Positions 1-64,000 of a stretch of 64,000 nucleotides of DNA are shown here, in pieces. Under the pieces are notes generated by a model. That model made no database searches and had not been told where the DNA came from. It saw only the letters and a program-made list of their open reading frames with translations. Source of the DNA: Chitinophagaceae bacterium UBA1930. Lineage in GTDB: Bacteria > Bacteroidota > Bacteroidia > Chitinophagales > Chitinophagaceae. The stretch spans positions 1-64,000 of the forward strand of contig DDFK01000003.1 in NCBI GenBank assembly GCA_002337145.1. Reading direction: 5' to 3'. Made by a program: the position numbers and the translations under genes. Each line of letters opens with the position of its first letter. Position 1 is the first letter of the stretch.

Positions 1-148
1 GAGCATCTTTAAGTATAGCTTTAAAAGTATACAAAGGCGAGGTTCCTATATCTCCGTAAACAATGCCTACCGAAATAAGGAACCCAGCCAGTGAAAGCTT
101 TTTGATATTTAATGATTCAGCTTTAATAACCAATACTATTTTATGATG

Positions 149-1225
149 TTAAAAACTGATCGCAAGTGAAGTAGATATCGCCAGGTTATCCCGGACGAAT
201 TTGCCGTTTTGATCTGCGAAAAGTTTATCTTTATTATTCAGATTTCTTACTTCAATTCGCCACATTGCATTGTCACTTATGCTGTAATCAAAATTGGCAG
301 AATAACCCCAAGTCTTGAAACCATTAGGCGAACCGGTTGCTATCAGTACACCTTTTTCATCGTTATAGTATTCTCCTCTTAAAGCAATACTTGATTTAGA
401 CGTAGGAGTATACCGTATGATGACTACCGGCGTATACCAGCTATTCATTGAGGAAGATCCTTTTGCTTTTTGCTCAAACCCAATATCAAACCCGGCAGTT
501 GCTGAAAACTTACGACCCAGTTGAAATATCCCGTAAAAATCGTGGAAGTACCGCATCTGCTTTACACTATCCGGTTTATCGTTACCAACGAAAGTGCTGC
601 TGTTTAGTGTAATTGCCTTAGATGGCTTAAAAGTGATCTGCGTGCCAAATGCAGGAGTCGTGTTTCTATCGATGCGTTGAATGCGTTGCCACCCGTTTAG
701 AACCAATGCACTGAGGTACCATTTTTCGTTAGGTAATGTGAATCCTACTTTGACGCCTGTTTCGAAATAAGGCGAGTTTTCAGCAGATAGGCTCCTGGTT
801 AACGTTGGGCAATCTTTACCTAATGCACTTTCCCAACCAATATGAGAAGGAAGAATACCGGCATCTAACCAGAGATTGCTTTTAGAAGAGAGCTTAACAC
901 CAATGTTCGCCTCATAAATATTCTTGAGTACACCCGGTTCAACTGCATAGTTGGCATTCATGTAAGTACCAGTCGCGAGTGACAGGTTAGCCCTAAGCTT
1001 TTCTGTGGTATACCCGGCCTTTATAAAACCCAGATTGAGGTTTATTTCATTGGCTCTGTTATGGCTGTAAATAAAAGAGGGCTTTGAATTGTTTAAGGGT
1101 TTATTGAACTCATATGAATAATAGGTTTCCAAATATCCACTTATGGATATAGGACTTTGTTTTACTTCTTGGGCTGTTGCATTTATACCTGTTAAAAGAA
1201 TAGCACCTAATACTACTTTTTTCAT
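149..1225 (-). CDS. Outer-membrane beta-barrel (porin-like) protein encoded after kdpC
   Basis: Signal peptide MKKVVLGAILLTGINATAQ. Sequence alternates hydrophobic and polar residues and is Y/G/N-rich in the manner of beta-strands. It ends in the C-terminal residues ISF, typical of outer-membrane proteins. It lies immediately after kdpC on the same strand, as Kdp-associated porins do in Bacteroidetes. Confidence 0.6.
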   Translation of the reverse strand: MKKVVLGAILLTGINATAQEVKQSPISISGYLETYYSYEFNKPLNNSKPSFIYSHNRANEINLNLGFIKAGYTTEKLRANLSLATGTYMNANYAVEPGVLKNIYEANIGVKLSSKSNLWLDAGILPSHIGWESALGKDCPTLTRSLSAENSPYFETGVKVGFTLPNEKWYLSALVLNGWQRIQRIDRNTTPAFGTQITFKPSKAITLNSSTFVGNDKPDSVKQMRYFHDFYGIFQLGRKFSATAGFDIGFEQKAKGSSSMNSWYTPVVIIRYTPTSKSSIALRGEYYNDEKGVLIATGSPNGFKTWGYSANFDYSISDNAMWRIEVRNLNNKDKLFADQNGKFVRDNLAISTSLAISF

Positions 1226-1230
1226 TTTTT

Positions 1231-1794
1231 TTATTTTAAGTTATCCAGAGCAATATTTAATTTAAGAACATTGATTTTTTCAGGACCCAGCAAACCTGCC
1301 AGCGGCTTTTCCGTGTTTTTTTCTACCAGTTCGGTGATTTTTTCTTCACTGACATTGCGGGCAACTGCAATCCTTTTGATTTGGATCTTTGCTGACTTTG
1401 GTGAGATATTAGGATCCAGGCCGCTACCTGAAGCCGTAACCATCTCAGCGGGTATTTCACTTCTTTTTACGGAAGGATTATGCACAAGGAAGGAATCAAT
1501 CCGTTCCGCTACAATTTTCAGATAGTCTGGATTCGAAGGCCCTTTGTTAGACCCGCCAGATCCGGCAGCGTTATAATCTACTGCCGATGGACGTCCCCAG
1601 AAATATTTATCTTCTGTAAATTTTTGCCCAACGTTGGCGTAGCCTACTACTTTCCCGTTTACTTGCAATTTTTCTCCATTGCCTTTACCTGGAGCCATTT
1701 TACTGATACCGGCAATCAGCAAAGGATAAATAGCAGAACACAGGATGATCATTACCAGTGTCAGTTTTAAAGAAGGCAGAATATATTTTTTCAT
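1231..1794 (-). CDS. kdpC: Potassium-transporting ATPase subunit C
   Basis: 187 aa with an N-terminal transmembrane helix followed by a periplasmic domain. It follows kdpB in a kdpFABC gene order, and its size is typical of KdpC. Confidence 0.85.
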   Translation of the reverse strand: MKKYILPSLKLTLVMIILCSAIYPLLIAGISKMAPGKGNGEKLQVNGKVVGYANVGQKFTEDKYFWGRPSAVDYNAAGSGGSNKGPSNPDYLKIVAERIDSFLVHNPSVKRSEIPAEMVTASGSGLDPNISPKSAKIQIKRIAVARNVSEEKITELVEKNTEKPLAGLLGPEKINVLKLNIALDNLK

Positions 1795-1812
1795 TTTTTT
1801 TTTAATTTTGTT

Positions 1813-3861
1813 TTACATGAATAATCCAAGAATCATATCAATCAATTTGATACCCAGGAACGGAATGACTACACCACCTAAACCATAGATCAATAGGTTT
1901 CTTCTTAACAAGGCACTTGCACCTATAGGCTTGTATGCTACCCCTCGGAGAGCGAGAGGGATCAACGCAGGTATGATCAAAGCATTGAAAATCACCGCCG
2001 ACAGAATAGCGCTTTCTGGGCTTTGTAGCTGCATGATATTTAACGCCTTTAGAGAAGGAATAGATGTGATAAATAATGCCGGTACAATGGCAAAGTATTT
2101 GGCTATATCATTGGCAATGGAAAAGGTAGTCAGCGTTCCCCTTGTCATCAAAAGCTGCTTTCCGATTTCCACGATCTCGATAAGCTTGGTAGGATCATTA
2201 TCCAGGTCCACCATATTGCCAGCCTCTTTGGCAGCCTGTGTGCCGCTGTTCATGGCAACACCAACATCTGCCTGGGCCAATGCAGGGGCATCATTTGTGC
2301 CATCACCCATCATGGCAACCAGTTTACCAGACTGTTGTTCATTTTTAATGTAGTTCATTTTATCTTCCGGCTTTGCCTCAGCAATAAAATCATCCACACC
2401 TGCTTTTTCTGCAATGTATTTTGCCGTTAAAGGGTTATCGCCGGTTACCATTACGGTTTTTACACCCATTTTTCTCAGGCGTTGAAAACGCTCCTGGATA
2501 CCCGGTTTAATGATGTCCTGTAATTCAATAACTCCAAGTATTTTATTATTTTCAGCTACCACCAGCGGTGTGCCGCCATTGCTGGAAATAGTATTCACGT
2601 TTTCGGCAATTTCAGCAGGGAATGAATTACCAGCTTTTTCCGCCATTTTTCGTATGGCATCTGTTGCACCTTTCCGGATTTTAGTATTGCCGAAGTCAAT
2701 ACCTGAACTACGGGTTTCAGCCGTGAATTTGATATAGGTAGGATTGTCAATCCGGTAGCTTAAAGGGTTAATGTTGGCAAGTTCGATAATGGATTTACCT
2801 TCCGGCGTTTCATCCGCCATTGAACTGAGCACAGCACATCGGATAAAATGACTTTCCTCAATTCCATCTGCGAAATAAAAGTTAGTAGCTTTCCTGTTAC
2901 CTATAGTTATCGTTCCTGTTTTATCCAAAAGCAGCGTATCAAGGTCGCCGGCTGTCTCCACTGCCTTACCGCTTTTGGTGATCACATTGGCGCGTAGAGC
3001 CCTGTCCATACCCGCGATGCCTATGGCGCTCAACAAGCCGCCAATGGTAGTTGGTATTAAACATACAAACAACGAAACAAAAGCAGCAATAGTAATCGGG
3101 GTGTTAGCATAGTCACCAAAGGGTTTCAGTGTTACACAAACCAGAACAAATACCAAGGTAAAACCTGCCAAAAGAATGGTAAGGGCAATTTCATTGGGTG
3201 TTTTCTGTCTGCTGGCGCCTTCCACTAATGCGATCATCTTATCCAAAAAACTCTCACCGGGGTTTGTATTAACCTTCACTTTGATGCGGTCACTCAACAC
3301 TTTCGTGCCGCCGGTAACGGAAGACTTATCTCCACCGGATTCCCTGATGACAGGAGCGGATTCGCCGGTTATGGCAGATTCGTCAATAGTTGCGATACCT
3401 TCTATGATCTCACCGTCCATCGGAATGATATCTCCTGTTTCGCAAAGGAATACATCTCCCTTTTTAAGTGATGAGGAAGAAACAATTTTCGTTTCACTAT
3501 CTATCATTCCCCTGGCCACTAAGACTAGCTTGGCGGGTGTTTCTTCACGCGTTTTGCGTAAACTATCTGCCTGGGCCTTTCCTCTGGCTTCCGCAATTGC
3601 CTCTGCAAAGTTTGCAAATAACAAGGTTAACAACAACGTGATGAATACAGCTAAGTTATAGCCTACAGATCCCTGGGCTACATCAGAAGACATGGCTGTG
3701 TAAATCGTAACCGCCAGCATTATGGCTGTTCCAACCTCTACCGTAAACATTACGGGGTTGCGAAAAAGTATCCGTGGGTGAAGCTTTACAAACGATTGTT
3801 TTAATGCTTCCCTAACCAGCGAAGCTTCAAACAGTTTGTTATTACTTATATTTTTTGACAT
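1813..3861 (-). CDS. kdpB: Potassium-transporting P-type ATPase subunit B
   Basis: Contains the DKTGTIT phosphorylation motif and the TGDN and [11 protein letters not shown]-type ATPase motifs. 682 aa. Sits between kdpA and kdpC. Confidence 0.95.
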
Positions 3862-3890
3862 CTTATAAATTTATTTGGCTGTGTTAATAG

Positions 3891-5603
3891 TTATCTTAAG
3901 TTAAAAAATTCGGCTATTGGTCCTAACGTAAGTGCAGGGAAGAATGCCAATGCCGCAATGATGATTATTACCGCATAGGTCATAATGCCAAAAGTGACAG
4001 TATCGGTCTTAAGTGTTCCTGCAGCTTCTGGCGTATATTTCTTTGCAGCCAATAAACCTGCAATAGCAACGGGTCCGATAATGGGCAGGAACCTTCCAAG
4101 TATTAACACAAAACCTGTACTTATATTCCAGAATACATTATTATCGCCTAGTCCCTCAAAGCCGGAGCCGTTGTTAGCAGCCGACGATGTATACTCATAG
4201 AGCATTTCAGAAAAGCCGTGATTGCCTGGATTATTTAGCCAGGAGGATGGTTTAACTGCCCAGCTTGCTTCAGGATGATGAACAAGAACATAAGATGAAA
4301 TAGCAGTGCCAACCAGGATAATAAAAGGATGAAGCAGTGCGATCATCGAAGCGATCTTCATTTCCCTGGCTTCGATCTTTCTTCCCATAAATTCAGGGGT
4401 TCGTCCTACCATTAAACCGGAGATAAATACCGCTATGATCAGGAAAACAAAATAGTTTAATATTCCCACCCCTACACCTCCATAAAAACAGTTGGTCATC
4501 ATGCCTAATAATTGCATGGCGCCGGACATCGGCATCGAGCTGTCATGCATTGAGTTAACCGAGCCTGTGGAGATGATAGTTGTAACGACCTGCCAATATG
4601 CAGAAGCTGTTACACCTAACCGGACCTCTTTTCCTTCCATCGCCGCATTATCGGCAATACCCATATGCGTAAATGCAGGGTTCCCACTTGTTTCTGAGAC
4701 CAGATTGGGAATCAAAAAGGTAAGCATACCTACTGTCATCACACCAAAAATGATATAGGCCAGTTTCCTGCGTTTAATAAAGAAACCAAATGCAAAAATC
4801 AGCGCAATAGGAATCAGAACCTGTGCTATTACTTCAACCATATTGGTGAAGTAATTAGGATTTTCCAATGGATGGGTAGAATTGGCTCCGAACCAGCCGC
4901 CGCCGTTAGTGCCCAAATGTTTAATGGCTATCATACCAGCAGCCGGACCTCTCGAAACCTGTACGGAATCACCTTGTAAGGTAACGATGCTATCTTTTCC
5001 TTCAAAGCTTGCCGGTGTGCCATTGAAGGCCAGCAAGCCTGCAATAACAATACATATAGGAATTAGGATACGGGTAAGTGTCTTGGTAAAAAACACAAAA
5101 AAGTTTCCCAATTTATCTGTCGTTTTTCCTGCAAATGCACGGAATAGGACAACTACAGCAGCAATACCTGTAGCAGCTGTTACAAATTGCAGAAAAGTGA
5201 TTACAATTAACTGGCTTAAATAGGTGATCCCGGTTTCTCCTGAATAGTGCTGGAGGTTGCAATTAACCAGAAAACTAATATCAGTATTAAATGCCAGATC
5301 TGGTGTCATGCTCGGATTACCATCCGGATTAAGGAATAAACTGCCCTGGAATATCAATACAAAAAATGCATAGACAAACCAGACCATGTTAATGGAAAGC
5401 AACGCTATCATGTGTTGTTTCCAATTCATTTCTTTATTAGGGTCAATTCCACAGAACCGGAAAATGAAACGTTCCAGTGGATTTAAAAAATCGGTAAACG
5501 TTTTTTCGCCCTTAAAAACTTTGGCTATATATTTTCCCAATGGGAATGCTAATAGCACCGTTATGAGGAAGGTGACAATAATGCCAATCAGTTCAGTATT
5601 CAT
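3891..5603 (-). CDS. kdpA: Potassium-transporting ATPase subunit A (channel-like subunit)
   Basis: 570-aa polytopic membrane protein with a KdpA-like N-terminus (MNTELIGIIVTFLI...) and several glycine-rich selectivity-filter-like segments. First large gene of the kdp operon. Confidence 0.9.
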   Translation of the reverse strand: MNTELIGIIVTFLITVLLAFPLGKYIAKVFKGEKTFTDFLNPLERFIFRFCGIDPNKEMNWKQHMIALLSINMVWFVYAFFVLIFQGSLFLNPDGNPSMTPDLAFNTDISFLVNCNLQHYSGETGITYLSQLIVITFLQFVTAATGIAAVVVLFRAFAGKTTDKLGNFFVFFTKTLTRILIPICIVIAGLLAFNGTPASFEGKDSIVTLQGDSVQVSRGPAAGMIAIKHLGTNGGGWFGANSTHPLENPNYFTNMVEVIAQVLIPIALIFAFGFFIKRRKLAYIIFGVMTVGMLTFLIPNLVSETSGNPAFTHMGIADNAAMEGKEVRLGVTASAYWQVVTTIISTGSVNSMHDSSMPMSGAMQLLGMMTNCFYGGVGVGILNYFVFLIIAVFISGLMVGRTPEFMGRKIEAREMKIASMIALLHPFIILVGTAISSYVLVHHPEASWAVKPSSWLNNPGNHGFSEMLYEYTSSAANNGSGFEGLGDNNVFWNISTGFVLILGRFLPIIGPVAIAGLLAAKKYTPEAAGTLKTDTVTFGIMTYAVIIIIAALAFFPALTLGPIAEFFNLR

Positions 5604-5637
5604 TATCAGTTGATTTAGCTATTAAAATTTTTCAGGT

Positions 5638-5706
5638 TTAATTAATACGTACAGGAGGTATATAAATACCAGTATTGCGACCACGAGTAAGAATATCATC
5701 ATCATA
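5638..5706 (-). CDS. kdpF: Small hydrophobic peptide, probable KdpF
   Basis: Hand translation of the minus strand gives MMMIFLLVVAILVFIYLLYVLI (22 aa, one transmembrane helix). It ends 34 nt upstream of kdpA. Its C-terminal YLLYVLI resembles E. coli KdpF YLVYALI. The start is ambiguous among three consecutive ATG codons. Confidence 0.5.
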   Translation of the reverse strand, partial: YDDDILTRGRNTGIYIPPVRIN

Positions 5707-5981
5707 TTTCAGAATTTAAGAGTTAAACTTTTTCAAAAAAGTCAATGGATTTAAAAAAAACGGCAAAGCACACAAGGCCAGCTAGTAGGAGTAAAACGGT
5801 CATAATTTGTTGATTTTTTATTTTAGTTAATAGTTATTGTTTGAGTATTTTAAATTTTAGATACACCATGTAAACAAACGACAAGGCGAATAGCCATAGA
5901 AATATGATCATTACTATTTCTTTAGCAGTGTATTTGGGCTTTCGTTCTTTCATATGTTATTCAACTTTAAAAGATGGAACC

Positions 5982-6257
5982 CTAAATCCCAAATGTTATA
6001 ACCTGTTTATAGTATTGCTGTCGTAAAATTTCTGGTAACAGATTAATAGCGCGGGGCTTGTTTATTTCAATAAAACTTGAAACAGAAAATAAGAATACAT
6101 TGAGTACTGCATTCTTTATTTCTGTATTTCCCGCCACATAAATCTTTTCCGCTAAAACGAAATATCTTTTTAGCCTAGTGATATTATCTTGGACGATAAT
6201 CACTTTAGTTAATTCAGCTAACCTTTGTGCTCTTTTATATGGAGATTCCACTTTCAC
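5982..6257 (-). CDS. Hypothetical protein (91 aa), possibly a gene fragment
   Basis: ORF only; no motif recognised. Lies in the decayed region between kdp and the island. Confidence 0.2.
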   Translation of the reverse strand: MKVESPYKRAQRLAELTKVIIVQDNITRLKRYFVLAEKIYVAGNTEIKNAVLNVFLFSVSSFIEINKPRAINLLPEILRQQYYKQVITFGI

Positions 6258-6780
6258 TTCTATTTAATTTAAGTTGCTGATAAGAGGTAGGCAAATGAAG
6301 GACCAAAGCCGGCAAGAAAATAATAGAGGCTCATAAAACTCTGATTAACAGTGTTTTATGTACGAAAATGCTCTTTTTTACAGATGACATTTTTTCGATA
6401 AAAATCTATCATAATGATAGGGTCTATCAATATAAGGTGGGCTAAGTCTATCAAATAGAAAATATAGGAAAACTGAGGATAATCACTATAAGCAATGATA
6501 TCGAACAGCAATAAAATACCATTACATGGCTAAAAGATTTTCTAGTTGCTTCTATCCAAGATACTTCTTAATATATCGTTCTTTGGTCTTAGGTAGCGAG
6601 TTCATTCCTGCGCACGGTTTAGTTAAACCACGGGTGCAAGCAAAGTATCTGTAAAAAATATAGTATAAGCTTGGTAAATTACCATCCGTTTTTTGGGTAC
6701 CACTTCATTCATAGAAGCTATTTAATGTCCTAAATCCCTACGCTGCGTTCTAATGAGATCAATGCTGAGGCGTAGTCTAT

Positions 6781-6985
6781 TAACTTAAGTAGTCTCTCAA
6801 AAATTCCTGAAAACATGATTTTTTAAAATTTTGGAGACGTGGATTTAAGTAGTCTTATTTCTTTACCAGATACTACTGTATTTAGGAACAAAGGAAATGT
6901 AGATTTATCTGGTGTTACAGCAATTCCAAAAAAAAATCAAGTTCGAGAACTCAGGTTCTGTTGATTTAAGTAGCCTTATATAAAG
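6781..6985. repeat. Four direct copies of a ~16-18-nt motif (TGGATTTAAGTAGTCTTA-like) at a ~60-bp period
   Basis: Motif copies at ~6786 (ttaagtagtctc), 6842 (tggatttaagtagtctta), 6902 (tagatttatctggtgtta, degenerate) and 6962 (ttgatttaagtagcctta). The ~42-bp intervening sequences are unrelated to each other. Confidence 0.45.
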
Positions 6986-7092
6986 CAATAAAATAATCCC
7001 CAAGACCAATCTTAAATATAAATTCAAAATAAGTGGCAAGAATATTAAGCGGTACCATAACGCCAGGGTGCTATTATCTGTAGTGCTTCGCT

Positions 7093-8013
7093 TTAACCTT
7101 GTCTGTCTATTATTGTAATGCCCGCCAAATTTGCCTGGTTGTTTTTCAAAAAGGCAAAGGTCATTTTATCCACTTTGCAGTTAATAAACTGCACCCTTTT
7201 AAATTTTTTATTATTTTTAAAGAACGTGTTTACAAGCATTGCATTTTGGAATGTAACTCCGTAAAAGGCACAATTTTCAAAATGACAATCCTCCAATCTG
7301 CCTTCAAAAATAATATCCTGAATCCCCATTTCAGTAAAAGAGGTGTTATTCCATTTAGCATTTCCAATTATGTTTTTTCCGAAGTTGCCGGATTTGAATA
7401 TCGTTTTGGTAAAATCGGTATCAGAGAGGTCACTGTCTCCGACATTGCTTTTTGAAAATTCAGTTTCTTTCAATGAACAGTTTTTAAATATATTGTTGCT
7501 CAGGTTAGAACGCTGAATTTGGCTGTTGCTGATGTCGGAATCCGTGAAGTCACAGTCGACAATATTATTGCTGTTTAGAAGAAGCCCCGACATATTTGAA
7601 CCGATAAACAAACATCTCTGCATATTGGCGGAGCTAAATTTTTCGTGCAGATTTTTCAACCCTGAAAAGTCACTGTCCACCAGGTTCAACTTTGACATAT
7701 CCCAACTCGGTTTTTTGCTTTTCGTTGAAGATGGAAATTCATCTGATTGTTTTTTTATTGGCTCAATAGGTTTCATTTCTGCTTCTATGGATTTGAAACT
7801 GTCTGAAAAATGATTAAGGTCAACTCCAAGAATTTCAGCAAGATGGTTTAAAGTCGTGATGTCGGGCATTGATTCACCCCGTTCCCATTTACCTACAGCC
7901 TGTGGACTAATACTTGCTTTGCAAGTTCTGCCTGTGAAAGATTAATTTTCTTTCTTGCTTCTGCAATTTTATTGCCAATGGATTTTGAATTAAATTTCAT
8001 TTTGAGTAATATT
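7093..8013 (-). pseudogene. HTH-XRE plus pentapeptide-repeat protein disrupted by a 1-nt frameshift
   Basis: Minus strand reading from 8013 gives MKFNSKSIGNKIAEARKKINLSQAELAKQ. A frame change at ~7940 then gives SISPQAVGKWERGESMPDITTLNHLAEILGVDLNHF. Together these form a complete XRE helix-turn-helix spanning the frameshift. The downstream 258-aa ORF (7093..7869) is pentapeptide-repeat-like (SDISNSQIQRSNLSNNIFKNCSL...). Confidence 0.5.
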
Positions 8014-8018
8014 ATAAA

Positions 8019-8408
8019 TTATTTTGTTGTCATCTGCTTATTAATACTGGCAATTTCACGGACTGCGTTGGCGACAGCACGGAAATCTTTTTTCAGGATT
8101 AGATCGTGATTGCTCGAAACTTTTGCACTGATTTTGATCTTCGATTTATTGCCTCGTGCTCTTTCGTCATAAGTAATATGTCGAAATTCAGAACCGATAT
8201 CGTCTATGACTTTCTTCCAATACCCTTGAGTGGCAAATTGACCATTAAGGTAGATTATAGGAATACCAGAACCACCTGTGTCGGTGGCAGCCAATGCGGT
8301 GTCATCAATAGGGACCATGCCCGTCCAAACAAACTGGCTAGTTGATAGATTTTCATTTTCTTCTGTTTCGGCAATTTTATTGCCGATTGGTTTTGAATTT
8401 AGCATCAT
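8019..8408 (-). pseudogene. Chimeric fragment: duplicated HTH-protein N-terminus fused to an alpha/beta-hydrolase N-terminal fragment
   Basis: N-terminus MMLNSKPIGNKIAETEENENLS parallels MKFNSKSIGNKIAEARKKINLS of the upstream gene. A ~40-nt DNA segment is duplicated at 7975-8013 and 8370-8408. The remainder (IPIIYLNGQFATQGYW...ITYDERARGNS) resembles the N-terminal ~100 aa of an alpha/beta hydrolase, truncated. Confidence 0.35.
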
Positions 8409-8525
8409 TTTATTTTTATTCTTTTGATGCTACAAAGCTATTATGCCGCATAGGTACAGTGTAAATAAAACGGGCTACTTTCAGTTGTAAGTATGTTACC
8501 TTCAGTTATTTTCTGACAACTAATA

Positions 8526-8900
8526 GTGGTTTTGCGGCTTTTACGAATTTATTGTAATAAAGTGTCGTCAAACCTAGAATGGGAACATGGAAATGCTAAA
8601 GTAGGCCAAGCTATGAAAGCTTCGTTGGCCGCTCACGCCGCCGCCATGGAAATTACAGATCCGGTATATATCAATCGCCCGCGCAATAGGGCAAACAGTC
8701 GCAACCGCCCATATGGCGGATCATTCATGGGTGGAGCAATCTATGGCCTAAACGCCCTTAAACTAACCGGTAAGTCCATTGAAGAAGAAAGGGAATGGCA
8801 AAACCAAAGGTTGCAATCCTTATTACCTGATGAAATCGTAAACCTTGTCTTAGAAACCAGAAAGGTCAAAGAAAAAGGGTTTAAAGACTTAAGGGATTAG
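8526..8900 (+). CDS. Hypothetical protein (start uncertain; an internal Met at MKASLAAHAAAM is plausible)
   Basis: ORF only. Confidence 0.2.
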   Translation: MVLRLLRIYCNKVSSNLEWEHGNAKVGQAMKASLAAHAAAMEITDPVYINRPRNRANSRNRPYGGSFMGGAIYGLNALKLTGKSIEEEREWQNQRLQSLLPDEIVNLVLETRKVKEKGFKDLRD

Positions 8901-9032
8901 CTAACTGATTCTATTAATGCTACTCCTCCCTTTAGAAAAGGCAGCAGAACAAAACGGTACATACGCTTGCAGGGAAATGTGCATTGATGAAAACAATGAT
9001 ATTTGCATCCCCTGCAAGAGAATGTGAATAGG

Positions 9033-9320
9033 TTACTTTGTGCTTAACGCTTTCAGTTTTGTACTAAGTTCTGTCAGACCTGCCTTTGTCAGATAGTCGT
9101 CTGCAATGGCTTCTAATTCCTGTAAGGTTTCCGGTGGTATGCTTTCCAGCAGGTTGGATGATTTGTCATCATCTTTTGCCGACAAACCCCGCTTAATCAC
9201 ACTGTTTAGCAGCAGTACATTTTTACGTGAGATTTTCATATCAATCTTCACTGTCTCATTCATGCCAGGGATACTCAATATGGTATCATACACTTTGGCT
9301 ACATCATTTGTTGTTAGCAT
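9033..9320 (-). CDS. Hypothetical small protein (95 aa)
   Basis: ORF only; charged, helical composition. Lies next to the mobilisation module. Confidence 0.25.
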   Translation of the reverse strand: MLTTNDVAKVYDTILSIPGMNETVKIDMKISRKNVLLLNSVIKRGLSAKDDDKSSNLLESIPPETLQELEAIADDYLTKAGLTELSTKLKALSTK

Positions 9321-9481
9321 AACATCATGTTTTTAAATTGTTCAAACTTCACGATACAAATTTATCTGTAAGCTCTTAAAACATCCTCATCATAATATGG
9401 TGAGGATAGGTAGAACCCCTACCGCTTGTTTAACTTCGTATCCGAATGTAACTGAATAGTGAACGAGATAAATGTGCGGTT

Positions 9482-10381
9482 ATGAATTTCGGTAAGCAAG
9501 GGCTTTCCATAGCGGAGGCCAAAGAAATGGATATGGTGGATTACCTGTCCAAATTAGGCTATGAGCCAGCCAAAATCAGAAATGCGGATCATTGGTATTT
9601 ATCGCCCCTGAGAGATGAGCACACACCATCTTTTAAGGTCAACAGAAAAATAAACCGATGGTACGATCATGGGCTGGGGAAAGGTGGCAACTTAGTTGAC
9701 TTCGGTATTCTTTACCACAACTGTTCTGTAGGTGAATTTCTCCAAAAAATGACTGCTGGTTTTTCCTTTCATAAGCCTATTATTCATCTTCCTTTCGAGC
9801 ATGAATCGGAGTATAAAATTACCATCCTTCAGGACTTTTGCATCAGTTCCTTCGCTCTGCTGAAATATTTCGAACAAAGAAAGATTCCGCACGATATTGC
9901 GGAACAGTTTTGTAGGGAAGTCCGCTACAATCTGAATGATAAAATATACTATGGCATTGGCTTTAAAAATGATGCCGGTGGATATGAAATCCGCAACCCA
10001 TATTTTAAGGCAAGCAGTTCACCCAAAGACGTAACCACGTTCAACCACAGAGGGAATGAAGTAGCCGTTTTTGAGGGCTTTACCGATTTCCTTTCTTTCA
10101 TGGCGATCCACCAAAAACAACCGAAGACCGATACTGATTTTATCATTTTAAATTCAGTTTCATTCTTTGAAAAAGCACGGCCTTTCATGGAACAGCACGA
10201 GGCTGTAAGGCTTTATTTAGATAGGGATATCGCCGGACAAAATTTCAGTCGCTATGCCCTGTCATTAAGCAATAAATACAAAGACGAAAGTAGATTATAC
10301 AAAAGCCATAAAGACCTTAACGAATGGCTTATGAAATCAGGCGATAATCAGAAGAAGCATTTAAGGCAAAGGCTGCGATAA
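9482..10381 (+). CDS. Toprim-domain primase-like protein with a degenerate CHC2-like N-terminus
   Basis: N-terminus HWYLSPLRDEHTPSFKV...WYDHGLGKGGNLVDF matches a cysteine-less zf-CHC2 primase N-terminal pattern. The C-terminal half is Toprim-like (EGFTDFLS...LDRD). This protein type occurs in Bacteroidetes conjugative and mobilisable elements. Confidence 0.7.
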   Translation: MNFGKQGLSIAEAKEMDMVDYLSKLGYEPAKIRNADHWYLSPLRDEHTPSFKVNRKINRWYDHGLGKGGNLVDFGILYHNCSVGEFLQKMTAGFSFHKPIIHLPFEHESEYKITILQDFCISSFALLKYFEQRKIPHDIAEQFCREVRYNLNDKIYYGIGFKNDAGGYEIRNPYFKASSSPKDVTTFNHRGNEVAVFEGFTDFLSFMAIHQKQPKTDTDFIILNSVSFFEKARPFMEQHEAVRLYLDRDIAGQNFSRYALSLSNKYKDESRLYKSHKDLNEWLMKSGDNQKKHLRQRLR

Positions 10382-10509
10382 ATCTGCATGCTTAAAAGAG
10401 GCTGCAAAGTTATTTAGACGACTGTTTATACAAAAGACCTTAAAAGCATCCTAAATGACTATCAAAAATCTTCCAGGACTTACGGAAGGCTGTGAGATTG
10501 CCTCTTTTC

Positions 10510-10600
10510 AGCAATCGGCCAGATGTCCGGTTGTTTAACAACCGAATCTGGCCGCCCTTACTCCGAAGTCGTGGGCGGGGGACACTGATAGGTTAAACAG
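10510..10600 (+). promoter_or_regulatory. Candidate oriT: long imperfect inverted repeat upstream of the relaxosome genes
   Basis: cggccagatgtccggttgtttaacaaccgaatctggccg (10516-10554) is a nested perfect inverted repeat. It is followed by a second repeat cgccc...gggcg. It lies 70 bp upstream of the first mobilisation gene. Confidence 0.4.
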
Positions 10601-10624
10601 AGTTTGAAAACGTGAAAATGATAA

Positions 10625-11017
10625 GTGATGGAACAGGAACAAACAAACAGGAGCCGCATTATCGGACTGAGGCTTACACCCAAAGAATATGAACAGGTGG
10701 AAAAGAAATGGAAAGCCAGTACCTGCCGCAAGCTGAGCGACTATGTTCGCCGGAGCATCTTTGAAAAGCCCATTGTAACCACCTATCGCAACCAGTCCTT
10801 TGATGACTTTATGGCAGAGGCAATTAAGCTGCGAAACGAGTTGAACGGCATCGGCAACAACTTCAACCAAGCAGTAAAAAAACTCCATACGCTGCATCAG
10901 ATACCAGAGTTCAGGGACTGGCTTATAAGTTATGAACTGGAGAAAAAAGTCCTGCTGAATAAGGTAGATGAAATCAAAAATCACATCCAGAAAATCGGTG
11001 AAAAATGGTTGCAGTAA
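10625..11017 (+). CDS. mobA: Mobilisation relaxosome accessory protein (Bacteroides MobA / MobC-family)
   Basis: 130 aa. Precedes the relaxase with a 13-bp overlap. Contains the RLTPKEYEQV and IGNNFNQAVKKLH segments typical of ribbon-helix-helix mobilisation proteins. Confidence 0.75.
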   Translation: MMEQEQTNRSRIIGLRLTPKEYEQVEKKWKASTCRKLSDYVRRSIFEKPIVTTYRNQSFDDFMAEAIKLRNELNGIGNNFNQAVKKLHTLHQIPEFRDWLISYELEKKVLLNKVDEIKNHIQKIGEKWLQ

Positions 11018-12285
11018 TCAAGACCGGACATTCCCTTCACCGCATTTTAAATTACAATGAGAACAAGGTGAAAGAGGGTGTGGCTGAGATAATTTCAGCC
11101 GCCAATTATCCTATGGATGTTGAACAATTATCTTTTGCCCATAAATTGAACCGGTTGCAAAATCAGGCTGCTTTAAATGAAAATGTAAGCCGTAATAGCG
11201 TTCATATTTCACTCAATTTTGACCCTTCCGAACAGCTTTCAAAAGAGCGTTTGCAGGAAATCGCCGATACCTATATGCAGAAGATCGGCTTTGGCGAACA
11301 GCCTTATTTGATCTACCAGCATTTTGACGCAGGGCACCCACACATTCATATCGTATCAGTGAAGGTTAGGGCAGACGGAAGCCGTGTTGATACGCAGAAT
11401 ATTGGACGTAATCAATCCGAGAAAGCAAGGAAAGAAATCGAGCAGGCTTTTGATTTGAAGAGAGCCGAGGACAGCAAATTACAACAGCAATCCTACAAGC
11501 TCAAACCTGTCAATGTACAGAAGGTGCAGTACGGACGATCCGATACAAAAAGGGCTATCACCAATATACTTGATGCTGTCCTGAACGACTATAAATACGC
11601 CAGTCTCCCGGAGCTGAACGCTATTCTCAAACAATACAACGTTATGGCTGACCGTGGCAGTGAAAATTCAAGGGTATTCCAGAATCACGGCTTGGTGTAT
11701 AGGATATTTGATGAGCAGGGCAACAAGGTCGGTGTTCCCATCAAGGCCAGCGATTTTTACAGCAAGCCAACACTTAATTATCTGGAAGAAAAATTTGCCC
11801 CCAATGAAGCTGCCCGCCAGTCACATAAAGCAAGGGTAAAGAACGCTATAGACCTTGCTCTTTTAAAGCAGCCCGACCAGAAGCTCTCCGACTTAATGAA
11901 TACACTTGCCAAAGACGGTATAAACACCGTTCTAAGGCAAAATGAGGAAGGAATTATTTACGGAATAACCTACGTTGACCACCGCACTAAATGCGTCTTT
12001 AACGGCAGCTTATTAGGAAAGCAGTACAGTGCCAAAGGCATACTGGCACGGTGCGGTGAAAGAAAAGAACCGCTGTCACCCAAACAAGATTTTGTTAAAC
12101 AACCAGCCGCAAATGGGCTGCCTGCGGAAGAACAAAACATGTTACTGCAAAGTCAGCCAAATAAGGATGGAGTGGATTTGCTGGAAACTCTTATGCAACC
12201 TGAACACGCATCCGGCTATGTACCTAACGGTCTTCCGGGCAAAGGCAGGAAGAAAAGGAAGAAACACATTACAAAACGTCTTTGA
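11005..12285 (+). CDS. mobB: Relaxase / mobilisation nuclease (MobB-type)
   Basis: Contains the HFDAGHPHIHIV histidine triad of relaxases (HxH..H). 426 aa. Sits between the accessory protein and the coupling protein. Confidence 0.85.
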   Translation: MVAVIKTGHSLHRILNYNENKVKEGVAEIISAANYPMDVEQLSFAHKLNRLQNQAALNENVSRNSVHISLNFDPSEQLSKERLQEIADTYMQKIGFGEQPYLIYQHFDAGHPHIHIVSVKVRADGSRVDTQNIGRNQSEKARKEIEQAFDLKRAEDSKLQQQSYKLKPVNVQKVQYGRSDTKRAITNILDAVLNDYKYASLPELNAILKQYNVMADRGSENSRVFQNHGLVYRIFDEQGNKVGVPIKASDFYSKPTLNYLEEKFAPNEAARQSHKARVKNAIDLALLKQPDQKLSDLMNTLAKDGINTVLRQNEEGIIYGITYVDHRTKCVFNGSLLGKQYSAKGILARCGERKEPLSPKQDFVKQPAANGLPAEEQNMLLQSQPNKDGVDLLETLMQPEHASGYVPNGLPGKGRKKRKKHITKRL

Positions 12286-12306
12286 TCATTTTTAAATATC
12301 ACAGCT

Positions 12307-14289
12307 ATGCAAACAGGAGAAAACGAACAGGCGCTGAGAAAGATACTGGATATGACCAGGCTGATCAGCATAGCAATTTTGGTATTGCATTTTTATTACT
12401 ACTGCTATGCCGCATTCGCAGAGTGGCGGCTAACTGTCACACTTACCGACCGGCTAGTGGGCAATATCCGTAACACGGGATTGTTCAACAACTTCCATAC
12501 ATCCAAGCTTTTTGCGTTGGGCTTTCTGACGATTTCCCTGATGGGTGCAAGAGGTAGAAAAGATGAGAAGTTGAACTATAAAACTGCCTTTGCTTACATC
12601 ATTACAGGTTTACTCATTTACTTCCTGAGCTATCTATCCCTGCTTCCCAAAATTTCCTTGACGACTGCAGCCATACTGTATATAAGCATTACAGCTATCG
12701 GGTTCATGTTAGTTCTGTCAGGAGGGACTTTACTTTCCCGTGTAATACAGCAAAAATTAAATAACAAGGACATCTTCAACAAGGAGAATGAAACCTTTCC
12801 GCAGGAAGAAAGGTTGCTGGAAAATGAGTTTTCTGTTAACCTTCCGGCACAATATAAGCTAAAGGGAAAGACACGTAAAAGTTGGATAAATATCATCAAT
12901 CCGTTCAGGGCATTGATGGTGCTTGGCTCACCCGGAGCGGGTAAATCCTACTTCGTTATCAGGCATGTGATCACGCAGCATATCAAAAAGGGTTTCACCA
13001 TGTTTGTGTACGATTTTAAGTTTGATGACCTTTCCAAAATTGTATATAACACCTGGCTGAAGTATAAAACGAAATACCCGGTAGAGCCTATGTTTTATGT
13101 GATCAATTTTGACGACCTAACACGTAGTCATAGGTGCAATCCGTTGGATCACGAAAGCATGACGGATATAACGGATGCAGCCGAATCAGCCCGTACCATC
13201 CTGATGGGCCTGAACAGGGAATGGATCAAGCGGCAGGGTGATTTCTTTGTTGAATCGCCGATCAATTTTCTGACAGCTATTATTTGGTATTTGCGGAAAT
13301 ACAAAGATGGGGAGTTCTGTACGCTGCCCCATGTAATCGAACTGATGCAGATGGACTATGACAGTCTGTTTACCGCCCTGCGTACCGAGAAGGAAATTGA
13401 GGTGCTGATAAACCCGTTTGTTAATGCTTATCTGAACGATGTAATGGAGCAACTGGAGGGACAAATTGCCGCCGCTAAGATCGCTTTAGCCAGGCTTTCT
13501 TCTCCACAGCTATACTATGTATTATCCGGTAACGACTTCAAGCTGGACATCAATAATCCCGACCGCCCAAAGATTGTTTGCATGGGAAATAACCCGCAGA
13601 AAATACAGATTTACGGAGCCGTATTATCACTGTATGTGACCCGTTTGGTTAAGCTGGTGAACAAAAAAGGAAAGCAAAAGAGCAGCCTCATTTTTGATGA
13701 GTTCCCAACCATCTATCTCAATAATATGGATAGCCTGATTGCTACCGCCCGTAGTAATGAAGTAGCTACCTGCTTGGGCGTTCAGGATTTCAGCCAGCTA
13801 CGCAAGGATTATGGCAAGGAGCAGGCTGATGTGATCATGAATATCACAGGCAACATCGTAAGCGGTCAAGTTACGGGCGACACATCTAAGCAGCTTAGTG
13901 AACGGTTTGGGAAGATCATGCAGGACCGTGAAAGCCTGTCCATAAACAGCCAGGATACATCCATAAGCCGTTCAAAACAATTGGAGGCTGCTATACCACC
14001 GTCAAAGATTTCAGCCCTGTCTTCAGGCGAATTTGTGGGTATGGTGGCAGACGACCCGGATTGCAAGATTGAACTTAAATCCTTCCATTGTGAGATTTTA
14101 AACAACCACGAGGCATTGAAGCAGGAGCAAGAAAATTATAAGGAGATCCCCGTTATTCGTAAGCTGGATAATGCAATGGTACAGCGGAATTATTTGCAGA
14201 TAAAACAGGATGTTCAGGAGATTATCCAGTCTGAACTAGAGCGGGTGTTAAGTGATCCTGGACTAAGCCACTTAGTGATAAAAAAATAA
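12307..14289 (+). CDS. mobC: Type IV secretion coupling protein (TraG/TraD-like; Bacteroides MobC)
   Basis: N-terminal transmembrane helices, Walker A motif GSPGAGKS and Walker B motif SLIFDEF. 660 aa. Confidence 0.85.
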   Translation: MQTGENEQALRKILDMTRLISIAILVLHFYYYCYAAFAEWRLTVTLTDRLVGNIRNTGLFNNFHTSKLFALGFLTISLMGARGRKDEKLNYKTAFAYIITGLLIYFLSYLSLLPKISLTTAAILYISITAIGFMLVLSGGTLLSRVIQQKLNNKDIFNKENETFPQEERLLENEFSVNLPAQYKLKGKTRKSWINIINPFRALMVLGSPGAGKSYFVIRHVITQHIKKGFTMFVYDFKFDDLSKIVYNTWLKYKTKYPVEPMFYVINFDDLTRSHRCNPLDHESMTDITDAAESARTILMGLNREWIKRQGDFFVESPINFLTAIIWYLRKYKDGEFCTLPHVIELMQMDYDSLFTALRTEKEIEVLINPFVNAYLNDVMEQLEGQIAAAKIALARLSSPQLYYVLSGNDFKLDINNPDRPKIVCMGNNPQKIQIYGAVLSLYVTRLVKLVNKKGKQKSSLIFDEFPTIYLNNMDSLIATARSNEVATCLGVQDFSQLRKDYGKEQADVIMNITGNIVSGQVTGDTSKQLSERFGKIMQDRESLSINSQDTSISRSKQLEAAIPPSKISALSSGEFVGMVADDPDCKIELKSFHCEILNNHEALKQEQENYKEIPVIRKLDNAMVQRNYLQIKQDVQEIIQSELERVLSDPGLSHLVIKK

Positions 14290-14381
14290 CCATTCAAAAT
14301 ACCAAACAATCCGAATGTTTTAATTAAGTTTACGTCTGCAAAAGGGGATTTAAAGCGTCCCCTTAAACAAATAAAAACTTA

Positions 14382-15185
14382 ATGAAAGTTCAATACGGAT
14401 ATTTGGAAGACTTCATTGTTGAGCTGCGCTCGTCGGGGCGATATGCGTTTTCTTTGGGCGAAGTTAGAAACAAATTTGAGCAGTCTAACGAGGCAATTAA
14501 GAAGGCTTTGCAACGGCTTAAAGCAAAGGGCGAAATCGCATTGGTGAGAAATGAATTTTATGTTATAGTTACTCCTGAATACAGAAGCAAAGGAGTACCG
14601 CCGCCGTCGCTCTTTGTCGCAGACCTTATGAAATTTTTGAATCGAGAATATTATGTGGCATTGTTAAATGCAGCGGCATACTATGGAGCTGCCCACCAAC
14701 AGCCACAATCCTTTTCGATAATAACCACTAAACCCAGCTTAAGAGATATTATAAAAGACAATCTTAAAATAAATTTTATTGTAAAGAAAGATTGGTCTGA
14801 AGTTGATATAACAAAGAGGAAGGTTGACACTGGCTATATTAATGTTTCCTCTCCTGAATTAACTGCATTGGATTTGGTTTATTACTACGAGCAGTCGGGA
14901 GGATTAAACAGAGTCGCTACAGTTTTGGAGGAATTAAGCGAGATTATCAATATTGACAAGTTGATCGAGACAGTTTCAAGATATTCTTCTGTAACCACCG
15001 TTCAGCGATTGGGGTTTCTGTTCGATGAAATTTTAGGACTCAAAGATTTAAGTGGACCACTAAAAGATTATTTGAATAGCGTCAATCATTTTCCAGTTTT
15101 ACTTAGGCCACAAAAAGAGAAAGTTGATATGATTACTGGAAATGATTGGAAGGTTGTACAGAACATAGATATACAAGTTGACTAA
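14382..15185 (+). CDS. abiEi: AbiEi antitoxin (type IV toxin-antitoxin / abortive infection)
   Basis: N-terminal winged-helix pattern of AbiEi_4 (FSLGEVRNKF...ALQRLKAKGEIALVRNEFYVIV). Stop codon abuts the start of the nucleotidyltransferase gene at 15186. Confidence 0.75.
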   Translation: MKVQYGYLEDFIVELRSSGRYAFSLGEVRNKFEQSNEAIKKALQRLKAKGEIALVRNEFYVIVTPEYRSKGVPPPSLFVADLMKFLNREYYVALLNAAAYYGAAHQQPQSFSIITTKPSLRDIIKDNLKINFIVKKDWSEVDITKRKVDTGYINVSSPELTALDLVYYYEQSGGLNRVATVLEELSEIINIDKLIETVSRYSSVTTVQRLGFLFDEILGLKDLSGPLKDYLNSVNHFPVLLRPQKEKVDMITGNDWKVVQNIDIQVD

Positions 15186-15968
15186 ATGATACCTAAAGCG
15201 TATATAACAGCATGGAGAAACAAGGCTCCTTGGCAGGAAGATTACCAAGTGGAGCAAGACCTGGTAATTGAACGGTCGTTGATGGCTATTTATGAGGATG
15301 ACTTTCTCAGAAAGCGGCTTGCTTTTAGAGGCGGAACCGCCCTGCATAAGTTACACTTAGCACCGGCGGTCAGATACTCAGAAGATATTGATCTTGTTCA
15401 AATTGAAGCAGAAGCCTTTGGCCCTGTTATAGATAGGCTAAGAGAGGTATTATTGTTTTTAGGCGACAACCCTATCAGGAAGCAAAAACAGCATAACAAT
15501 ACTCTGATATATAGATTTAATTCCGAAGATGATATTCCCCTTCGATTGAAGGTCGAGGTAAACTGTCGTGAACATCACACAATTTACGGCATTAAAGAAA
15601 TGAGGTACAAAATGGATTCTGAATTGTACAAAAGTGAGGTTCTCATCCCTACCTATGAATTAGCTGAATTGTTAGGAACTAAAATGAGAGCAATGTATCA
15701 ACGTAGTAAAGGAAGGGATCTTTTTGATATGTGGTACGCGATAAAACAAACTGGTATTGAATCATCCAGGATTTTGGACGCATGGAATTTTTATATGGAG
15801 CATGAAGACCATAGTATTTCTAAGCAAGAATTTATTGATAATATGGGAAAAAAGGCTGTAGATCGAGAATTTATCAACGACATGCAGGGGCTTCTCAGAC
15901 CGGGAATTCTTTATGATGCACAGGAAGCATATGAATTTATAGCAATCAAACTATTGGAAAGAATCTAA
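15186..15968 (+). CDS. abiEii: AbiEii/AbiGii-family nucleotidyltransferase toxin
   Basis: Contains the LAFRGGTALHKLHL motif and the SEDIDLV acidic motif of DUF1814/AbiEii nucleotidyltransferases. 260 aa. Confidence 0.85.
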   Translation: MIPKAYITAWRNKAPWQEDYQVEQDLVIERSLMAIYEDDFLRKRLAFRGGTALHKLHLAPAVRYSEDIDLVQIEAEAFGPVIDRLREVLLFLGDNPIRKQKQHNNTLIYRFNSEDDIPLRLKVEVNCREHHTIYGIKEMRYKMDSELYKSEVLIPTYELAELLGTKMRAMYQRSKGRDLFDMWYAIKQTGIESSRILDAWNFYMEHEDHSISKQEFIDNMGKKAVDREFINDMQGLLRPGILYDAQEAYEFIAIKLLERI

Positions 15969-15969
15969 G

Positions 15970-17493
15970 ATGAAGAAGATAATCAATGAAAAATTGCCTG
16001 CGGAGTGGGCTATATCTAAACTGTCAGATATAGCTCATATCAATATGGGCCAATCTCCTTCATCCGACACGTATAATTTGGAAGGGGTCGGCTTGCCTTT
16101 TTTTCAGGGGAAAGCGGAGTTCGGGGATATTTACCCTAAAGTCCAAAAATTTTGCTCGTCGCCGCTCAAAACAGCCGAAAAGGATGATATACTTATTTCG
16201 GTCAGAGCCCCGATTGGACCTACAAATTTAGCACCGCAAAAATGTTGTATTGGTAGAGGGCTTGCGAGCATAAAAACTTTTGGAAATATATCACACCGGT
16301 ACCTTCTCTATTACTTAAGATTAATAGAAAAGGAAATAGTGGAATTGGGAACGGGTACTACATTTAAAGCCGTATCAAAAAGTAATATAGAAAACATAGA
16401 TATTATTATTCCTCCTTTAGAAGAACAAAATGCTATAGTTGCAAGAGTTGAAGAACTTTTTAGTGAATTAGATAATGCTTCTTTAAAGTTAAATGAACTA
16501 ATCATAAAGCTAAATATCCATAAGCAATCATTTTTTAAAAGCATTTTTAGTGAAGGGATTGCTTTCAAAAAGCAAGAGTTCACACCATTAAAAGATATCA
16601 GTACTATTGTCGGTGGAGTTACTAAAGGCCGTGATCTAATAAACCGGGAAACAGTTGATTTGCCTTATTTAAGGGTAGCAAACGTTCAGGATGGCTACTT
16701 AGATCTTTCCGAAGTGAAGACAATTACTGTACTCCCTTCGGACAAGGAAAAATATCGGTTGGAACATGGCGACATACTATATACTGAAGGCGGTGATCGC
16801 GACAAATTAGGAAGAGGCACAGTTTGGAAAGGAGAGATCAAAGACTGTATCCATCAAAACCATGTATTTCGAGCGAGATTATCAACACCTAATTTCGATG
16901 CAAAATATATTTCATACTATTCACAGTCAAAAAATGCTAAGGATTATTTCTATATCAATGGCAAGCAGACTACCAACCTGGCATCAATAAATATCACTAT
17001 TCTATCTAATCTGCTTATTCCCGTTTGTCCGATTGAGGATCAGGTAAAAATTGTTGAAAAAATTGATTACTATATCAGTATTTACAATTATGCAAAATGT
17101 CGAATGCAGGAAGCTATTCAGGATATTACAATTTTAAAACACGGAGTACTAACTAAAGCCTATACAGGCCAACTTTTGTCCCCAATCAACACAAGCTCTA
17201 TTGAGGAATTATTTAAAGTAATTGAAATGGAAAAAAACGAACAACTTCAAAATAGCAAAAAGCGTGAAAAGCCATTACAAAGAGTGGCCAGAAAGGCAAG
17301 TCAGGGACAAACTATCATGCAAGTGTTAACGAATGCCGTCACACCATTGTCTGCTAAAGCTGTCTGGGAAAAAAGTATTTACAAAGGAAACATAGAACTC
17401 TTCTATGGTGAACTCAAAAAACTTCAGCACTTGGTAATTGAAGAGAGAAAAGGTTTTCTGTCACTTAAAAAACAAAATCAAGATGAGAATTGA
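15970..17493 (+). CDS. hsdS: Type I restriction-modification specificity subunit
   Basis: 507 aa with two target-recognition-domain halves separated by conserved coiled-coil regions (LEEQNAIVARVEELFSELD). Starts with LPAEWAISKLSDI. Confidence 0.9.
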   Translation: MKKIINEKLPAEWAISKLSDIAHINMGQSPSSDTYNLEGVGLPFFQGKAEFGDIYPKVQKFCSSPLKTAEKDDILISVRAPIGPTNLAPQKCCIGRGLASIKTFGNISHRYLLYYLRLIEKEIVELGTGTTFKAVSKSNIENIDIIIPPLEEQNAIVARVEELFSELDNASLKLNELIIKLNIHKQSFFKSIFSEGIAFKKQEFTPLKDISTIVGGVTKGRDLINRETVDLPYLRVANVQDGYLDLSEVKTITVLPSDKEKYRLEHGDILYTEGGDRDKLGRGTVWKGEIKDCIHQNHVFRARLSTPNFDAKYISYYSQSKNAKDYFYINGKQTTNLASINITILSNLLIPVCPIEDQVKIVEKIDYYISIYNYAKCRMQEAIQDITILKHGVLTKAYTGQLLSPINTSSIEELFKVIEMEKNEQLQNSKKREKPLQRVARKASQGQTIMQVLTNAVTPLSAKAVWEKSIYKGNIELFYGELKKLQHLVIEERKGFLSLKKQNQDEN

Positions 17494-19063
17494 TAAAGTG
17501 CACATAAAAACCAGATTCAAAAATCTGGAGGATTTCAGAATTGATATCGACGAGAAAGCCATGGAGACGGTTTTGTTGGGACTCAACGCGACCGGAAAAT
17601 CCAATTTTATGGAAGCACTGGTGATAATATTCAGAGATTTGGATCTGACTTTTAATTACAATAGGAAACAGTTTCCCACTTTTGATTTTTATATAAAGTA
17701 TGAGTGTCGTAGCCACATTGTGGAAGTGAGCCATGATAATAATAAATATTCTTTTGTTGTCGATGGCTCTTCTGAAACTACTGCTTTTACAAGGAGTATC
17801 GATCAATACCTGCCTAAACACATATTTATATATTATTCTGGTATAAGCGATAGGTTGCAAGACCTCTACATACCCCATCAAAAACTTTACTACGATCAGA
17901 TAATAAAAGAGCACGCTAAGAAAGAAAACTTCAACACGATCCGCCGGATCTTTTTAGCTCAAAATGTTCATGCCAATTTTGCGTTAATCGCTTTTTATCT
18001 TTTTCCTGACCAGTCAAATGAAACACTACAATTTTTAAAACAGGAACTAAAGATTACAGACTTTGGATCTGCACTGTTTATGCTTAAGGAACCAGCTTGG
18101 GTTCAACCAAAAAATAAAACTGAATTGTTTTGGGGCGCAGATGGCCTTGTGAGAAAGTTATTGGACGATCTATATGAAATAGCTTTCGCACCTATCGAAG
18201 AAAAGGCAAGGGTCAATGTGAGTTACAAAAAAACGGAAACCCAACACCGAAAGTATTTATTCATCAAAGACCTGAATGATTTTAAACAACTAATCGATGC
18301 AAAATATAGCAACAAGATTGAATTGTTTAATGCTTTAGAAAGCATCCACATTTCTGATCTTTTACATGATGTAAAAATTACTGTTGATAAGGAATCGGTC
18401 GATGGCGAGTTAGCTATGAGCGAGCTTAGCGAGGGCGAAAAGCAGCTATTGACAGTTTTGGGATTACTGAAATTTACCAAAGATGAAGAATCTCTGATAC
18501 TACTTGACGAGCCGGACACCCATTTGAACCCGATTTGGAAATGGAAATACCTCGATTATTTGGATAGTGTTGTGAAGAGGCAAGACACAACGCAAATTAT
18601 ATTTTGTTCGCATGACCCTTTAGTGATTGGAAACCTAAAAAGGAACCAGGTACAGATATTTAAAAAGAATGAGGAAGGTAAAACAGAGGCATTTAATCCT
18701 TTTATCAGTCCGAGGGAAATGAGTGTTTCTAAGATACTGACCAGCGAATTGTTTGGAATACCATCTTTAATCAGCAAGAAACTTGAAGACCTGCTCAATC
18801 AGAAACGCCATTTGCAAGCCAAGCTTACAAATGGGGAATTACCAGAAGATGAAAGATTAGAGTTTGAGCGGTTAAAAAAATATTTTGATCGTATAGGATT
18901 CGATGATGATACGACGGACAGCAGATATAACAGGTTTTTGCAGCTTACAAGTGAGAATGAAGCCTTTGTTAATCGTAAATATACCAAAGCTGAGGAAGAG
19001 GAATTGGACAGAATTTCCCGCGAAGTGCTTGATGAAATAACAAAAGAAGAGAAAAAAGCATGA
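17482..19063 (+). CDS. ptuA: AAA15/ABC-type ATPase, Septu PtuA-like
   Basis: Start overlaps the hsdS stop (atgagaattga). Walker A motif LLGLNATGKSNFMEAL. ABC-signature-like LSEGEKQLL followed by Walker B LLLDEPDTHLNP. Size and architecture match PtuA (from memory). Confidence 0.55.
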
Positions 19064-19938
19064 GGTATATAGACAATAGCAGACTTGAGCAAGTAGCAAT
19101 TGATATTGGATGGGATGCCGTCAGGCAAAACCATATAAATAATATGGTTGGATTAAGCATAGCTGACAGAAAGGTCTATATAACAGATCATCCTGACTGG
19201 AATATGTTTCAGCCCCACATGCTTGCTCTTTCGCATAATAAATGTTGGTATTCTGAAGCTCCTATCGGAAATGGCGATTTTGAGGTGGATCATTTTCGGC
19301 CTAAAAATAAATCGAAACAGAAAATTGACTACACTAATACCAAGAGCAAATCTGTCGTTCACAAGGAAAATGGTTATTGGTGGAAGGCATATGATTGGGA
19401 TAATTATAGATTGGCTGGAGCATTGGCGAACAAACTCAGAAGGGATCGTCTTGGTGACTGTGAAGACGTAAAAGGAAAAGGAGATTATTTCCCTCTTGAT
19501 CTGGCATTGGGCCGAGTTGCAAATGACGAAGAAAATTTAACTTGTGAAGAACCTGTATTATTAGACCCCACAAATCCGGTAGATGTGTCCCTTCTCACTT
19601 TCGACAAAGGAATTCCTATTCCCGCGACGACAGACGATGAGGAAATAGATAGAGTTAAGCAATCGATATTTTATTATCACCTCGACTTGGATCAGCTTAA
19701 TACTGCAAGAAAAATAGTTTGGGATGATTGTGTAGCCCAAATAAAGGATGTTAAGAAAAATATAGACAATTCTGCACCAGCAGTGAAAAAAGCAATGATA
19801 AGGAAGTGCTTTGAAGAGTTAATTAAATTGGTGGATTCCGAAAGAAAATCATATACGAGCACTGCAAAAGCGTGTATGATGGTCTATTCAGAACTTGATG
19901 GATATTCCTGGTTAAAAAATTTAGTAAGAACGTTATGA
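19060..19938 (+). CDS. ptuB: HNH endonuclease, Septu PtuB-like
   Basis: HNH motif CWYSEAPIGNGDFEVDHFRPK. 292 aa. Translationally coupled to the ATPase (4-bp overlap) and to hsdM downstream. Confidence 0.5.
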   Translation: MRYIDNSRLEQVAIDIGWDAVRQNHINNMVGLSIADRKVYITDHPDWNMFQPHMLALSHNKCWYSEAPIGNGDFEVDHFRPKNKSKQKIDYTNTKSKSVVHKENGYWWKAYDWDNYRLAGALANKLRRDRLGDCEDVKGKGDYFPLDLALGRVANDEENLTCEEPVLLDPTNPVDVSLLTFDKGIPIPATTDDEEIDRVKQSIFYYHLDLDQLNTARKIVWDDCVAQIKDVKKNIDNSAPAVKKAMIRKCFEELIKLVDSERKSYTSTAKACMMVYSELDGYSWLKNLVRTL

Positions 19939-21368
19939 CAACAAACAACCTTGTACAGAAAATATGGTCATTTTGCGATACGTTGCGGGATGATGGCTTG
20001 GGATACAATGATTATCTTGAGCAGCTAACTTATCTGCTGTTTCTCAAAATGGCCGATGAGAATAAAAATAAATACAGCTTGCCGGACATCTGTGACTGGA
20101 AGAGCCTTGTAGCCAATAAAGGCGGGGAACTACTGGATCAGTATGAGAAAATATTGAAAACACTTGCAGATTCCGGCGGCATGTTAAAAAAGATTTTTTC
20201 AGGTGCACAAAATAAAATTCATGACTCATCAAAATTGCAGCGCCTTATTAATCTGATTGACGAAGAAAATTGGACATCCACAGGTTACGATATCAAAGGG
20301 GAAATTTACGAGTCACTGCTCCAAAAAAATGCTGAAAATAGTGGAGCTGGTCAATATTTTACTCCAAGATCCGTAATTCAAACCATAGTCGAATGTATAA
20401 AACCTCAGCCTTCAGAAACGATAGCAGATCCCTCCTGCGGCACAGGTGGCTTTTTTTTAGGCGCACTGGAATATTTAAATAGAAGTAAGCTGAGCCAAAC
20501 AGAACTAAAATTTATAAAGTTTGATACATTTCATGGATGGGAAATAGAAAAGGCAACAGCACGCCTTTGCTTAATGAATCTTTACTTGCATGGTGTAGGT
20601 GACCTGAAAAAGACACCTGATATACAGGTTACGGATAGCTTGAAAGCAAGCGACATTAAAAAAGTAAAAATAGTATTGGCTAATCCACCTTTTGGCAAGA
20701 GCAGTAGTGATATTCCTACGAACGACGCAAAAATGGCCGAAAAAGATGGATATTTTTTAAGAGAAGATTTCTGGGTAACAACAAGTAACAAGCAACTTGC
20801 TTTCTTACAACACATAGTGAATATGTTGGAGGATAATGGCCGTGCTGCCGTTGTTCTGCCAGATAATGTACTTTTTGAAGGAGGCGCTGGTGAAATAATC
20901 CGTCGCAAACTTCTCGAAGACGTTCATTTACATACTATTCTGCGATTGCCTACGGGTATTTTTTACGCCCAGGGAGTCAATGCCAATGTACTGTTCTTTG
21001 ATAAAAAGCAAGTTTCTAAAAAGACAAAAAAAGAAGTTTGGTTATACGACTACAGAACAAATATTCATCATACCCCTAAAAAGAATCCATTGTCCTTTAA
21101 CAGCCTATTGCCGTTCATTGAGTGTTATAACGAAAAGAAAAGGAAGGAAACATGGGGACAAGACAATCCACAAGGACGTTGGAAAAAATATAGCCATGAG
21201 GAGATATTAGCCAGAGATAAAGTAAATTTTGACATAACCTGGCTTAAAGATGGAAATTCAATTGATATGGATGCATTACCAGAACCAGATGTATTAATTG
21301 GTGAAATCATAGATAACTTAGAAATCGTACTCAACAACCTGAGAAATGTAAAGGATTCGGTGTCGTAA
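19935..21368 (+). CDS. hsdM: Type I restriction-modification N6-adenine DNA methyltransferase subunit
   Basis: Contains the LANPPFG (NPPF) catalytic motif and the SAM-binding DPSCGTGGF motif. The HsdM N-terminal domain is present. Confidence 0.9.
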   Translation: MTTNNLVQKIWSFCDTLRDDGLGYNDYLEQLTYLLFLKMADENKNKYSLPDICDWKSLVANKGGELLDQYEKILKTLADSGGMLKKIFSGAQNKIHDSSKLQRLINLIDEENWTSTGYDIKGEIYESLLQKNAENSGAGQYFTPRSVIQTIVECIKPQPSETIADPSCGTGGFFLGALEYLNRSKLSQTELKFIKFDTFHGWEIEKATARLCLMNLYLHGVGDLKKTPDIQVTDSLKASDIKKVKIVLANPPFGKSSSDIPTNDAKMAEKDGYFLREDFWVTTSNKQLAFLQHIVNMLEDNGRAAVVLPDNVLFEGGAGEIIRRKLLEDVHLHTILRLPTGIFYAQGVNANVLFFDKKQVSKKTKKEVWLYDYRTNIHHTPKKNPLSFNSLLPFIECYNEKKRKETWGQDNPQGRWKKYSHEEILARDKVNFDITWLKDGNSIDMDALPEPDVLIGEIIDNLEIVLNNLRNVKDSVS

Positions 21369-21373
21369 TCAAC

Positions 21374-23023
21374 ATGACTGAATATGAAAAAATAAGAGCG
21401 TTTGAATATGATGTTTTAGACCAGCATTATAAGAACTACTTATTTTATCAATATCCAGATGATATAGTAATCCCATATTTGTTGCAGACTTATGGAGATA
21501 CTGAAAGGCATAGAGACAATTTAGTTCGCACTGGCCATGATGAAACCAGCTTGTCTTTCTATTTGAACAATATGCTTCATGGTTTAGGCCATTGCATACG
21601 ATGGATGGTTAATAGTAATAGTTCAGAAATTAAAGAAGTCTCAAATCTCACATATAGGCAGATACATGAAATGGCTGCTGATTTTCTTGGCTGGGGAACG
21701 GGCTATCATATGATTGCGCAGGAATTTGTTACATGGTCACGCGGCATTAAGGAAGCGATGCTGGACGAGGATAAAAAAACTATTACATTTATTAATCCCA
21801 ATGGCTACGAGTACAGTAAAATCTACGGAAGCCAATTATTATATGCCAAAAGGATGGCAGCAATATTTAATAGCTATCCGCATGAAGAAATGGACAAAGA
21901 ATTCGGCGAATGGATTCGAGAAATAGATTTTACTAAGCCTCCAATAGTCAACCATATTAAATGGCAACGAGGAAGAAGTTCTGTATCATATCCTCTACTA
22001 TGTTTAAAGATGAGGGATTTACTATTCCCTGAATTGGCTGAAACAACAGACTTTCAAGGGTATAATCTCCAGCAGCTTCGTCAATTTTACGCCCTTGTTT
22101 TCCTAAATTTTCATTTCATTCGGTGGGTTGAAGCAGAATTAGATTCGCGTGCCGGGGATGATAATTTGTCTTTTGGTTCTAACCCTCTTGAACTGAACCA
22201 ACAACAGTTTGAAAAATTTATTTCAGATATTACAGGGCTTGCATTAGATGTGTCAAGAGCAATTATTGCCGATCTGACATTTGATCCTTCCAGTTTTCAT
22301 ACGAGCGTTAGCATTCAACCTTTTATTCGTTCGCTCTCTGGAAATTATCACATATTGCCCAACTTATTTGCACAGTTAGAACCTTCCAGAATGATTCTTG
22401 GTGCCTTAAATAAAGGGCCAAAGAAAAGGATATACGGTACTTTAATTAACACAATCGAAAAAGTAAACCTGAGCTTGCTATATGATTCAATTAGAGGTAT
22501 CGAAGGTAGTATTTGTTATCTCGAAAAGCAGATTAAACACAATGGGCAAACGATAACACCTGACCTAATACTGATAGATACTATAGAGAAGCTCTTATTG
22601 GTTGCCGATTACAAACATTTTATTGGCCCTATAACAGCTTCTGAAGTTGATTATAAGATGAGGGAACTTGAAAAAGCCATCAATCAGGTGACAAAATATA
22701 TTGAACATCTTTCCCTGTTCCCGAAGGTTGATTTACTAAATATTGAGGGGTTCTCCGTTGTTGGGCTGATCATTACACACAAACTTTTGCCTGTTCTCAT
22801 TCCAAAAAAGGAATCAATTCCAATTGTTGATATGGAATCATTTATGGAGGATACTAACTTCATAATCCAAAATAATCAGCATTTACATGCTTTAGCACAG
22901 AAAGTACAGACAGATTCTGCGAAAGCTTCCGAAGTTGAGTTTAATGATTTTGAATCAGAAATTAATGTTAGTGATTGGATAATTAAGCGAGCTCAACATA
23001 AACTCAATTTAAAAAGAAAGTGA
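21374..23023 (+). CDS. Hypothetical protein with a C-terminal PD-(D/E)xK-like nuclease motif
   Basis: No recognisable N-terminal domain. Near the C-terminus, PDLILIDTIEKLLLVADYK gives PD-x15-DYK spacing as in restriction-endonuclease-fold proteins. Co-oriented with hsdM, 6 bp downstream of it. Confidence 0.4.
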   Translation: MTEYEKIRAFEYDVLDQHYKNYLFYQYPDDIVIPYLLQTYGDTERHRDNLVRTGHDETSLSFYLNNMLHGLGHCIRWMVNSNSSEIKEVSNLTYRQIHEMAADFLGWGTGYHMIAQEFVTWSRGIKEAMLDEDKKTITFINPNGYEYSKIYGSQLLYAKRMAAIFNSYPHEEMDKEFGEWIREIDFTKPPIVNHIKWQRGRSSVSYPLLCLKMRDLLFPELAETTDFQGYNLQQLRQFYALVFLNFHFIRWVEAELDSRAGDDNLSFGSNPLELNQQQFEKFISDITGLALDVSRAIIADLTFDPSSFHTSVSIQPFIRSLSGNYHILPNLFAQLEPSRMILGALNKGPKKRIYGTLINTIEKVNLSLLYDSIRGIEGSICYLEKQIKHNGQTITPDLILIDTIEKLLLVADYKHFIGPITASEVDYKMRELEKAINQVTKYIEHLSLFPKVDLLNIEGFSVVGLIITHKLLPVLIPKKESIPIVDMESFMEDTNFIIQNNQHLHALAQKVQTDSAKASEVEFNDFESEINVSDWIIKRAQHKLNLKRK

Positions 23024-23090
23024 AGCTTTTAATAACGAGAAGGGATATAATGCGACCCTTTTTGCAGATGAAAATATAAAGAGCTACAAA

Positions 23091-26000
23091 ATGAATGGTC
23101 AATTAAATCGCTCCGAGGAGGTACGAAAGGCAAAAGAGGAATCTGAAAGGTCAGATTTGAAGCAACATGCCGATAAAATGCTTCGTGATTTTGAAAAGTT
23201 CAATGACTTTTCTTCAAACAGAGCAATCTGGGAACTGGTTCAGAACGCCTGTGATTTAACCGTACATTGTGAGGTTACCATAGACTATAGATACAATAAA
23301 TTCTTGTTCACTCATAATGGACGGGCATTTAATTCTAATTCGCTTATTTCCCTCGTTAAGCAAGTGTCAGGCGATAAGGACGAGAATAGTGAAATACCAC
23401 CAGTAGGTAAATATGGCACCGGTTTTCTAACTACTCATTCTCTGGGCAGAAAATTTATTATCAATTCAATTTTGCAATCTTCTTCAGGACATTTTATTGA
23501 AATAAACGATTTTCTCATAGATAGAAGTCCTAAAAAATGGGAAGAATTAAGTGAGCAGATCAGGTTACAGAAAGATCGAGTTTTTGAGATCATAGATAAA
23601 ACCGGAAAAATTATTGAGCATCCTGAGCAGCGGACAACTTTTACATACTTTCCGGAGACTGAACAAGAGATAAAGTACGTTGCTGAATCCTATCGCGACC
23701 TCGAAGAGTACGTTCCAATAGTCATAACTATAAATAGCAGGCTTAAGTCTGTTAAAGTAATTTCGCCTGATGGCGATGTGACTGATTTTACCATGTCCAG
23801 CAAACAAGAAATACCGAATGAAGCAGGCATTAAACTCTATAAAACGTCAATCAAGAAAAATGGTGAGGATAAGGTCATATACTCAATTGCAGAACCTGAC
23901 AATGAAATCGAAATTATCTTACCCATAGATAAGGATCTAACCCTATTCGATTTGCCCAAGCGGGTTGCAAGGTTGTTCCTTTACTATCCTTTGATTGGTA
24001 CGGAAGGCTTCGGCATTAATTTCATCATTAACTGTAATCAATTCCTGCCAACGGAACCAAGAGATGGAATACATCTTAACAGCAACAAGGATCAGGTTAA
24101 AGATCAGGAAGAGGCAAACAAGCTTTTGATAGACAAAGCCTCTGAACTTCTATTTAGATTCCTAAATAGCAATATCCTGGTGGTGAAAAACCCATTGCTG
24201 TACGCCAACATTAATTTCAAACGAACAACTGACAATGTTCTGCTGAATAAATATTTTGTTGACCTACAGGAAAAATGGGTAAGCCATTTTAAGAATCTTG
24301 AAATAGTTGAGACTAAAACAGGCCACAAGAAGGTTGCGGAGGTCACCTTTCTTGACCCAGAGTTATTGGGTAAAGAAGAATATTTCGATTGTATATACTA
24401 CTTATTTGATAAATTCTATACTGACATTCCTTCTCAGGGGACAATTAAGTACTGGAGCCTTTTTGTAAATAAATGGGAATATTCTGAAGCTACTTTCATA
24501 AGCAACGATGATATAACGAAACAAATACAAGAATGTTCCCTAACTGATTTTGATGACCGGCTGCTTAAAAAATACTACGGATATTTGTTAGGCGAAAGGC
24601 ATACCGATCTTTTCACGGAAAATAGATTGTTGCCAAACATAGACGGCGAATTTCAGTATCTGAACAACTTAAAGCAACCTCGTGATTTGGATAGCCAATT
24701 GGTAAATGTTGGCAAAACTCTTATTGCCGACGCAATATCTCAACTGGTCAACAAAGATTTCTCTTTTGATTTCAAATTTGATACTTATGGAAGAAAAGAC
24801 TTTACAAATAGTGTTAATGCAAAGTTGAGCAATGAATTTATCGACAATTGCATTTGCTTACCGGAGGTCTACAACACTGATGATTACATCACAGATGTGG
24901 AAGTCAATTCGGCCCTTTTGGATAGGAACTACTTTTTAGCGGTTCTGAACTTTTGTAAACTACAAAACAATATTAATTCACATAGCAAGCCCTCAAAGTT
25001 GATGGGGCTAATAAGCGACTATTACCATATTGATAATAGGCTTGTACATATTGAACCTGTAAGTAATAAGGAAGATGATATTGATATACGACAGGCTCAA
25101 AAAAATCTTGTAAGGGTATTCTTCAGTACGTTGGCCAAGCATACTCAAGTATGGATTAAAAACAATACAGCGTTACTACTTGAAATTGCACTTTATAATG
25201 AAGACCGATATAAAGATGTTTATTCAACATCAAAAATATATCCAAACCAGCTTTACAAGCTTTGCTATCTTGCAGAATTGAAGAAGGCGATCAACCTTGA
25301 TGATTATATAATCGACTTGTATAACAGGACATCTGGTAAAACCATTGAAGGGTCACTCGTTGAGACCAATTTCAATGAGTTCCTTGTTGAAAATGAAACG
25401 GTAATGAATAAAACTCTGTCAAGCGCAATTGAAGAAGTTTTCTTCGAGACAGACATCCGTGATATCAATGAACACCCTTTTAAAGAAGATATCCTGATTA
25501 TTATAGCAAAATTAAACACAGTTACTTACAAAGAGCTTTTCCCTCGCTTAGACGATAAAAAGGCAAACTTAATGTTGGATATTGTCACTAACGAAAATAC
25601 CAAAGATGATATTTTTGCAATCGTGACTTTGAAAGAAGAACAACTAAAGAAACTTGGAAAAATTGTTCAATCACCCAACTTTGAAGAAATACTCTCTAAA
25701 GCTGAAGATGCAATAAGATTAGAAAAGGAAAGAAGATCCGACTTTGAACACAAATATAAAATAGGAACCTACATTGAAGACAAAATACGCGAAAAGCTTG
25801 GAGTCGCTATTTCATCCAAGCTTCTGGTAGATAAGGATAAAGAGATAGGTGCGGAAGATGTTCAAGGGGGGCAGGATATTATAATATCCTATGATGAAAC
25901 TGCGCTATATTTTATAGAGGTAAAATCAAGATGGGATTCCAGGAATTCAGTTTCAATGAGTAAGTTACAATTGGAAAGGGCTTCCGAGAATGTTGACAGG

Positions 26001-26294
26001 TATTCTCTCGTGTCAGTGGATGTTACTAAGTATAAGGGTACAAATGACAGATATGAGCTTCCGTTAAATGAAATAATCCCCTTAATAAAAGTGGTTGATA
26101 AAATTGGGCAAAATGTCCATCCGCTGATTACTAACAATCTTGTTGCTGAACGTGACCTGTCTTCTGCTGTCAAACTGATTGATTATAGAGGTATTGTTAA
26201 CCAAGATTTCATTAATGCGGGTACTGATTTTGACACTTTCTTGGATACTTTAATAGAATATTTGAAACTTGCTGTATCTAATATGAAACCCTAA
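23091..26294 (+). CDS. GHKL (Hsp90/MORC-type HATPase) plus C-terminal DUF3883-like nuclease domain protein (NO VEIN-like)
   Basis: Bergerat-fold motifs WELVQNACD (motif I), THNGRAF (motif II) and GKYGTGF (motif III). A C-terminal DIIISYDETALYFIEVKSRWD segment fits D..E.K of DUF3883/PD-(D/E)xK. There is no Walker A motif and no helicase motif, so this is not HsdR. Confidence 0.55.
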   Translation: MNGQLNRSEEVRKAKEESERSDLKQHADKMLRDFEKFNDFSSNRAIWELVQNACDLTVHCEVTIDYRYNKFLFTHNGRAFNSNSLISLVKQVSGDKDENSEIPPVGKYGTGFLTTHSLGRKFIINSILQSSSGHFIEINDFLIDRSPKKWEELSEQIRLQKDRVFEIIDKTGKIIEHPEQRTTFTYFPETEQEIKYVAESYRDLEEYVPIVITINSRLKSVKVISPDGDVTDFTMSSKQEIPNEAGIKLYKTSIKKNGEDKVIYSIAEPDNEIEIILPIDKDLTLFDLPKRVARLFLYYPLIGTEGFGINFIINCNQFLPTEPRDGIHLNSNKDQVKDQEEANKLLIDKASELLFRFLNSNILVVKNPLLYANINFKRTTDNVLLNKYFVDLQEKWVSHFKNLEIVETKTGHKKVAEVTFLDPELLGKEEYFDCIYYLFDKFYTDIPSQGTIKYWSLFVNKWEYSEATFISNDDITKQIQECSLTDFDDRLLKKYYGYLLGERHTDLFTENRLLPNIDGEFQYLNNLKQPRDLDSQLVNVGKTLIADAISQLVNKDFSFDFKFDTYGRKDFTNSVNAKLSNEFIDNCICLPEVYNTDDYITDVEVNSALLDRNYFLAVLNFCKLQNNINSHSKPSKLMGLISDYYHIDNRLVHIEPVSNKEDDIDIRQAQKNLVRVFFSTLAKHTQVWIKNNTALLLEIALYNEDRYKDVYSTSKIYPNQLYKLCYLAELKKAINLDDYIIDLYNRTSGKTIEGSLVETNFNEFLVENETVMNKTLSSAIEEVFFETDIRDINEHPFKEDILIIIAKLNTVTYKELFPRLDDKKANLMLDIVTNENTKDDIFAIVTLKEEQLKKLGKIVQSPNFEEILSKAEDAIRLEKERRSDFEHKYKIGTYIEDKIREKLGVAISSKLLVDKDKEIGAEDVQGGQDIIISYDETALYFIEVKSRWDSRNSVSMSKLQLERASENVDRYSLVSVDVTKYKGTNDRYELPLNEIIPLIKVVDKIGQNVHPLITNNLVAERDLSSAVKLIDYRGIVNQDFINAGTDFDTFLDTLIEYLKLAVSNMKP

Positions 26295-26491
26295 CAATTT
26301 TCAGCATGTGAGTAAAGTTGAGGAAGAAAATTATAGTCTAATTAGGGCTGGTGAAAGAAAAATACATTCATTAGTCATGCTTTTTTCAAAATGTTATAAT
26401 TCAATCACTTAACCTATCTTAAGGCTATCCAAAAACGTTAAAAAGGGTATAAGGTGTTCGATTGAAGTCCCTTCCAGCCCGCCAAACAATT

Positions 26492-26577
26492 GGAGCGTTG
26501 ACCGAAACGGTAAGGTACTGGTATGCTAAACCAAGGTTGGGGTAACACCCAAGTAAGTTCGATTCTTACACGCTCCG
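26492..26577 (+). tRNA. tRNA-Ser (anticodon GCU), class II with a long variable arm
   Basis: Acceptor ggagcgt/acgctcc forms 7 perfect base pairs. U8 is present. 3-bp D-stem acc/ggt with a loop containing GG. Anticodon stem tggt/acca with loop atGCTaa (U33, A37). Variable stem gggt-aac-accc. T-arm gtaag-ttcgatt-cttac. Discriminator g. No encoded CCA. Confidence 0.65.
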
Positions 26578-26611
26578 CTTACACCCTCTCCTTTAAGAGG
26601 GGTTGGGGAGA

Positions 26612-26687
26612 GGTGCTTTGGCAGAGATGGTTCTACTTGCATTACTCTGAAGAAGTAATTATCTGAGTTCGATTCTCAGGGGCACCA
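26612..26687 (+). tRNA. tRNA-like sequence, possibly tRNA-Phe(GAA) or a pseudo-tRNA
   Basis: Acceptor ggtgctt/gggcacc has 5 Watson-Crick and 2 G-U pairs. Perfect anticodon stem ttact/agtaa with loop cuGAAga. Perfect T-arm ctgag-ttcgatt-ctcag. The D-loop is 12 nt (atypical). The 5' part overlaps a hairpin cctctcc...ggagagg. Total length 76 nt. Confidence 0.35.
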
Positions 26688-26909
26688 CATTATATAACAA
26701 CCAAAAAACACAGCTATGCGTGTACTTGTAATGAAATAGTTGATACCACAATTCAACTATACATATTAACCATTATTAAGAAAAAGCTGATGTAGCCAGC
26801 TGCATTGCTGCTATTGAGCACCGGTTGCGTCGCACCCATCAACACCTTATTGTTTATTGGGCAACACACAATCAACATCACTTTACACAATAGTACAAAC
26901 CAAAACAAC

Positions 26910-28076
26910 ATGATACCAATTATAATACTCATCGTACTTGCAAGGCTTATTGTTGCTGCATTTCCGGCAATGAGGCAAGCATTTCAATTACAATGGCAAA
27001 GAATAAAACAAGCATTGAAAAAAAGAAAAATGGTGGGTCTGTTCGACGAACACTTTATTGAAGCCAAAGCTTTTTATTTCAAGGAATTTAAAACCATTCC
27101 GTGTATTGCCTACATAGGTGGTGTAAACACAGGTGAAATTTTTAAGCTGATTCAAGAAGGCAAATACGGCAAGGTAGAAGCAACCTATCAACGCAACTAT
27201 TACAACTGGCAACAGGAACGGATAGAGTTTGCCAAAACCATCTTTAAACTGGAAAACAACATGATGGTAAAGCTGGGTGACGATTGGTTGGAAATATTGT
27301 TTAGCAACAAAGATTACGACAAGGCCAACAATATGCTGCACGAGTTCAAAACATTGAAAGCTCCGCAAAAGGAAGATGATTACGAGATCAACATCATATC
27401 CCGAAGCGGCGGCTCATTGGATCTTAAGACACTTGCAATAAAGCCCACACCATTGGATCTGGACCTTTATTACAATAATGATTTCAAGGCAGTAGATGCC
27501 ACCATTAAAGAAAGGTTACTGAAAGCAAACGACAAAGGCATTGTATTGCTGCACGGCCTGCCCGGTACCGGTAAAACAACCTACCTAAGACACTTGATCG
27601 GCAATATGAAAAAGCAGGTAATGTTTGTATCGCCCAGCGTAGCCGACAACTTGATGAACCCGGAGTTTATGGATCTATTGATAGATAACCCAAACTCCAT
27701 ACTGGTAATTGAAGATGCAGAGAACATTATCATGGACAGAAGGTTCAGCAGCCAAAGTAGCGTAAGCAACCTGCTGAACATAAGCGATGGTTTACTGAGC
27801 GACTGTTTGAACGTACAGATCATCTGCACATTTAACAGTGACCTGAACATGGTAGACAGTGCCCTGCTACGCAAAGGAAGGTTGATAGCCAAGTACGAGT
27901 TTGGCAAACTGCATGTAAGCAAAGCAAGGGCATTGAGCCAGCACTTAGGCTTGCAGCAAGAGATAAACAAACCCATGACTTTGGCAGAGATCACCAACCC
28001 GGGCGAAACCCATTACCAACCTAAACAGGTAAACGTAATTGGCTTTAGAAGAATGGAAGAATTGATTGAAAACTAA
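26910..28076 (+). CDS. AAA+ ATPase with an N-terminal transmembrane anchor
   Basis: Walker A LLHGLPGTGKTTYL, Walker B ILVIEDAEN, and a sensor/arginine finger in DSALLRKGRL. A hydrophobic N-terminus (MIPIIILIVLARLIVAAF) is present if the start is at 26910. The ORF extends to 26805, but that extension covers a repeated 17-mer and looks non-coding. Confidence 0.7.
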   Translation: MIPIIILIVLARLIVAAFPAMRQAFQLQWQRIKQALKKRKMVGLFDEHFIEAKAFYFKEFKTIPCIAYIGGVNTGEIFKLIQEGKYGKVEATYQRNYYNWQQERIEFAKTIFKLENNMMVKLGDDWLEILFSNKDYDKANNMLHEFKTLKAPQKEDDYEINIISRSGGSLDLKTLAIKPTPLDLDLYYNNDFKAVDATIKERLLKANDKGIVLLHGLPGTGKTTYLRHLIGNMKKQVMFVSPSVADNLMNPEFMDLLIDNPNSILVIEDAENIIMDRRFSSQSSVSNLLNISDGLLSDCLNVQIICTFNSDLNMVDSALLRKGRLIAKYEFGKLHVSKARALSQHLGLQQEINKPMTLAEITNPGETHYQPKQVNVIGFRRMEELIEN

Positions 28077-28097
28077 TGCCACGCACAGCTTGCTGTT

Positions 28098-28604
28098 GTG
28101 TGGCATACAAAACCAAACAACATGCAACAGCGGCAATGGCGGCGGTTAAATGGATCCATTATTAAAACATCTATTGAAGATGAAGTAAGATCCATGCTGA
28201 TAAAAGAAAGGGAACACGGTAACCATATCAAAGTATGCATTGGTACCGATAGCCAGGTTAAAAACAGGGAAACGGAATTTGCAACGGTAATTGTATTTGT
28301 ACGTAAAGGCAAAGGTGCTTTTATGTACATACACAACGAAACCACCCAACGCAAAATGCCCATCAAAGAGCGTATGCTGGACGAGGTTTCCCGGAGCATT
28401 GATGTAGCTTATAGCTTATGCAAGCTCTTCATTGCTTTTAATGTGGACATGGAAATACATGCAGACATCAACACCAATCCAAATTTCAAAAGCAACAGTG
28501 CTTTAAAAGATGCCATGGGCTACATCATGGGTATGGGTTTTGCCTTCAAGGCCAAGCCACATGCTTTTGCCAGCAGCCAATGTGCAGACAGGATGGTGCA
28601 TTGA
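28098..28604 (+). CDS. YkuK/DUF458-like RNase-H-fold protein
   Basis: Contains HIKVCIGTDSQVKNRETEFATVIVF, resembling the conserved acidic core (IGTDS) I recall for DUF458 RNase-H-like proteins. 168 aa; start uncertain. 21 bp downstream of the ATPase on the same strand. Confidence 0.45.
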   Translation: MWHTKPNNMQQRQWRRLNGSIIKTSIEDEVRSMLIKEREHGNHIKVCIGTDSQVKNRETEFATVIVFVRKGKGAFMYIHNETTQRKMPIKERMLDEVSRSIDVAYSLCKLFIAFNVDMEIHADINTNPNFKSNSALKDAMGYIMGMGFAFKAKPHAFASSQCADRMVH

Positions 28605-28831
28605 AATACCGGATGGTTCACACTCTTGGCATGAGCCACTCTTTTAAAATATGGTTGCTGTAAATAGCAACACAAAAGCTTGCCCAACGGCAAGAAGGGT
28701 TTATTACATAACAGCACAAACCAGATGCGAGTTTACAAAGCTCCGTAGTACAGACGTAATAACTATCTGTATGCTATTGAATGTTATGGATAGGTCCTCC
28801 ATCCGCCAATGTCTCAAAAACAATGGCCTTT

Positions 28832-28910
28832 AGTCACAGGTTCGAATCCTGTTCCATCTGTATAAGATGGATAGTTCAGCGGTAGAACACTACACTGTCA
28901 CTGTAGAAAA
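28832..28910 (+). ncRNA. Circularly permuted tRNA-Asp-like element
   Basis: The T-arm acagg-ttcgaat-cctgt plus the 3' acceptor strand tccatct-g are followed by a 4-nt linker (tata). Then come the 5' acceptor strand agatgga (7 of 7 pairs with tccatct), U8-A9, D-arm gttc-agcggta-gaac, and the anticodon arm ctaca-ctGTCac-tgtag (anticodon GUC, U33, A37). This is the 3' portion placed before the 5' portion. Confidence 0.35.
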
Positions 28911-29218
28911 GAAGGAGACCATCGCTCCTTTATCAAATGATGACCAGGTAACAAAAGCAGGTGCACTGAATCGGCAGCTTTTATACGTCTTAGCAGAGGA
29001 TAGTAAAAGCCGCAACAATTCAATCGGCACTTTGCAAGAAGCAAACAACAATGCAGCATGTATGGCTTTTACTGCAATCGTTTACTGAAGATACATCAGT
29101 AAGCAATTAAGGAACAACCCCTGCACTACGTATTGTATCCATCTTCTTCCGTAATGGTAGAATGATTCAATGCAACTGCTTTTACATTTTTAATGAACAA
29201 AAAACAAAACAAACTATT

Positions 29219-30316
29219 ATGAAAAACATAAACATTAACGCCTACCAAGTAGGTTTGGTTTTTAAGAAAGGTGTGTACCAACGCATGTTACAAGAAGGTA
29301 GCTATTGGTTGTGGAACGAACAGGTAATTGTATACGACAAATTCAAACCATTTGACCCATCAGTTGATTTGGGCGTCTTTTTGCAGGATGCCGAATTGGC
29401 CAATGCATTGCATGTGGTAGATGTTATGGACAATGAGATTGTGTTGATGTACGAGAACAACCTGTTGAAACAAGTATTGCAGGCTGGCCGTTATGCATTC
29501 TGGAAAACCTCTACAGACTTGCGTTTCGTAAAAGCCGACATCAGCAAAATTGATATTGACCAAAGCATTGCACCAAATACTTTGACCAACAAATTGGTAG
29601 TTGGTTATGTACGTACCTCTACAGTTGAAAGCTACGAGAAAGCATTGCTGTTTGTAGATGGTAAATACCAGCACATTTTGGATAGCGGTGTATATTACTG
29701 GTGGAAGAACAATACCATTGTTACAGTGGGTAAAGTGGATATGCGTCAGCAACAAATCGAGATCAATGGCCAGGAGATTTTGACCAAAGACAAAGCTGCT
29801 TTGCGTATCAATGCCTTTGCACAGTACAAAGTAGTTGATATTGAGAAAGCCTTGTTGCAAAACAAAGAGTACGACAAACAATTGTACGTTGCTTTCCAAC
29901 TGGCTTTGCGTGAGTACATTGGCAGCATGGGCTTTGACGAGCTGTTGGAAAAGAAAGATACCATTGCCGCTTTTGTACAGGAACGTGTAAACAGCAATGC
30001 CGCAGCATTGGGTATTGAAGTGGCCGGTTTCGGTATCCGTGACATCATATTGCCTGGCGATGTAAAAGACATCATGAACCAGGTATTGGTAGCGGAGAAG
30101 AAAGCACAAGCCAACACCATCATGCGTAGGGAAGAAACAGCGAGTACCCGTAGCCTGTTGAACACAGCCAAACTGATGGAAGAAAACGCCATGTTGTGGA
30201 AGCTGAAAGAAATGGAATACGTGGAAAAGATTGCCGACAAGATCAGCAACATCAGTGTTAACGGAAACGGTGACCTGGTGGGTCAGTTGAAGCAGATCTT
30301 TGTACCCCAGAAATAA
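29219..30316 (+). CDS. SPFH/band-7 (slipin-family) protein
   Basis: C-terminal half matches the SPFH/prohibitin core (ILTKDKAALRINAFAQYKVVDIEKAL ... GIEVAGFGIRDIILPGDVKDIMNQVLVAEKKAQAN). Start assigned to MKNININAYQ; the upstream ORF extension is probably non-coding. Confidence 0.8.
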   Translation: MKNININAYQVGLVFKKGVYQRMLQEGSYWLWNEQVIVYDKFKPFDPSVDLGVFLQDAELANALHVVDVMDNEIVLMYENNLLKQVLQAGRYAFWKTSTDLRFVKADISKIDIDQSIAPNTLTNKLVVGYVRTSTVESYEKALLFVDGKYQHILDSGVYYWWKNNTIVTVGKVDMRQQQIEINGQEILTKDKAALRINAFAQYKVVDIEKALLQNKEYDKQLYVAFQLALREYIGSMGFDELLEKKDTIAAFVQERVNSNAAALGIEVAGFGIRDIILPGDVKDIMNQVLVAEKKAQANTIMRREETASTRSLLNTAKLMEENAMLWKLKEMEYVEKIADKISNISVNGNGDLVGQLKQIFVPQK

Positions 30317-30317
30317 C

Positions 30318-30352
30318 ATGAGTGGTTCACTCTTTCAGAGTGAGCCACTCTT
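30318..30352 (+). terminator. Stem-loop after the SPFH gene (gagtggttcactc-tttcag-agtgagccactc)
   Basis: 13-bp near-perfect inverted repeat immediately after the stop codon. A related copy lies at 28611-28645, after the DUF458 gene. Confidence 0.4.
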
Positions 30353-30496
30353 AATAAGTGCTGATGAACGTTCCGAACGTTGATGGGTGCGACGCAACAG
30401 GCGATGCCATGAAACACTGCAGCCCGTTACATAAAAACAACAACAAGAACAAAGCATCATTGCTACTCATAGCAATGATGCATCAACCAAACAACA

Positions 30497-31933
30497 ATGA
30501 GCAAATTAAAAATAACAGCCAAAGAGCTGCGGACAATCGGTTACCCCGAAAGCCCGGTAATTCCTGTTGCCATGAATGCAATGGAAAAACATTATAAACA
30601 CAACACAAAGGAGGAAGTAATGGGGATTTTAAAAGCGGTGCTGGCATCTCCTATTGAATACAAGAATGATGCAGTACTTGGAATGATAGCAGAAAAGCTA
30701 TTGCCCAAAGAAGATGTAGGTGAACCGGAAATTTCATTGAACAATACAGGCGTTCACTTCAACACTTTTGGTGCGGAACATATTGAGCAGGGTGCATTCC
30801 ATCAAATGTACAGTGCGGTTAAACTGCCCATTGCTGTTGCAGGTGCATTGATGCCCGATGCACACCACGGTTATGGACTGCCAATTGGCGGCGTGTTGGC
30901 AACAGACAATGCAGTGATACCCTATGGCGTTGGTGTGGATATTGGTTGCCGCATGTGCTTGAGCATTTTTGATATTGATGCCAAAGAGCTGACAAACAGG
31001 GAGCAATATTTTGCAAGGGAGATAAACGAAGCAACCTTATTTGGTAGCGGTGCCATGTTTAAACAGGCAGATGACCATGAAGTGATGGAGAACGAAGCAT
31101 TCTTTAGTACACCCTTGCTGAAAGGCTTGCATGGCAGGGCCTGGAAGCAGTTGGGCACTTCTGGAAGCGGTAACCACTTTGTGGAATTTGGTGCCGTGAC
31201 CATTACGGAGAAAGACGAAATACTGGGCGTTGAACCTGGTAACTATATAGGTTTGCTGAGCCACTCTGGCAGCAGGTCTTTGGGTGCAAGGATTGCAGAG
31301 CATTACACCAAAATTGCTATCAGCAAAAGGCGTTTGCCACAAGATGCAAAGAACCTTGCATGGTTGAACATGAACGAAGAAGCAGGCATGGAATATTGGA
31401 TTGCCATGAATTTGGCAGGCGATTATGCGAGTGCATGCCACCATATCATTCATGCAAAGATTGCAAAACAGTTGGGCCGCAAACCAATGAAAGTGGTAGA
31501 GAACCACCACAACTTTGCATGGAAGGAAATGCTGGATGGCAAGGAAGTAATTGTGCACCGTAAAGGGGCCACGCCTGCCGGTAAAAATGTGTTGGGCATC
31601 ATTCCCGGTAGCATGACCGCTGATGGCTTTATTGTGAAAGGCAAAGGTGAAGTAGCGTCTATTAATTCTGCAAGCCACGGTGCGGGTAGAAAGATGAGCC
31701 GTACACAGGCCTTGGCCAACATAACACACAATGCATTGAAAGATGAATTGGCAAAGTTTGGCGTTAAGTTGTTGGGTGGTGGTTTGGACGAAGCCCCGTT
31801 TGCTTATAAAGACATTAACGAAGTAATGCAATCGCAAACTGCATTGGTGGATGTGGTGGGCAAGTTCACACCAAAGATTGTGAAGATGGATGGCACGCAA
31901 CCGAAACAATGGAAGAAAGGGAAGCCTGAATAA
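30497..31933 (+). CDS. rtcB: RNA-splicing ligase RtcB (3'-phosphate/5'-hydroxyl RNA ligase)
   Basis: Metal-binding and GMP-histidine motifs are present: MPDAHHGYGLPIGGV, GVDIGCRM, GSGNHF, LSHSGSR, VENHHNFAW, IIPGSM and SASHGAGRKMSR. Alignable to E. coli-type RtcB from memory. Carries an N-terminal extension of ~60 aa; start uncertain. Confidence 0.9.
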   Translation: MSKLKITAKELRTIGYPESPVIPVAMNAMEKHYKHNTKEEVMGILKAVLASPIEYKNDAVLGMIAEKLLPKEDVGEPEISLNNTGVHFNTFGAEHIEQGAFHQMYSAVKLPIAVAGALMPDAHHGYGLPIGGVLATDNAVIPYGVGVDIGCRMCLSIFDIDAKELTNREQYFAREINEATLFGSGAMFKQADDHEVMENEAFFSTPLLKGLHGRAWKQLGTSGSGNHFVEFGAVTITEKDEILGVEPGNYIGLLSHSGSRSLGARIAEHYTKIAISKRRLPQDAKNLAWLNMNEEAGMEYWIAMNLAGDYASACHHIIHAKIAKQLGRKPMKVVENHHNFAWKEMLDGKEVIVHRKGATPAGKNVLGIIPGSMTADGFIVKGKGEVASINSASHGAGRKMSRTQALANITHNALKDELAKFGVKLLGGGLDEAPFAYKDINEVMQSQTALVDVVGKFTPKIVKMDGTQPKQWKKGKPE

Positions 31934-31957
31934 TTTTAAATAGCAAGCTTTGAACAG

Positions 31958-31992
31958 GCCCCTGTTGCTATATAGCAGCAGGGGTTTTTGTT
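31958..31992 (+). terminator. Rho-independent terminator after rtcB
   Basis: gcccctgttgc-tatata-gcagcagggg followed by ttttt. Confidence 0.55.
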
Positions 31993-32067
31993 TCAAAATA
32001 CCCAATTACTGGTATGCACAAAACCAATGAGAAAATTTACTTTGTAGGTTCTTAGTAAAGCATCGAT

Positions 32068-35000
32068 ATGAAAAAAATACTACTGCTTGTATTCTTTGCA
32101 ATGGCAGGCTTAGCTGCATACACACAATCATTCTTGGACCTGAACAACCAGTTTATGGAACTGTACCAAAAGGGGCAGTACAAAGAAGCACTGGGCATTG
32201 GTTCAAAAGCAATGATACAGGCAAAAAAGGAATATGGCGAACAGCACATCAACTATGCCATTGCAGTGCACAACCTTGCCGAATGCCATTATGCATTGCA
32301 GGCATGGAAGCAGGCACTGCCCCTATACCATCAGGCCGTAAAGGTTTATACCATTGCACAAAAAACAACAGCTACAACCGAGGTTGCCTTATGCAACAAC
32401 AATATTGGCAACATTTACCTTGTACAAAAAAAATACGATTCATCTGCCATCTTTTTCGAGCAGTCATTTGAATTTTTTATTACCAACATAGATGAGCAAT
32501 ACAACAATGCCATAGGTGTAATGAACAACCTCACTTCATTATACATTCCCTTAAAAATGTACACCGCCGCCGTAAACGTGTACAACAAGATACTACCAAC
32601 AATAGAAACTAAAGAAGGCATAACAAGCGAAAACTACAATGCTACCAATACCAATCTCATATCATCCTTACATGGACTTTCAGCATACAAAAAAGCAGTG
32701 GCCTGTTTAGGTATGAAACGTGCAGGTCTTGTCAAGACCAAAGGGACAGCATCTGCTGAACTGGCCCTCTGCGACAACGAGATTGGCAACGACTACCTGA
32801 TACTGGAGCAATATGATTCTGCCAGCGTTTACTTTGAGCAATCCTTTAGCTACTTTATTGCACATGCCAATGAACAATATGAAAATGCCATTGTATTATC
32901 CAACAACCTCTATGCCCTGTACACTACAACCGACAAGAACAAAGAGATATGCTCGGTATTTGAAAAGATAGTACCCGTTATCATTGCCAAAGAAGGCAAG
33001 GGCAACCAAAATTATATAACGGCAATAACCAATTGGGGCACTTCCTTATACCTACTAAACCAATATGCTACGGCCGAAAAATACATGCGTGAAATTGTAG
33101 CATATTACGAAAGCAATAAGAAGGACAATTCAACGGCCTATGCCGATGTATTATGCATACTCGCAAAGTCTTTAAGGAAACAGGAGAAGCTAGACGAGGC
33201 ATTCCTATGTTATAACAAGGCAAACAAAGTGTACAATACCGTCTATAAAACAGAGAACAACGATAATACCGCTATCAACTTAAACAATATGGGCGACATC
33301 CTGCTAAGCCAGGACAAGTTCGATTCTTCTGCCACTTGTTTCGAAAAAGCATTTACTTATTTCCTCCGCAAGCCCAACGAAAAATACGAGACACTTGTAT
33401 TGATCATGCACAACCTATCGGATCTATACATACCCATTGGCAAATACAAAGAAGCAAAAACAGTTTTTGAAAAAATGCTGCCTGTTATTGAACGTGTGGA
33501 AGGCAAGGAGTTTAAAGAAAATTATACATATGCCATTTTCAATCTAGGTTCGGCATTGTACTATTTGCAGGACTATGCATTAAGTGAAACCTATGCACGC
33601 AAAGGCCTTGCAGGTATTGAAAAAATAAAGGGCAAAAACAATACGGACTATACCGATTTTTTGGACATGCTTGCCAATAACCTAAACGAGCAAAGCAAGT
33701 TTGAAGAAACAGAACAGGTATTGACACAATCCTTGCAGATAAAAAAATCCCTGCCCAAACAAGACAGCCTTAACCTGGCAATAAGCTATGGCGGTTTTGG
33801 CAACCTGTATTCCTCATCGGGCAACTATAAAAAATCGTTTGAATATTTTGATACGGCCATTAATTTACTAACCGCTTCGGGGCATGAAGACGATGCAGAC
33901 TATGTGGTATTACTACGCAATTTTGGCTATGCCTATATTGAAGGGGGGCGTTTGTTGGAAGCAAAAAAAACATTGTCAAAAGCACTGGCCATACAGGAAA
34001 AGCTATATGGGAAAAATTACCCCGTTAATGGTGAGTTACTCATTTCCATAAGCAATGCCGAAGTACAACTGAACGAACTGACGGATGCCGAAGAGCATGT
34101 GCAGCAAGGGCTGGATGTAGTGCTGGCAGCCTATGGCGAAAATTATTATACAGCGGCAAAGGCAAAAGAAGTAATGGCAATGATTAACCAAAAAAGGGGC
34201 AACAACACCCGGGCCATTACCTTATACAAAGAAGCATTGGCCATTAACACAAAAATATTTGGCGAAGAAAGCAAGCATACTGCATCGGCCTTTTCCAACC
34301 TCGGTACGGTATATGAAGAGATAGGCAACTTTGCCGAAGCAGAACCCTTTCTTCAAAAATCGGCTGACATAAGAAAAAAGATCTATGGCGACAACCACCC
34401 CGATTATGCCATAAGCCTTAGCAACTTGGCCCTGCTATATATTTATGAAAACAAGTACAAAGAAGCAGACGACATACTGATTAAAGCACTTAACATCTAT
34501 ACAAAAAGCGGACTGGAAGAAACCAACAACTTCATGTCCATCATTAACAATATTGCTTTTATGGCCGCAAGGCAGGGCCTGTTGGATCAAGCGAAAAAAA
34601 TATACTTACAATTACTTACCATACTTGAATCAAAGGGAGACAGAAGAAGCTCTGCCTACTATTTGGTATTGAACAATATTGCAGCCAATTGCATTAGCCA
34701 AGAAAACTATGACGATGCCATTACCTACGGCTTAAAAGCTGTAGCATACGCAAAAAAATACCAAGGCATTAAAACATTGGAGTACATTAAATCTACCAAC
34801 AACTGCCTGGTAGCCTATAAAGGAAAAGGCGATTACGAAAAAGCATACCAATTGGCAAAAGAGTTGCTTCCGCTTTGCAAAGAAGTAATGGGCAATGAGG
34901 CTGCCCTTACCGGAACAGTCTACTCCAATATTGCATTGCTCGAAAATCAGCGGAACAATCCCGAACAGGCATTTGATTATTTGAACAAAAGCCTGCAGAT

Positions 35001-36660
35001 TTCTATGGATGCATTCAGGAAGAATTTTTATACGCTAAGCGAAAAAGAAAAACTCAATTGGTGGGATGGCGAATCTGCATCCTTTGCCTTTTTTCCTTCG
35101 TTACTGATAGAACATCCAGCATTGGCAGCAACAGCAACCGGCTACCTCACCAATATACAGATGCAACTGAAGAATTTTATCCTAAACGATGCATCGGCCA
35201 CTTTACGCAAAGCCAGAACCAGCAATAATGCAGCATTAAACAAGATATTGGACAAATGGCAACTCAATAGGTCCATCATTAGCAAACAGCTGTCCATGCC
35301 TGTTACAGAACGCATCTATAAAACAGACAGCATTGAAGCAGTAGCCAATGAATTGGAAAAAAGCATTAACCAACAGGCTGCCGGTCTCATTAAAATAAAC
35401 CAGCAAAACGATATTACCTGGCAGGCCGTTCAGTCATCCTTAAAAGAAGGCGAAGCCGCAGTGGAGTTCATCAGCTTTCCATTTTACCGCCAATCAAAAT
35501 TTACCGATACCATTCAATATGCAGCCATTGTTATACGCAAAAATGAAGCACCCAAATTTGTGCCGCTTGCCACAGAAAAGCAGGTCAATTGGTGCCTTAC
35601 AGGTGGCAAGGTAAACAGCAAGGAAACACGCATCAATAGTTTGTACAGAAGCTCTATAAAAAGTGGCAGCAACGAAACCTTTGCTGGCGACAGTTTATAC
35701 AACATCATCTGGAAGCCACTTATACCCTACCTGCAAAACATCAGTACGGTTTCCTACTCGCCAGATGACTTATTGCATAAGGTAGCATTTCATGCACTGC
35801 CAATGGGCAAAGACAAATTGTTGCTGGATGCATACCGCTTGCAGCAATACACCAGCATAAGACAGCTTACCGAAAAAGCAAACGAAACAACCAAATGGAA
35901 TGCTGCCTACCTAATGGGCAATGCCGATTTTAATACCCTGCCAGTAAAAGCATCGGCTGAAACGATTGCCACAGGCAGCTTTACCAGCAACCACAACAAC
36001 GAAGCGTGGGTGCCCCTACCGGGTACCGAAAAAGAAATCAATACGCTGCAACCGTTACTGGTTTCAAAAGGTGCAACTGTTACAGCTACAAGTGGTATCA
36101 ATGCTACCGAAGAAAAATTCAAGTTGCTCAACAACCATTCGCCAGCGTTGATACACTTGGCCACGCATGGCTTTTTTCTACCCAACCTTCAACTAAAGAA
36201 AAGCTTGGGTACTGTTGACAATGCTGCCAATAACTATGCCTTGTCCGACGATCCATTAATGCGTAGCGGTGTTATCATGGCGGGTGCAAACAAAGCATGG
36301 AGCGGGCAAAAGATACCATCCAATACAGAAGACGGTATTGTTACTGCTTATGAAATTGCCCAATTGAATTTGACTGGTACAAAACTGATTGTATTGAGTG
36401 CCTGCGAAACGGCACTGGGCGATTTGCAGGGAACTGAAGGCGTGTTTGGCTTGCAGCGAGCCTTTAAAATTGCCGGTGTAAAAAATTTGATCGTAAGTCT
36501 TTGGCAAGTGCCCGACAAGGAAACAGCAGAACTGATGGGTATTTTTTACAGTAACCTGTTAAGTGGATTGCCTGTTAGGGATGCTTTCTATAAAGCACAA
36601 AAAGAAATGCGGGGCAAGTATCCACCTTATTCATGGGCAGCCTTTGTGTTGATTGAATAA
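32068..36660 (+). CDS. Giant secreted TPR-repeat protein with a C-terminal CHAT (caspase-like) protease domain
   Basis: Signal peptide MKKILLLVFFAMAGLAAYTQ. About 1100 aa of TPR-like repeats (recurring YNNLG.LY, A..Y.KAL motifs). The C-terminal CHAT domain has the catalytic dyad context: HLATHGFF (His) and LIVLSACETALGD (Cys). Confidence 0.8.
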   Translation: MKKILLLVFFAMAGLAAYTQSFLDLNNQFMELYQKGQYKEALGIGSKAMIQAKKEYGEQHINYAIAVHNLAECHYALQAWKQALPLYHQAVKVYTIAQKTTATTEVALCNNNIGNIYLVQKKYDSSAIFFEQSFEFFITNIDEQYNNAIGVMNNLTSLYIPLKMYTAAVNVYNKILPTIETKEGITSENYNATNTNLISSLHGLSAYKKAVACLGMKRAGLVKTKGTASAELALCDNEIGNDYLILEQYDSASVYFEQSFSYFIAHANEQYENAIVLSNNLYALYTTTDKNKEICSVFEKIVPVIIAKEGKGNQNYITAITNWGTSLYLLNQYATAEKYMREIVAYYESNKKDNSTAYADVLCILAKSLRKQEKLDEAFLCYNKANKVYNTVYKTENNDNTAINLNNMGDILLSQDKFDSSATCFEKAFTYFLRKPNEKYETLVLIMHNLSDLYIPIGKYKEAKTVFEKMLPVIERVEGKEFKENYTYAIFNLGSALYYLQDYALSETYARKGLAGIEKIKGKNNTDYTDFLDMLANNLNEQSKFEETEQVLTQSLQIKKSLPKQDSLNLAISYGGFGNLYSSSGNYKKSFEYFDTAINLLTASGHEDDADYVVLLRNFGYAYIEGGRLLEAKKTLSKALAIQEKLYGKNYPVNGELLISISNAEVQLNELTDAEEHVQQGLDVVLAAYGENYYTAAKAKEVMAMINQKRGNNTRAITLYKEALAINTKIFGEESKHTASAFSNLGTVYEEIGNFAEAEPFLQKSADIRKKIYGDNHPDYAISLSNLALLYIYENKYKEADDILIKALNIYTKSGLEETNNFMSIINNIAFMAARQGLLDQAKKIYLQLLTILESKGDRRSSAYYLVLNNIAANCISQENYDDAITYGLKAVAYAKKYQGIKTLEYIKSTNNCLVAYKGKGDYEKAYQLAKELLPLCKEVMGNEAALTGTVYSNIALLENQRNNPEQAFDYLNKSLQISMDAFRKNFYTLSEKEKLNWWDGESASFAFFPSLLIEHPALAATATGYLTNIQMQLKNFILNDASATLRKARTSNNAALNKILDKWQLNRSIISKQLSMPVTERIYKTDSIEAVANELEKSINQQAAGLIKINQQNDITWQAVQSSLKEGEAAVEFISFPFYRQSKFTDTIQYAAIVIRKNEAPKFVPLATEKQVNWCLTGGKVNSKETRINSLYRSSIKSGSNETFAGDSLYNIIWKPLIPYLQNISTVSYSPDDLLHKVAFHALPMGKDKLLLDAYRLQQYTSIRQLTEKANETTKWNAAYLMGNADFNTLPVKASAETIATGSFTSNHNNEAWVPLPGTEKEINTLQPLLVSKGATVTATSGINATEEKFKLLNNHSPALIHLATHGFFLPNLQLKKSLGTVDNAANNYALSDDPLMRSGVIMAGANKAWSGQKIPSNTEDGIVTAYEIAQLNLTGTKLIVLSACETALGDLQGTEGVFGLQRAFKIAGVKNLIVSLWQVPDKETAELMGIFYSNLLSGLPVRDAFYKAQKEMRGKYPPYSWAAFVLIE

Positions 36661-37118
36661 GACGGCCTGAACCATTGCACATACACCCACCAGCCAATGG
36701 CACCACCTAAAGTATTTTGCATCAGGTCGTCCACATCGCAATAACCAACACCAACTATAAACTGTGTTGCCTCAAAGGCAAGGCTTATCAGGAATACGCA
36801 AAGGATTACTTTCCACCCCTTATCCAGTTTGGCAAACAGTGTGGGGAGCAATACACCCATGGGTACGAAACCTACAATATTGCCGCCAATATTCTTGATG
36901 ATGTCCCATAAAGTACTTTTGCCCAAAAGCAATGTGCTTGTTGTTGTAAAAGGAATCAGGTCCAAATTCCTTTCACCTGCTTTTATATTGTCTGGTCCAA
37001 AATGTTGAATGGCCGACAGAAAACGGTACGGCTCTTTAAGCAGTATCAGCATTACCAACACCATCATATAAACGATAAATGCTGGCCATGCCATTTTTTT
37101 GAATGTCCTCATCAACAT
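36627..37118 (-). CDS. VanZ-family membrane protein
   Basis: Four transmembrane segments. Contains GNIVGFVPMGVLLP and the FEATQFIVGVGYCDVDDLMQNTLGGAIGW region typical of VanZ-like proteins. Start uncertain. Convergent with the CHAT gene. Confidence 0.6.
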   Translation of the reverse strand: MLMRTFKKMAWPAFIVYMMVLVMLILLKEPYRFLSAIQHFGPDNIKAGERNLDLIPFTTTSTLLLGKSTLWDIIKNIGGNIVGFVPMGVLLPTLFAKLDKGWKVILCVFLISLAFEATQFIVGVGYCDVDDLMQNTLGGAIGWWVYVQWFRPSYSINTKAAHE

Positions 37119-37223
37119 GGTTCCAAAATTATAAAGTGGCCAGTATTATTTACCGCATTTTTATGTGTACAGTTTTTGATAACTGTTTACACCCTTTTGT
37201 AACCGCACTTTTATCTTCGCAGC

Positions 37224-38273
37224 ATGTATAAGCTTATCAGAGAAATTTTATTCTGCTTTCCGCCCGAAGATGTACATTATTTTTCCATGAACAGCCTGCA
37301 TACAATATGCAATATCAATTGGGTCAAAAAAGCCATCAGCAACCAATTTGCTTATCAGCATCCCGCTTTACAAAAAGAATGCTTTGGCCTGCAATTCAAG
37401 AATCCTGTTGGGCTTGGTGCAGGTTTCGATAAAAATGCCCTGTACCTAAAAGAATTGGAAACACTGGGTTTCGGATTTGTGGAAATTGGCACTGTAACAC
37501 CCAAGCCACAGGCGGGCAATGAGCAACCAAGGCTTTTCAGACTGCCCAAAGACAAGGCATTGATTAATAGGATGGGCTTTAATAACAATGGCGTGCAGGC
37601 AGTTAAACAACGTCTTGAACAATGGCAGCAATATAAAGCAACAGGAAATGGCCAATTGATAGTGGGTGGCAATATTGGCAAGAACAAAATAACAGCCAAC
37701 GAAGATGCCTGGAAGGATTACGAGATATGCTTCACAGAACTGTTTGACTATGCCGATTATTTTGTGGTGAATGTAAGCAGCCCCAATACACCGGGCCTGC
37801 GTGAGCTGCAAGAAAAAGATGCATTGCATAAAATTTTATCGCATTTACAAAACATCAACCAAGGCAAAAAAACACCCAAACCTTTGTTGCTGAAAATTGC
37901 ACCCGATTTAACGCAGGAACAGTTGGATGATATTGTTGCCCTTTCTTTTGAAACACAGCTTGCTGGCCTGGTGGCAACCAATACAACCATTAGCCGTTCG
38001 TCTTTGATCACAAAGAATGAAACACTAACCAAGATTGGTGCAGGCGGCCTAAGCGGCAAACCCGTAACTGCAAGAAGTACAGCAGTCGTGCAATACCTGC
38101 ATGCACAAACACAGGGCAAAGTGCCTATTATAGCCAGTGGCGGCATTTTTACAGGCAACGATGCCGTGGAGAAAATAAATGCAGGTGCGTCGCTGGTGCA
38201 AGTGTGGACAGGCTTTATTTATGAAGGCCCATCTATTGTTAAAAATATTTGTAAGCAACTGGTAATAAAATAG
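37224..38273 (+). CDS. pyrD: Dihydroorotate dehydrogenase (quinone), class 2
   Basis: N-terminal membrane-associated helix. Contains GLGAGFDKN, GFGFVEIGTVTPKPQAGN, PRLFRL, NRMGFNN and VNVSSPNTPGLR motifs. Confidence 0.9.
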   Translation: MYKLIREILFCFPPEDVHYFSMNSLHTICNINWVKKAISNQFAYQHPALQKECFGLQFKNPVGLGAGFDKNALYLKELETLGFGFVEIGTVTPKPQAGNEQPRLFRLPKDKALINRMGFNNNGVQAVKQRLEQWQQYKATGNGQLIVGGNIGKNKITANEDAWKDYEICFTELFDYADYFVVNVSSPNTPGLRELQEKDALHKILSHLQNINQGKKTPKPLLLKIAPDLTQEQLDDIVALSFETQLAGLVATNTTISRSSLITKNETLTKIGAGGLSGKPVTARSTAVVQYLHAQTQGKVPIIASGGIFTGNDAVEKINAGASLVQVWTGFIYEGPSIVKNICKQLVIK

Positions 38274-38295
38274 CATTTCGTTAAACAAACAGAGC

Positions 38296-39087
38296 ATGGA
38301 ATATTTATTTACATCGGAGAGCATTATTAGTTTTTTTGTACTGGTTATACTGGAAATTGTTTTGGGTATAGACAATGTAATTTTTGTAAGCATCATATTG
38401 AACCGTTTGCCTAAAAACAAACAATCCAAGGGCAGGTTTACCTGGATGATTACGGGTATCATTGTTCGTTGCATACTGTTGGCAGGGCTTACTTGGCTGC
38501 TTGCACAAAAAGGCAAAATTGTTTTAAGTGCCTTTGGTAAGGGTTTCGATTTGGCAAGCCTGGTAATGATTGGTGGTGGGCTTTTCCTTATCTATAAAAC
38601 CGTAAAGGAAATTCATGAAAAGCTCGAAGGCGAGCAGGAAAATGCCTATGCAGGCAAAAGCAAACCATTGTCGTTTGGCAATGCCGTTGTACAGATCATG
38701 TTGATTGATATGGTGTTCAGCTTCGACAGTATCATTACCGCAGGTGGCACGGCAAAACATATTGAAATAATGGTGGCTGCTGTTGTTATAGCCATGGTGA
38801 TCATGTTCCTGTTCAGTCCTAAAATAGCTGCGTTCATACACAAGAAACCAACCATTAAAATGCTGGCACTTTCTTTTTTGGTAATGATTGGGCTGACTTT
38901 GCTGATAGAAGGTTGGGACCATGAAGAGGCCGAAAGACTGCACCTTAAAAACTATGTTTATTTTGGGATGGCCTTTTCGTTGGTGGTGGAATTATTGAAC
39001 ATGCGGCTCCGCAAAAAAACAGTTCCTGTGGAGTTAAGGGAACCTGTGTTGCCCGAAGAAAATGAAGGCGGCGATATGGCCAGATAA
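38296..39087 (+). CDS. TerC-family integral membrane protein
   Basis: LEIVLGIDNVIFVSII motif of TerC. Multiple transmembrane segments. 263 aa. Confidence 0.8.
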   Translation: MEYLFTSESIISFFVLVILEIVLGIDNVIFVSIILNRLPKNKQSKGRFTWMITGIIVRCILLAGLTWLLAQKGKIVLSAFGKGFDLASLVMIGGGLFLIYKTVKEIHEKLEGEQENAYAGKSKPLSFGNAVVQIMLIDMVFSFDSIITAGGTAKHIEIMVAAVVIAMVIMFLFSPKIAAFIHKKPTIKMLALSFLVMIGLTLLIEGWDHEEAERLHLKNYVYFGMAFSLVVELLNMRLRKKTVPVELREPVLPEENEGGDMAR

Positions 39088-40134
39088 CTATTTCTTGGTG
39101 GCCAATGTAAAGCCAATTGTAGTGCCCACATCCAACTTGCTGCGTACATGTATGGTCTGCCCATGGGCTTCTATAATGTGTTTGCAAATGGCAAGCCCCA
39201 AGCCGGTGCCGCCCACATCACGGCTACGGCCCCTATCCGTTCTGTAAAAGCGTTCAAATATCCTGGGCAAATGCTCTTCTGCAATGCCTATACCATCATC
39301 AGTAAATTCAATCAACAGGTTCTTCCCATCGGTCTGGTACAGCCCGGCTACAATGATGCCATCTGTTTTGCCATACTTGGTTGCGTTGGATACAATATTG
39401 ATCACCACCTGCCGTATCTTTTCCTTGTCAGCAAATACAGTAACTGGTGTTTCGCAACCCTTTTTAATAGAGGTCTTGATATTGCGTTTGGCAGTCTTAA
39501 TGGAGAGCGATTCGTACACTTCCTTTATCAGGTCCTGGATAACGAAATACTCCTTATACAAAGGCTGCTCACCACTTTCAAGTCTTGATATTTCGTCCAG
39601 GTCTTTCACCAGGTTCACCATCCGTTCCACATTACGGGCTGCGTTCTCCAGAAACTTCTTGCCAATGGTTGGGTTCTCCAAAGCCCCATCCAGCAAAGAA
39701 TCCACATACCCCTGAATGGCAAAAATGGGTGTCTTGAATTCGTGTGCAAGGTTCTGCAAAAACTCTTTGCGATAGGCTTCATTGCTTTTCAGCAACTCGA
39801 TTTCTGCACTCCGCTGAACGGCCCATTTTTCTACATCTTCACTTACTTCATCAATGCTCTTTTTGGGAATAATATATTTATAATATGTCTCCTCCCGCTT
39901 GGTGGCCTTGGTTTGGTAAATGAATTTGTAGATGAGTTTTATTTTACGGTAAATGAACCATTCCAACACAAACCGTATCAGGTAATAGCTACCAATAAAT
40001 GTTACCAGCAATGCAGCCAAACCAATCCACCATTGGTGTTCAATAATATAAAAAGCAATGCCAATGGGCACTGCCAAAATCAATGCAGTTAATGCAGATA
40101 ATTGATTGGGAGAAAGGTTCTTGGTTTTGAACAT
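39088..40134 (-). CDS. Sensor histidine kinase
   Basis: Two N-terminal transmembrane segments. HisKA H-box LAHEFKTPIFAI. HATPase N, G1 and G2 boxes (NATKY, DDGIGI, GGTGLGLAI). Confidence 0.85.
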   Translation of the reverse strand: MFKTKNLSPNQLSALTALILAVPIGIAFYIIEHQWWIGLAALLVTFIGSYYLIRFVLEWFIYRKIKLIYKFIYQTKATKREETYYKYIIPKKSIDEVSEDVEKWAVQRSAEIELLKSNEAYRKEFLQNLAHEFKTPIFAIQGYVDSLLDGALENPTIGKKFLENAARNVERMVNLVKDLDEISRLESGEQPLYKEYFVIQDLIKEVYESLSIKTAKRNIKTSIKKGCETPVTVFADKEKIRQVVINIVSNATKYGKTDGIIVAGLYQTDGKNLLIEFTDDGIGIAEEHLPRIFERFYRTDRGRSRDVGGTGLGLAICKHIIEAHGQTIHVRSKLDVGTTIGFTLATKK

Positions 40135-40237
40135 GGTATAAGACCATAGTCAATGGACAATAGACCACGGTAATTGCAATGTAAGTAAAAATATTTTGTA
40201 CAAGCTATCGGCTACGGTCTACCGTCCTGCCTTATCA

Positions 40238-40915
40238 CTACACTTCAAACTTATAACCTACCCCCTTTACCGTGGTAATGCAGTCCACACCCAGTTTCTG
40301 GCGTATCTTGCGTATGTGTACATCAATGGTCCTGTCGCCAACAATTACATCGTTGCCCCATATCTGGGAAAGTATCTCGTTACGCAAGAAAACACGGCCG
40401 GGTTTGGAGGCCAATAAATGCAATAGTTCAAATTCTTTCTTGGCAAGTACCACGTTAGTGTTGTTAATGGTCACTACAAATTTTACGGGGTCAATTTGTA
40501 TGTTGCCTACTTTTATGGTTTTGCCATCTTCCTTGTGCAGTCTTCTAAACAAAGCGTTTACACGGCTTATCAAAACTTTTGGGCTGATGGGTTTACTGAT
40601 ATAATCATCCGCACCGGTTTCCAGTCCCTTTATATGCGATGTCTCATCGCTCAAAGCCGTCAGAAAAATAATCAGTGTGTCCTGGAACAGGGCTTGCGAA
40701 CGTAAAACGCCGCATACTTCGATACCTGTTTTTTTAGGCATCATAATGTCCAGTATAATCAGGTCGGGGTTCAACTGCTTGGCCCGGTCAATGGCCTCAC
40801 TCCCGTCTTTAGCCGTGTACACTTCATATCCTTCCTTGCTGAGATTGTAATTGATGATCTCCAAAATATCCGGCTCGTCGTCTGCAATTAGAATCCGCTT
40901 TGGTTTTGCTTCCAT
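40238..40915 (-). CDS. OmpR/PhoB-family response regulator
   Basis: Receiver domain (ILIADDEPDILE...LDIMMPKKTG) plus a winged-helix trans_reg_C domain (LSKKEFELLHLL...RTIDVHIRKIRQKL). Lies upstream of the kinase as part of a two-component pair. Confidence 0.9.
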   Translation of the reverse strand: MEAKPKRILIADDEPDILEIINYNLSKEGYEVYTAKDGSEAIDRAKQLNPDLIILDIMMPKKTGIEVCGVLRSQALFQDTLIIFLTALSDETSHIKGLETGADDYISKPISPKVLISRVNALFRRLHKEDGKTIKVGNIQIDPVKFVVTINNTNVVLAKKEFELLHLLASKPGRVFLRNEILSQIWGNDVIVGDRTIDVHIRKIRQKLGVDCITTVKGVGYKFEV

Positions 40916-41056
40916 TGTTAACCTAATGTTTACACAAAATTAATCTTACCCATCTGTATTCCTGTTATTTGCCATTATGTAATTGTTAAGTGTGATAAAT
41001 TCGGCAAAAAACGGCAAAGCAGCCATTTGGAACTATTTTTGCTCTTTATACAATCC

Positions 41057-43261
41057 ATGAGAAAATTATATACACTATTCCTCTTTTTATTTGTTGCAAC
41101 TACCTTATATGCACAGCCTTATCAGCGTGCCACCGAGCTGCCCATGCCCAAAGTGCCGCCTATGCGGGTACTGCACCACGACAATATTGACAATAAACAG
41201 AAACTGATACTGAAATTGGACGGCTCGGACGATGGACTTTTTTCCCCAACAAACAATGCAGCAGCCAACCAGCAACTTACCGATATCCTTATCATCAATG
41301 TAAACAACATGCAGGCCAAGGTAGAGATGAGTACCACGCTGGACGAAAACGGCAAGTTTAAATGGCTGCGTGGAATTGACGAGATGTTGAATGCCTTCAT
41401 CTCTGGCTATAAGGCCAAGACCATTAACGGTGCTTTGTTGGGCGACTTGATTTTGAGCTATGACGATGCCATGCAGTTGGAATGGAAAAAAGAATCCATT
41501 AAGCCCATTGTTGAAAGGAACGAAATAGAAATCGGGCAGATACTGATAGACAATTTTGCTTTGAAAAACAATGTGGGTGTTGCTGCTTCGCAAGAAGTGT
41601 TGTTGCTTAAAACCTGCTATCGCTACCCTAAAAAAGTACTGTCTATTTTAGGCAAGAACCCCAACGTTTTTTTTGCAGACAGCGTCATTGCAAGCATGGC
41701 CCATAAGGACCCTGAGCAACTATATAATTATGCCGCCGCACCCAATCCGTTAGGCAGGAAGATACAAAGCGTAAACGAGCCATTGGTCAAGATCATTGGG
41801 CTACTTTCGTTAATGAAAACAGGTAGGCAATACTTTCCTTTCCTGGACAATATCTACCGAAAGAAAATAACGCTCGACTCCATTACTGGCGTACTCAACG
41901 ATACAACTGCATATTTCAAATTGCTGGTAAACACGCAGATTGATTATGCCCAAAGAAAGCGTAACAACGATACGCCGTTGGTGGCCAATGTGCTTACCGA
42001 AAAACTGAAACGCAAGGTGAGCGAGAATTATGTAATGGAAATAAATGCCTTGCACGAACCGGGTTTTGAAAAAGTAAGGTTCAACAGCCTGAACCCGCTT
42101 TCGGCACAGGACCTTTACTATGTGGCTGTTTTGGGTGAGGAAGAAATTTATACCAGCAGTTATGTAAGCGGTGTTTACCCACGCATTTTTCAACGCATGA
42201 AAGCGGCCAAGGAACACAGTGCCGATACCTTGCTGAACCTGGTAAAGTACGATTACTACAAAAAGTTCATTAAGATAGCTGCCAATTACAATACGTTGGA
42301 CGATTTTTTAAGCCGTATGGATAAATCCAATTCGGAGAAACTGATGCGGAACTTTGTAAGTGGTCTGGAAAAGACAACCACATTGGAAGATGCGGTGGAT
42401 GTGGCGGATTCCTATGGCAGCATCTACAATCCAGGTATCAAGAAAATCATTCTTGGCCAGATAAACGACAACCTCGTTCAGAGCGAGCAAAATGGCAACA
42501 AACGTGGGCAAACCATCTATAACCTGCTCAACATCATTTTTCTTTCGCTGGATTCATCGGCAAAAATTGACCTGCCCGCGAGGTTGGGCATTGATGGTGT
42601 TTACAATATGCCCATTGATAAGCTGCAGGACTCTTCGGGCAGGATCATAATACAGCAGTTTTTTTATGGCGATAAAGATGGGCAAGGCGTGTTCAATTCT
42701 TTCTTTAAAAACTACAGCAGTGCCTATTGGAGAAGGGTTGACAAACCCGACTGGGTAGAGCTTTCTTCCATTAAGGGAACACCCATTACCATTTATTGCA
42801 ACAAACCTTTTGACAATGAGCAGGACCTTGATGCAAAGGCACAGGAAAACCTTGGAAAGTACCTGGAAGAGAACGGCATTGAACCAACCGTTGTGATACA
42901 TCGTGGGCACAGTTATTTTGTAGGTTCCACCATCGACCAGTTGCCCTCTTCTTCAAAGATTGTATTGTTGGGCAGTTGTGGTGGCTACCAACGTTTGGCA
43001 GATGTATTGGATATATCGCCTGCGGCACAAATCATTGCTTCCAAACAAACAGGAACGGGGCTGGTAAACATTGCATTGATATTGGCCATTACCGACAACC
43101 TGCGTTTGGGCAAAACCCTTGATTGGCCCGTTATCTGGAAGAACCTTGACCTTAAGTTCAAAGGCGAAACCAAAGACAAGTTTGATGATTATGTACCACC
43201 TTACCGCAACTTGGGAGCCATATTTATCATGGCTTATAAAAAAGCAATGGCAATAAGATAG
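41057..43261 (+). CDS. Hypothetical secreted protein (~735 aa)
   Basis: Signal peptide MRKLYTLFLFLFVATTLYAQ. No recognised catalytic motif. Confidence 0.45.
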   Translation: MRKLYTLFLFLFVATTLYAQPYQRATELPMPKVPPMRVLHHDNIDNKQKLILKLDGSDDGLFSPTNNAAANQQLTDILIINVNNMQAKVEMSTTLDENGKFKWLRGIDEMLNAFISGYKAKTINGALLGDLILSYDDAMQLEWKKESIKPIVERNEIEIGQILIDNFALKNNVGVAASQEVLLLKTCYRYPKKVLSILGKNPNVFFADSVIASMAHKDPEQLYNYAAAPNPLGRKIQSVNEPLVKIIGLLSLMKTGRQYFPFLDNIYRKKITLDSITGVLNDTTAYFKLLVNTQIDYAQRKRNNDTPLVANVLTEKLKRKVSENYVMEINALHEPGFEKVRFNSLNPLSAQDLYYVAVLGEEEIYTSSYVSGVYPRIFQRMKAAKEHSADTLLNLVKYDYYKKFIKIAANYNTLDDFLSRMDKSNSEKLMRNFVSGLEKTTTLEDAVDVADSYGSIYNPGIKKIILGQINDNLVQSEQNGNKRGQTIYNLLNIIFLSLDSSAKIDLPARLGIDGVYNMPIDKLQDSSGRIIIQQFFYGDKDGQGVFNSFFKNYSSAYWRRVDKPDWVELSSIKGTPITIYCNKPFDNEQDLDAKAQENLGKYLEENGIEPTVVIHRGHSYFVGSTIDQLPSSSKIVLLGSCGGYQRLADVLDISPAAQIIASKQTGTGLVNIALILAITDNLRLGKTLDWPVIWKNLDLKFKGETKDKFDDYVPPYRNLGAIFIMAYKKAMAIR

Positions 43262-43282
43262 CAAAGCTGGCCCTTAACTGCA

Positions 43283-43921
43283 CTAATTCAAATAAGGATT
43301 GTATTTTTTTTCGTGCCCAATGGTGGTGCTCCTTCCATGTCCATTATACACAATGGTTTCATCGGGCAATACAAATAATTTTTCCTGTATGCTTCTTAGC
43401 AGGTCTGCCGTGCTGCCACCTGGTAAATCCGTACGTCCAACGCTTTCATAAAATAGCACATCGCCACCAATAACAAAGCCTTGTTGTTTGCAATAAAAAC
43501 AGATGCTGCCAGGGCTATGTCCGGGTGTAAGCAGCACTTCCAGTTCATCTTCATCCAGCTTTACCGTATCGCCTTCTTGTAAAAAATGCAAGGGGCCATT
43601 GTAATTGTCAAAAGGTATCCCCCATTTCATGCCGCTTTGTGGTGCAAAAGCCAACACTTCTTCTTCATTGGGGTGTATATACAGTTCCAAACCAAAATTT
43701 TTGGCTACCCAGTTGTTGCCAAACACATGGTCCAAATGGCAATGCGTGTTCAGCAACTGCACCGGTTTCAGTTTTTTCTCTTCAATAAAACCTTTTAACA
43801 TTTCATGTTCAGCAGTAAAGTAGCAACCGGGGTCTATTATCAAAGCGTTACCATTATCGTTGTACAGCAAATAGGTATTTTCTTGAATGGGATTAAACAC
43901 AAAGGATTGCACATGTATCAT
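43283..43921 (-). CDS. MBL-fold metallo-hydrolase (glyoxalase II-like)
   Basis: HxHxDH motif (NTHCHLDHVFG) plus downstream His and Asp ligands (TPGHSPGS, GDVLF). Confidence 0.85.
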   Translation of the reverse strand: MIHVQSFVFNPIQENTYLLYNDNGNALIIDPGCYFTAEHEMLKGFIEEKKLKPVQLLNTHCHLDHVFGNNWVAKNFGLELYIHPNEEEVLAFAPQSGMKWGIPFDNYNGPLHFLQEGDTVKLDEDELEVLLTPGHSPGSICFYCKQQGFVIGGDVLFYESVGRTDLPGGSTADLLRSIQEKLFVLPDETIVYNGHGRSTTIGHEKKYNPYLN

Positions 43922-44069
43922 AAACGATTTTTTACAATGAATTAAGGTAATTGCCTAATTTTAACGATGATAGAAAGGATTGCCAAGAAACATTTGTAGC
44001 AGTTATGGAATATATTTACTGCCCTTCTGTTTTTGGCCCTGTACATCGTTATAAAAATCAAGACCGGAT

Positions 44070-47000
44070 ATGCAAATGAATATGAATAAAACCATCCAAT
44101 TATTTTTTGCCGCAGCTTTATTATTCCCATTGCTTACCACTGCACAGGTGAACACTGTTGAGTTTGGCAAGAACAGGATCCAATACAAGAAGCTTAAATG
44201 GAAGTTCTACCAATCGCCCAACTTCAACACCTATGTTGCACAGGGCGGTACCGAGCTGGGCAAATTTACGGCACAGGTAGCAGAACAGGAATTGCCTTCT
44301 ATTGAAACGTTTATTGAATACTCTTTGCAACGCCGTGCGAACATTGTGGTGTACACTAGCTTTCTGGAATACAAGCAAAGCAATATTGGCCTGGGCATCG
44401 ACTGGCAGCAGGCAGGTGGCCTTACCAAACTGGTGAACAATAAGATTGTGGTGTACTTTGATGGCAACCACGAGCATCTTAAAAACCAGGTACGCGAAGG
44501 CATTGCCCGTGTATTGACAGATAATTTGTTATTTGGTGACGATATTGGCGAAATTGCCAGCAACCAAGCTTTACTGGACCTGCCCAAATGGCTAACCGAT
44601 GGCTATGTGGCCTATGCAGCACAACCCTGGAGTACCAAAAAAGACGATGAATTGAAAAGTGCAATACTGGGCGGCGACTATAACAACTTCTACAATTTTG
44701 CATTTGCCAAACCAATACTTGCCGGACATGCTTTCTGGAACTATATAGCAGAAAAATACAAAAAAGAAAACGTGACCTATTTTTTGTACCTGGCCCGCCT
44801 GTACAAAAACCTGAACAGTGCATCGTTGAAAGTATGCAAGAAAAAATTCAAGGAAGTGCTGGAAGACTTTATGAATTTTGAGCAGGACAAATACTCAAAA
44901 GATATACGCCAACGCCGTAATGCACCCAAAGGCAAATTGAGCGTATCGGTAGATGTGAGTAAAAACGATTACTACAATTTCAGTGTGAACCCTAATCCTA
45001 AAAGCAATACCTATGCAGTGGTTGAATACAAGAAGGGCATTTACAGTGTAAAGCTGAACGAAAACTATTACAACGAAAGAACACTGTTGACAAGGGGCGT
45101 AAAAGTGTACCAAGGCGATGTAAACCCCAACTATCCTATACTTGCATGGGACGGTAAAGGCACCAGGCTTTTGGTTATTTACGGCGAGGAAGGCAAAACC
45201 AAAATGTTTGTGTACGATTTGGTAGCCAACTACAAAAGGTTCAAACAGGTGATTGAAGGTTTTGACCAGATACTGGATGCATCATTTATGCTGGATGCCA
45301 ACACGCTTATTTTAAGTGCAGTAAAAAATGGACATTCCGATATTTTCATCTACAAAATAGAGGACCAAAAAATTGAGCAGGTTACCAACGATGTGTACGA
45401 CGACCTGAACCCAACGTTTGTATCGTTCCCTAACCGCTCCGGCATCATCTTCTCCTCCAACCGCCCCGGCCCAGAAGCACCCAACAACGATACCGTTATA
45501 CCAAGCAAAAACCGTTTCAATATTTTCATGGTTGACATATTGAACAAGTCGGCCGTAAAACAGATTACACAGCTTACCAACCTCAAGTACGGCAATGCTA
45601 CCTACCCCATGCAGTACAACACCAACCACTTTACGTTTGTGGCAGATGAAGCAGGCATCGGCAACCGCTATGCAGGTTTCTTTTCAACCCAACGTACCGG
45701 TTTGGATACCTTGTATTATGTTGGCGACGATATTGTGAGGAACCCATCGCCCAAAGAACTGGACAGTGCATTGGTGGCATGGCGTAAACAGGAACCGGAT
45801 AGCATCAGCTACTTCCAAGTGTACAAAGACTCTACCTACACCTTCCCCATTACCAACTACCAAAGCTCCCTGTTAGAAACAAGGATTGCAGGCAACAATG
45901 GCATGGTAAGCGAAGTAAGAAGGGAGGGCGACTACAAGTTCCTGTACAAATTAAAAGTAGATGACAACGCTTTGGAAAGACGCAACGTGAACCCCAAGAA
46001 CACGGCCTACATGCAGCGTTTAATTGATGGCGAAAAACAGAAAAATGGCAATGCTACCAAGTACAAGAACGGTAAGCCTGTAGCAAATACCGACACGGTT
46101 AAAACAACAGATAGGAAAAAGGTTTTCCAAACAGAATTTGATGGCGAAAAACCGGACACCACCGCCTCGGTGAACCTTACCGAAACTGCAACACCCGAAG
46201 CCAAACCTTCGGCATTGGAGAAAATGAAGTTCTTTAATTACCGCTTAAAATTCAATGCAGACTATCTGGTGTCGGGCCTAACCAACAATGTACTCGTAAA
46301 CCGCTACCAGCCTTATGCTGGCGGCCAGGGCCCCATACAGTTAAACAATGGCAACGATTTGAACCTGAGCTTCCGTGTGGGCATCAGCGATTTGATGGAA
46401 GACATCAAGTTCATTGCCGGCTACCGCATCGGTTTCAATTTAAAGGACAAAGATGTGTTGATGTCTTTCCAGAACTACAGAAAGAAGATTGACTGGGGCG
46501 TTACTTATTTCAGAAGCACTGTGTCCGACTATCAAGGTTACTTCACTGGCGATGTGCTGGGCATACCTGCTTCCTACTACAGCAACAGGTTAATCACCAA
46601 TTTGTACCAATTCAATATTGCCTATCCTTTTGACGAAACCAAAAGGGTACAGATTACCACTGCACTCAGAATAGACAGGGGCGTGCTTAAACCCTTGATC
46701 AGTGGCGTGCCCGATCCTGTAGCATTAAACTATCCCGATTCAGTAACGCAGTACATCCTGAACAGGGCCGAATATATTTACGACAATACCATCAATCCTG
46801 CACAGAATATCTGGAATGGCCTGCGTTGGAAAGTGTACATGGATGTAAACATGCCCATGAGCAAGGGAGCATCCAAAAGCATGAACTTCAATTTTGGTTT
46901 CGATGCAAGGCACTACTGGAAAATTTACCGCAACTTTATCTGGGCCACCAGGGCAGCAGGTGACTTTAGTTGGGGCGAACAAAAAATCATTTACTACCTG

Positions 47001-47495
47001 GGTGGTGTTGACGGATGGCTTGGACCCAAGTTCAACAATGCTATCAAACCTGCCCCAGACCAGTCCTACGCCTTCCAAAGCCTGGCAGTAAACATGCGTG
47101 GCTTTAAACAGAATATCGCCAACGGCAACAACACAGTTGTGTTGAACAGTGAGCTACGTTTACCTGTATTTTCTACTTTATTAAATAGGCCAATCAACAA
47201 CGCTTTTGTAAGGAATTTTCAACTGGTACAGTTTGTTGATTTGGGTACTGCCTGGAACGGTAAGTTCAACGGCATAGAAAGGCCATACACTTTGTACACA
47301 GACGATAGCAATCCCAACAATCCCGTTAATGTACGCATCAAGGCAGGTGGCATTGGTCCATTTGTGGGTGGTTACGGTTTTGGAGCAAGAAGCACTTTGT
47401 TGGGCTACTTCTTAAAGTTTGACTGTGCATGGGAAATGAAGGGCGTATTCAAAGGCAAGCCAATGCTGTATTTTGCGTTAGGTCTGGATTTTTAA
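44070..47495 (+). CDS. Large outer-membrane protein with a TolB/PD40-like beta-propeller region and a C-terminal beta-barrel
   Basis: Signal peptide. Contains WDGKGTRLLVIYGEEG..., GHSDIFIYK... and LNPTFVSFPNRSGIIFSSNRPG, which resemble PD40 repeats. The C-terminal ~400 aa alternates in a beta-strand pattern and ends LGLDF (terminal Phe). Confidence 0.5.
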   Translation: MQMNMNKTIQLFFAAALLFPLLTTAQVNTVEFGKNRIQYKKLKWKFYQSPNFNTYVAQGGTELGKFTAQVAEQELPSIETFIEYSLQRRANIVVYTSFLEYKQSNIGLGIDWQQAGGLTKLVNNKIVVYFDGNHEHLKNQVREGIARVLTDNLLFGDDIGEIASNQALLDLPKWLTDGYVAYAAQPWSTKKDDELKSAILGGDYNNFYNFAFAKPILAGHAFWNYIAEKYKKENVTYFLYLARLYKNLNSASLKVCKKKFKEVLEDFMNFEQDKYSKDIRQRRNAPKGKLSVSVDVSKNDYYNFSVNPNPKSNTYAVVEYKKGIYSVKLNENYYNERTLLTRGVKVYQGDVNPNYPILAWDGKGTRLLVIYGEEGKTKMFVYDLVANYKRFKQVIEGFDQILDASFMLDANTLILSAVKNGHSDIFIYKIEDQKIEQVTNDVYDDLNPTFVSFPNRSGIIFSSNRPGPEAPNNDTVIPSKNRFNIFMVDILNKSAVKQITQLTNLKYGNATYPMQYNTNHFTFVADEAGIGNRYAGFFSTQRTGLDTLYYVGDDIVRNPSPKELDSALVAWRKQEPDSISYFQVYKDSTYTFPITNYQSSLLETRIAGNNGMVSEVRREGDYKFLYKLKVDDNALERRNVNPKNTAYMQRLIDGEKQKNGNATKYKNGKPVANTDTVKTTDRKKVFQTEFDGEKPDTTASVNLTETATPEAKPSALEKMKFFNYRLKFNADYLVSGLTNNVLVNRYQPYAGGQGPIQLNNGNDLNLSFRVGISDLMEDIKFIAGYRIGFNLKDKDVLMSFQNYRKKIDWGVTYFRSTVSDYQGYFTGDVLGIPASYYSNRLITNLYQFNIAYPFDETKRVQITTALRIDRGVLKPLISGVPDPVALNYPDSVTQYILNRAEYIYDNTINPAQNIWNGLRWKVYMDVNMPMSKGASKSMNFNFGFDARHYWKIYRNFIWATRAAGDFSWGEQKIIYYLGGVDGWLGPKFNNAIKPAPDQSYAFQSLAVNMRGFKQNIANGNNTVVLNSELRLPVFSTLLNRPINNAFVRNFQLVQFVDLGTAWNGKFNGIERPYTLYTDDSNPNNPVNVRIKAGGIGPFVGGYGFGARSTLLGYFLKFDCAWEMKGVFKGKPMLYFALGLDF

Positions 47496-47535
47496 ACTTA
47501 TGTAACCGGCACCCACTACCCGCTTCAACTGTAGT

Positions 47536-47552
47536 GGCGTCGCACCCATCAA
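47536..47552 (+). repeat. Third copy of the exact 17-mer GCGTCGCACCCATCAAC
   Basis: Identical 17-mers occur at 26826-26842 (+), 30379-30395 (reverse complement) and 47536-47552 (+). All are intergenic. The flanks are unrelated. Confidence 0.6.
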
Positions 47553-47774
47553 CGGTAGCACATACTTCAACTAAACAAAAGCCTTCCCATTTTTTGGGAA
47601 GGCTTTTGTTTGTACCCTAAAATACATAATGACTATTTTTCTGCGACAACACAAGCAACAACAACCAGAACAATAGGTAAACAATCGCTATCACAAAGAA
47701 AAGTCCATCTATATTACCAGCCAATTGCACCTGCGGTTTTATATATGGTTGCTTTGCCCATGACAATTAAATGG

Positions 47775-48434
47775 TTACTGTACGGCAACCGCTTCTGTAC
47801 GCATGCCCCGCATGGCTTTTACCGTAAAATAGATGATACCAAACATGGCGGCAAACAAAAACGTAAAGCCCCAAAGTTTTAGATTGTCCTGCGGCTGCAG
47901 AATATGGTGTGCCGATGCACTGGCCAACCTGCCTGGTTTTGTAACAATGTTCCAGCTATTAAACCGCAGGAACCGGCCTATATAAATTCCGTAACCACAT
48001 AAAACCATACTGGTAAAAACAGCCAGCCTTACCCATATCGCTTTTATATGCCTTGCCAAAAAAGTTTCCACTTGCATAAGCGATGCAATGCCCAACAGCA
48101 AACCATTCCATGCTGCAGATGTTACCAGCAACAAGTCGTACCACTTAGGTACCGGCCCCCTTTCCTTATAATGAAAAAGGTCGGTTATAATATAAGGTGC
48201 ATTAGGAAAGAACAGCAACCAGCCTCCAATAAACAGGCAGGCAGCCCAATCCAGTTCCGATTGATGCTCCAACCGCCTGCTAAACAAAAAAGGTACTATT
48301 GCAAGTAGCATGTTCCAGGCATAGAATATATAGGTAAGCTCTTTTGTACATGCCATGCGTATGCACAACAGCATCATGGTAAAGCCAATGCTTAGCATCA
48401 GCATTTTTTCTACGGAAGAAATTTTCTTGATCAT
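47775..48434 (-). CDS. Membrane protein (DUF1361-like, conserved NAPY motif)
   Basis: LFFPNAPYIITDLFHY motif. 5-6 transmembrane segments. Start set at MIKKISS, overlapping the dgkA stop; the longer ORF extension is Cys-rich and implausible. Confidence 0.5.
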   Translation of the reverse strand: MIKKISSVEKMLMLSIGFTMMLLCIRMACTKELTYIFYAWNMLLAIVPFLFSRRLEHQSELDWAACLFIGGWLLFFPNAPYIITDLFHYKERGPVPKWYDLLLVTSAAWNGLLLGIASLMQVETFLARHIKAIWVRLAVFTSMVLCGYGIYIGRFLRFNSWNIVTKPGRLASASAHHILQPQDNLKLWGFTFLFAAMFGIIYFTVKAMRGMRTEAVAVQ

Positions 48435-48808
48435 AATAAACAGGTGATTTTGGGTAAGAAAACGATGCAGCCAATAACAATAGCAACCAGCGAAGCAAAC
48501 AGTACTGCTGCCGCTGCCACATCTTTCACTGTTTTTATAACAGGATGGAAATCTTCCTGCACTAGGTCGCAAAGTTTTTCCAACGCACTGTTCAACATCT
48601 CCAAACCCAGTACCATTGCAATGCAAAGCAGCAAGGCCATCCAGTCAGTAGCTGATACCCCCAAACCAACCGCTAGTGCAACTACTGCGGCAGCTACGCA
48701 TAACTGTATTTTGCCATTGCGTTCATGCAGGAAGAAATAACACATCCCGTTAAAAGCATTACCCAATGCCTTTACTATTGTTTGTTGTTTTGCTTTTTTT
48801 TGTTTCAT
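48431..48808 (-). CDS. dgkA: Diacylglycerol kinase / undecaprenol kinase family (DgkA)
   Basis: 125 aa with three transmembrane helices. Conserved N-terminal amphipathic segment (ALGNAFNGMCYFFLHERNGKIQ) and an ENSALE-like motif (EMLNSALE). Confidence 0.75.
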   Translation of the reverse strand: MKQKKAKQQTIVKALGNAFNGMCYFFLHERNGKIQLCVAAAVVALAVGLGVSATDWMALLLCIAMVLGLEMLNSALEKLCDLVQEDFHPVIKTVKDVAAAAVLFASLVAIVIGCIVFLPKITCLL

Positions 48809-48826
48809 GAAACTGTGGTGTAAACA

Positions 48827-49312
48827 TTAATCGCCAGTCGCAACAATGGTTTCATTGTTGCTGCTATCATTAAAAAAATCGGCCAGGCAATACCTCGCCT
48901 TGTAAATACTTGTGCAGGCTGCCACAAATGCTGCCAGTGGAAATAGTAAAAATGGCACATCGTTCCATATATCCTTCCACAGCTTGAATATTTCAATAAA
49001 CAAGAAGGCAATCCATACGCCCAACAAAGCAACAGGGTATAAGGTAGCAACTTTGTATTCGGCCCTAATGGATAATTGCTTTAGCAAATAAGCTATAAGT
49101 ATAAAAAACAGGCCCGCCACCCAACATACCTGTAAGGCAAAAACTAGCGACATAAAATACATAGGTGGAAAAAGCAGCGATGGCAATGTAAGTATGGCAT
49201 ACCACATTAAAGACGTAGCAAAAGTTTTGAGTAATGTAAACATTTGTATTGTTTTTAAGTAATGATAAGAGCGTATAACTGTCAGGCTTTCGTTGCTTTT
49301 TAATGCCCCCAT
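48827..49312 (-). CDS. Hypothetical membrane protein (4 transmembrane segments)
   Basis: ORF with a hydrophobic helical pattern. Confidence 0.35.
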   Translation of the reverse strand: MGALKSNESLTVIRSYHYLKTIQMFTLLKTFATSLMWYAILTLPSLLFPPMYFMSLVFALQVCWVAGLFFILIAYLLKQLSIRAEYKVATLYPVALLGVWIAFLFIEIFKLWKDIWNDVPFLLFPLAAFVAACTSIYKARYCLADFFNDSSNNETIVATGD

Positions 49313-50055
49313 ATTGAATGATATGGAATAACCGGCTCCTTTATTTCATGCCGCAACCTGCCTATCGTCTTTTCAAACTTTAGCCGCATCTTTTTCCAAT
49401 ACCTGCCAAAATCATTGCCGCCTGCCTTGAACAGTTTTTTATGTGCCATCCAAACAACCATGGCGGTAGCCAAGTAGAATACTTTATAGAACTGGTAAGA
49501 TGCCATTCTTACAACAATGGCCTTATGCTGAAAGATGGTCCTGAACCGTTCCAATTGAAACTGTATATGCGGGGCTTCATCAATCAGGATATCCGTGCAT
49601 ATCTCTTTAAGCAACCTGTTTTTTGTAGCATCTTTTAACGACTGGTAAAATATCTGTGCCGCACTTTCCACTGTTATTACGGTAAGCGTCCACCACTCCA
49701 TGCTTGTATTCAAATGCCTGATCCTTCTAAACAGGCTATCGCCCCAGTTTTTGCGTATGCGGGGCTGTCCAATCATATCCAGGAAAACGCCGAGGTTATT
49801 GCCATGCTTCTGCTCTTCTTTAATAAACAGTTGCAGTGCCTGCACGTAAAAGACATCGTCAATCTTATGTGCATATTTTGCCCCGGCCCTCAATAGATTG
49901 CTGCCATCGGATGTTTCGCCCAATTGCCATGCCTGCAACGATTTCAGTACGGCAGCCAGTTCGCTGTTATTCAGTTGGGCAGGCTGGTTCCAATCAATCC
50001 GCTTTGCCTGTAGGTTGGCCTGGAAATAATCGAACCATTGTTTGGAAGTTTTCAT
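49300..50055 (-). CDS. Ferritin-like di-iron domain protein
   Basis: Paired E..H motifs (FIKEEQKHGNNL and LIDEAPHIQFQLERFR). Start set at MKTSKQWFDY. Confidence 0.4.
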   Translation of the reverse strand: MKTSKQWFDYFQANLQAKRIDWNQPAQLNNSELAAVLKSLQAWQLGETSDGSNLLRAGAKYAHKIDDVFYVQALQLFIKEEQKHGNNLGVFLDMIGQPRIRKNWGDSLFRRIRHLNTSMEWWTLTVITVESAAQIFYQSLKDATKNRLLKEICTDILIDEAPHIQFQLERFRTIFQHKAIVVRMASYQFYKVFYLATAMVVWMAHKKLFKAGGNDFGRYWKKMRLKFEKTIGRLRHEIKEPVIPYHSIWGH

Positions 50056-50099
50056 ACACTTATTTTTTGGGATGGTTTTTATGGACTCTGACAAGCAGC

Positions 50100-51281
50100 C
50101 TACTTTCTTGATTCGCCAACCAATGAAGGGTTGTACCAATTAATATTTCTTGTTGTGTACATGATTACTGCAAGCACTATAAACAGTCCAATGCTGCCCA
50201 CCAGCAATGCTGCATCCTCTAAACTGATGATGACAAAAATGAATGCATAAAGCCCCGTAAGCACACCAGCAAGGGCACCTGCTGCCTGCCAGTTTTTAAA
50301 ATGGCTTTTTACGTACAGCACAATGAGTGTTAGCGTTGCAAGTGCTGCAATCAGGTAGGCAGTATCAAACTGTATAAACTCACTAATGGATAGTAGCAGC
50401 GTGTAGAAAATGACCAGCCCCAAGCCCACCAATATATATTGAACAGGGTGCATGGGGTTTTTCTGTACCAGTTCAATAATAAAGAACAGGGCAAAGGTTA
50501 ACCCAATAACAAGGATTGCATATTTAGTGGCACGCATGGTTTTAATGTTGTTGTCGTGCGTATGTAGCAACGCAAAATTCTTGTCAGACTGTTGTGTTGA
50601 GCCACTGGCGGCAATCCTATTCAATGCCGCTGTTTGGTTGGCCTGCCTTTCCATCACAAGGTTCGAAACAAAAGTTGCAGGTATCATCATGGCAAGTATC
50701 AATACGGCAGTTGTTATGGCCTTGATCAATGTTTTGTTGGATGATGATGCCAGTGGGGGTTGTGCTGTGCCAAGAAGGATGTCGTTGTGTTGTTGTTCGT
50801 TAAACGTTTCCATATTTGTGTTGATTTGAGTTACTGAATCTTGTATCCTGTTACCATTTTCGTACAGGGCATTGCGGGTACCTGTAAAAAAATATTGGTC
50901 AATGGCTTTATGGCAAATGAGGATTGCGATAAAGGAGCAGGCAAAAAGCAGGATGGTGTACAGTGTACAGCAATACGGATCCGTATTGCTGAAACTGTCA
51001 GCCACAAGTAAGGCATACAAAAAAGAAATGCCGAGGCAGGTTGCAGCAAGTGCCACCAGCTTATTGAGGTTACTTTTTTTGATAATTGGCAATACAATGG
51101 CTAGCACAATTATTACGGGGGTAGTGATTATAGCACCTATTGCACCAAACAGTACACCCGTTGCAGCTTCTATACCCCTGCCCTGCAAAACGAACCATAC
51201 CACCCAGCCGCTAATCAATACAAGGCTTGTAAAGAACCAGATGCTGATAGCTATTGATATGGATGTGTATTTTTTATTCAT
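50100..51281 (-). CDS. creD: Cell-envelope integrity inner-membrane protein CreD
   Basis: One N-terminal transmembrane segment, a large periplasmic region and about five C-terminal transmembrane segments, as in the CreD family. Start set at MNKKYTSI. Confidence 0.7.
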   Translation of the reverse strand: MNKKYTSISIAISIWFFTSLVLISGWVVWFVLQGRGIEAATGVLFGAIGAIITTPVIIVLAIVLPIIKKSNLNKLVALAATCLGISFLYALLVADSFSNTDPYCCTLYTILLFACSFIAILICHKAIDQYFFTGTRNALYENGNRIQDSVTQINTNMETFNEQQHNDILLGTAQPPLASSSNKTLIKAITTAVLILAMMIPATFVSNLVMERQANQTAALNRIAASGSTQQSDKNFALLHTHDNNIKTMRATKYAILVIGLTFALFFIIELVQKNPMHPVQYILVGLGLVIFYTLLLSISEFIQFDTAYLIAALATLTLIVLYVKSHFKNWQAAGALAGVLTGLYAFIFVIISLEDAALLVGSIGLFIVLAVIMYTTRNINWYNPSLVGESRK

Positions 51282-51290
51282 TCTAAAAGT

Positions 51291-51307
51291 ACTTTGAATT
51301 TCAAAGT
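51291..51307. promoter_or_regulatory. Palindromic operator ACTTTGAA-T-TTCAAAGT upstream of creD
   Basis: Perfect 8-bp inverted repeat with a 1-nt spacer, between the regulator gene stop and the creD start. Related copies at 52294-52308 and 52321-52335. Confidence 0.45.
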
Positions 51308-51323
51308 TTAAATACAAAAAAAA

Positions 51324-51623
51324 TTAACTGATAGATTTGATCATTTGCTCCAATGCATCCAAATGCTGTTTAAAGGCTTTTTCTCCAGCTTTGGTTACGG
51401 AGTAAGTGGTATTGGTTTTACGGCCGATAAAGCCCTTCTGTACTTTCAGGTAGCCGCTTTCTTCCAGCCCCTTTAAATGGCTGGCAAGGTTACCGTCTGT
51501 TGCTTGTATCAGTTCTTTCAATTCATTAAAATTTACTTCCGGGTTTACCATCAGGGCACTCATGATACCCAGGCGTACACGGCTGTCAAAAATTTTATTC
51601 AGATGCTCTATCGGGTTCTTCAT
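51324..51623 (-). CDS. Small winged-helix transcriptional regulator (PadR-like architecture)
   Basis: 99 aa. Has a helix-turn-helix (RLGIMSALMVNPEVNFNELKELIQ) followed by a beta-hairpin wing (LEESGYLKVQKGFIGRKTNTTYSVTKAGE). Confidence 0.65.
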   Translation of the reverse strand: MKNPIEHLNKIFDSRVRLGIMSALMVNPEVNFNELKELIQATDGNLASHLKGLEESGYLKVQKGFIGRKTNTTYSVTKAGEKAFKQHLDALEQMIKSIS

Positions 51624-51632
51624 TCCTTCTGT

Positions 51633-52286
51633 TTAATTTCTTTCATACTTCCACCACATCATTGCCCCATAAACAATATGCAGCAAACCAAAACCTGCTG
51701 CCCAAAAATATAAACCGTAACCAACAAACCAAAGATTAATAATACCCAGCATTATTTGCCCATAGCCAAGGTAACGGACCTCGCCAAACGTGTATTTGCT
51801 GGCGTTTACCAATGCAAGTCCGTAAAAAATCAAACAGCCCGGTGCTATCAGTCCATAAATGCCATGCTCTAACAGCTTTATTAAAAAGATGCCGCCCACA
51901 AAAAGTGGCATACAGAAATTGACCATTAACCGTTGTGAGCTTGGACCCCAAATAGGGGTGCCCGTTTTTTTGCTTCGCAGGTAAGTAAATACAAAGGAAA
52001 GTATGAATGCTGCCATGAAGGTACAGGCAGCTACCTGTATCAATGAGTTGCCCAATAACTCGGTTGTGGCAACAGATCTGCCACGGTAAGCATAAGCCGT
52101 ATCGGTGTAGCTCCGCCCCGCCTCAGCATGACCATTCAGGATATTACTTGCAAACCATGCACCTAGCAAGGCACAGCAGCCGGCAGCAATACCGCTTAAG
52201 CCACTCAGGCTAATGAAACGGCTGCTACGTTCCATCATTTTTTTGATGTCGTGTAAAGTGTCTAAGTGTTGGTTTTGGGTATTCAT
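51633..52286 (-). CDS. Membrane protein (5-6 transmembrane segments), first gene of the regulator-creD operon
   Basis: Hydrophobic helices. Start 8 nt downstream of two palindromic operator copies. Confidence 0.45.
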   Translation of the reverse strand: MNTQNQHLDTLHDIKKMMERSSRFISLSGLSGIAAGCCALLGAWFASNILNGHAEAGRSYTDTAYAYRGRSVATTELLGNSLIQVAACTFMAAFILSFVFTYLRSKKTGTPIWGPSSQRLMVNFCMPLFVGGIFLIKLLEHGIYGLIAPGCLIFYGLALVNASKYTFGEVRYLGYGQIMLGIINLWFVGYGLYFWAAGFGLLHIVYGAMMWWKYERN

Positions 52287-52293
52287 AAAAGCA

Positions 52294-52335
52294 CTTTGAA
52301 ATTCAAAGTAATGATAAGCATTTTGAATTTCAAAA
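52294..52335. promoter_or_regulatory. Two tandem palindromes, CTTTGAA-A-TTCAAAG and TTTTGAA-T-TTCAAAA
   Basis: Same half-site (TTTGAA-N-TTCAAA) as the site at 51291. Positioned at the operon promoter and 5' UTR. Confidence 0.45.
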
Positions 52336-52774
52336 TTTTTTCTGCACTATTTTTTTAAGTAGTGTAAAGCCCCGATACCCGAACAGTAACGTGCACCCAT
52401 TTGCATGAGGGATTGCAGTGGAAAGCCCGCAAAGCCAACCTGTTGGCTGCGTACTTGTAACGGAAAGCCCGACCCGCACATGCGGGGCAAGCCCAAAAGC
52501 TTTTTACTTATACAATGCACAACTTGTTGCTTGATGCAAATACCTTCAATTACATTTGAAAACACAACTATCACTTATTGTTTAAATGCAGTATTGCTAA
52601 TATTTTAAAGCTGCTGAGAGAGGCTTGAAAAAAAGAACCCCTCAATAGAAATTGTGGGGTGAATGAGAAAATCTACTGTACTCTGTTTGCTTTTGTTTGC
52701 TATGAACCTTAACTGTATTGCAAAGATGGTATTGGTATGTTACCAGAAAGTAAAACCAATGCAACCTTAATATT

Positions 52775-52807
52775 AAATAGAAAAGCCGCTAATACATATT
52801 AGCGGCT
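52775..52807 (-). terminator. Rho-independent terminator of the TonB-dependent receptor gene
   Basis: agccgctaat-a-cat-attagcggct hairpin, followed on the minus strand by tttctattt. Confidence 0.55.
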
Positions 52808-52833
52808 CTCTGTTATCCATCTTATTTCAAGCA

Positions 52834-55800
52834 TTAGAATGTGTACCTTAAACCAGCCTGCATTTGCCAACGAGAACTGAAGTAATCGATCTGGTAAGGA
52901 TTACCTGGATCGCTCCAAGTATATTTAGGATTCGCTGTTGCAGAAGGGGCAACTGTTCTTGTTAAACCAAGTGATGCTGTAGAATTGAAAGTATTTGGTG
53001 AGAAATACTGGTAACCCCAGCTTTTGCTTAACAAGTTGGTCAGGTTCACGATATCGTAGGTAAAGGTGATTGTATGTGTTCTGCTACCTGCTTTAATGTT
53101 AAAGTCGTGAGCCAAGCGGAAATCCATTTGGTTGTTCCAAGGTGTACGGCCGCCATTACGTTCTGTAAACTGTCCCCTGCGTGTGCTCAGGTATTTGTCT
53201 TTGTCTATGAAAGCGTCAAACGCTGCAGCCTGTGTTGCATCAGGAACAAAAGTGGTAGTTTCTGCTTTTGTAGGAATGTACACCAAAGACTGTGTTTGAC
53301 CAGTACCATTGTTGGTTGTGTTAACCAAGCCATAGGTAAACGGAGCACCAGAAGCTGCATTAAAGAATATGGTAAAGTTGGTAATGTTTTTACCGTTTTT
53401 CTTCCAGTCTAACTTGTAGTTCACAGTAGAAACGATCCTGTGCCTTACATCAAAGTTAGAATAGGCAAGACCTGGATTGTTTGGAGACAATGCCTGGTTT
53501 AACTGCCAGTTAGACTCCATTGAGTTACGGATACCATTGGTGATGTCTTTAGACTGGCCATAGGTATAAGCCACCATAAAGTTCAAACCAAAAGCATAAG
53601 ACTTGCTCACTTGGCCAGTAACACTGTACCTGTAACCTTGTGTAGTGTTGGATAGCAAGTAAGCATTGGTGTACAATGAATTTATTTTAGCACCAGAGTA
53701 AATAGGCTGTTGCTTTTTTACATCGTAAGGAGCATATACTGGGTTGTCAATATAGTTGATCTGTTGGAATTTCAAATCGTAGATTACTTTGGTATAGATA
53801 CCTTCTATTGAAAGTTTCCATTTGTCTTTGGTTATGTATTCAACAGCCAGGCTGCTTCTCCATGCCTGTGGCATTTTAAAGTTGTTATCAATCAAATCCA
53901 CCTGTGTTGCACCAGAAGCATCGTTCACATTTACACCTTGGTTCTTTACAAAGTTTGCTTCGCCGATATTGCCAGTGATAGCGTCCTTGATAGGATCTGT
54001 TCCGGCAACAATTGGGCTTGGTCCGCTTTGTATGTTGTTCTTATCATACGCACCATAAGTAACACCATTGTTGTAGTAAGCATAACCTAACCATGCAAAA
54101 GGAATACGTCCTGTAAATACACCTGTACCACCTCGTATAACAATTGACTGGTCGCCTTTAACATCGTAGTTAAACCCGATTCTTGGAGATACCTGGATCT
54201 TACCTAAGAAATTGTTCTTGATGTCTTTTGGCAAAGTATATGTGTAAGTTGTTCCGTAGTTAGGATCAACCGGTGCATTGGTTGTTTTAGCTGCACTCAA
54301 AGGTTGTTTTGTAGGCATATCGGCCAGGTCAAAACGGATACCTGGTGTCAATTTCAACTTGCCCAGTTTAATTTCATCCTGTCCATATACACTGTACATA
54401 TTCACATTGAACTTAGCAGGAGGATTTGCCATGATGCCATCCCTGGTATTGTCGCCATAGCTATAGTTTGTTCTAACCCTTTGTGGTTTGTTGTCTACAA
54501 ACTCTGCAATGCTTCTGTAAGCAACACGGCCGTTCCAGGAGTTCACAAAACCATAAGTAATATCATACAGTTCGTTGTGTGTTCCCAAAGTGATGGTGTT
54601 GATACCTTTATGGATGGTAACATTGTCTGTTATCTCGAATGTTTTTTGTTTCATGTTAAACACACTCGCCTCACGGTCTGTTCCCAAGAAAATGGTCTTA
54701 CCGCTTCCGTTAGTGATTTCAATTTGAGGAAGTGCAGGGTTAGAGATCGGGTCCCTGTAATCTTTGATATCAGAGTAACCTAAGATAAAGCTATTAGAAA
54801 CCCTGTTGCTGAATTTTGATTTAAGTTCCGCAACAGTAGATGATTGTTTGTTTACTTGTTTAAAGTCGATGCTACCAAAACGGAAGTTGGCACCGTCACG
54901 TTCAAGGTTGGTTGCTTCAGAGTTAACAATATTGTTCCTGATAGACAACTGGTGTTTATTGCTGATGTTGAAATCTACACGGTTAAATAATTTGAACGAT
55001 TTAGAGTAGATAGAAGTATTGCCATAAGCACCGGCACTAACACCATATTTTGTCCTCATCAAAGAGTCAATGGTATAAGCCTGTGCAGCAGTAATAACTG
55101 TATTGTCAGAAGAACCGGCACCCAAGATAACCGGGTCAACCCTGCGTGTAATTTCTGCATTGGTAAATAAAAACAATTTGTCTTTTATGATCGGCAACCC
55201 AAAACGCAAACCGGTTTGATAGTCAGAAAAGTCGGTTGGTATTTTTGTTTTGTCACCGGCATTGTTTGGTCCAACCATAAATGCACCACGGCCAAAACCA
55301 TATACCGATCCATGAAATTCGTTGGTACCGCTGCGTGTAACAGCGTTGATGCTACCGCCCAAAAAGTTACCGATTTTTACATCGTAAGGGGCTAGGTAAA
55401 CTTGTATGTCTTGAATGGCATCCAAAGAAACGGAGTTTGAACGGGTGCTGCTTCCTGGCTGGCCAGAAGAGTTTGTTTGGCCACCCAATGAAGGGCTAAA
55501 ACCAATGGCATCGTTATTAATGGCACCATCTAAGGTTACGTTGTTGTAACGGAAATTGGTTCCCGCAAAAGAGTTGTTGTTGCTTTGTGGTGTTAACCTG
55601 GTAACATCCTGTATGCTTCTGCTGATAGTAGGCAGGTTCTTTATTTGATACTGTCCAACCGTAGTTGCAGCACCGGTTTTTACCGAACCTTTCTTGGTGC
55701 TTACAGAAACTTCCTGCAAGGTTGTGGACTGTTCGCCCAATTTAAAATTCAGGTTATTGGTACCTAATGAAAGCGTGAAATCTGTTTTCTTTTCAGTTGC

Positions 55801-56055
55801 ACGCCCAACATAGGATACGGTAATAGTATATGGACCACCTGGCTGCAGGTTTGAAACATAGAAAGAGCCCTTGCCGCTACTTTGTACGGTTGTAGTGTAA
55901 CCGGTAGGTTCAAATTTCAACACAATGGTAGCCCCATCAATAGCTGCCCCCTTGCCATCTGTAACTGTTCCACTCAATGTAGCTGTTGTTTCCTGGGCAA
56001 AAGCAGATGCAAAGCCCATGCACAAAAGCATTAATAAAAATACGGTCCTTTTCAT
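52834..56055 (-). CDS. TonB-dependent outer-membrane receptor with an N-terminal carboxypeptidase-regulatory-like domain
   Basis: Signal peptide. N-terminal TLSGTVTDGKGAAIDGATIVL (CarbopepD_reg-like). Plug and barrel regions with a TonB-box-like segment. C-terminal LRYTF ending in Phe. Confidence 0.85.
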   Translation of the reverse strand: MKRTVFLLMLLCMGFASAFAQETTATLSGTVTDGKGAAIDGATIVLKFEPTGYTTTVQSSGKGSFYVSNLQPGGPYTITVSYVGRATEKKTDFTLSLGTNNLNFKLGEQSTTLQEVSVSTKKGSVKTGAATTVGQYQIKNLPTISRSIQDVTRLTPQSNNNSFAGTNFRYNNVTLDGAINNDAIGFSPSLGGQTNSSGQPGSSTRSNSVSLDAIQDIQVYLAPYDVKIGNFLGGSINAVTRSGTNEFHGSVYGFGRGAFMVGPNNAGDKTKIPTDFSDYQTGLRFGLPIIKDKLFLFTNAEITRRVDPVILGAGSSDNTVITAAQAYTIDSLMRTKYGVSAGAYGNTSIYSKSFKLFNRVDFNISNKHQLSIRNNIVNSEATNLERDGANFRFGSIDFKQVNKQSSTVAELKSKFSNRVSNSFILGYSDIKDYRDPISNPALPQIEITNGSGKTIFLGTDREASVFNMKQKTFEITDNVTIHKGINTITLGTHNELYDITYGFVNSWNGRVAYRSIAEFVDNKPQRVRTNYSYGDNTRDGIMANPPAKFNVNMYSVYGQDEIKLGKLKLTPGIRFDLADMPTKQPLSAAKTTNAPVDPNYGTTYTYTLPKDIKNNFLGKIQVSPRIGFNYDVKGDQSIVIRGGTGVFTGRIPFAWLGYAYYNNGVTYGAYDKNNIQSGPSPIVAGTDPIKDAITGNIGEANFVKNQGVNVNDASGATQVDLIDNNFKMPQAWRSSLAVEYITKDKWKLSIEGIYTKVIYDLKFQQINYIDNPVYAPYDVKKQQPIYSGAKINSLYTNAYLLSNTTQGYRYSVTGQVSKSYAFGLNFMVAYTYGQSKDITNGIRNSMESNWQLNQALSPNNPGLAYSNFDVRHRIVSTVNYKLDWKKNGKNITNFTIFFNAASGAPFTYGLVNTTNNGTGQTQSLVYIPTKAETTTFVPDATQAAAFDAFIDKDKYLSTRRGQFTERNGGRTPWNNQMDFRLAHDFNIKAGSRTHTITFTYDIVNLTNLLSKSWGYQYFSPNTFNSTASLGLTRTVAPSATANPKYTWSDPGNPYQIDYFSSRWQMQAGLRYTF

Positions 56056-56230
56056 GTTGTTAAAATTTATGCAAAAGAACCTCTCCCATATTATGGAATT
56101 GTTAACGACATATTACCTGCCTGTTAACCTTTTTCTACTAGTAAAAAGCCCAATATTATCTTATTATTAATTCTAGTTGTTACATAAGGTATCCATTTCA
56201 TACCTTTACTTTTGCCAAAACTTATAGTAC

Positions 56231-56878
56231 ATGGGTATCAATACCATCGGCAAGCTTTTCATGCCAAAAAACAAAGTGTTTTACGAACTATTTGAAGATG
56301 TGGCACAACGTGCCCATGAAATGGGCGTTAAGTTAAAGGAACTGGTAAACGAGCCCGATGCAGACAGAAGGGCAAATATACTTTCTGTAATTGAGGACCT
56401 GGAACATAAGAACGACGATACCACCCACCAGATATTTACGGAACTGGGCAGGAACTTCATCACACCTTTTGACCGTGAAGACATCCACTACCTGGCTTCT
56501 GCACTGGACGATATTGCAGACTACATTTTTGCCTCTTCTAAAAAGATCAATTTTTACAAGGTAAACCCCAACGATAGCGGCATACAGAAAATGGCCGACC
56601 TTATCCTATCTGGAACAATAGAAATAGAGAAAGCTGTATTTGGTTTAAGGGACATGAAGAAGCTTCGTGAAATGACAGAAGCCCTTGTAAAAGTAAACAG
56701 CATAGAAAATCAGGCCGATGATGTTTTTGACATGAGCATCGAAATGTTGTTCAATCAGGAAAATGACTTCAAGGAAGTAATCAAGAAACGTGAGATCTAT
56801 CAGGTATTGGAAATTGCTACCGATAAATGCGAAGATGCTGCCAATGTAATAGAAAGCATCATTATTAAATATGCGTAA
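56231..56878 (+). CDS. DUF47 / PhoU-like phosphate-transport regulator (YkaA family)
   Basis: 215-aa all-helical protein immediately upstream of a PiT transporter. Contains the F..FE.....A motif and an E/D-rich segment typical of TIGR00153 proteins. Confidence 0.75.
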   Translation: MGINTIGKLFMPKNKVFYELFEDVAQRAHEMGVKLKELVNEPDADRRANILSVIEDLEHKNDDTTHQIFTELGRNFITPFDREDIHYLASALDDIADYIFASSKKINFYKVNPNDSGIQKMADLILSGTIEIEKAVFGLRDMKKLREMTEALVKVNSIENQADDVFDMSIEMLFNQENDFKEVIKKREIYQVLEIATDKCEDAANVIESIIIKYA

Positions 56879-56938
56879 GGAACCGTGATGCGGCAACTGT
56901 AACCGCAAACTCACAAGGATTCACGACAAACAAACATT

Positions 56939-57985
56939 ATGAATTTCCCAGCACTGCTTATTATTATCATTGTACTGGCTTTTATATTTGATTATATCAA
57001 TGGTTTTCACGACTCGGCCAACTCTATAGCAACCATTGTTTCCACCAAAGTGCTTACACCGTTTCAGGCGGTTATATGGGCAGCATTTTTTAACTTTCTT
57101 GCATTTTTTATTGCCAAATATGTATTTAAAGAATTTGGTATTGGCGACACGGTTGCCAAATGGGTTAACCGCGACTTCATTACGCTACATGTAATACTTG
57201 CGGGCCTTTTGGCGGCCATTGCCTGGAACCTGATTACCTGGTGGTTCGGTATCCCATCCAGCTCATCGCACACCTTAATGGGCGGGTTTGTTGGTGCGGC
57301 CATAGCACATGCCCATGGCCTGTCGCAACACGGTACCGATGTAATTAACTATGCCAAGGTTGTTCCTACTTTCCTGTTCATTTTCATTGCACCATTTATA
57401 GGTATGTTTATCGCATTCTTCATCACCATTGGCATTGTGCACCTATGCAAAAAATCAAACCCGTACAAGGCAGAAGGCATGTTCAAGAAACTGCAACTGC
57501 TATCTGCTGCTGCATTCAGTTTAGGACATGGCAGTAACGATGCACAGAAAGTAATGGGTATTGTTGGTGCGGCCATTATCTTTTATGAAAAAGGCCAGGG
57601 ACGTATCATAGACTTTAACCAATTTGTTGCACTGTACCCCTGGGTTCCGTTTGTGAGCTTTTTGGCAATTGGCCTAGGTACCCTAAGTGGTGGCTGGAAG
57701 ATTGTAAAAACCATGGGTACAAAAATTACCAAGGTTACCCCGCTGGAAGGTGTTGCCGCAGAAACTGCCGGTGCCATTACCTTGTTTTTGACCGAGCATT
57801 TCAAGATACCCGTTTCAACCACGCATACTATTACTGGTTCCATTATAGGTGTAGGTGCAACAAAAAGATTGAGTGCCGTTCGTTGGGGCGTAACTGTAAA
57901 CCTGCTTTGGGCATGGATATTGACCATTCCTGTTTCGGCATTAATGGCTACTGGTTTTTACTACTTAATAAAACTGTTCTTCTAA
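56939..57985 (+). CDS. pitA: Inorganic phosphate transporter, PiT family
   Basis: Two PHO4 signature repeats (GFHDSANSIAT and GHGSNDAQK). About 10 transmembrane segments. Confidence 0.9.
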   Translation: MNFPALLIIIIVLAFIFDYINGFHDSANSIATIVSTKVLTPFQAVIWAAFFNFLAFFIAKYVFKEFGIGDTVAKWVNRDFITLHVILAGLLAAIAWNLITWWFGIPSSSSHTLMGGFVGAAIAHAHGLSQHGTDVINYAKVVPTFLFIFIAPFIGMFIAFFITIGIVHLCKKSNPYKAEGMFKKLQLLSAAAFSLGHGSNDAQKVMGIVGAAIIFYEKGQGRIIDFNQFVALYPWVPFVSFLAIGLGTLSGGWKIVKTMGTKITKVTPLEGVAAETAGAITLFLTEHFKIPVSTTHTITGSIIGVGATKRLSAVRWGVTVNLLWAWILTIPVSALMATGFYYLIKLFF

Positions 57986-58135
57986 GGTACCGGTAGTTGC
58001 TTCCGTTTCAATTATTACTGTCCTATTTGTCCAGGTCAAGTCAGTTGGCTGTGCACAATTGCTATTGAATAAAAGGTTCCATAAAATACCATCTTTGGCA
58101 TTTAGGCTTTACCTTGCCTGCAATAAAATTTACCT

Positions 58136-59188
58136 ATGCCTACGATCTTAGTAACTGGCGGCTGTGGCTATATAGGCTCGCACACGATTGTGGACCTGAT
58201 TGAAAACGGCTTCGATATCATTTCAATAGACGATAATTCACGCTCTACAGAATATGCATTAACCGGTATTGAAAAAATTACCAGGAAGCGAATCAAGAAT
58301 TACAAAGTTGACCTTAAAAATTTTGATGAGACACGTGCCGTTTTTCAGGAAAACCTGGGCATAGTGGGCATTATACATTTTGCTGCATACAAAGCTGTTG
58401 GCGAAAGTGTGGAGCAGCCGTTAAGCTATTACGAGAACAACATGTTCTCCTTGGTAAACCTGTTAAAATGTGTAAAGGAATTTAGCGTACCACATTTTGT
58501 GTTCTCCTCTTCCTGTACGGTTTATGGCAGTCCCGATATTATTCCCGTTACGGAACAGTCGCCCATTAAGGAAGCCGAAAGCCCTTATGGAGCCACCAAA
58601 CAAATAGGCGAACGCATTTTACAGGACTTTACCAAAGTACAAAGCACATCTGCCATACTGCTCCGTTATTTTAACCCGGTTGGTGCACATCCCACCGCCC
58701 ATATTGGCGAACTGCCTTTAGGCAAACCACAGAACCTGGTACCAGCCATTACGCAAACTGCCATTGGTAAGCTACCCAAGATGTTTGTGTATGGAACCGA
58801 TTACGATACAAGGGATGGTAGCTGCGTACGCGACTATATTCATGTTTGCGATATTGCCCATGCCCATACCCTTGCCCTACAATATTTGATTGACAAAAAA
58901 AATGCAACCAAATGCGACGTGTTTAACCTGGGCACAGGCAATGGAGTAACCGTACTGGAAGCCATTAAAACCTTTGAAACGGTTAGCGGCATAAAACTGA
59001 ATTATGAAACAGCAAAACGCCGGCCGGGAGATGTAATGGCTATTTACGCCAATAACGATTTTGCCGTTAAGGCATTGGGCTGGGAAATCTTATACGATAT
59101 AAAAGAAATGATGCGTACCGCCTGGACCTGGGAGCAAAAACTTAAGCAAGAAGAAGACCTTGCAAAGCAAAAGGCATTGTTGAATTAG
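58136..59188 (+). CDS. galE: UDP-glucose 4-epimerase
   Basis: TGGCGYIGSH Rossmann motif. Catalytic SSSCTVYG...YGATK (YxxxK). 350 aa. Confidence 0.9.
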   Translation: MPTILVTGGCGYIGSHTIVDLIENGFDIISIDDNSRSTEYALTGIEKITRKRIKNYKVDLKNFDETRAVFQENLGIVGIIHFAAYKAVGESVEQPLSYYENNMFSLVNLLKCVKEFSVPHFVFSSSCTVYGSPDIIPVTEQSPIKEAESPYGATKQIGERILQDFTKVQSTSAILLRYFNPVGAHPTAHIGELPLGKPQNLVPAITQTAIGKLPKMFVYGTDYDTRDGSCVRDYIHVCDIAHAHTLALQYLIDKKNATKCDVFNLGTGNGVTVLEAIKTFETVSGIKLNYETAKRRPGDVMAIYANNDFAVKALGWEILYDIKEMMRTAWTWEQKLKQEEDLAKQKALLN

Positions 59189-59292
59189 TGGCCTTACATA
59201 AGGCGATACCATACTAAGGAAACAGCCATTGTCTTAAAGAATAATCTTTAAAACAATGGCTGTTTTGTTTAGCAAACCTTGAACGCGGGTGG

Positions 59293-60003
59293 CTATTGCA
59301 AAGAATTGTAATAGTTAAACACGTATATAAGATCGTCTTCTTGCTTGCATTTTAATTCATTGGTGGCAATAAAGGCTTCTATCTGACTTTTCTTGTCTGC
59401 TAGTACATTTAGTACAGCCTCTTTACCCTTGCCCAGTTTAACCATTTTGTTGCCTGGAAGGTTGGCATACAATGTTTCAGTAGTTTTAAAAACACGTGTC
59501 GATATATTGGAATTATAGGGCGTATTATCGCTATAAGTAACAACCCTGTGTTTTAACAATTTTACCTTGCCTGAATCCAGTACCTGGTAAAAAGTCTGAT
59601 CAGTTTGCTTATCAATAGCAGCAAAGCCTGCCTGAAATGCAGTACCTGCACCTCCCACACCTTCTGTACAACTGGAGAACTCGATTTTTTCAACAGGCAT
59701 ATTTACCACCAATTCTGTAGAATCGTCGCCCATATAGTAAATCAGGTTGTCAATTAAACCCAGCCTTACCTTGCTTTTTCCAAACTTCTGGCCATTTACG
59801 GTTTTGATACTTGCAGAGCAGTATTCATAAGGAAAAAATGGCGACCCTTCCATTTTCAAGCCGGACTTATTCAAAAACTGGTCCCCTTGACCGTTCCTTA
59901 CAAAAACAGCCTCCTTCTGGTTAGAGACTGACTGTGCGTTGCCTGAATTTGTATTGCCCAGCAATACAATAAATAGGAGCAGAAAGAAATTTTGCTTTTT
60001 CAT
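59293..60003 (-). CDS. Hypothetical secreted protein or lipoprotein
   Basis: Signal peptide MKKQNFFLLLFIVLLGNTNSGNA; no recognised motif. Confidence 0.4.
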   Translation of the reverse strand: MKKQNFFLLLFIVLLGNTNSGNAQSVSNQKEAVFVRNGQGDQFLNKSGLKMEGSPFFPYEYCSASIKTVNGQKFGKSKVRLGLIDNLIYYMGDDSTELVVNMPVEKIEFSSCTEGVGGAGTAFQAGFAAIDKQTDQTFYQVLDSGKVKLLKHRVVTYSDNTPYNSNISTRVFKTTETLYANLPGNKMVKLGKGKEAVLNVLADKKSQIEAFIATNELKCKQEDDLIYVFNYYNSLQ

Positions 60004-60024
60004 GTTTACAGCGTTTGTGCTAAG

Positions 60025-61089
60025 TTAAGACTGATTCGCCATTTTCTCTGTATTTTCTGCCATTTGCAATGCCTCTATAAATTCATCAATTTCTCCATTG
60101 ATTACTGCATCCAGGTTATACGAGGTAAGTCCTATCCTATGGTCTGTTACCCTGCCCTGTGGCCAGTTATAGGTTCTTATCTTGGCACTTCTATCACCTG
60201 TGCTTACCAAGGTTTTACGCTGGCGGGAAATTTCGTCCTCATACTTACGCACTTCTTCTTCGTACAGCTTTGTACGCAACATCACCATCGCCTTTTCACG
60301 GTTGGCCAACTGGCTCCTTTCTGTTTGGCAAACCACCACTACACCTGTGGGTATATGCGTCAGGAAAACCTTTGTTTCCACCTTGTTCACGTTCTGCCCA
60401 CCAGCACCACCGCTTCGGGCCGTTTCCATTTTAACATCGCTTTCCTTCAATTCAAAATCCACCTCTTCTGCTTCTGGCATTACGGCTACTGTGGCAGCAC
60501 TGGTATGCACACGGCCTTGTGTTTCGGTATTAGGTACACGTTGCACACGGTGCACGCCACTTTCAAATTTCAGGGTACCATATACATCCTCGCCACTTAC
60601 TTCCACAATCACTTCTTTGTAGCCACCTACTGTTCCTTCACTCTCGCTTACCACAGCCGTCTTCCAGCCTTTTTTGCTACAGTAGCGTAAGTACATACCC
60701 AACAGGTCGCCTGCAAACAGGCTGGCCTCATCGCCGCCAGTACCGGCACGTATTTCAAGAATTGCATTCTTGTCATCCTGCGGGTCTTTGGGAATGAGCA
60801 ATTGTGTCAACTGCTTCTCCAGTTCCATTTTCTTTTCTTCCAAAGCAGGCAGTTCCATTTTTGCCAGTTCCTTCATGTCCTCATCATTGCCTGCAATGCT
60901 TTCTTTGGCAAAATCGTAATCGCCCAGTACACGCAGGTATTGCTGGTAGGGCTGCACAATTTTTTCCAGTTGCCTATATTCCTTGCTGTAAGCACCAAAT
61001 TCTTTCTGGTTGTTGATGATCTCGGGGTTCGTGAGGGCAACGCCTACCTGGTCGAACCTGGCCTTGATACTTTCCAATTTATCCAACAT
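60025..61089 (-). CDS. prfA: Peptide chain release factor 1
   Basis: GGQ motif ([11 protein letters not shown]). Domain 2 carries PNT at the position of the PxT tripeptide ([13 protein letters not shown]). N-terminus [13 protein letters not shown]. Start set at the MLDK methionine. Confidence 0.85.
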
Positions 61090-61317
61090 AAACACAAATT
61101 TTACAAGGCTGCAAAAGTAAAGGTTTGGGTGCAATGAAGGGAGGCCAATGTGGTTGTTGCATAACAAGGTGGTAAAAGCCCGGCCATGCCCAGTACATTG
61201 ATAGGTGCGTCCCCATAGCTACCGGCACCAGTAAAACCCATTTGAAAACACATTGCCCGCAACCAAATAAAAGCATACAACAATATTGCCTATTTTCATT
61301 GTCCATAACCAGTTACC

Positions 61318-62877
61318 ATGAAGAATATTCTCTATTTGCTTTTGCTAATAGCCTCTGTTGCAAAGGCCCAACAGGCCGATGTATTGATTAAGAACGGAAA
61401 GATAATAGACGGCACTGGCAACAATTGGTTCTATGGTGATATTGCCATAAAGGAAGGAAAGATAATTAAGGTTGGGAGATTGGGCAATTGGACAGCCACG
61501 AAAACCATTGATGCTTCGGGGCTGGTTGTTGCACCGGGCTTTATAGATGTGCACACCCATTTGGAAGACGATGAAAAACGGAACCCGCTGGCCACCAATT
61601 TTATCCTGGATGGCGTTACCACTTGCATTACGGGCAACTGTGGCTCGTCTAACACCAACATCAAAAAATATTTTTCGTTTATTGACAGCCTGCACCTTTC
61701 CATTAACGTGGCAACATTGGTGGGGCATAACGATGTACGCAAAGCTGTTATGGGACGTGCCATGCGTGACCCGAACGAAGCCGAAATGCAACGCATGGAA
61801 GCCATTGTGGAGCAGGCAATGAAAGACGGTGCGGTGGGCCTTTCAACAGGTTTGATCTATATACCCGGTACCTACTCCAAAACAGCAGAGATTGTACGGC
61901 TGGCAAAAGTGGCTGCCAAATACAATGGTGTGTATGCAAGCCATATGCGTGACGAGGGCGACAGTGTAACCTATGCCATTGAAGAAGCTTTGCAAATTGG
62001 CCGCGAAGCGAAGCTACCTGTGGAGATTTCGCATTTTAAACTGAGTGGCCAACAGAACTGGGGTCGAAGCAAGGAAACATTGCCCATGATTGTTAAGGCA
62101 AGGGAAGAAGGCCTGGATGTAACGATTGACCAGTACCCCTACACTGCAAGCTCAACATCCATCAGTACCTTATTGCCCGATTGGGTATTGGCTGACGGAC
62201 AGGACAGCATTAAGGCAAGGCTTGCCAAACCAGCATTAAGGGCCGATATAAAAAAGGCAATGCTGCAAAGGCTGAAGCACAGGAAACTAAAGCACTGGAG
62301 CTATGCAGTAGTGGCCAGCTATGGCTTTGACAGTACTTTGAATGGTAAGAGCATTGAAGAAATAAATACGATTAAAGGAAGGAAGCACAAGGCAAGATTT
62401 GAAGCCGAAACCATTTTGGAAATAATGGAACATGGTGGTGCAAGTGCCGTTTTTCATGGCATGAGCGAGGATGATGTAAAGTATATTATGCAATACCCTT
62501 TTAACATGTTTGCCTGCGATGCCACCATACGTGTGTTTGGTGCCGGCGTTCCGCATCCCCGCGGCTACGGAACCAACGCAAGGGTACTGGGCAAATATGT
62601 ACGCGAAGAAAAAGTGCTTTCGCTGGAAGAAGCAATCAGGCGTATGACCAGCCTGCCTGCACAGAAATTCCAGTTGACAAACCGTGGCTTATTAAGGGAA
62701 GGCTTTGCTGCAGATATTGTTGTGTTTGATGAAAAAGAAGTAAAGGATATGTCCACGTTTGAACAGCCACACCAATACAGCACCGGTTTTAAATTTGTTT
62801 TGGTGAATGGCCAGTTAACGGTGGAAGATGGCAGGCATACCGGAACCCGTGCGGGACAATCGTTACGTAAAATATGA
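61318..62877 (+). CDS. N-acyl-D-amino-acid deacylase (D-aminoacylase) family amidohydrolase
   Basis: Signal peptide. GFIDVHTH metal-binding motif. Length and a C-terminal domain typical of D-aminoacylases. Confidence 0.75.
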   Translation: MKNILYLLLLIASVAKAQQADVLIKNGKIIDGTGNNWFYGDIAIKEGKIIKVGRLGNWTATKTIDASGLVVAPGFIDVHTHLEDDEKRNPLATNFILDGVTTCITGNCGSSNTNIKKYFSFIDSLHLSINVATLVGHNDVRKAVMGRAMRDPNEAEMQRMEAIVEQAMKDGAVGLSTGLIYIPGTYSKTAEIVRLAKVAAKYNGVYASHMRDEGDSVTYAIEEALQIGREAKLPVEISHFKLSGQQNWGRSKETLPMIVKAREEGLDVTIDQYPYTASSTSISTLLPDWVLADGQDSIKARLAKPALRADIKKAMLQRLKHRKLKHWSYAVVASYGFDSTLNGKSIEEINTIKGRKHKARFEAETILEIMEHGGASAVFHGMSEDDVKYIMQYPFNMFACDATIRVFGAGVPHPRGYGTNARVLGKYVREEKVLSLEEAIRRMTSLPAQKFQLTNRGLLREGFAADIVVFDEKEVKDMSTFEQPHQYSTGFKFVLVNGQLTVEDGRHTGTRAGQSLRKI

Positions 62878-62879
62878 TG

Positions 62880-63704
62880 CTATAGCCTGATGCCCGTACC
62901 CAAGGTTACATAAAACAGCTTTTGCCCCAACTCGCCTGCCAATAAATTTTGGGGAATGACATAGGTTGGTGTAACAGAAAAATTGAACTTACCAGCAACC
63001 AATACAACAGGCATGGAAAAAGAATAGGCCAGTATATTGAATGCTTCCATATTGTCGGTAACCTGTTGCGACAAAGGCAAACCTAATAAGCTTTTCTGCG
63101 AATCCACCGTAAAATTCTGTGTGCCTGCATACATATTGGCTGTTGGGTTTACTGCTATAGCAAGAACCGGTTGTGCAGGTTTGCTAAGTAGGAAGAGGAA
63201 CAGGTGATCTAGCCCGATATTGGTTGACACATCGTTCTTGGTGCTGAATTTCAAGTCGGCCCCACCATTCACATTCACATATTTATTTAGGTACGATGCA
63301 GTTAAACTGGCCTGCCCTTTTAAGGCGGATTGTGGAAGATCCGTATTGTCTTTATAAAATATCTGTGTATAGGAAACACTGCCACTAAAATGTTTGGATT
63401 GCGGAAAGCGGTATCCCAATTGGCCTGTAGCCCCGGCATAGGTTAAGGGAAGTGCAGGGTTATGCAACAAAATAAAATTGGCCTGGGCAAATAGGCCCCA
63501 CTTAAACTCGTACCCGATATTGGGCAAAAAACCGCTGCTTTTTAAACTGTCTGTTCTGCCATAATACTCCAACCTTGTTGCATAATTGGCACCTACAGTA
63601 AAAATATTCTTTTTGTTTGTTGCCGAATCTTCCTGGGCAGCAACTTGCATGGATGCCAGTGCCAGCAACAATACATAGATAATGCTAAGGGTTGATTTTT
63701 TCAT
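62880..63704 (-). CDS. Hypothetical outer-membrane protein
   Basis: Signal peptide MKKSTLSIIYVLLLALASMQVAAQ followed by a beta-strand-like alternating pattern. Confidence 0.35.
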   Translation of the reverse strand: MKKSTLSIIYVLLLALASMQVAAQEDSATNKKNIFTVGANYATRLEYYGRTDSLKSSGFLPNIGYEFKWGLFAQANFILLHNPALPLTYAGATGQLGYRFPQSKHFSGSVSYTQIFYKDNTDLPQSALKGQASLTASYLNKYVNVNGGADLKFSTKNDVSTNIGLDHLFLFLLSKPAQPVLAIAVNPTANMYAGTQNFTVDSQKSLLGLPLSQQVTDNMEAFNILAYSFSMPVVLVAGKFNFSVTPTYVIPQNLLAGELGQKLFYVTLGTGIRL

Positions 63705-64000
63705 AAAGAACAGTTTTAGAATATCATCACCCCTTGCAATAAATAAAAGCAAGGGGTGATGATGCTTAACGGGTGTTACTAATGCTTAACTGTTGCGGCA
63801 GATGCAGTTGAACTGTTATTTATCAACTGGGCATCGATGGCTTTATTACTGCCTTGTCTTGTTTTACTTGCTTTTACTGATGTAGCAGAACTACTGTTGT
63901 GTGTAGCCGTTGCAGATGTGGCTTGACCATTTCTTTTTGTTTTCGAGATAGCTGTTGTAGCAGCATTGGCATTGCTATTGGCAACATCTAAAGAACCGTT

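Follow-up and report, generated by a model that had tools for sequence, protein, structure and literature searches.

The question raised by this locus is what an RtcB RNA ligase gene is doing in a row with genes for an AAA ATPase, a DUF458/RNase-H-like protein and an SPFH protein. The window analyzed was the first 64,000 nt of contig DDFK01000003.1 of Chitinophagaceae bacterium UBA1930. The AAA ATPase, the DUF458 protein, a non-coding spacer, SPFH and RtcB all lie on the plus strand with a strong terminator at the end (Table 1). These five co-oriented elements and the closing terminator had been described in an earlier note, and ORF, Pfam and stem-loop evidence bore this out. Taking the unit as 26805-31995 was right for the five elements but left out two tRNA genes (26492-26688) which also belong to it. 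Judged by its sequence, the cassette appears to be a conserved Bacteroidota version of a predicted RNA-repair system, the function of which is most likely tRNA-damage repair and back-up. The cassette itself is on balance probably such a repair and back-up module, built on a ribonucleoprotein (RNP).

Table 1. Features of the cassette in the window.
Feature	Position	Strand	Evidence or detail
tRNA-Ser(GCU)	26492..26578	+	ARAGORN; Rfam tRNA 46.8 bits
tRNA-Phe(GAA)	26612..26688	+	ARAGORN; Rfam 46.2 bits
AAA ATPase, classic clade	26910..28076 (ORF opens TTG 26805)	+	PF00004, E 1.9e-11
DUF458/YkuK-family RNase-H-like (RNaseH_like) protein	28122..28604 (ORF opens GTG 28098)	+	PF04308, E 1e-36
Non-coding spacer, 614 nt	28605-29218	+	between DUF458 and SPFH
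ncRNA domain A	28641..28783	+	blastn, nhmmer, RNAalifold
ncRNA domain B, YrlA-type permuted tRNA mimic (predicted)	28836..28943	+	Rfam, pair counts
ncRNA domain C	28953..29183	+	RNAalifold, pair counts
SPFH/Band-7 (slipin), soluble	29219..30316 (ORF opens 29162, real start ATG 29219)	+	PF01145, E 3.6e-31
RtcB 3'-phosphate RNA ligase	30497..31933	+	PF01139, E 5.7e-81
Intrinsic terminator	31956..31995	+	14-bp stem (31956-31987), 7 G-C pairs, 4-nt loop, then T-run TTTTTGTTT

RtcB aligned with RtcB structures in the PDB (E 2e-28), including at the metal-ligand motifs and at the histidine motif HRKGAT. Its extra N-terminal segment, already remarked upon, extends about 56-74 residues beyond P. horikoshii RtcB and the NF007153 model and is kept in orthologs. 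The 168-aa protein was confirmed as RNase-H-like and of the DUF458 family by PF04308, Foldseek and the topology of its model (beta-beta-beta-alpha-beta-alpha, pLDDT 77.7). RNase HI predominated among the top Foldseek matches, though all of these were weak (E 0.02-0.07). D43, E88 and D115 are invariant. ATG 28122 is the likely start as homologs are 160 aa. For the AAA ATPase ATG 26910 is the likely true start because orthologs bearing a transmembrane (TM) helix begin at the equivalent Met. The protein has an N-terminal TM helix and an N-domain of approximately 170 aa without a family assignment, and its best PDB relatives were Afg2, Bcs1 and proteasomal Rpt. The description "membrane AAA ATPase" thus fits the window protein but only 13/51 of its orthologs. 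A Pfam search found no protease domain.

SPFH homologs are 365 aa in length. Three N-terminal five-strand beta repeats precede the SPFH domain, and the C-terminal region is helical. Residues 1-175 were modelled with confidence (pLDDT ~88) and the SPFH core poorly. No TM or hydrophobic segment was found in the protein, which is therefore not evidently the membrane scaffold it had been taken for. This bears on whether SPFH and AAA serve in membrane or protein quality control like HflK/C-FtsH, unconnected to RNA, with RtcB and the tRNAs merely nearby. Such a role is hardly credible. The cassette does resemble HflK/C-FtsH and other SPFH-AAA pairs in that a classic-clade AAA ATPase is encoded together with an SPFH-family protein. 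AAA proteases are known to partner with SPFH assemblies, structures of HflK/C-FtsH were among the fold matches, and the window AAA protein has its TM helix. However, SPFH and most AAA orthologs are without a TM segment, and the AAA, which is without a protease domain, is optional: it was missing in 18/57 loci, whereas the RNA was never missing. The obligate partner of SPFH is the RNA, and in other phyla SPFH orthologs pair with RtcB, RlaP or rtcR, not AAA.

The spacer is predicted from its covariation to be one ornate RNA of approximately 550 nt with three domains. The tRNA-derived structure previously noted in it is real, while the structure of the spacer as a whole had been overlooked. Domain A, the 5' domain, is conserved, has several helices and carries AGUGCAG-N-CGUAGUAAC-N3-CUGUAUGCUGUUG as an invariant core. 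RNAalifold gave 26 pairs, 15 of them with compensatory changes, and the plus strand is fixed because G-U pairs are invariant. All loci (57/57) had domain A upstream of SPFH, and its motif occurred once in the window against 0 expected by chance. It had no match in Rfam.

Domain B scored 29.1 bits with the Rfam tRNA model (28866-28935). YrlA was the best non-tRNA match of the spacer (39.9 bits, E 2.4e-6, 28809-28924), with a score under Rfam's threshold. From 5' to 3', positions 28836-52 form a T-arm and 28853-71 a 7-bp closed acceptor hairpin; U8 and A9 follow, and then a D-arm (28874-88). Next come an anticodon-like arm (28890-906, loop CUGUCAC) and a T-like hairpin (28912-30). A pseudoknot of 28920-23 with 28939-42 was only 63% paired. 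Over 32 sequences the domain was 86.8% paired compared to approximately 41% when slid; 23/32 pairs had changed on both sides and 0/500 shuffles were as good. Relatives often carry two modules of this type in tandem. In domain C a long-range helix (28953-60 with 29176-83) encloses further long-range helices. Its conservation is patchy; it was 87.3% paired compared to 26-48% when slid, with 18/21 pairs changed on both sides.

A YrlA-like tRNA mimic without its Ro60 partner had been proposed, and no Ro60/TROVE gene is present in the window. The Ro-binding motif GNCGAAN0-1G was not found in the spacer RNA. The Salmonella rsr-yrlB-yrlA-rtcB-rtcA operon (Ro60/Rsr and YrlA Y RNA) likewise places a ring/scaffold-type protein gene by its cognate RNA together with RtcB, and its RNA has the same tRNA-like order of T-arm, closed acceptor stem and D-arm. 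It differs from the cassette, where SPFH replaces Ro60 and the anticodon-like arm is a closed hairpin, not a stem towards a Ro60 site.

The spacer RNA is immediately 5' of SPFH and shows no evident promoter or terminator of its own; it could therefore act in cis only, a point against the main reading. It would then serve the SPFH mRNA merely as a leader or processing signal, without a trans-acting RNP: RNase P/Z "punctuation" parting the tRNA, AAA and DUF458 transcripts from the message for SPFH and RtcB, or a 5' UTR tuning SPFH translation. The spacing is consistent with this, as in the window and relatives at most ~40 nt separate the preceding stop codon from domain A, and ~35 nt lie between domain C and the ATG of SPFH. 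For Citrobacter, E. coli and Burkholderia a sigma-54-type promoter is predicted upstream of the tRNA-like region, which would therefore be transcribed as a slipin leader. A 7-bp closed acceptor stem was also the feature by which M. smegmatis YrlA became a substrate of RNase P (PMC4201824). However, a length of ~550 nt, covariation in three domains and a 30-nt core that is invariant far exceed the needs of a processing site, and in the Ro60/YrlA precedent a protein gene and its adjacent cognate RNA form an RNP. A role in cis alone is unlikely. It is compatible with the RNP reading since processing of a leader can yield a stable RNA.

Conservation was assessed in 57 related genomes with full flanks and, independently, in metagenome contigs retrieved by the RNA motif alone. 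The spacer RNA was 5' of SPFH in 57/57 genome loci and SPFH was 3' of the motif in 73/73 contigs. Co-oriented orthologs of DUF458, RtcB (within 7 kb) and AAA were present in 45/57, 43/57 and 39/57 genome loci (68–79%), and in 27/37, 14/17 and 23/37 contigs, respectively. The neighbourhood is conserved, in support of the earlier note, and is not a chance juxtaposition. What had been missed is that RNA and SPFH are the invariant pair, with RtcB, DUF458 and AAA frequent but optional. Each of these three is absent from 20-30% of loci; none is therefore obligatory, which is a point against the main reading. The protein identities and catalytic motifs, the synteny, the RNA covariation and the strict linkage of RNA to SPFH are established here. 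RNA-repair families were accessory genes in relatives' loci, namely RlaP (twice), which repairs damaged tRNA ends (PMC12776372), a 2H phosphoesterase and DinB_2. These fit the RNA-repair or stress role suggested earlier.

The window also contains a defence island beside the cassette (AbiE, Type I RM, Septu and TmtA), and TPR-CHAT lies downstream. An anti-phage or abortive-infection system of toxin-antidote type would have DUF458 and AAA as a conditional toxin acting on tRNA or other RNA, and RtcB with the spare tRNAs as the antidote arm. DUF458 retains its catalytic-type acidic residues, and WYL-WCX regulators, which are frequent in defence loci, were antisense in 11 related loci. We nevertheless consider this quite unlikely. 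The flanking defence genes of the window were never conserved beside the cassette in related loci, and PADLOC gave no defence family for the four proteins beyond a P-loop-level match. The invariant pair is RNA and SPFH, not nuclease and ligase, and in Proteobacteria the orthologs are part of the RtcR repair regulon.

In NAR in 2016 Burroughs and Aravind reportedly predicted RNA-repair systems of Band-7/SPFH, b7a-tRNA and RtcB (and RlaP). As quoted in bioRxiv 10.1101/312249, they placed RtcB by a Band-7 protein and a tRNA-like RNA, "b7a-tRNA", and YrlA occasionally beside Band-7. The authors of 10.1101/312249 stated in 2018 that b7a-tRNA was without experimental validation. The arrangement had been thought undescribed; this does not hold because its core of Band-7, tRNA-like RNA and RtcB was predicted in the quoted part of the 2016 work. 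The cassette shares with those systems a Band-7 protein encoded with RtcB and a tRNA-like ncRNA, and has RlaP in related loci. It differs in its RNA of ~550 nt with the extra covarying domains A and C, its DUF458 and AAA partners, and the spare-tRNA arrays physically attached. These additions are new relative to the 2016 prediction, though some may already be in that paper. Full-length SPFH orthologs (34-42% identity) were found in E. coli, Citrobacter, Burkholderia, Photobacterium and Subdoligranulum, with 37% identity over 365 aa to the proteobacterial copies. In Proteobacteria and Firmicutes they are flanked by rtcR (adjoining in Citrobacter), RtcB and/or RlaP, with predicted sigma-54-type promoters and leaders with a T-arm and acceptor hairpin. 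None of the loci of Citrobacter, E. coli, Burkholderia and Subdoligranulum had a detectable domain A. No RtcR, sigma-54 promoter or RlaP was found in the window.

For the repair and back-up module we infer that an RNP forms, what the substrates and the trigger are, and what DUF458 and AAA do. Soluble SPFH would oligomerize, as expected of SPFH proteins, and most likely binds the ~550-nt RNA encoded directly 5' of its gene. On the model of YrlA with Ro60, the permuted tRNA mimic may recruit or present tRNA-handling enzymes. RtcB would reseal tRNAs or rRNA cut by ribotoxins (2',3'-cyclic-phosphate and 5'-OH ends), and trimming, processing or remodelling of damaged RNA or of the RNP would fall to the DUF458 nuclease and the AAA ATPase. 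RlaP, 2H phosphoesterase and DinB in relatives could add further end-healing steps. Spare tRNAs with altered anticodon loops may be nuclease-resistant replacements or decoys, of which the present genome would retain only Ser(GCU) and Phe(GAA).

These two genes are a putative remnant of a co-oriented spare-tRNA array. The window tRNA-Ser(GCU) was 80-88% identical to Ser(gct) array members of related loci, and tRNA-Phe(GAA) has an enlarged D loop and the anticodon loop CUGAAGA (G37). Retention of only two tRNAs is a point against the main reading; putatively supernumerary, they may instead be the genome's sole Ser(GCU) and Phe(GAA) genes. In Anabaena a tRNA L-array, rtcB, a slipin and an AAA ATPase belong to the TrcR regulon and are co-derepressed under translational stress (PMC8421152, PMC10272220). 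There too supernumerary, horizontally spreading tRNA arrays are tied functionally to rtcB, and the slipin and AAA ATPase (PMC10272220) are likened to those of the cassette by family name. The Anabaena genes are dispersed under a shared repressor, in contrast to one co-oriented cassette with just two tRNAs retained. Phage tRNAs evade anticodon nucleases via anticodon-loop changes (PMC10264068). The cassette tRNAs are similarly accessory and altered in the anticodon loop outside the anticodon, but are chromosomal and bacterial, with none found in viral contigs, and are coupled to a ligase-based repair module. Of the genome loci 50/57, and of the metagenome contigs 34/37, had an array upstream of the cassette. 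The arrays were co-oriented (360 tRNAs on the same strand compared to 2 opposite in the metagenome set) and contained up to 16 genes. Their anticodon loops are abnormal, departing from near-universal rules with C37 or U37, C33 and G32 in an anticodon-loop census. The mean pairwise identity of array Phe tRNAs between loci was only 62%, indicating fast divergence.

The co-oriented set described in the earlier note, namely AAA ATPase, DUF458, non-coding gap, SPFH, RtcB and terminator, was present in full on the plus strand. Its content stood, while its coordinates had left out the tRNA-Ser and tRNA-Phe genes predicted just upstream. The gene starts listed for AAA, DUF458 and SPFH are the likely ones, as judged from homolog lengths and N-termini.

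Features of the RtcB cassette, its spacer RNA and its surroundings in the window
Feature	Coordinates	Strand	Remarks
kdp potassium-transport genes	149-5603	-	KdpA 3891-5603, KdpB 1813-3861
Mobilisable element and defence island	9482-26294	+	Ends ~200 nt before tRNA-Ser
Primase-like Toprim protein	9482-10381	+	
Relaxase	11005-12285	+	
TraG/TraD-type coupling protein	12307-14289	+	
AbiEi and AbiEii	14382-15968	+	
Type I RM S subunit	15970-17493	+	
Septu PtuA and PtuB	17438-19938	+	
Type I methyltransferase	19935-21368	+	
549-aa protein without assignment	21374-23023	+	
TmtA	23091-26294	+	PADLOC E 2.7e-282
tRNA-Ser(GCU)	26492-26578		ARAGORN; directly upstream of cassette
tRNA-Phe(GAA)	26612-26688		ARAGORN; directly upstream of cassette
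AAA ATPase	ORF 26805-28076	+	PF00004, classic AAA; likely start ATG 26910
DUF458/RNaseH_like	28098-28604	+	PF04308, E 1e-36; likely start ATG 28122
Non-coding spacer	28605-29218	+	614-nt gap between DUF458 and SPFH
Spacer domain A	28641-28783		
Spacer domain B	~28836-28943		T-arm with GGUUCGAAUCC, 7-bp acceptor stem closed by 5-nt loop, U8 and A9, D-arm with G18 and G19, 5-bp stem with 7-nt anticodon-like loop, T-like hairpin, pseudoknot
Spacer domain C	28953-29183		
SPFH/Band_7	ORF from 29162	+	Likely start ATG 29219
RtcB	30497-31933	+	PF01139, E 6e-81
Terminator	31956-31987	+	14-bp stem, then T-run
TPR and CHAT (caspase-like) protein	32068-36660		1530 aa; directly past terminator

Related loci were found by an SPFH-alignment scan using one genome per species. 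The comparison covered the best 80 of 544 confirmed relatives, mostly Chitinophagaceae. In most of these 80 the AAA, DUF458, SPFH and RtcB genes were found by tblastn in the same orientation. The order of AAA and DUF458 was variable, the SPFH-RtcB spacing ranged from ~50 nt to ~6 kb, and the window's flanking genes were never conserved beside the cassette. Fifty-seven loci from this set had at least 5 kb on each side. RNA domains A and B were upstream of SPFH in all 57, and DUF458 was present in 45, RtcB (within 7 kb) in 43 and AAA in 39. At least one co-oriented upstream tRNA was found at 50 loci, and tRNAs and all four proteins occurred jointly at 32. An independent metagenome search used a 31-nt motif from the spacer RNA as its only query (one occurrence in the window compared to 0 expected by chance) and found 119 contigs. 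In 73/73 contigs with at least 1.2 kb of downstream sequence, SPFH was encoded on the strand of the motif and 300-1500 nt past it. Contigs with enough flank contained tRNAs (34/37), DUF458 (27/37), AAA (23/37) and RtcB (14/17), and their tRNAs lay on the cassette strand in 360 cases compared to 2 on the opposite strand. The genome counts and the RNA-motif counts therefore exclude the chance juxtaposition which the earlier note had named as fatal to its proposal. The invariant unit is the spacer RNA and SPFH. Shared flanks that could date the loss of array tRNAs were sought between the window and its closest relative (L002) and none were found, as the flanks differ. Accessory genes at other loci included DinB_2 and a pair of RlaP paralogs in the SPFH-RtcB interval, an upstream 2H phosphoesterase and radical-SAM protein, and an antisense WYL-WCX regulator. 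RlaP, an enzyme that extends damaged tRNA ends with nucleotides (PMC12776372), was present in 12-13 of the best 80 relatives and absent from the window.

The spacer is predicted to encode one ornate RNA of ~550 nt with three domains. Domain A has 26 pairs predicted by RNAalifold, 15 of them with compensatory changes, and its core AGUGCAG...CUGUAUGCUGUUG is invariant. Its strand is fixed by invariant G-U pairs. Domain C is closed by a long-range helix of AAAAGCAG with CUGCUUUU and has more long-range helices inside; 87.3% of cells were paired compared to 26-48% when partner columns were slid, and 18/21 pairs changed on both sides. No Rfam match was found for domains A and C at E ≤ 5. A phage origin was considered and dropped, the domain A motif having 0 matches in viral contigs.

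The tRNA-derived structure proposed for the gap was borne out in domain B, whose topology is that of YrlA, the Ro60-associated Y RNA. Covariation across 32 sequences backs the order T-arm, closed acceptor stem-loop, D-arm. Pairing held in 86.8% of cells compared to ~41% with partner columns slid, 23/32 pairs changed on both sides and none of 500 shuffles did as well. The pseudoknot was less well supported, with 63% paired. The Rfam YrlA model (RF02553) matched 28809-28924 at 39.9 bits (E 2.4e-6, 6-kb region searched alone), which is below its gathering threshold of 69 bits; relatives scored 30-45 bits. The Rfam tRNA model matched 28866-28935 at a borderline 29.1 bits (threshold 29). This stretch was rejected as a canonical tRNA gene, as ARAGORN was silent, the acceptor pairs of the Rfam alignment were broken and the 5' strand pairs upstream. 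The Rfam YrlA alignment has an outer stem (28810-15 with 28914-19), which was dropped in favor of a covarying local hairpin at 28912-30. The window differs from YrlA loci in its lack of Ro60 features. The Ro60-binding motif GNCGAAN0-1G was not present in the window spacer and occurred at scattered positions in 10/67 related spacers. As the earlier note had stated, no TROVE gene was found; the scan took in the cassette genes, their neighbors and every ORF of the window that is similar in size to Ro60. Two tRNA-like modules in tandem were found in 96/156 related spacers, about two thirds, using a strict T-loop pattern. The window and its nearest relative have a single module. The "anticodon" of the free loop in domain B varies between genomes.

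The SPFH Band_7 domain scored 109 bits (gathering cutoff 23.6). The earlier note had called this protein a membrane scaffold, a description that its sequence does not support. The window protein has no hydrophobic stretch, and so lacks the N-terminal anchor typical of stomatin/HflK-type members. Only 3/77 orthologs had any 19-aa segment with a Kyte-Doolittle value of at least 1.6, none of them N-terminal. A membrane quality-control system conflicts with a soluble SPFH protein and an obligate RNA link and is highly improbable. The structural model was confident for residues 1-175 only, as three five-strand beta repeats. The first of these corresponds to the start of the Band_7 profile and is the sole match of the N-terminal region. 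The best fold matches were stomatin, HflK, prohibitin and erlin, all weak. Fold searches gave no support for a vault-like protein.

The RtcB domain scored 273.3 bits (Pfam gathering cutoff 27). The catalytic residues of RtcB are known from the P. horikoshii enzyme and comprise metal-binding Cys, His and Asp residues and the guanylylated histidine. The MPDAHHGYG, GVDIGC, GSGNHF, HSGSR and HRKGAT motifs of the window protein align with that enzyme. It is predicted to be a GTP- and Mn-dependent ligase joining 3'-P or 2',3'-cyclic-P ends to 5'-OH ends. The N-terminal extension reported at ~60 aa was measured at ~56-74 extra residues and is kept in orthologs. Profile and domain searches with this extension and with the AAA N-domain returned nothing usable. 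The assignment of the 168-aa protein to DUF458 held, with a family profile score of 126.5 bits (gathering cutoff 25). Its model has RNase-H topology, and D43, E88 and D115 are invariant. In an RNase H fold the acidic catalytic residues sit on beta1, on alpha1 and past beta4. RNase HI dominated the Foldseek list but the matches were weak (E 0.02-0.07, TM about 0.3). The family was earlier assigned to the RNase H1 clade (PMC3985635). The AAA domain scored 44.9 bits (gathering cutoff 21.2) and has the Walker A motif GLPGTGKT. Among solved structures it is closest to Afg2, Bcs1 and the Rpt subunits of the proteasome, and only 13/51 orthologs have a TM helix. No known defence system was recognized by PADLOC among the four cassette proteins, the matches being at P-loop level at most.

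In related loci the cassette was directly preceded by as many as 15-16 tRNA genes arrayed in the same orientation. The recurring order is Pro, Glu, Asp, Gly, Gln, His, Arg, Met, Ile(UAU), Ile(GAU), Val, Lys, Asn, Tyr, Ser, Ser, Cys, Phe, Trp, and the Ser(GCU) and Phe(GAA) genes of the window correspond to members of it. Array size ranged from 0 to 16 among relatives, and tRNAs with the same anticodon had a mean identity of just 62-85% between loci. Many of the anticodon loops broke near-universal rules, with C37 in 11/37 His, U37 in 11/29 Asp, U37 in 8/17 Glu, C33 in 9/14 Pro and G32 in 15/49 Phe tRNAs. In the Phe tRNA of the window, position 37 is a G and the D loop is enlarged. Because array size varies, identity is low and the anticodon loops are aberrant, the arrays appear to encode accessory and not housekeeping tRNAs. 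Across the related loci (L001-L199) tRNA-Ile(UAU) was frequent and an encoded CCA almost never occurred. A few ARAGORN calls in these arrays were odd, including "anticodons" of 2 or 4 bases and an intron-sized Cys or Asp gene.

The earlier note had not recognized the arrangement as a described system. [quoted passage not shown] The window shares with that system, as quoted, the linkage of Band-7 to RtcB and the adjacent tRNA-like RNA. It differs in having no associated RlaP, which is not obligatory in the quoted description. Wang et al. (bioRxiv 10.1101/312249) state that none of these predictions had experimental validation, and since 2016 the Band-7/tRNA-like-RNA/RtcB system has existed purely as a computational prediction. 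As far as the searches reached, the three-domain ~550-nt RNA, the DUF458 and AAA partners and the physical link with aberrant tRNA arrays appear to be new. In Anabaena translational stress induces a long tRNA array together with rtcB (PMC8421152), and the same array belongs to the regulon of the TrcR repressor, as do rtcB, an AAA ATPase and a slipin (PMC10272220). The window differs from this L-array in having two tRNAs, although relatives have up to 15-16. The P. aeruginosa rtc locus contains an SPFH gene (PMC13086221). In M. smegmatis, YrlA has an acceptor stem of 7 bp; RNase P cleaves this RNA and CCA is added to it (PMC4201824). The 7-bp acceptor stem of domain B would predict a comparable cut, in the hairpin loop. 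Anticodon-loop changes let phage tRNAs evade anticodon nucleases (PMC10264068). The window carries a reduced form of the cassette, in which there are two tRNAs and a single tRNA-like module and RlaP is absent.

The cassette is probably a tRNA-damage repair and back-up module centered on an SPFH-RNA particle. RtcB would be its ligase, DUF458 and AAA would be lineage-specific processing or remodelling factors, and the arrays would be a source of spare or decoy tRNAs. A fuller reading is possible, if doubtful. The soluble SPFH assembly and the ~550-nt RNA would form a bacterial RNP unseen before and parallel to Ro60/Y RNA, in which tandem permuted mimics, including the free anticodon-like loop with its genome-specific "anticodon", act as bait or adapter, detect or titrate anticodon nucleases and hand cleaved tRNAs over to RtcB. 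The arrays would be a nuclease-resistant spare set and the whole a dedicated cellular "tRNA immunity" organelle-like complex. This complex would have testable orthologs in about 30% of E. coli strains. The window's lineage has the clearest anatomy in this analysis, an obligate RNA-SPFH gene pair whose large covarying RNA lends itself to modelling and searching. It also supplies candidate processing or remodelling enzymes, and it connects the cassette physically to spare tRNAs whose anticodon loops are altered. This connection joins RtcB repair, Y-RNA-like tRNA mimicry and the cryptic tRNA arrays that translational stress induces, which become testable in one locus.

A tRNA-like RNA beside a Band-7 gene was also found in Burkholderia, Citrobacter and Subdoligranulum, and full-length SPFH orthologs outside Bacteroidota had 34-42% identity. 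In Citrobacter (L200) rtcR is divergent upstream, followed by a sigma-54-type promoter (CTGGCACGCTTCTNGCA), a ~330-nt leader with T-arm and closed acceptor hairpin, slipin and RlaP (operon at 6540-8913). The same promoter, leader and genes were found in 1625/5426 complete E. coli genomes, which makes these orthologs a tractable model. The E. coli operon (6600-8925 in L201, CP061233.1) lies between a DUF3811 gene and lysC with no RNA annotated. Rfam gave no match to the Citrobacter leader at E ≤ 1. Burkholderia has a sigma-54-type promoter, T-arm, near-complete tRNA-like unit, SPFH, RtcB and RlaP, and Subdoligranulum has two T-loops and an acceptor hairpin, then SPFH, RtcB and RlaP. Searches of the Citrobacter, E. 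coli, Burkholderia and Subdoligranulum loci found no domain A, DUF458 or AAA. These proteobacterial promoters bear on the main alternative, that the RNA is a mere cis leader or processing signal of the SPFH message. They show the RNA made as a leader, so that this alternative is partly compatible with the repair-module reading; it is judged unlikely. In B. multivorans (L203, 7615-7741) the tRNA-like unit that follows the T-arm upstream of SPFH-RtcB-RlaP has normal topology, in contrast to the permuted chain in Chitinophagaceae. ARAGORN called the unit as a 70-nt "tRNA-Phe(aaa)". The b7a-tRNA of the 2016 description probably had this form.

The cassette is preceded in the window by a mobilisable element and defence island. 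A defence or toxin-antidote system would rest mainly on these surroundings, which are not conserved, and is distinctly unlikely. None of the island genes was conserved beside the cassette elsewhere, and the TPR-CHAT protein did not adjoin the cassette in the best 80 of 544 relatives. No convincing att-site repeats joining the tRNAs to the island were found in the window. The kdp genes are ordinary chromosomal context left of the island.

One related locus (L055) has a Flavo-1 RNA (RF01705) match past the cassette, at 9185-9257, with a score of 40.0 bits (threshold 42). The SPFH-RtcB gap in the window is 180 nt compared to only ~54 nt in many relatives. It contains a perfect 12-bp inverted repeat (GCATCATTGCTA...TAGCAATGATGC) at 30454-30481. 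A small-hairpin element of ~35 nt (GAGTG-N3-CACTC, ...GAGCCACTCTT) was found at ~28603-28648 and ~30320-30352 in the window and at 4833-4870 and 8092-8139 in L002. In both it lies just past the DUF458 stop and just past the SPFH stop, and it could serve processing or stability between cistrons.

Follow-up and report, generated by a model that had tools for sequence, protein, structure and literature searches.

What is encoded where every module of a tRNA is present in a short stretch of DNA, with the 3' half placed before the 5' half? This question is raised by a tRNA-like element that spans positions 28829–28906 of the window, as we call the whole 64,000-nt stretch of DNA that was analyzed. 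The preliminary description of the locus had favored a circularly permuted tRNA-Asp gene matured via a circular intermediate, and had named as alternatives a tRNA-mimic domain of a Y-RNA-like noncoding RNA and a recombination scar at a tRNA attachment site. All features given below lie on the plus strand.

Anatomy of the tRNA-Like Element

The element begins with a remnant of a variable loop, UUUAGUC, followed by a T arm (together 28829–28852); UAGUC lies just 5' of the T stem, C48 is at 28835, and the T arm itself reads ACAGG-TTCGAAT-CCTGT (28836–28852). The acceptor strands then form a hairpin, TCCATCT-GTATA-AGATGGA (28853–28871), of seven pairs, which has a closed end and lacks a CCA. It is followed by U8-A9 (28872–28873), a D arm (GTTC-AGCGGTA-GAAC, 28874–28888), A26 (28889), and an anticodon-like arm, CTACA-CTGTCAC-TGTAG (28890–28906), with a 5-bp stem and a 7-nt loop that presents "GUC." The T arm, acceptor strands, U8-A9, D arm, and anticodon arm listed in the preliminary description are thus all found in the sequence, and the "g" and 4-nt linker that it placed between the acceptor strands are the 5-nt loop (G plus TATA) of the acceptor-like hairpin.

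ARAGORN predicts no tRNA at the element in the genomic order and no tmRNA in the window, and an Rfam search gives no tmRNA match. When positions 28866–28910 are joined in silico to 28833–28861, ARAGORN reports a 74-nt cloverleaf, tRNA-Asp(gtc), with a discriminator G. The Rfam model of YrlA matches 28809–28924 at 39.9 bits (E value of 4e-7 for the 1 kb searched). Each of two covariance models of our own has a single match in the 64 kb, with scores of 67.4 bits and 74.8 bits (the latter for model R2) that are partly high by construction, given that the window element was included in the seed alignments of both. The fold z-score of the element is −3.05.

The Element Is Part of a Large Structured RNA

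The whole spacer between the DUF458 and slipin genes (about 28640–29200) is filled by a conserved structured RNA of about 550–600 nt, of which the tRNA-like element is one part. This RNA is absent from Rfam 15, and blastn searches against plasmids and phages gave no match to it. For its 5' domain (28639–28780), RNAalifold on 63 loci predicts 27 pairs, 19 of which have compensatory changes. The domain includes a conserved box, CTCTTTTAAAATA (28639–28651), three hairpins (28654–28671, 28679–28694, and 28725–28747), and a highly conserved GTACAGACGTAATAACTATCTGTATGCTATTG hairpin box (28748–28779); in nearly all loci, the distance from the 5'-domain box to the downstream slipin start is ~500 nt.

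Between the 5' domain and the tRNA-like element is a stub hairpin, CCAATGT-CTCAAAA-ACAATGG (28806–28826), defined by comparison with single-module and two-module loci. It occupies the place of a first tRNA-like module (T1, acceptor hairpin 1, and D1) that is present in most relatives; loci L066, L002, and L062 share the single-module form of the window. In the two-module relatives, the first module is closed by an anticodon-stem-like helix, which pairs at 4.3 of 5 positions versus 2.7 of 5 in cross-locus comparisons, and lacks an anticodon loop.

Immediately 3' of the element lies an H-type pseudoknot (28914–28942), composed of the hairpin GGAG-ACCATCG-CTCC (28914–28928), an A-rich tail, and TGATG (28938–28942), which pairs with CATC(G) of the hairpin loop. 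The 3' strand of the pseudoknot was not aligned by MAFFT, and the pairing was tested by same-locus versus cross-locus comparison: 55 of 60 loci have, downstream, an exact 4-nt complement to the loop core, compared with 4.7% across loci, and nine different cores occur. The sequence of stem 1 also varies (GAAG/CTTC, GGAG/CTCC, and AAAG/CTTT). The pseudoknot stands at the position of the T arm in a tRNA of normal order. We considered such a tRNA given weak matches to the Rfam tRNA model (29.1 bits for 28866–28935 of the window and 29–41 bits for relatives) and rejected it: the "T arm" of the window match is the pseudoknot hairpin, and the 5' strand of module 1 pairs with the 3' strand of module 2 at the level of chance (3.7/7 versus 3.5/7 in the control). 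The 3' domain of the RNA (28943–29218) reaches the slipin start and contains conserved boxes at 29143–29164 (CTTCTTCCGTAATGGTAGAATG) and 29174–29195; the motifs kept across loci are TTCCGT..GGATGG..CCGGCTTTATTAAAA. There is no terminator-like site on the plus strand of the DUF458–slipin spacer, and the large RNA is probably on the same transcript as slipin and RtcB.

Gene Neighborhood of the RNA

The RNA is part of a gene cassette with the order tRNA array, AAA ATPase, DUF458, RNA, slipin, and RtcB. In the window, the array is represented by a short remnant, tRNA-Ser(GCU) and tRNA-Phe(GAA) (26492–26688; predicted by ARAGORN, with Rfam tRNA scores of 46–47 bits); the arrays that head the cassette in related loci have up to 15 tRNAs, often end ...Ser-(Cys)-Phe(-Trp), and lie upstream in most loci. 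The AAA ATPase (26805–28076; Pfam AAA, 1.9e-11) has an N-terminal hydrophobic segment and is followed by the DUF458/RNaseH_like protein (PF04308; 28098–28604; 1e-36). Downstream of the RNA, the slipin gene (29219–30316) encodes an SPFH/Band-7 protein (Pfam Band_7, 3.6e-31) that has no predicted membrane helix (Kyte-Doolittle maximum of 1.34) and more than 7000 relatives; none of these relatives was found in viral contigs. The RtcB RNA ligase gene, which the preliminary description had placed 1.6 kb downstream of the element, is located at 30497–31933 (Pfam RtcB, 5.7e-81), and a terminator-like hairpin of 14 pairs followed by a T run (31956–31987) closes the unit after it. Among 80 related loci, relatives of slipin are encoded in 80, of RtcB in 57, of DUF458 in 55, and of the AAA ATPase in 51, and many of the loci that lack RtcB are cut by contig ends. 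PADLOC assigns no family to the cassette's own proteins. The cassette adjoins a defence island, which follows mobile-element genes.

Conservation and Covariation across Related Loci

The 80 related loci are all from Bacteroidota and mostly from one family, the Chitinophagaceae, and their slipin proteins are 64% to 78% identical, so the loci are not recent identical copies. Chitinophagaceae isolates with the cassette include Niastella caeni (L038), Chitinophaga arvensicola (L064), and Pinibacter aurantiacus (L043). Model R2 has one match per locus in 68 of the 80 loci, in addition to the window, and in the matched loci the tRNA-like element lies ~400 nt upstream of the slipin gene. The preliminary description had suggested a covariation check on homologous intergenic regions, which we ran: 95.3% of cells in the R2 alignment pair, compared with 67% in shuffles and ~40% with slid partners, and 19 of the 21 pairs have compensatory changes, although pairing is somewhat inflated in alignments that were fitted to the models. 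A smaller model, R1, gave the same outcome over 150 modules.

Each part of the element contributes to this pattern. The T loop, TTCGA-T, does not vary among 71 sequences, and the T-stem pairs covary, as do those of the D stem. In the alignment of homologues, A14 never varies, whereas U8, G18/G19, and A21 are close to invariant. Of the 150 modules, 91 have G:C and 42 have A:U at the Levitt pair 15:48 (the window has G15 and C48), so that the invariant T loop, G18/G19, and the covarying 15:48 pair establish a tRNA-like elbow. All seven pairs of the acceptor-like hairpin have compensatory changes across loci; the hairpin has five to seven pairs in homologues, where the loop-side pairs (6 and 7) are often unpaired or absent, and loops that range from 3 to 12 nt. 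The anticodon-like helix is 99.7% paired, with covariation in five of five pairs, and its loop retains U33, R37, and A38 around a hypervariable triplet (nucleotides 34–36, with an entropy of 1.5–1.7 bits). We found no intramolecular (kissing) partner for this loop at a fixed position within the RNA. The "anticodon" is present in the tRNA array of the same locus in 13 of 33 loci, compared with 41% in cross-locus comparisons, which indicates no link to array content. This variability could simply mean that the triplet is unconstrained rather than under diversifying selection.

Relationship to YrlA and Other Known Systems

The reading that we favor, with a probability of roughly 0.6, is that the element is a closed-ended tRNA-shaped domain within the ~550–600-nt RNA, of the same class as the tRNA mimics of YrlA and the predicted "band-7-associated tRNA," and not a gene for a translating tRNA. 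The suggestion of a tRNA-mimic domain in a Y-RNA-like RNA was therefore nearly correct: of the Rfam models, that of YrlA matches best, and the topology also resembles YrlA. As in YrlA (RF02553; Chen et al. 2014, PMC4201824; bioRxiv 10.1101/312249), a T arm, a closed acceptor-like stem–loop, and a D arm follow in that order, the nucleotides of the tRNA elbow are conserved, there is no free CCA end, and there is a link to an RtcB operon; the first module of two-module relatives, closed by its anticodon-stem-like helix, is a further likeness. The covariation of G15:C48 with A15:U48 defines YrlA (PMC4201824).

The window RNA also differs from YrlA. The window match of 39.9 bits compares with a gathering score of 69, and none of 11 related loci has a YrlA match at the gathering threshold. 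The motif GNCGAAN0-1G, the likely Ro60 site near the 5' end of YrlA, is absent from the window spacer, and 11 of 74 loci contain it, mostly within a T stem, compared with 19% of shuffles. In YrlA this motif lies in a stem formed by the two ends of the RNA, whereas the window RNA lacks a long terminal stem. The outer stem that Rfam's YrlA model proposes in the window (GUCUC/GAGAC) clashes with the stub hairpin and the pseudoknot and was rejected because it is not conserved. Whereas YrlA and a Ro60/TROVE gene are encoded on one strand within ~4 kb of each other, a scan of 36 ORFs in the 64 kb, which include nearly all of those >150 aa, detected no Ro60/TROVE domain. The window module also has a complete anticodon stem–loop, which YrlA lacks, and the RNA is ~550 nt rather than 80–220 nt in length, contains a pseudoknot, and often has two tandem modules in relatives.

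Two other systems share parts with the cassette. According to bioRxiv 10.1101/312249, Burroughs and Aravind (2016) predicted a tRNA-like RNA next to Band-7 and RtcB genes, the band-7-associated tRNA had not been validated as of that 2018 text, and YrlA sometimes adjoins a Band-7 gene. By this cited description, the band-7-associated tRNA resembles the RNA studied here in being a tRNA-resembling noncoding RNA beside a Band-7/SPFH gene and RtcB. In Anabaena, TrcR co-represses a tRNA array, rtcB, a slipin, and an AAA ATPase (PMC10272220), and translational stress induces the array and rtcB (PMC8421152). These parts match those of the cassette; in Anabaena they are encoded by scattered genes with a common repressor, whereas here they are fused into one cassette. 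The passages of the Anabaena papers that we consulted (PMC10272220 and PMC8421152) do not mention a tRNA-like RNA upstream of slipin.

Proposed Function

We hypothesize that the L-shaped domain would serve as a protein-binding handle by which repair factors that recognize tRNA, chiefly RtcB, would be tethered to a scaffold of soluble slipin. Anticodon nucleases may find a decoy or bait in the exposed and variable anticodon loop; YrlA's tRNA-like domain has been suggested to act as a competitive inhibitor of one such nuclease (PMC7790460). The whole cassette would protect or restore a tRNA pool attacked by RNA-cleaving toxins. The scaffold role would follow from an analogy with Ro60 and Y RNA, of which both the Ro-binding motif and the Ro60 gene are absent here.

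Alternative Explanations

We regard it as unlikely that the RNA is instead a 5' leader of the slipin–RtcB mRNA whose tRNA-shaped domain reports the state of the tRNA pool. Under this explanation, cleavage of the anticodon loop by a nuclease, or the binding of a tRNA-binding factor, would refold the leader and turn on slipin and RtcB, and RtcB could reseal the cut leader. The RNA is always directly upstream of slipin on the same strand, no terminator-like site precedes slipin, the sole strong one follows RtcB, and conserved boxes lie within ~100 nt of the slipin start codon; the terminator-free leader position fits a cis-regulatory role equally well. The retention of U33, R37, and A38 around a varying triplet is as expected of a bait for diverse nucleases, and expression of Salmonella rtcBA is controlled by damaged tRNAs via RtcR (PMC7790460). 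Among the scanned ORFs of the window we saw no regulator of the RtcR type. What argues against a sensor is that we found no alternative (on/off) pairing and no partner for the anticodon loop in the RNA, that ~550 nt with many independently covarying domains far exceed the needs of known leaders, and that the window variant misses one whole module with no obvious change in its 3' region.

We give little credence to the possibility that the second module is a genuine precursor of a permuted tRNA, or else a tRNA "bait" to be sacrificed, that is cut at or near the anticodon arm and re-joined by RtcB. If true, this would yield a circular or re-ordered tRNA-like molecule with an anticodon that differs from strain to strain; the processing of permuted tRNAs would then have its first example in bacteria, and the molecule would be a programmable decoy that counters anticodon nucleases.

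The reading put first in the preliminary description, a true permuted gene, is highly improbable, and the element is most likely not the gene for a working tRNA. Its maturation would require that the segment be excised, that the ends at 43/44 be joined by RtcB, that RNase P and RNase Z open the acceptor loop, and that CCA be added, giving a working tRNA-Asp here and tRNAs of other identities elsewhere. The element shares with the permuted tRNA genes of Cyanidioschyzon, green algae, and Thermofilum (Soma et al.; reviewed in PMC3978253) a 3' half that precedes the 5' half, a short intervening sequence by which the acceptor stem is closed, and a full set of cloverleaf parts, and the RtcB-type ligase encoded in the same unit is the expected joining enzyme. 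The re-joined halves form the tRNA-Asp(gtc) cloverleaf with G73, G10, and C38, and the nucleotides of tertiary contacts are all retained. Cleavage by RNase P and addition of CCA are both reported in the literature to be possible for the YrlA of Mycobacterium smegmatis, whose stem has 7 bp, and the acceptor-like hairpin of the window likewise has seven pairs. The host here, however, is a bacterium, in which splicing endonucleases are unreported in the literature; none was seen among 36 window ORFs. The break at 43/44 is not a known site, permuted tRNA genes being broken at 20/21, 37/38, 50/51, or 59/60 (PMC3978253). Given that the flanks form a conserved hairpin (the stub) and an H-type pseudoknot, they provide no splice junction motif; as judged from these folds there is no bulge-helix-bulge. 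Homologues vary in acceptor length, with pairs 6–7 often unpaired or missing and loops down to 3 nt, and the base 3' of the 3' acceptor strand breaks the identity rules for the "anticodon" in the loci inspected. The anticodon itself varies freely among close relatives, unrelated to the supply of the neighboring array. Also against a permuted gene are the partner module of most loci, which has no anticodon loop, the ordinary tRNA genes already present in the cassette, and the larger structured RNA in which the element sits. Maturation through a circular intermediate is thus unsupported, and the closed acceptor hairpin of five to seven pairs, the hypervariable triplet, and the structured flanks lead us away from it. 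For annotation, the lesson is that the tRNA-like element is not a tRNA gene and should not carry that name.

An inert remnant, either a decayed junction of two array tRNA genes or a functionless scar of recombination at an attachment site, is scarcely credible: a model of the T arm, acceptor strands, and D arm weakly matches (22–43 bits) tRNA–tRNA junctions in upstream arrays, the pseudoknot hairpin occupies the place of a third T arm, and the island is part of a mobile element, but the acceptor strands are complementary in every locus with covariation in seven of seven pairs, the cross pairing expected of ordinary tRNAs is at the chance level given above, the element is a single copy at a fixed place in 68 loci, and neither half has a near copy among the array tRNAs. 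Conservation and compensatory changes refute the attachment-site scar, and a comparison with 469 array tRNAs of related loci found no near copy of the element. A copy of a real tRNA was likewise rejected, the anticodon arms being at most 15/17 identical to those of array tRNAs. Given the weak matches at array tRNA junctions, a tRNA dimer or trimer is a plausible evolutionary source of the RNA, as has been proposed for YrlA.

Wider Distribution and Significance

A T arm and closed hairpin also occur upstream of distant slipin genes, in a record from Bacillota (28.6 bits) and in Escherichia coli (18.1 bits). A related spacer precedes a slipin gene in ~30% of complete E. coli genomes, and its RNA is unannotated in RefSeq E. 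coli genomes; a spacer of this kind in so large a share of genomes is therefore open to experiment. The E. coli slipin island lacks RtcB, and the pairing of RNA and slipin is thus not strictly RtcB-dependent.

RtcB is widespread in bacteria, and to our knowledge its bacterial helpers and natural substrates are poorly known. The cassette described here joins spare tRNA genes, an RNA ligase, a soluble slipin, two uncharacterized proteins, and a large structured RNA in one conserved unit, and the RNA contains one tRNA shape or two, each nearly perfect. A tRNA-shaped domain of the YrlA-like class that has a complete anticodon arm, with a triplet that changes between relatives, offers a testable handle on the long-standing question of how cells sense or blunt attacks on tRNAs.

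Anatomy of the tRNA-like element

In the spacer between the DUF458 and slipin genes, the forward strand reads, from 28829 to 28906, as a variable-loop-like UUUAGUC, a T arm (ACAGG-TTCGAAT-CCTGT, 28836–28852), an acceptor-like hairpin (TCCATCT-GTATA-AGATGGA, 28853–28871), a UA dinucleotide, a D arm (GTTC-AGCGGTA-GAAC, 28874–28888), a single A, and an anticodon-like arm (CTACA-CTGTCAC-TGTAG, 28890–28906). ARAGORN calls no tRNA from the element in this genomic order, the only calls in the window being tRNA-Ser(GCU) and tRNA-Phe(GAA) (26492–26688, forward strand). When 28866–28910 and 28833–28861 are joined in silico, it returns a 74-nt cloverleaf, tRNA-Asp(gtc), with discriminator G. Given that all parts are present and the re-joined halves are called, the preliminary description of a permuted tRNA-Asp(GUC) anatomy was accurate. 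The searches it proposed with tRNA and Y-RNA models yield, from Rfam, a borderline tRNA match (28866–28935, 29.1 bits) and a YrlA match (28809–28924, 39.9 bits, E 4e-7, sensitive search of 1 kb) that does not reach the gathering score of 69. The window segment is more stable than its shuffles (fold z = −3.05).

Conservation and covariation

From more than 7000 slipin relatives we took 80 genomic loci (numbered from L001), mostly from Chitinophagaceae, with slipin identities of 64–78%. Most contain paired T-loop motifs, spaced by 57–72 nt, ~400–450 nt upstream of the slipin gene, and the parsed loci have two modules in tandem. In module 1, a variable loop precedes a T arm, a closed acceptor-like hairpin, and a D arm; the flanks of the module pair as a short helix resembling an anticodon stem (4.3/5 paired versus 2.7/5 in a cross-locus control, with many compensatory variants among loci), which closes the module in the topology of YrlA RNAs. 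Module 2 runs through a T arm, a closed hairpin, and a D arm and ends in a full anticodon-like arm (5 bp, 7-nt loop). It is the only module in the window, where a stub hairpin (28806–28826) takes the place of module 1; this single-module form is also found in L002, L062, and L066. Four Chitinophaga loci (L055, L064, L067, and L077) have module 1 alone, without an anticodon arm and followed by different hairpins in a shorter spacer, and are a third architecture of the slipin-linked RNA. A normal-order tRNA across the modules, a weak Rfam candidate, was rejected: the module 1 5′ strand and module 2 3′ strand pair at chance level (3.7/7 versus 3.5/7).

A covariance model (R1) that extends from the T arm through the acceptor hairpin to the D arm has a single match in the window; in the related loci its strong matches are confined to the spacer and its weak ones fall at tRNA–tRNA junctions of the upstream arrays. 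A longer model including the anticodon arm (R2) has exactly one strong match per locus in 68 loci and the window (28831–28907, 74.8 bits, the window element being part of the R2 seed). The pairing figures lean high because the models themselves shaped the alignments and the loci all belong to a single phylum: 95.9% of cells are paired across 150 R1 matches (versus 69% in shuffles and 37–53% with slid partners), and 95.3% in R2, whose anticodon helix is 99.7% paired. Despite this, many different compensatory pair types are seen, with compensatory changes in 15/16 R1 pairs, among them 7/7 acceptor-hairpin pairs, and in 19/21 R2 pairs. The covariation among homologous intergenic regions that the preliminary description proposed to assess is thus present. 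Two loop-proximal pairs of the acceptor hairpin are often unpaired or absent in the R2 alignment, and the acceptor-like stem therefore comprises 5–7 pairs.

The modules keep the tRNA tertiary signature. Among homologues, the T loop TTCGA-T and A14 are invariant, and U8, G18/G19, and A21 are nearly so; of 150 modules, 91 have G:C and 42 have A:U at the 15:48 pair. In the anticodon-like loop, C32, U33, purine 37, and A38 are conserved, positions 34–36 have an entropy of 1.5–1.7 bits, and the triplets include GUU, GAU, NAG, GUG, GUA, and GUC, among others; the loops (CUGUUAA, CUGAUAA, CUNAGGA, CUGUCAC) resemble those of genuine tRNAs. The anticodon-like arms are not copies of those of array tRNAs (best identity 15/17), the triplet bears no relation to the tRNA content of the locus array, and we found no fixed-position partner for the loop within the RNA. 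About 30% of the loops are GUN, the anticodon type that receives queuosine.

A large structured spacer RNA

The entire DUF458–slipin spacer (614 nt in the window) is conserved and structured. Compensatory changes support 19 of the 27 pairs predicted in its 5′ domain (28639–28780), which also holds the nearly invariant box CTGTATGCTGTTG. Located 3′ of the anticodon arm is an H-type pseudoknot (GGAG-ACCATCG-CTCC, an A-rich tail, and TGATG; 28914–28942, forward strand), whose hairpin occupies the place of the T arm in a normal tRNA. Nine different loop cores occur across loci, and in 55/60 loci the core has an exact downstream complement, versus 4.7% in cross-locus controls. This layout of a 4-bp stem, 7-nt loop, A-rich tail, and second stem of 4–5 bp resembles that of class I preQ1 riboswitch aptamers; the pseudoknot matches no Rfam family. 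Conserved boxes in the 3′ part reach to ~30 nt from the slipin start codon. Given that the spacer has no terminator-like site on the forward strand, the RNA is probably co-transcribed with slipin and RtcB.

Gene neighborhoods

On the forward strand of the window, TmtA of the Tiamat defense system (1067 aa, 23091–26294; PADLOC E 2.7e-282) is followed by the two tRNA genes, an AAA ATPase (26805–28076), DUF458/RNaseH_like (28098–28604), slipin/SPFH (29219–30316), RtcB (30497–31933), a strong terminator-like hairpin (31956–31987), and a TPR-CHAT protein (32068–36660). TmtA is preceded by genes for an AAA_21 ATPase, a type I restriction-modification system, and AbiEi/AbiEii (14382–23023), and these in turn by genes for a YWFCY coupling protein and a relaxase; the cassette therefore lies in a defense island 3′ of mobile-element genes. 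The AAA ATPase has a strongly hydrophobic stretch around residue 36 (Kyte-Doolittle 2.59), which suggests that this protein is membrane-anchored; slipin has no predicted membrane helix. The slipin–RtcB gap contains a 12-bp palindromic hairpin (30454–30481) that is terminator-like on the reverse strand only.

Of the 80 loci, 57 contain RtcB, 55 DUF458, and 51 the AAA ATPase, and many of the absences fall at contig ends; TmtA and CHAT occur in 0/80 and show no conservation alongside the cassette. The order of the AAA ATPase and DUF458 genes is reversed in many loci. RtcB lies 3–6 kb 3′ of slipin, not 0.2 kb, in L001, L008, L021, L032, L034, L050, and others, with additional genes inserted in the gap. 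Arrays of up to 15 tRNA genes head the cassette in most loci, 2–4 kb upstream of the slipin gene, with the recurrent order Pro-Glu-Asp-Gln-His-Arg-Met-Ile-Val-Lys-Asn-Tyr-Ser-Ser-Cys-Phe-Trp and a bias toward Phe, Lys, Asn, His, Asp, Arg(ACG), Ser(GCU), Ile, Gln, and Met. What remains of such an array in the window is the Ser(GCU) and Phe(GAA) genes, both low-scoring (~46 bits); the D loop of the Phe gene is enlarged. Two reports on Anabaena (PMC10272220, PMC8421152) describe a tRNA array, rtcB, slipin, and an AAA ATPase under a shared repressor, TrcR, with the array and rtcB induced by translational stress; the parts are those of the cassette, but the Anabaena genes are scattered whereas the cassette genes are clustered.

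Slipin genes with 35–42% identity also have a T arm and closed hairpin upstream, with matches of 28.6 bits in Subdoligranulum and 18.1 bits in Escherichia coli. In Subdoligranulum variabile (L082, 6640–6760), the region ~250–350 nt upstream of a slipin gene (42% identity) has a pair of T-arm-like hairpins together with one closed acceptor-like hairpin and one D-arm-like element; based on these elements, the RNA–slipin link spans phyla. The E. coli slipin island, present in 1632/5426 complete genomes, has the order yjbD, 530-nt spacer, slipin, nucleotidyltransferase, zeta-toxin-family gene, lysC, and does not include RtcB. Its unannotated spacer (L081 6469–6997, L083 4330–4858) contains a T arm and closed hairpin (TGGGTTCGATTCCCA, ATTCATT-cctga-AATGAAT) and a CTTCCG box similar to that of the window RNA.

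Relation to known RNAs and possible function

The element is best read as the domain of a large slipin-associated RNA that mimics tRNA, within a cassette for tRNA repair. The closest known RNAs are the YrlAs, tRNA mimics with the order T arm, acceptor loop, D arm and 15:48 covariation, defined also by a motif that binds Ro60 and by a Ro60 gene nearby (PMC4201824); most have been likened to circularly permuted tRNAs with closed acceptor stems (bioRxiv 10.1101/312249). The Y-RNA-like mimic offered in the preliminary description holds for these structural features but not for the Ro motif, the Ro60 neighbor, or the Rfam threshold, and none of 36 window ORFs scanned (nearly all >150 aa) has a TROVE (Ro60) domain. 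Compared with YrlA, the slipin-linked RNA adds a complete anticodon arm, pseudoknot, tandem modules, and ~550-nt context. According to bioRxiv 10.1101/312249, YrlA sometimes adjoins a Band-7 gene, and Burroughs and Aravind (2016) predicted a "band 7-associated tRNA" adjoining Band-7 and RtcB; the preprint describes all of this as not validated. A true circularly permuted tRNA gene, as first proposed, accounts for the re-joined cloverleaf but is very improbable: known examples have a bulge-helix-bulge at 20/21, 37/38, 50/51, or 59/60 and require a splicing endonuclease (PMC3978253), and we saw neither such a junction at the element nor the endonuclease among the 36 ORFs scanned. An inert recombination scar at an attachment site is excluded by the covariation among homologues.

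A dimer or trimer of tRNAs in the neighboring array is a plausible ancestor of the tRNA-mimic domain, given the weak R1 matches at array junctions and the YrlA paper (bioRxiv 10.1101/312249). The data establish the fold of this RNA and its gene association. Based on the RNA anatomy and proposals made for YrlA (bioRxiv 10.1101/312249, PMC7790460), we posit that this RNA may act as a scaffold for RtcB and slipin, may lure anticodon nucleases as a decoy or bait, or may serve as a cis-acting sensor.
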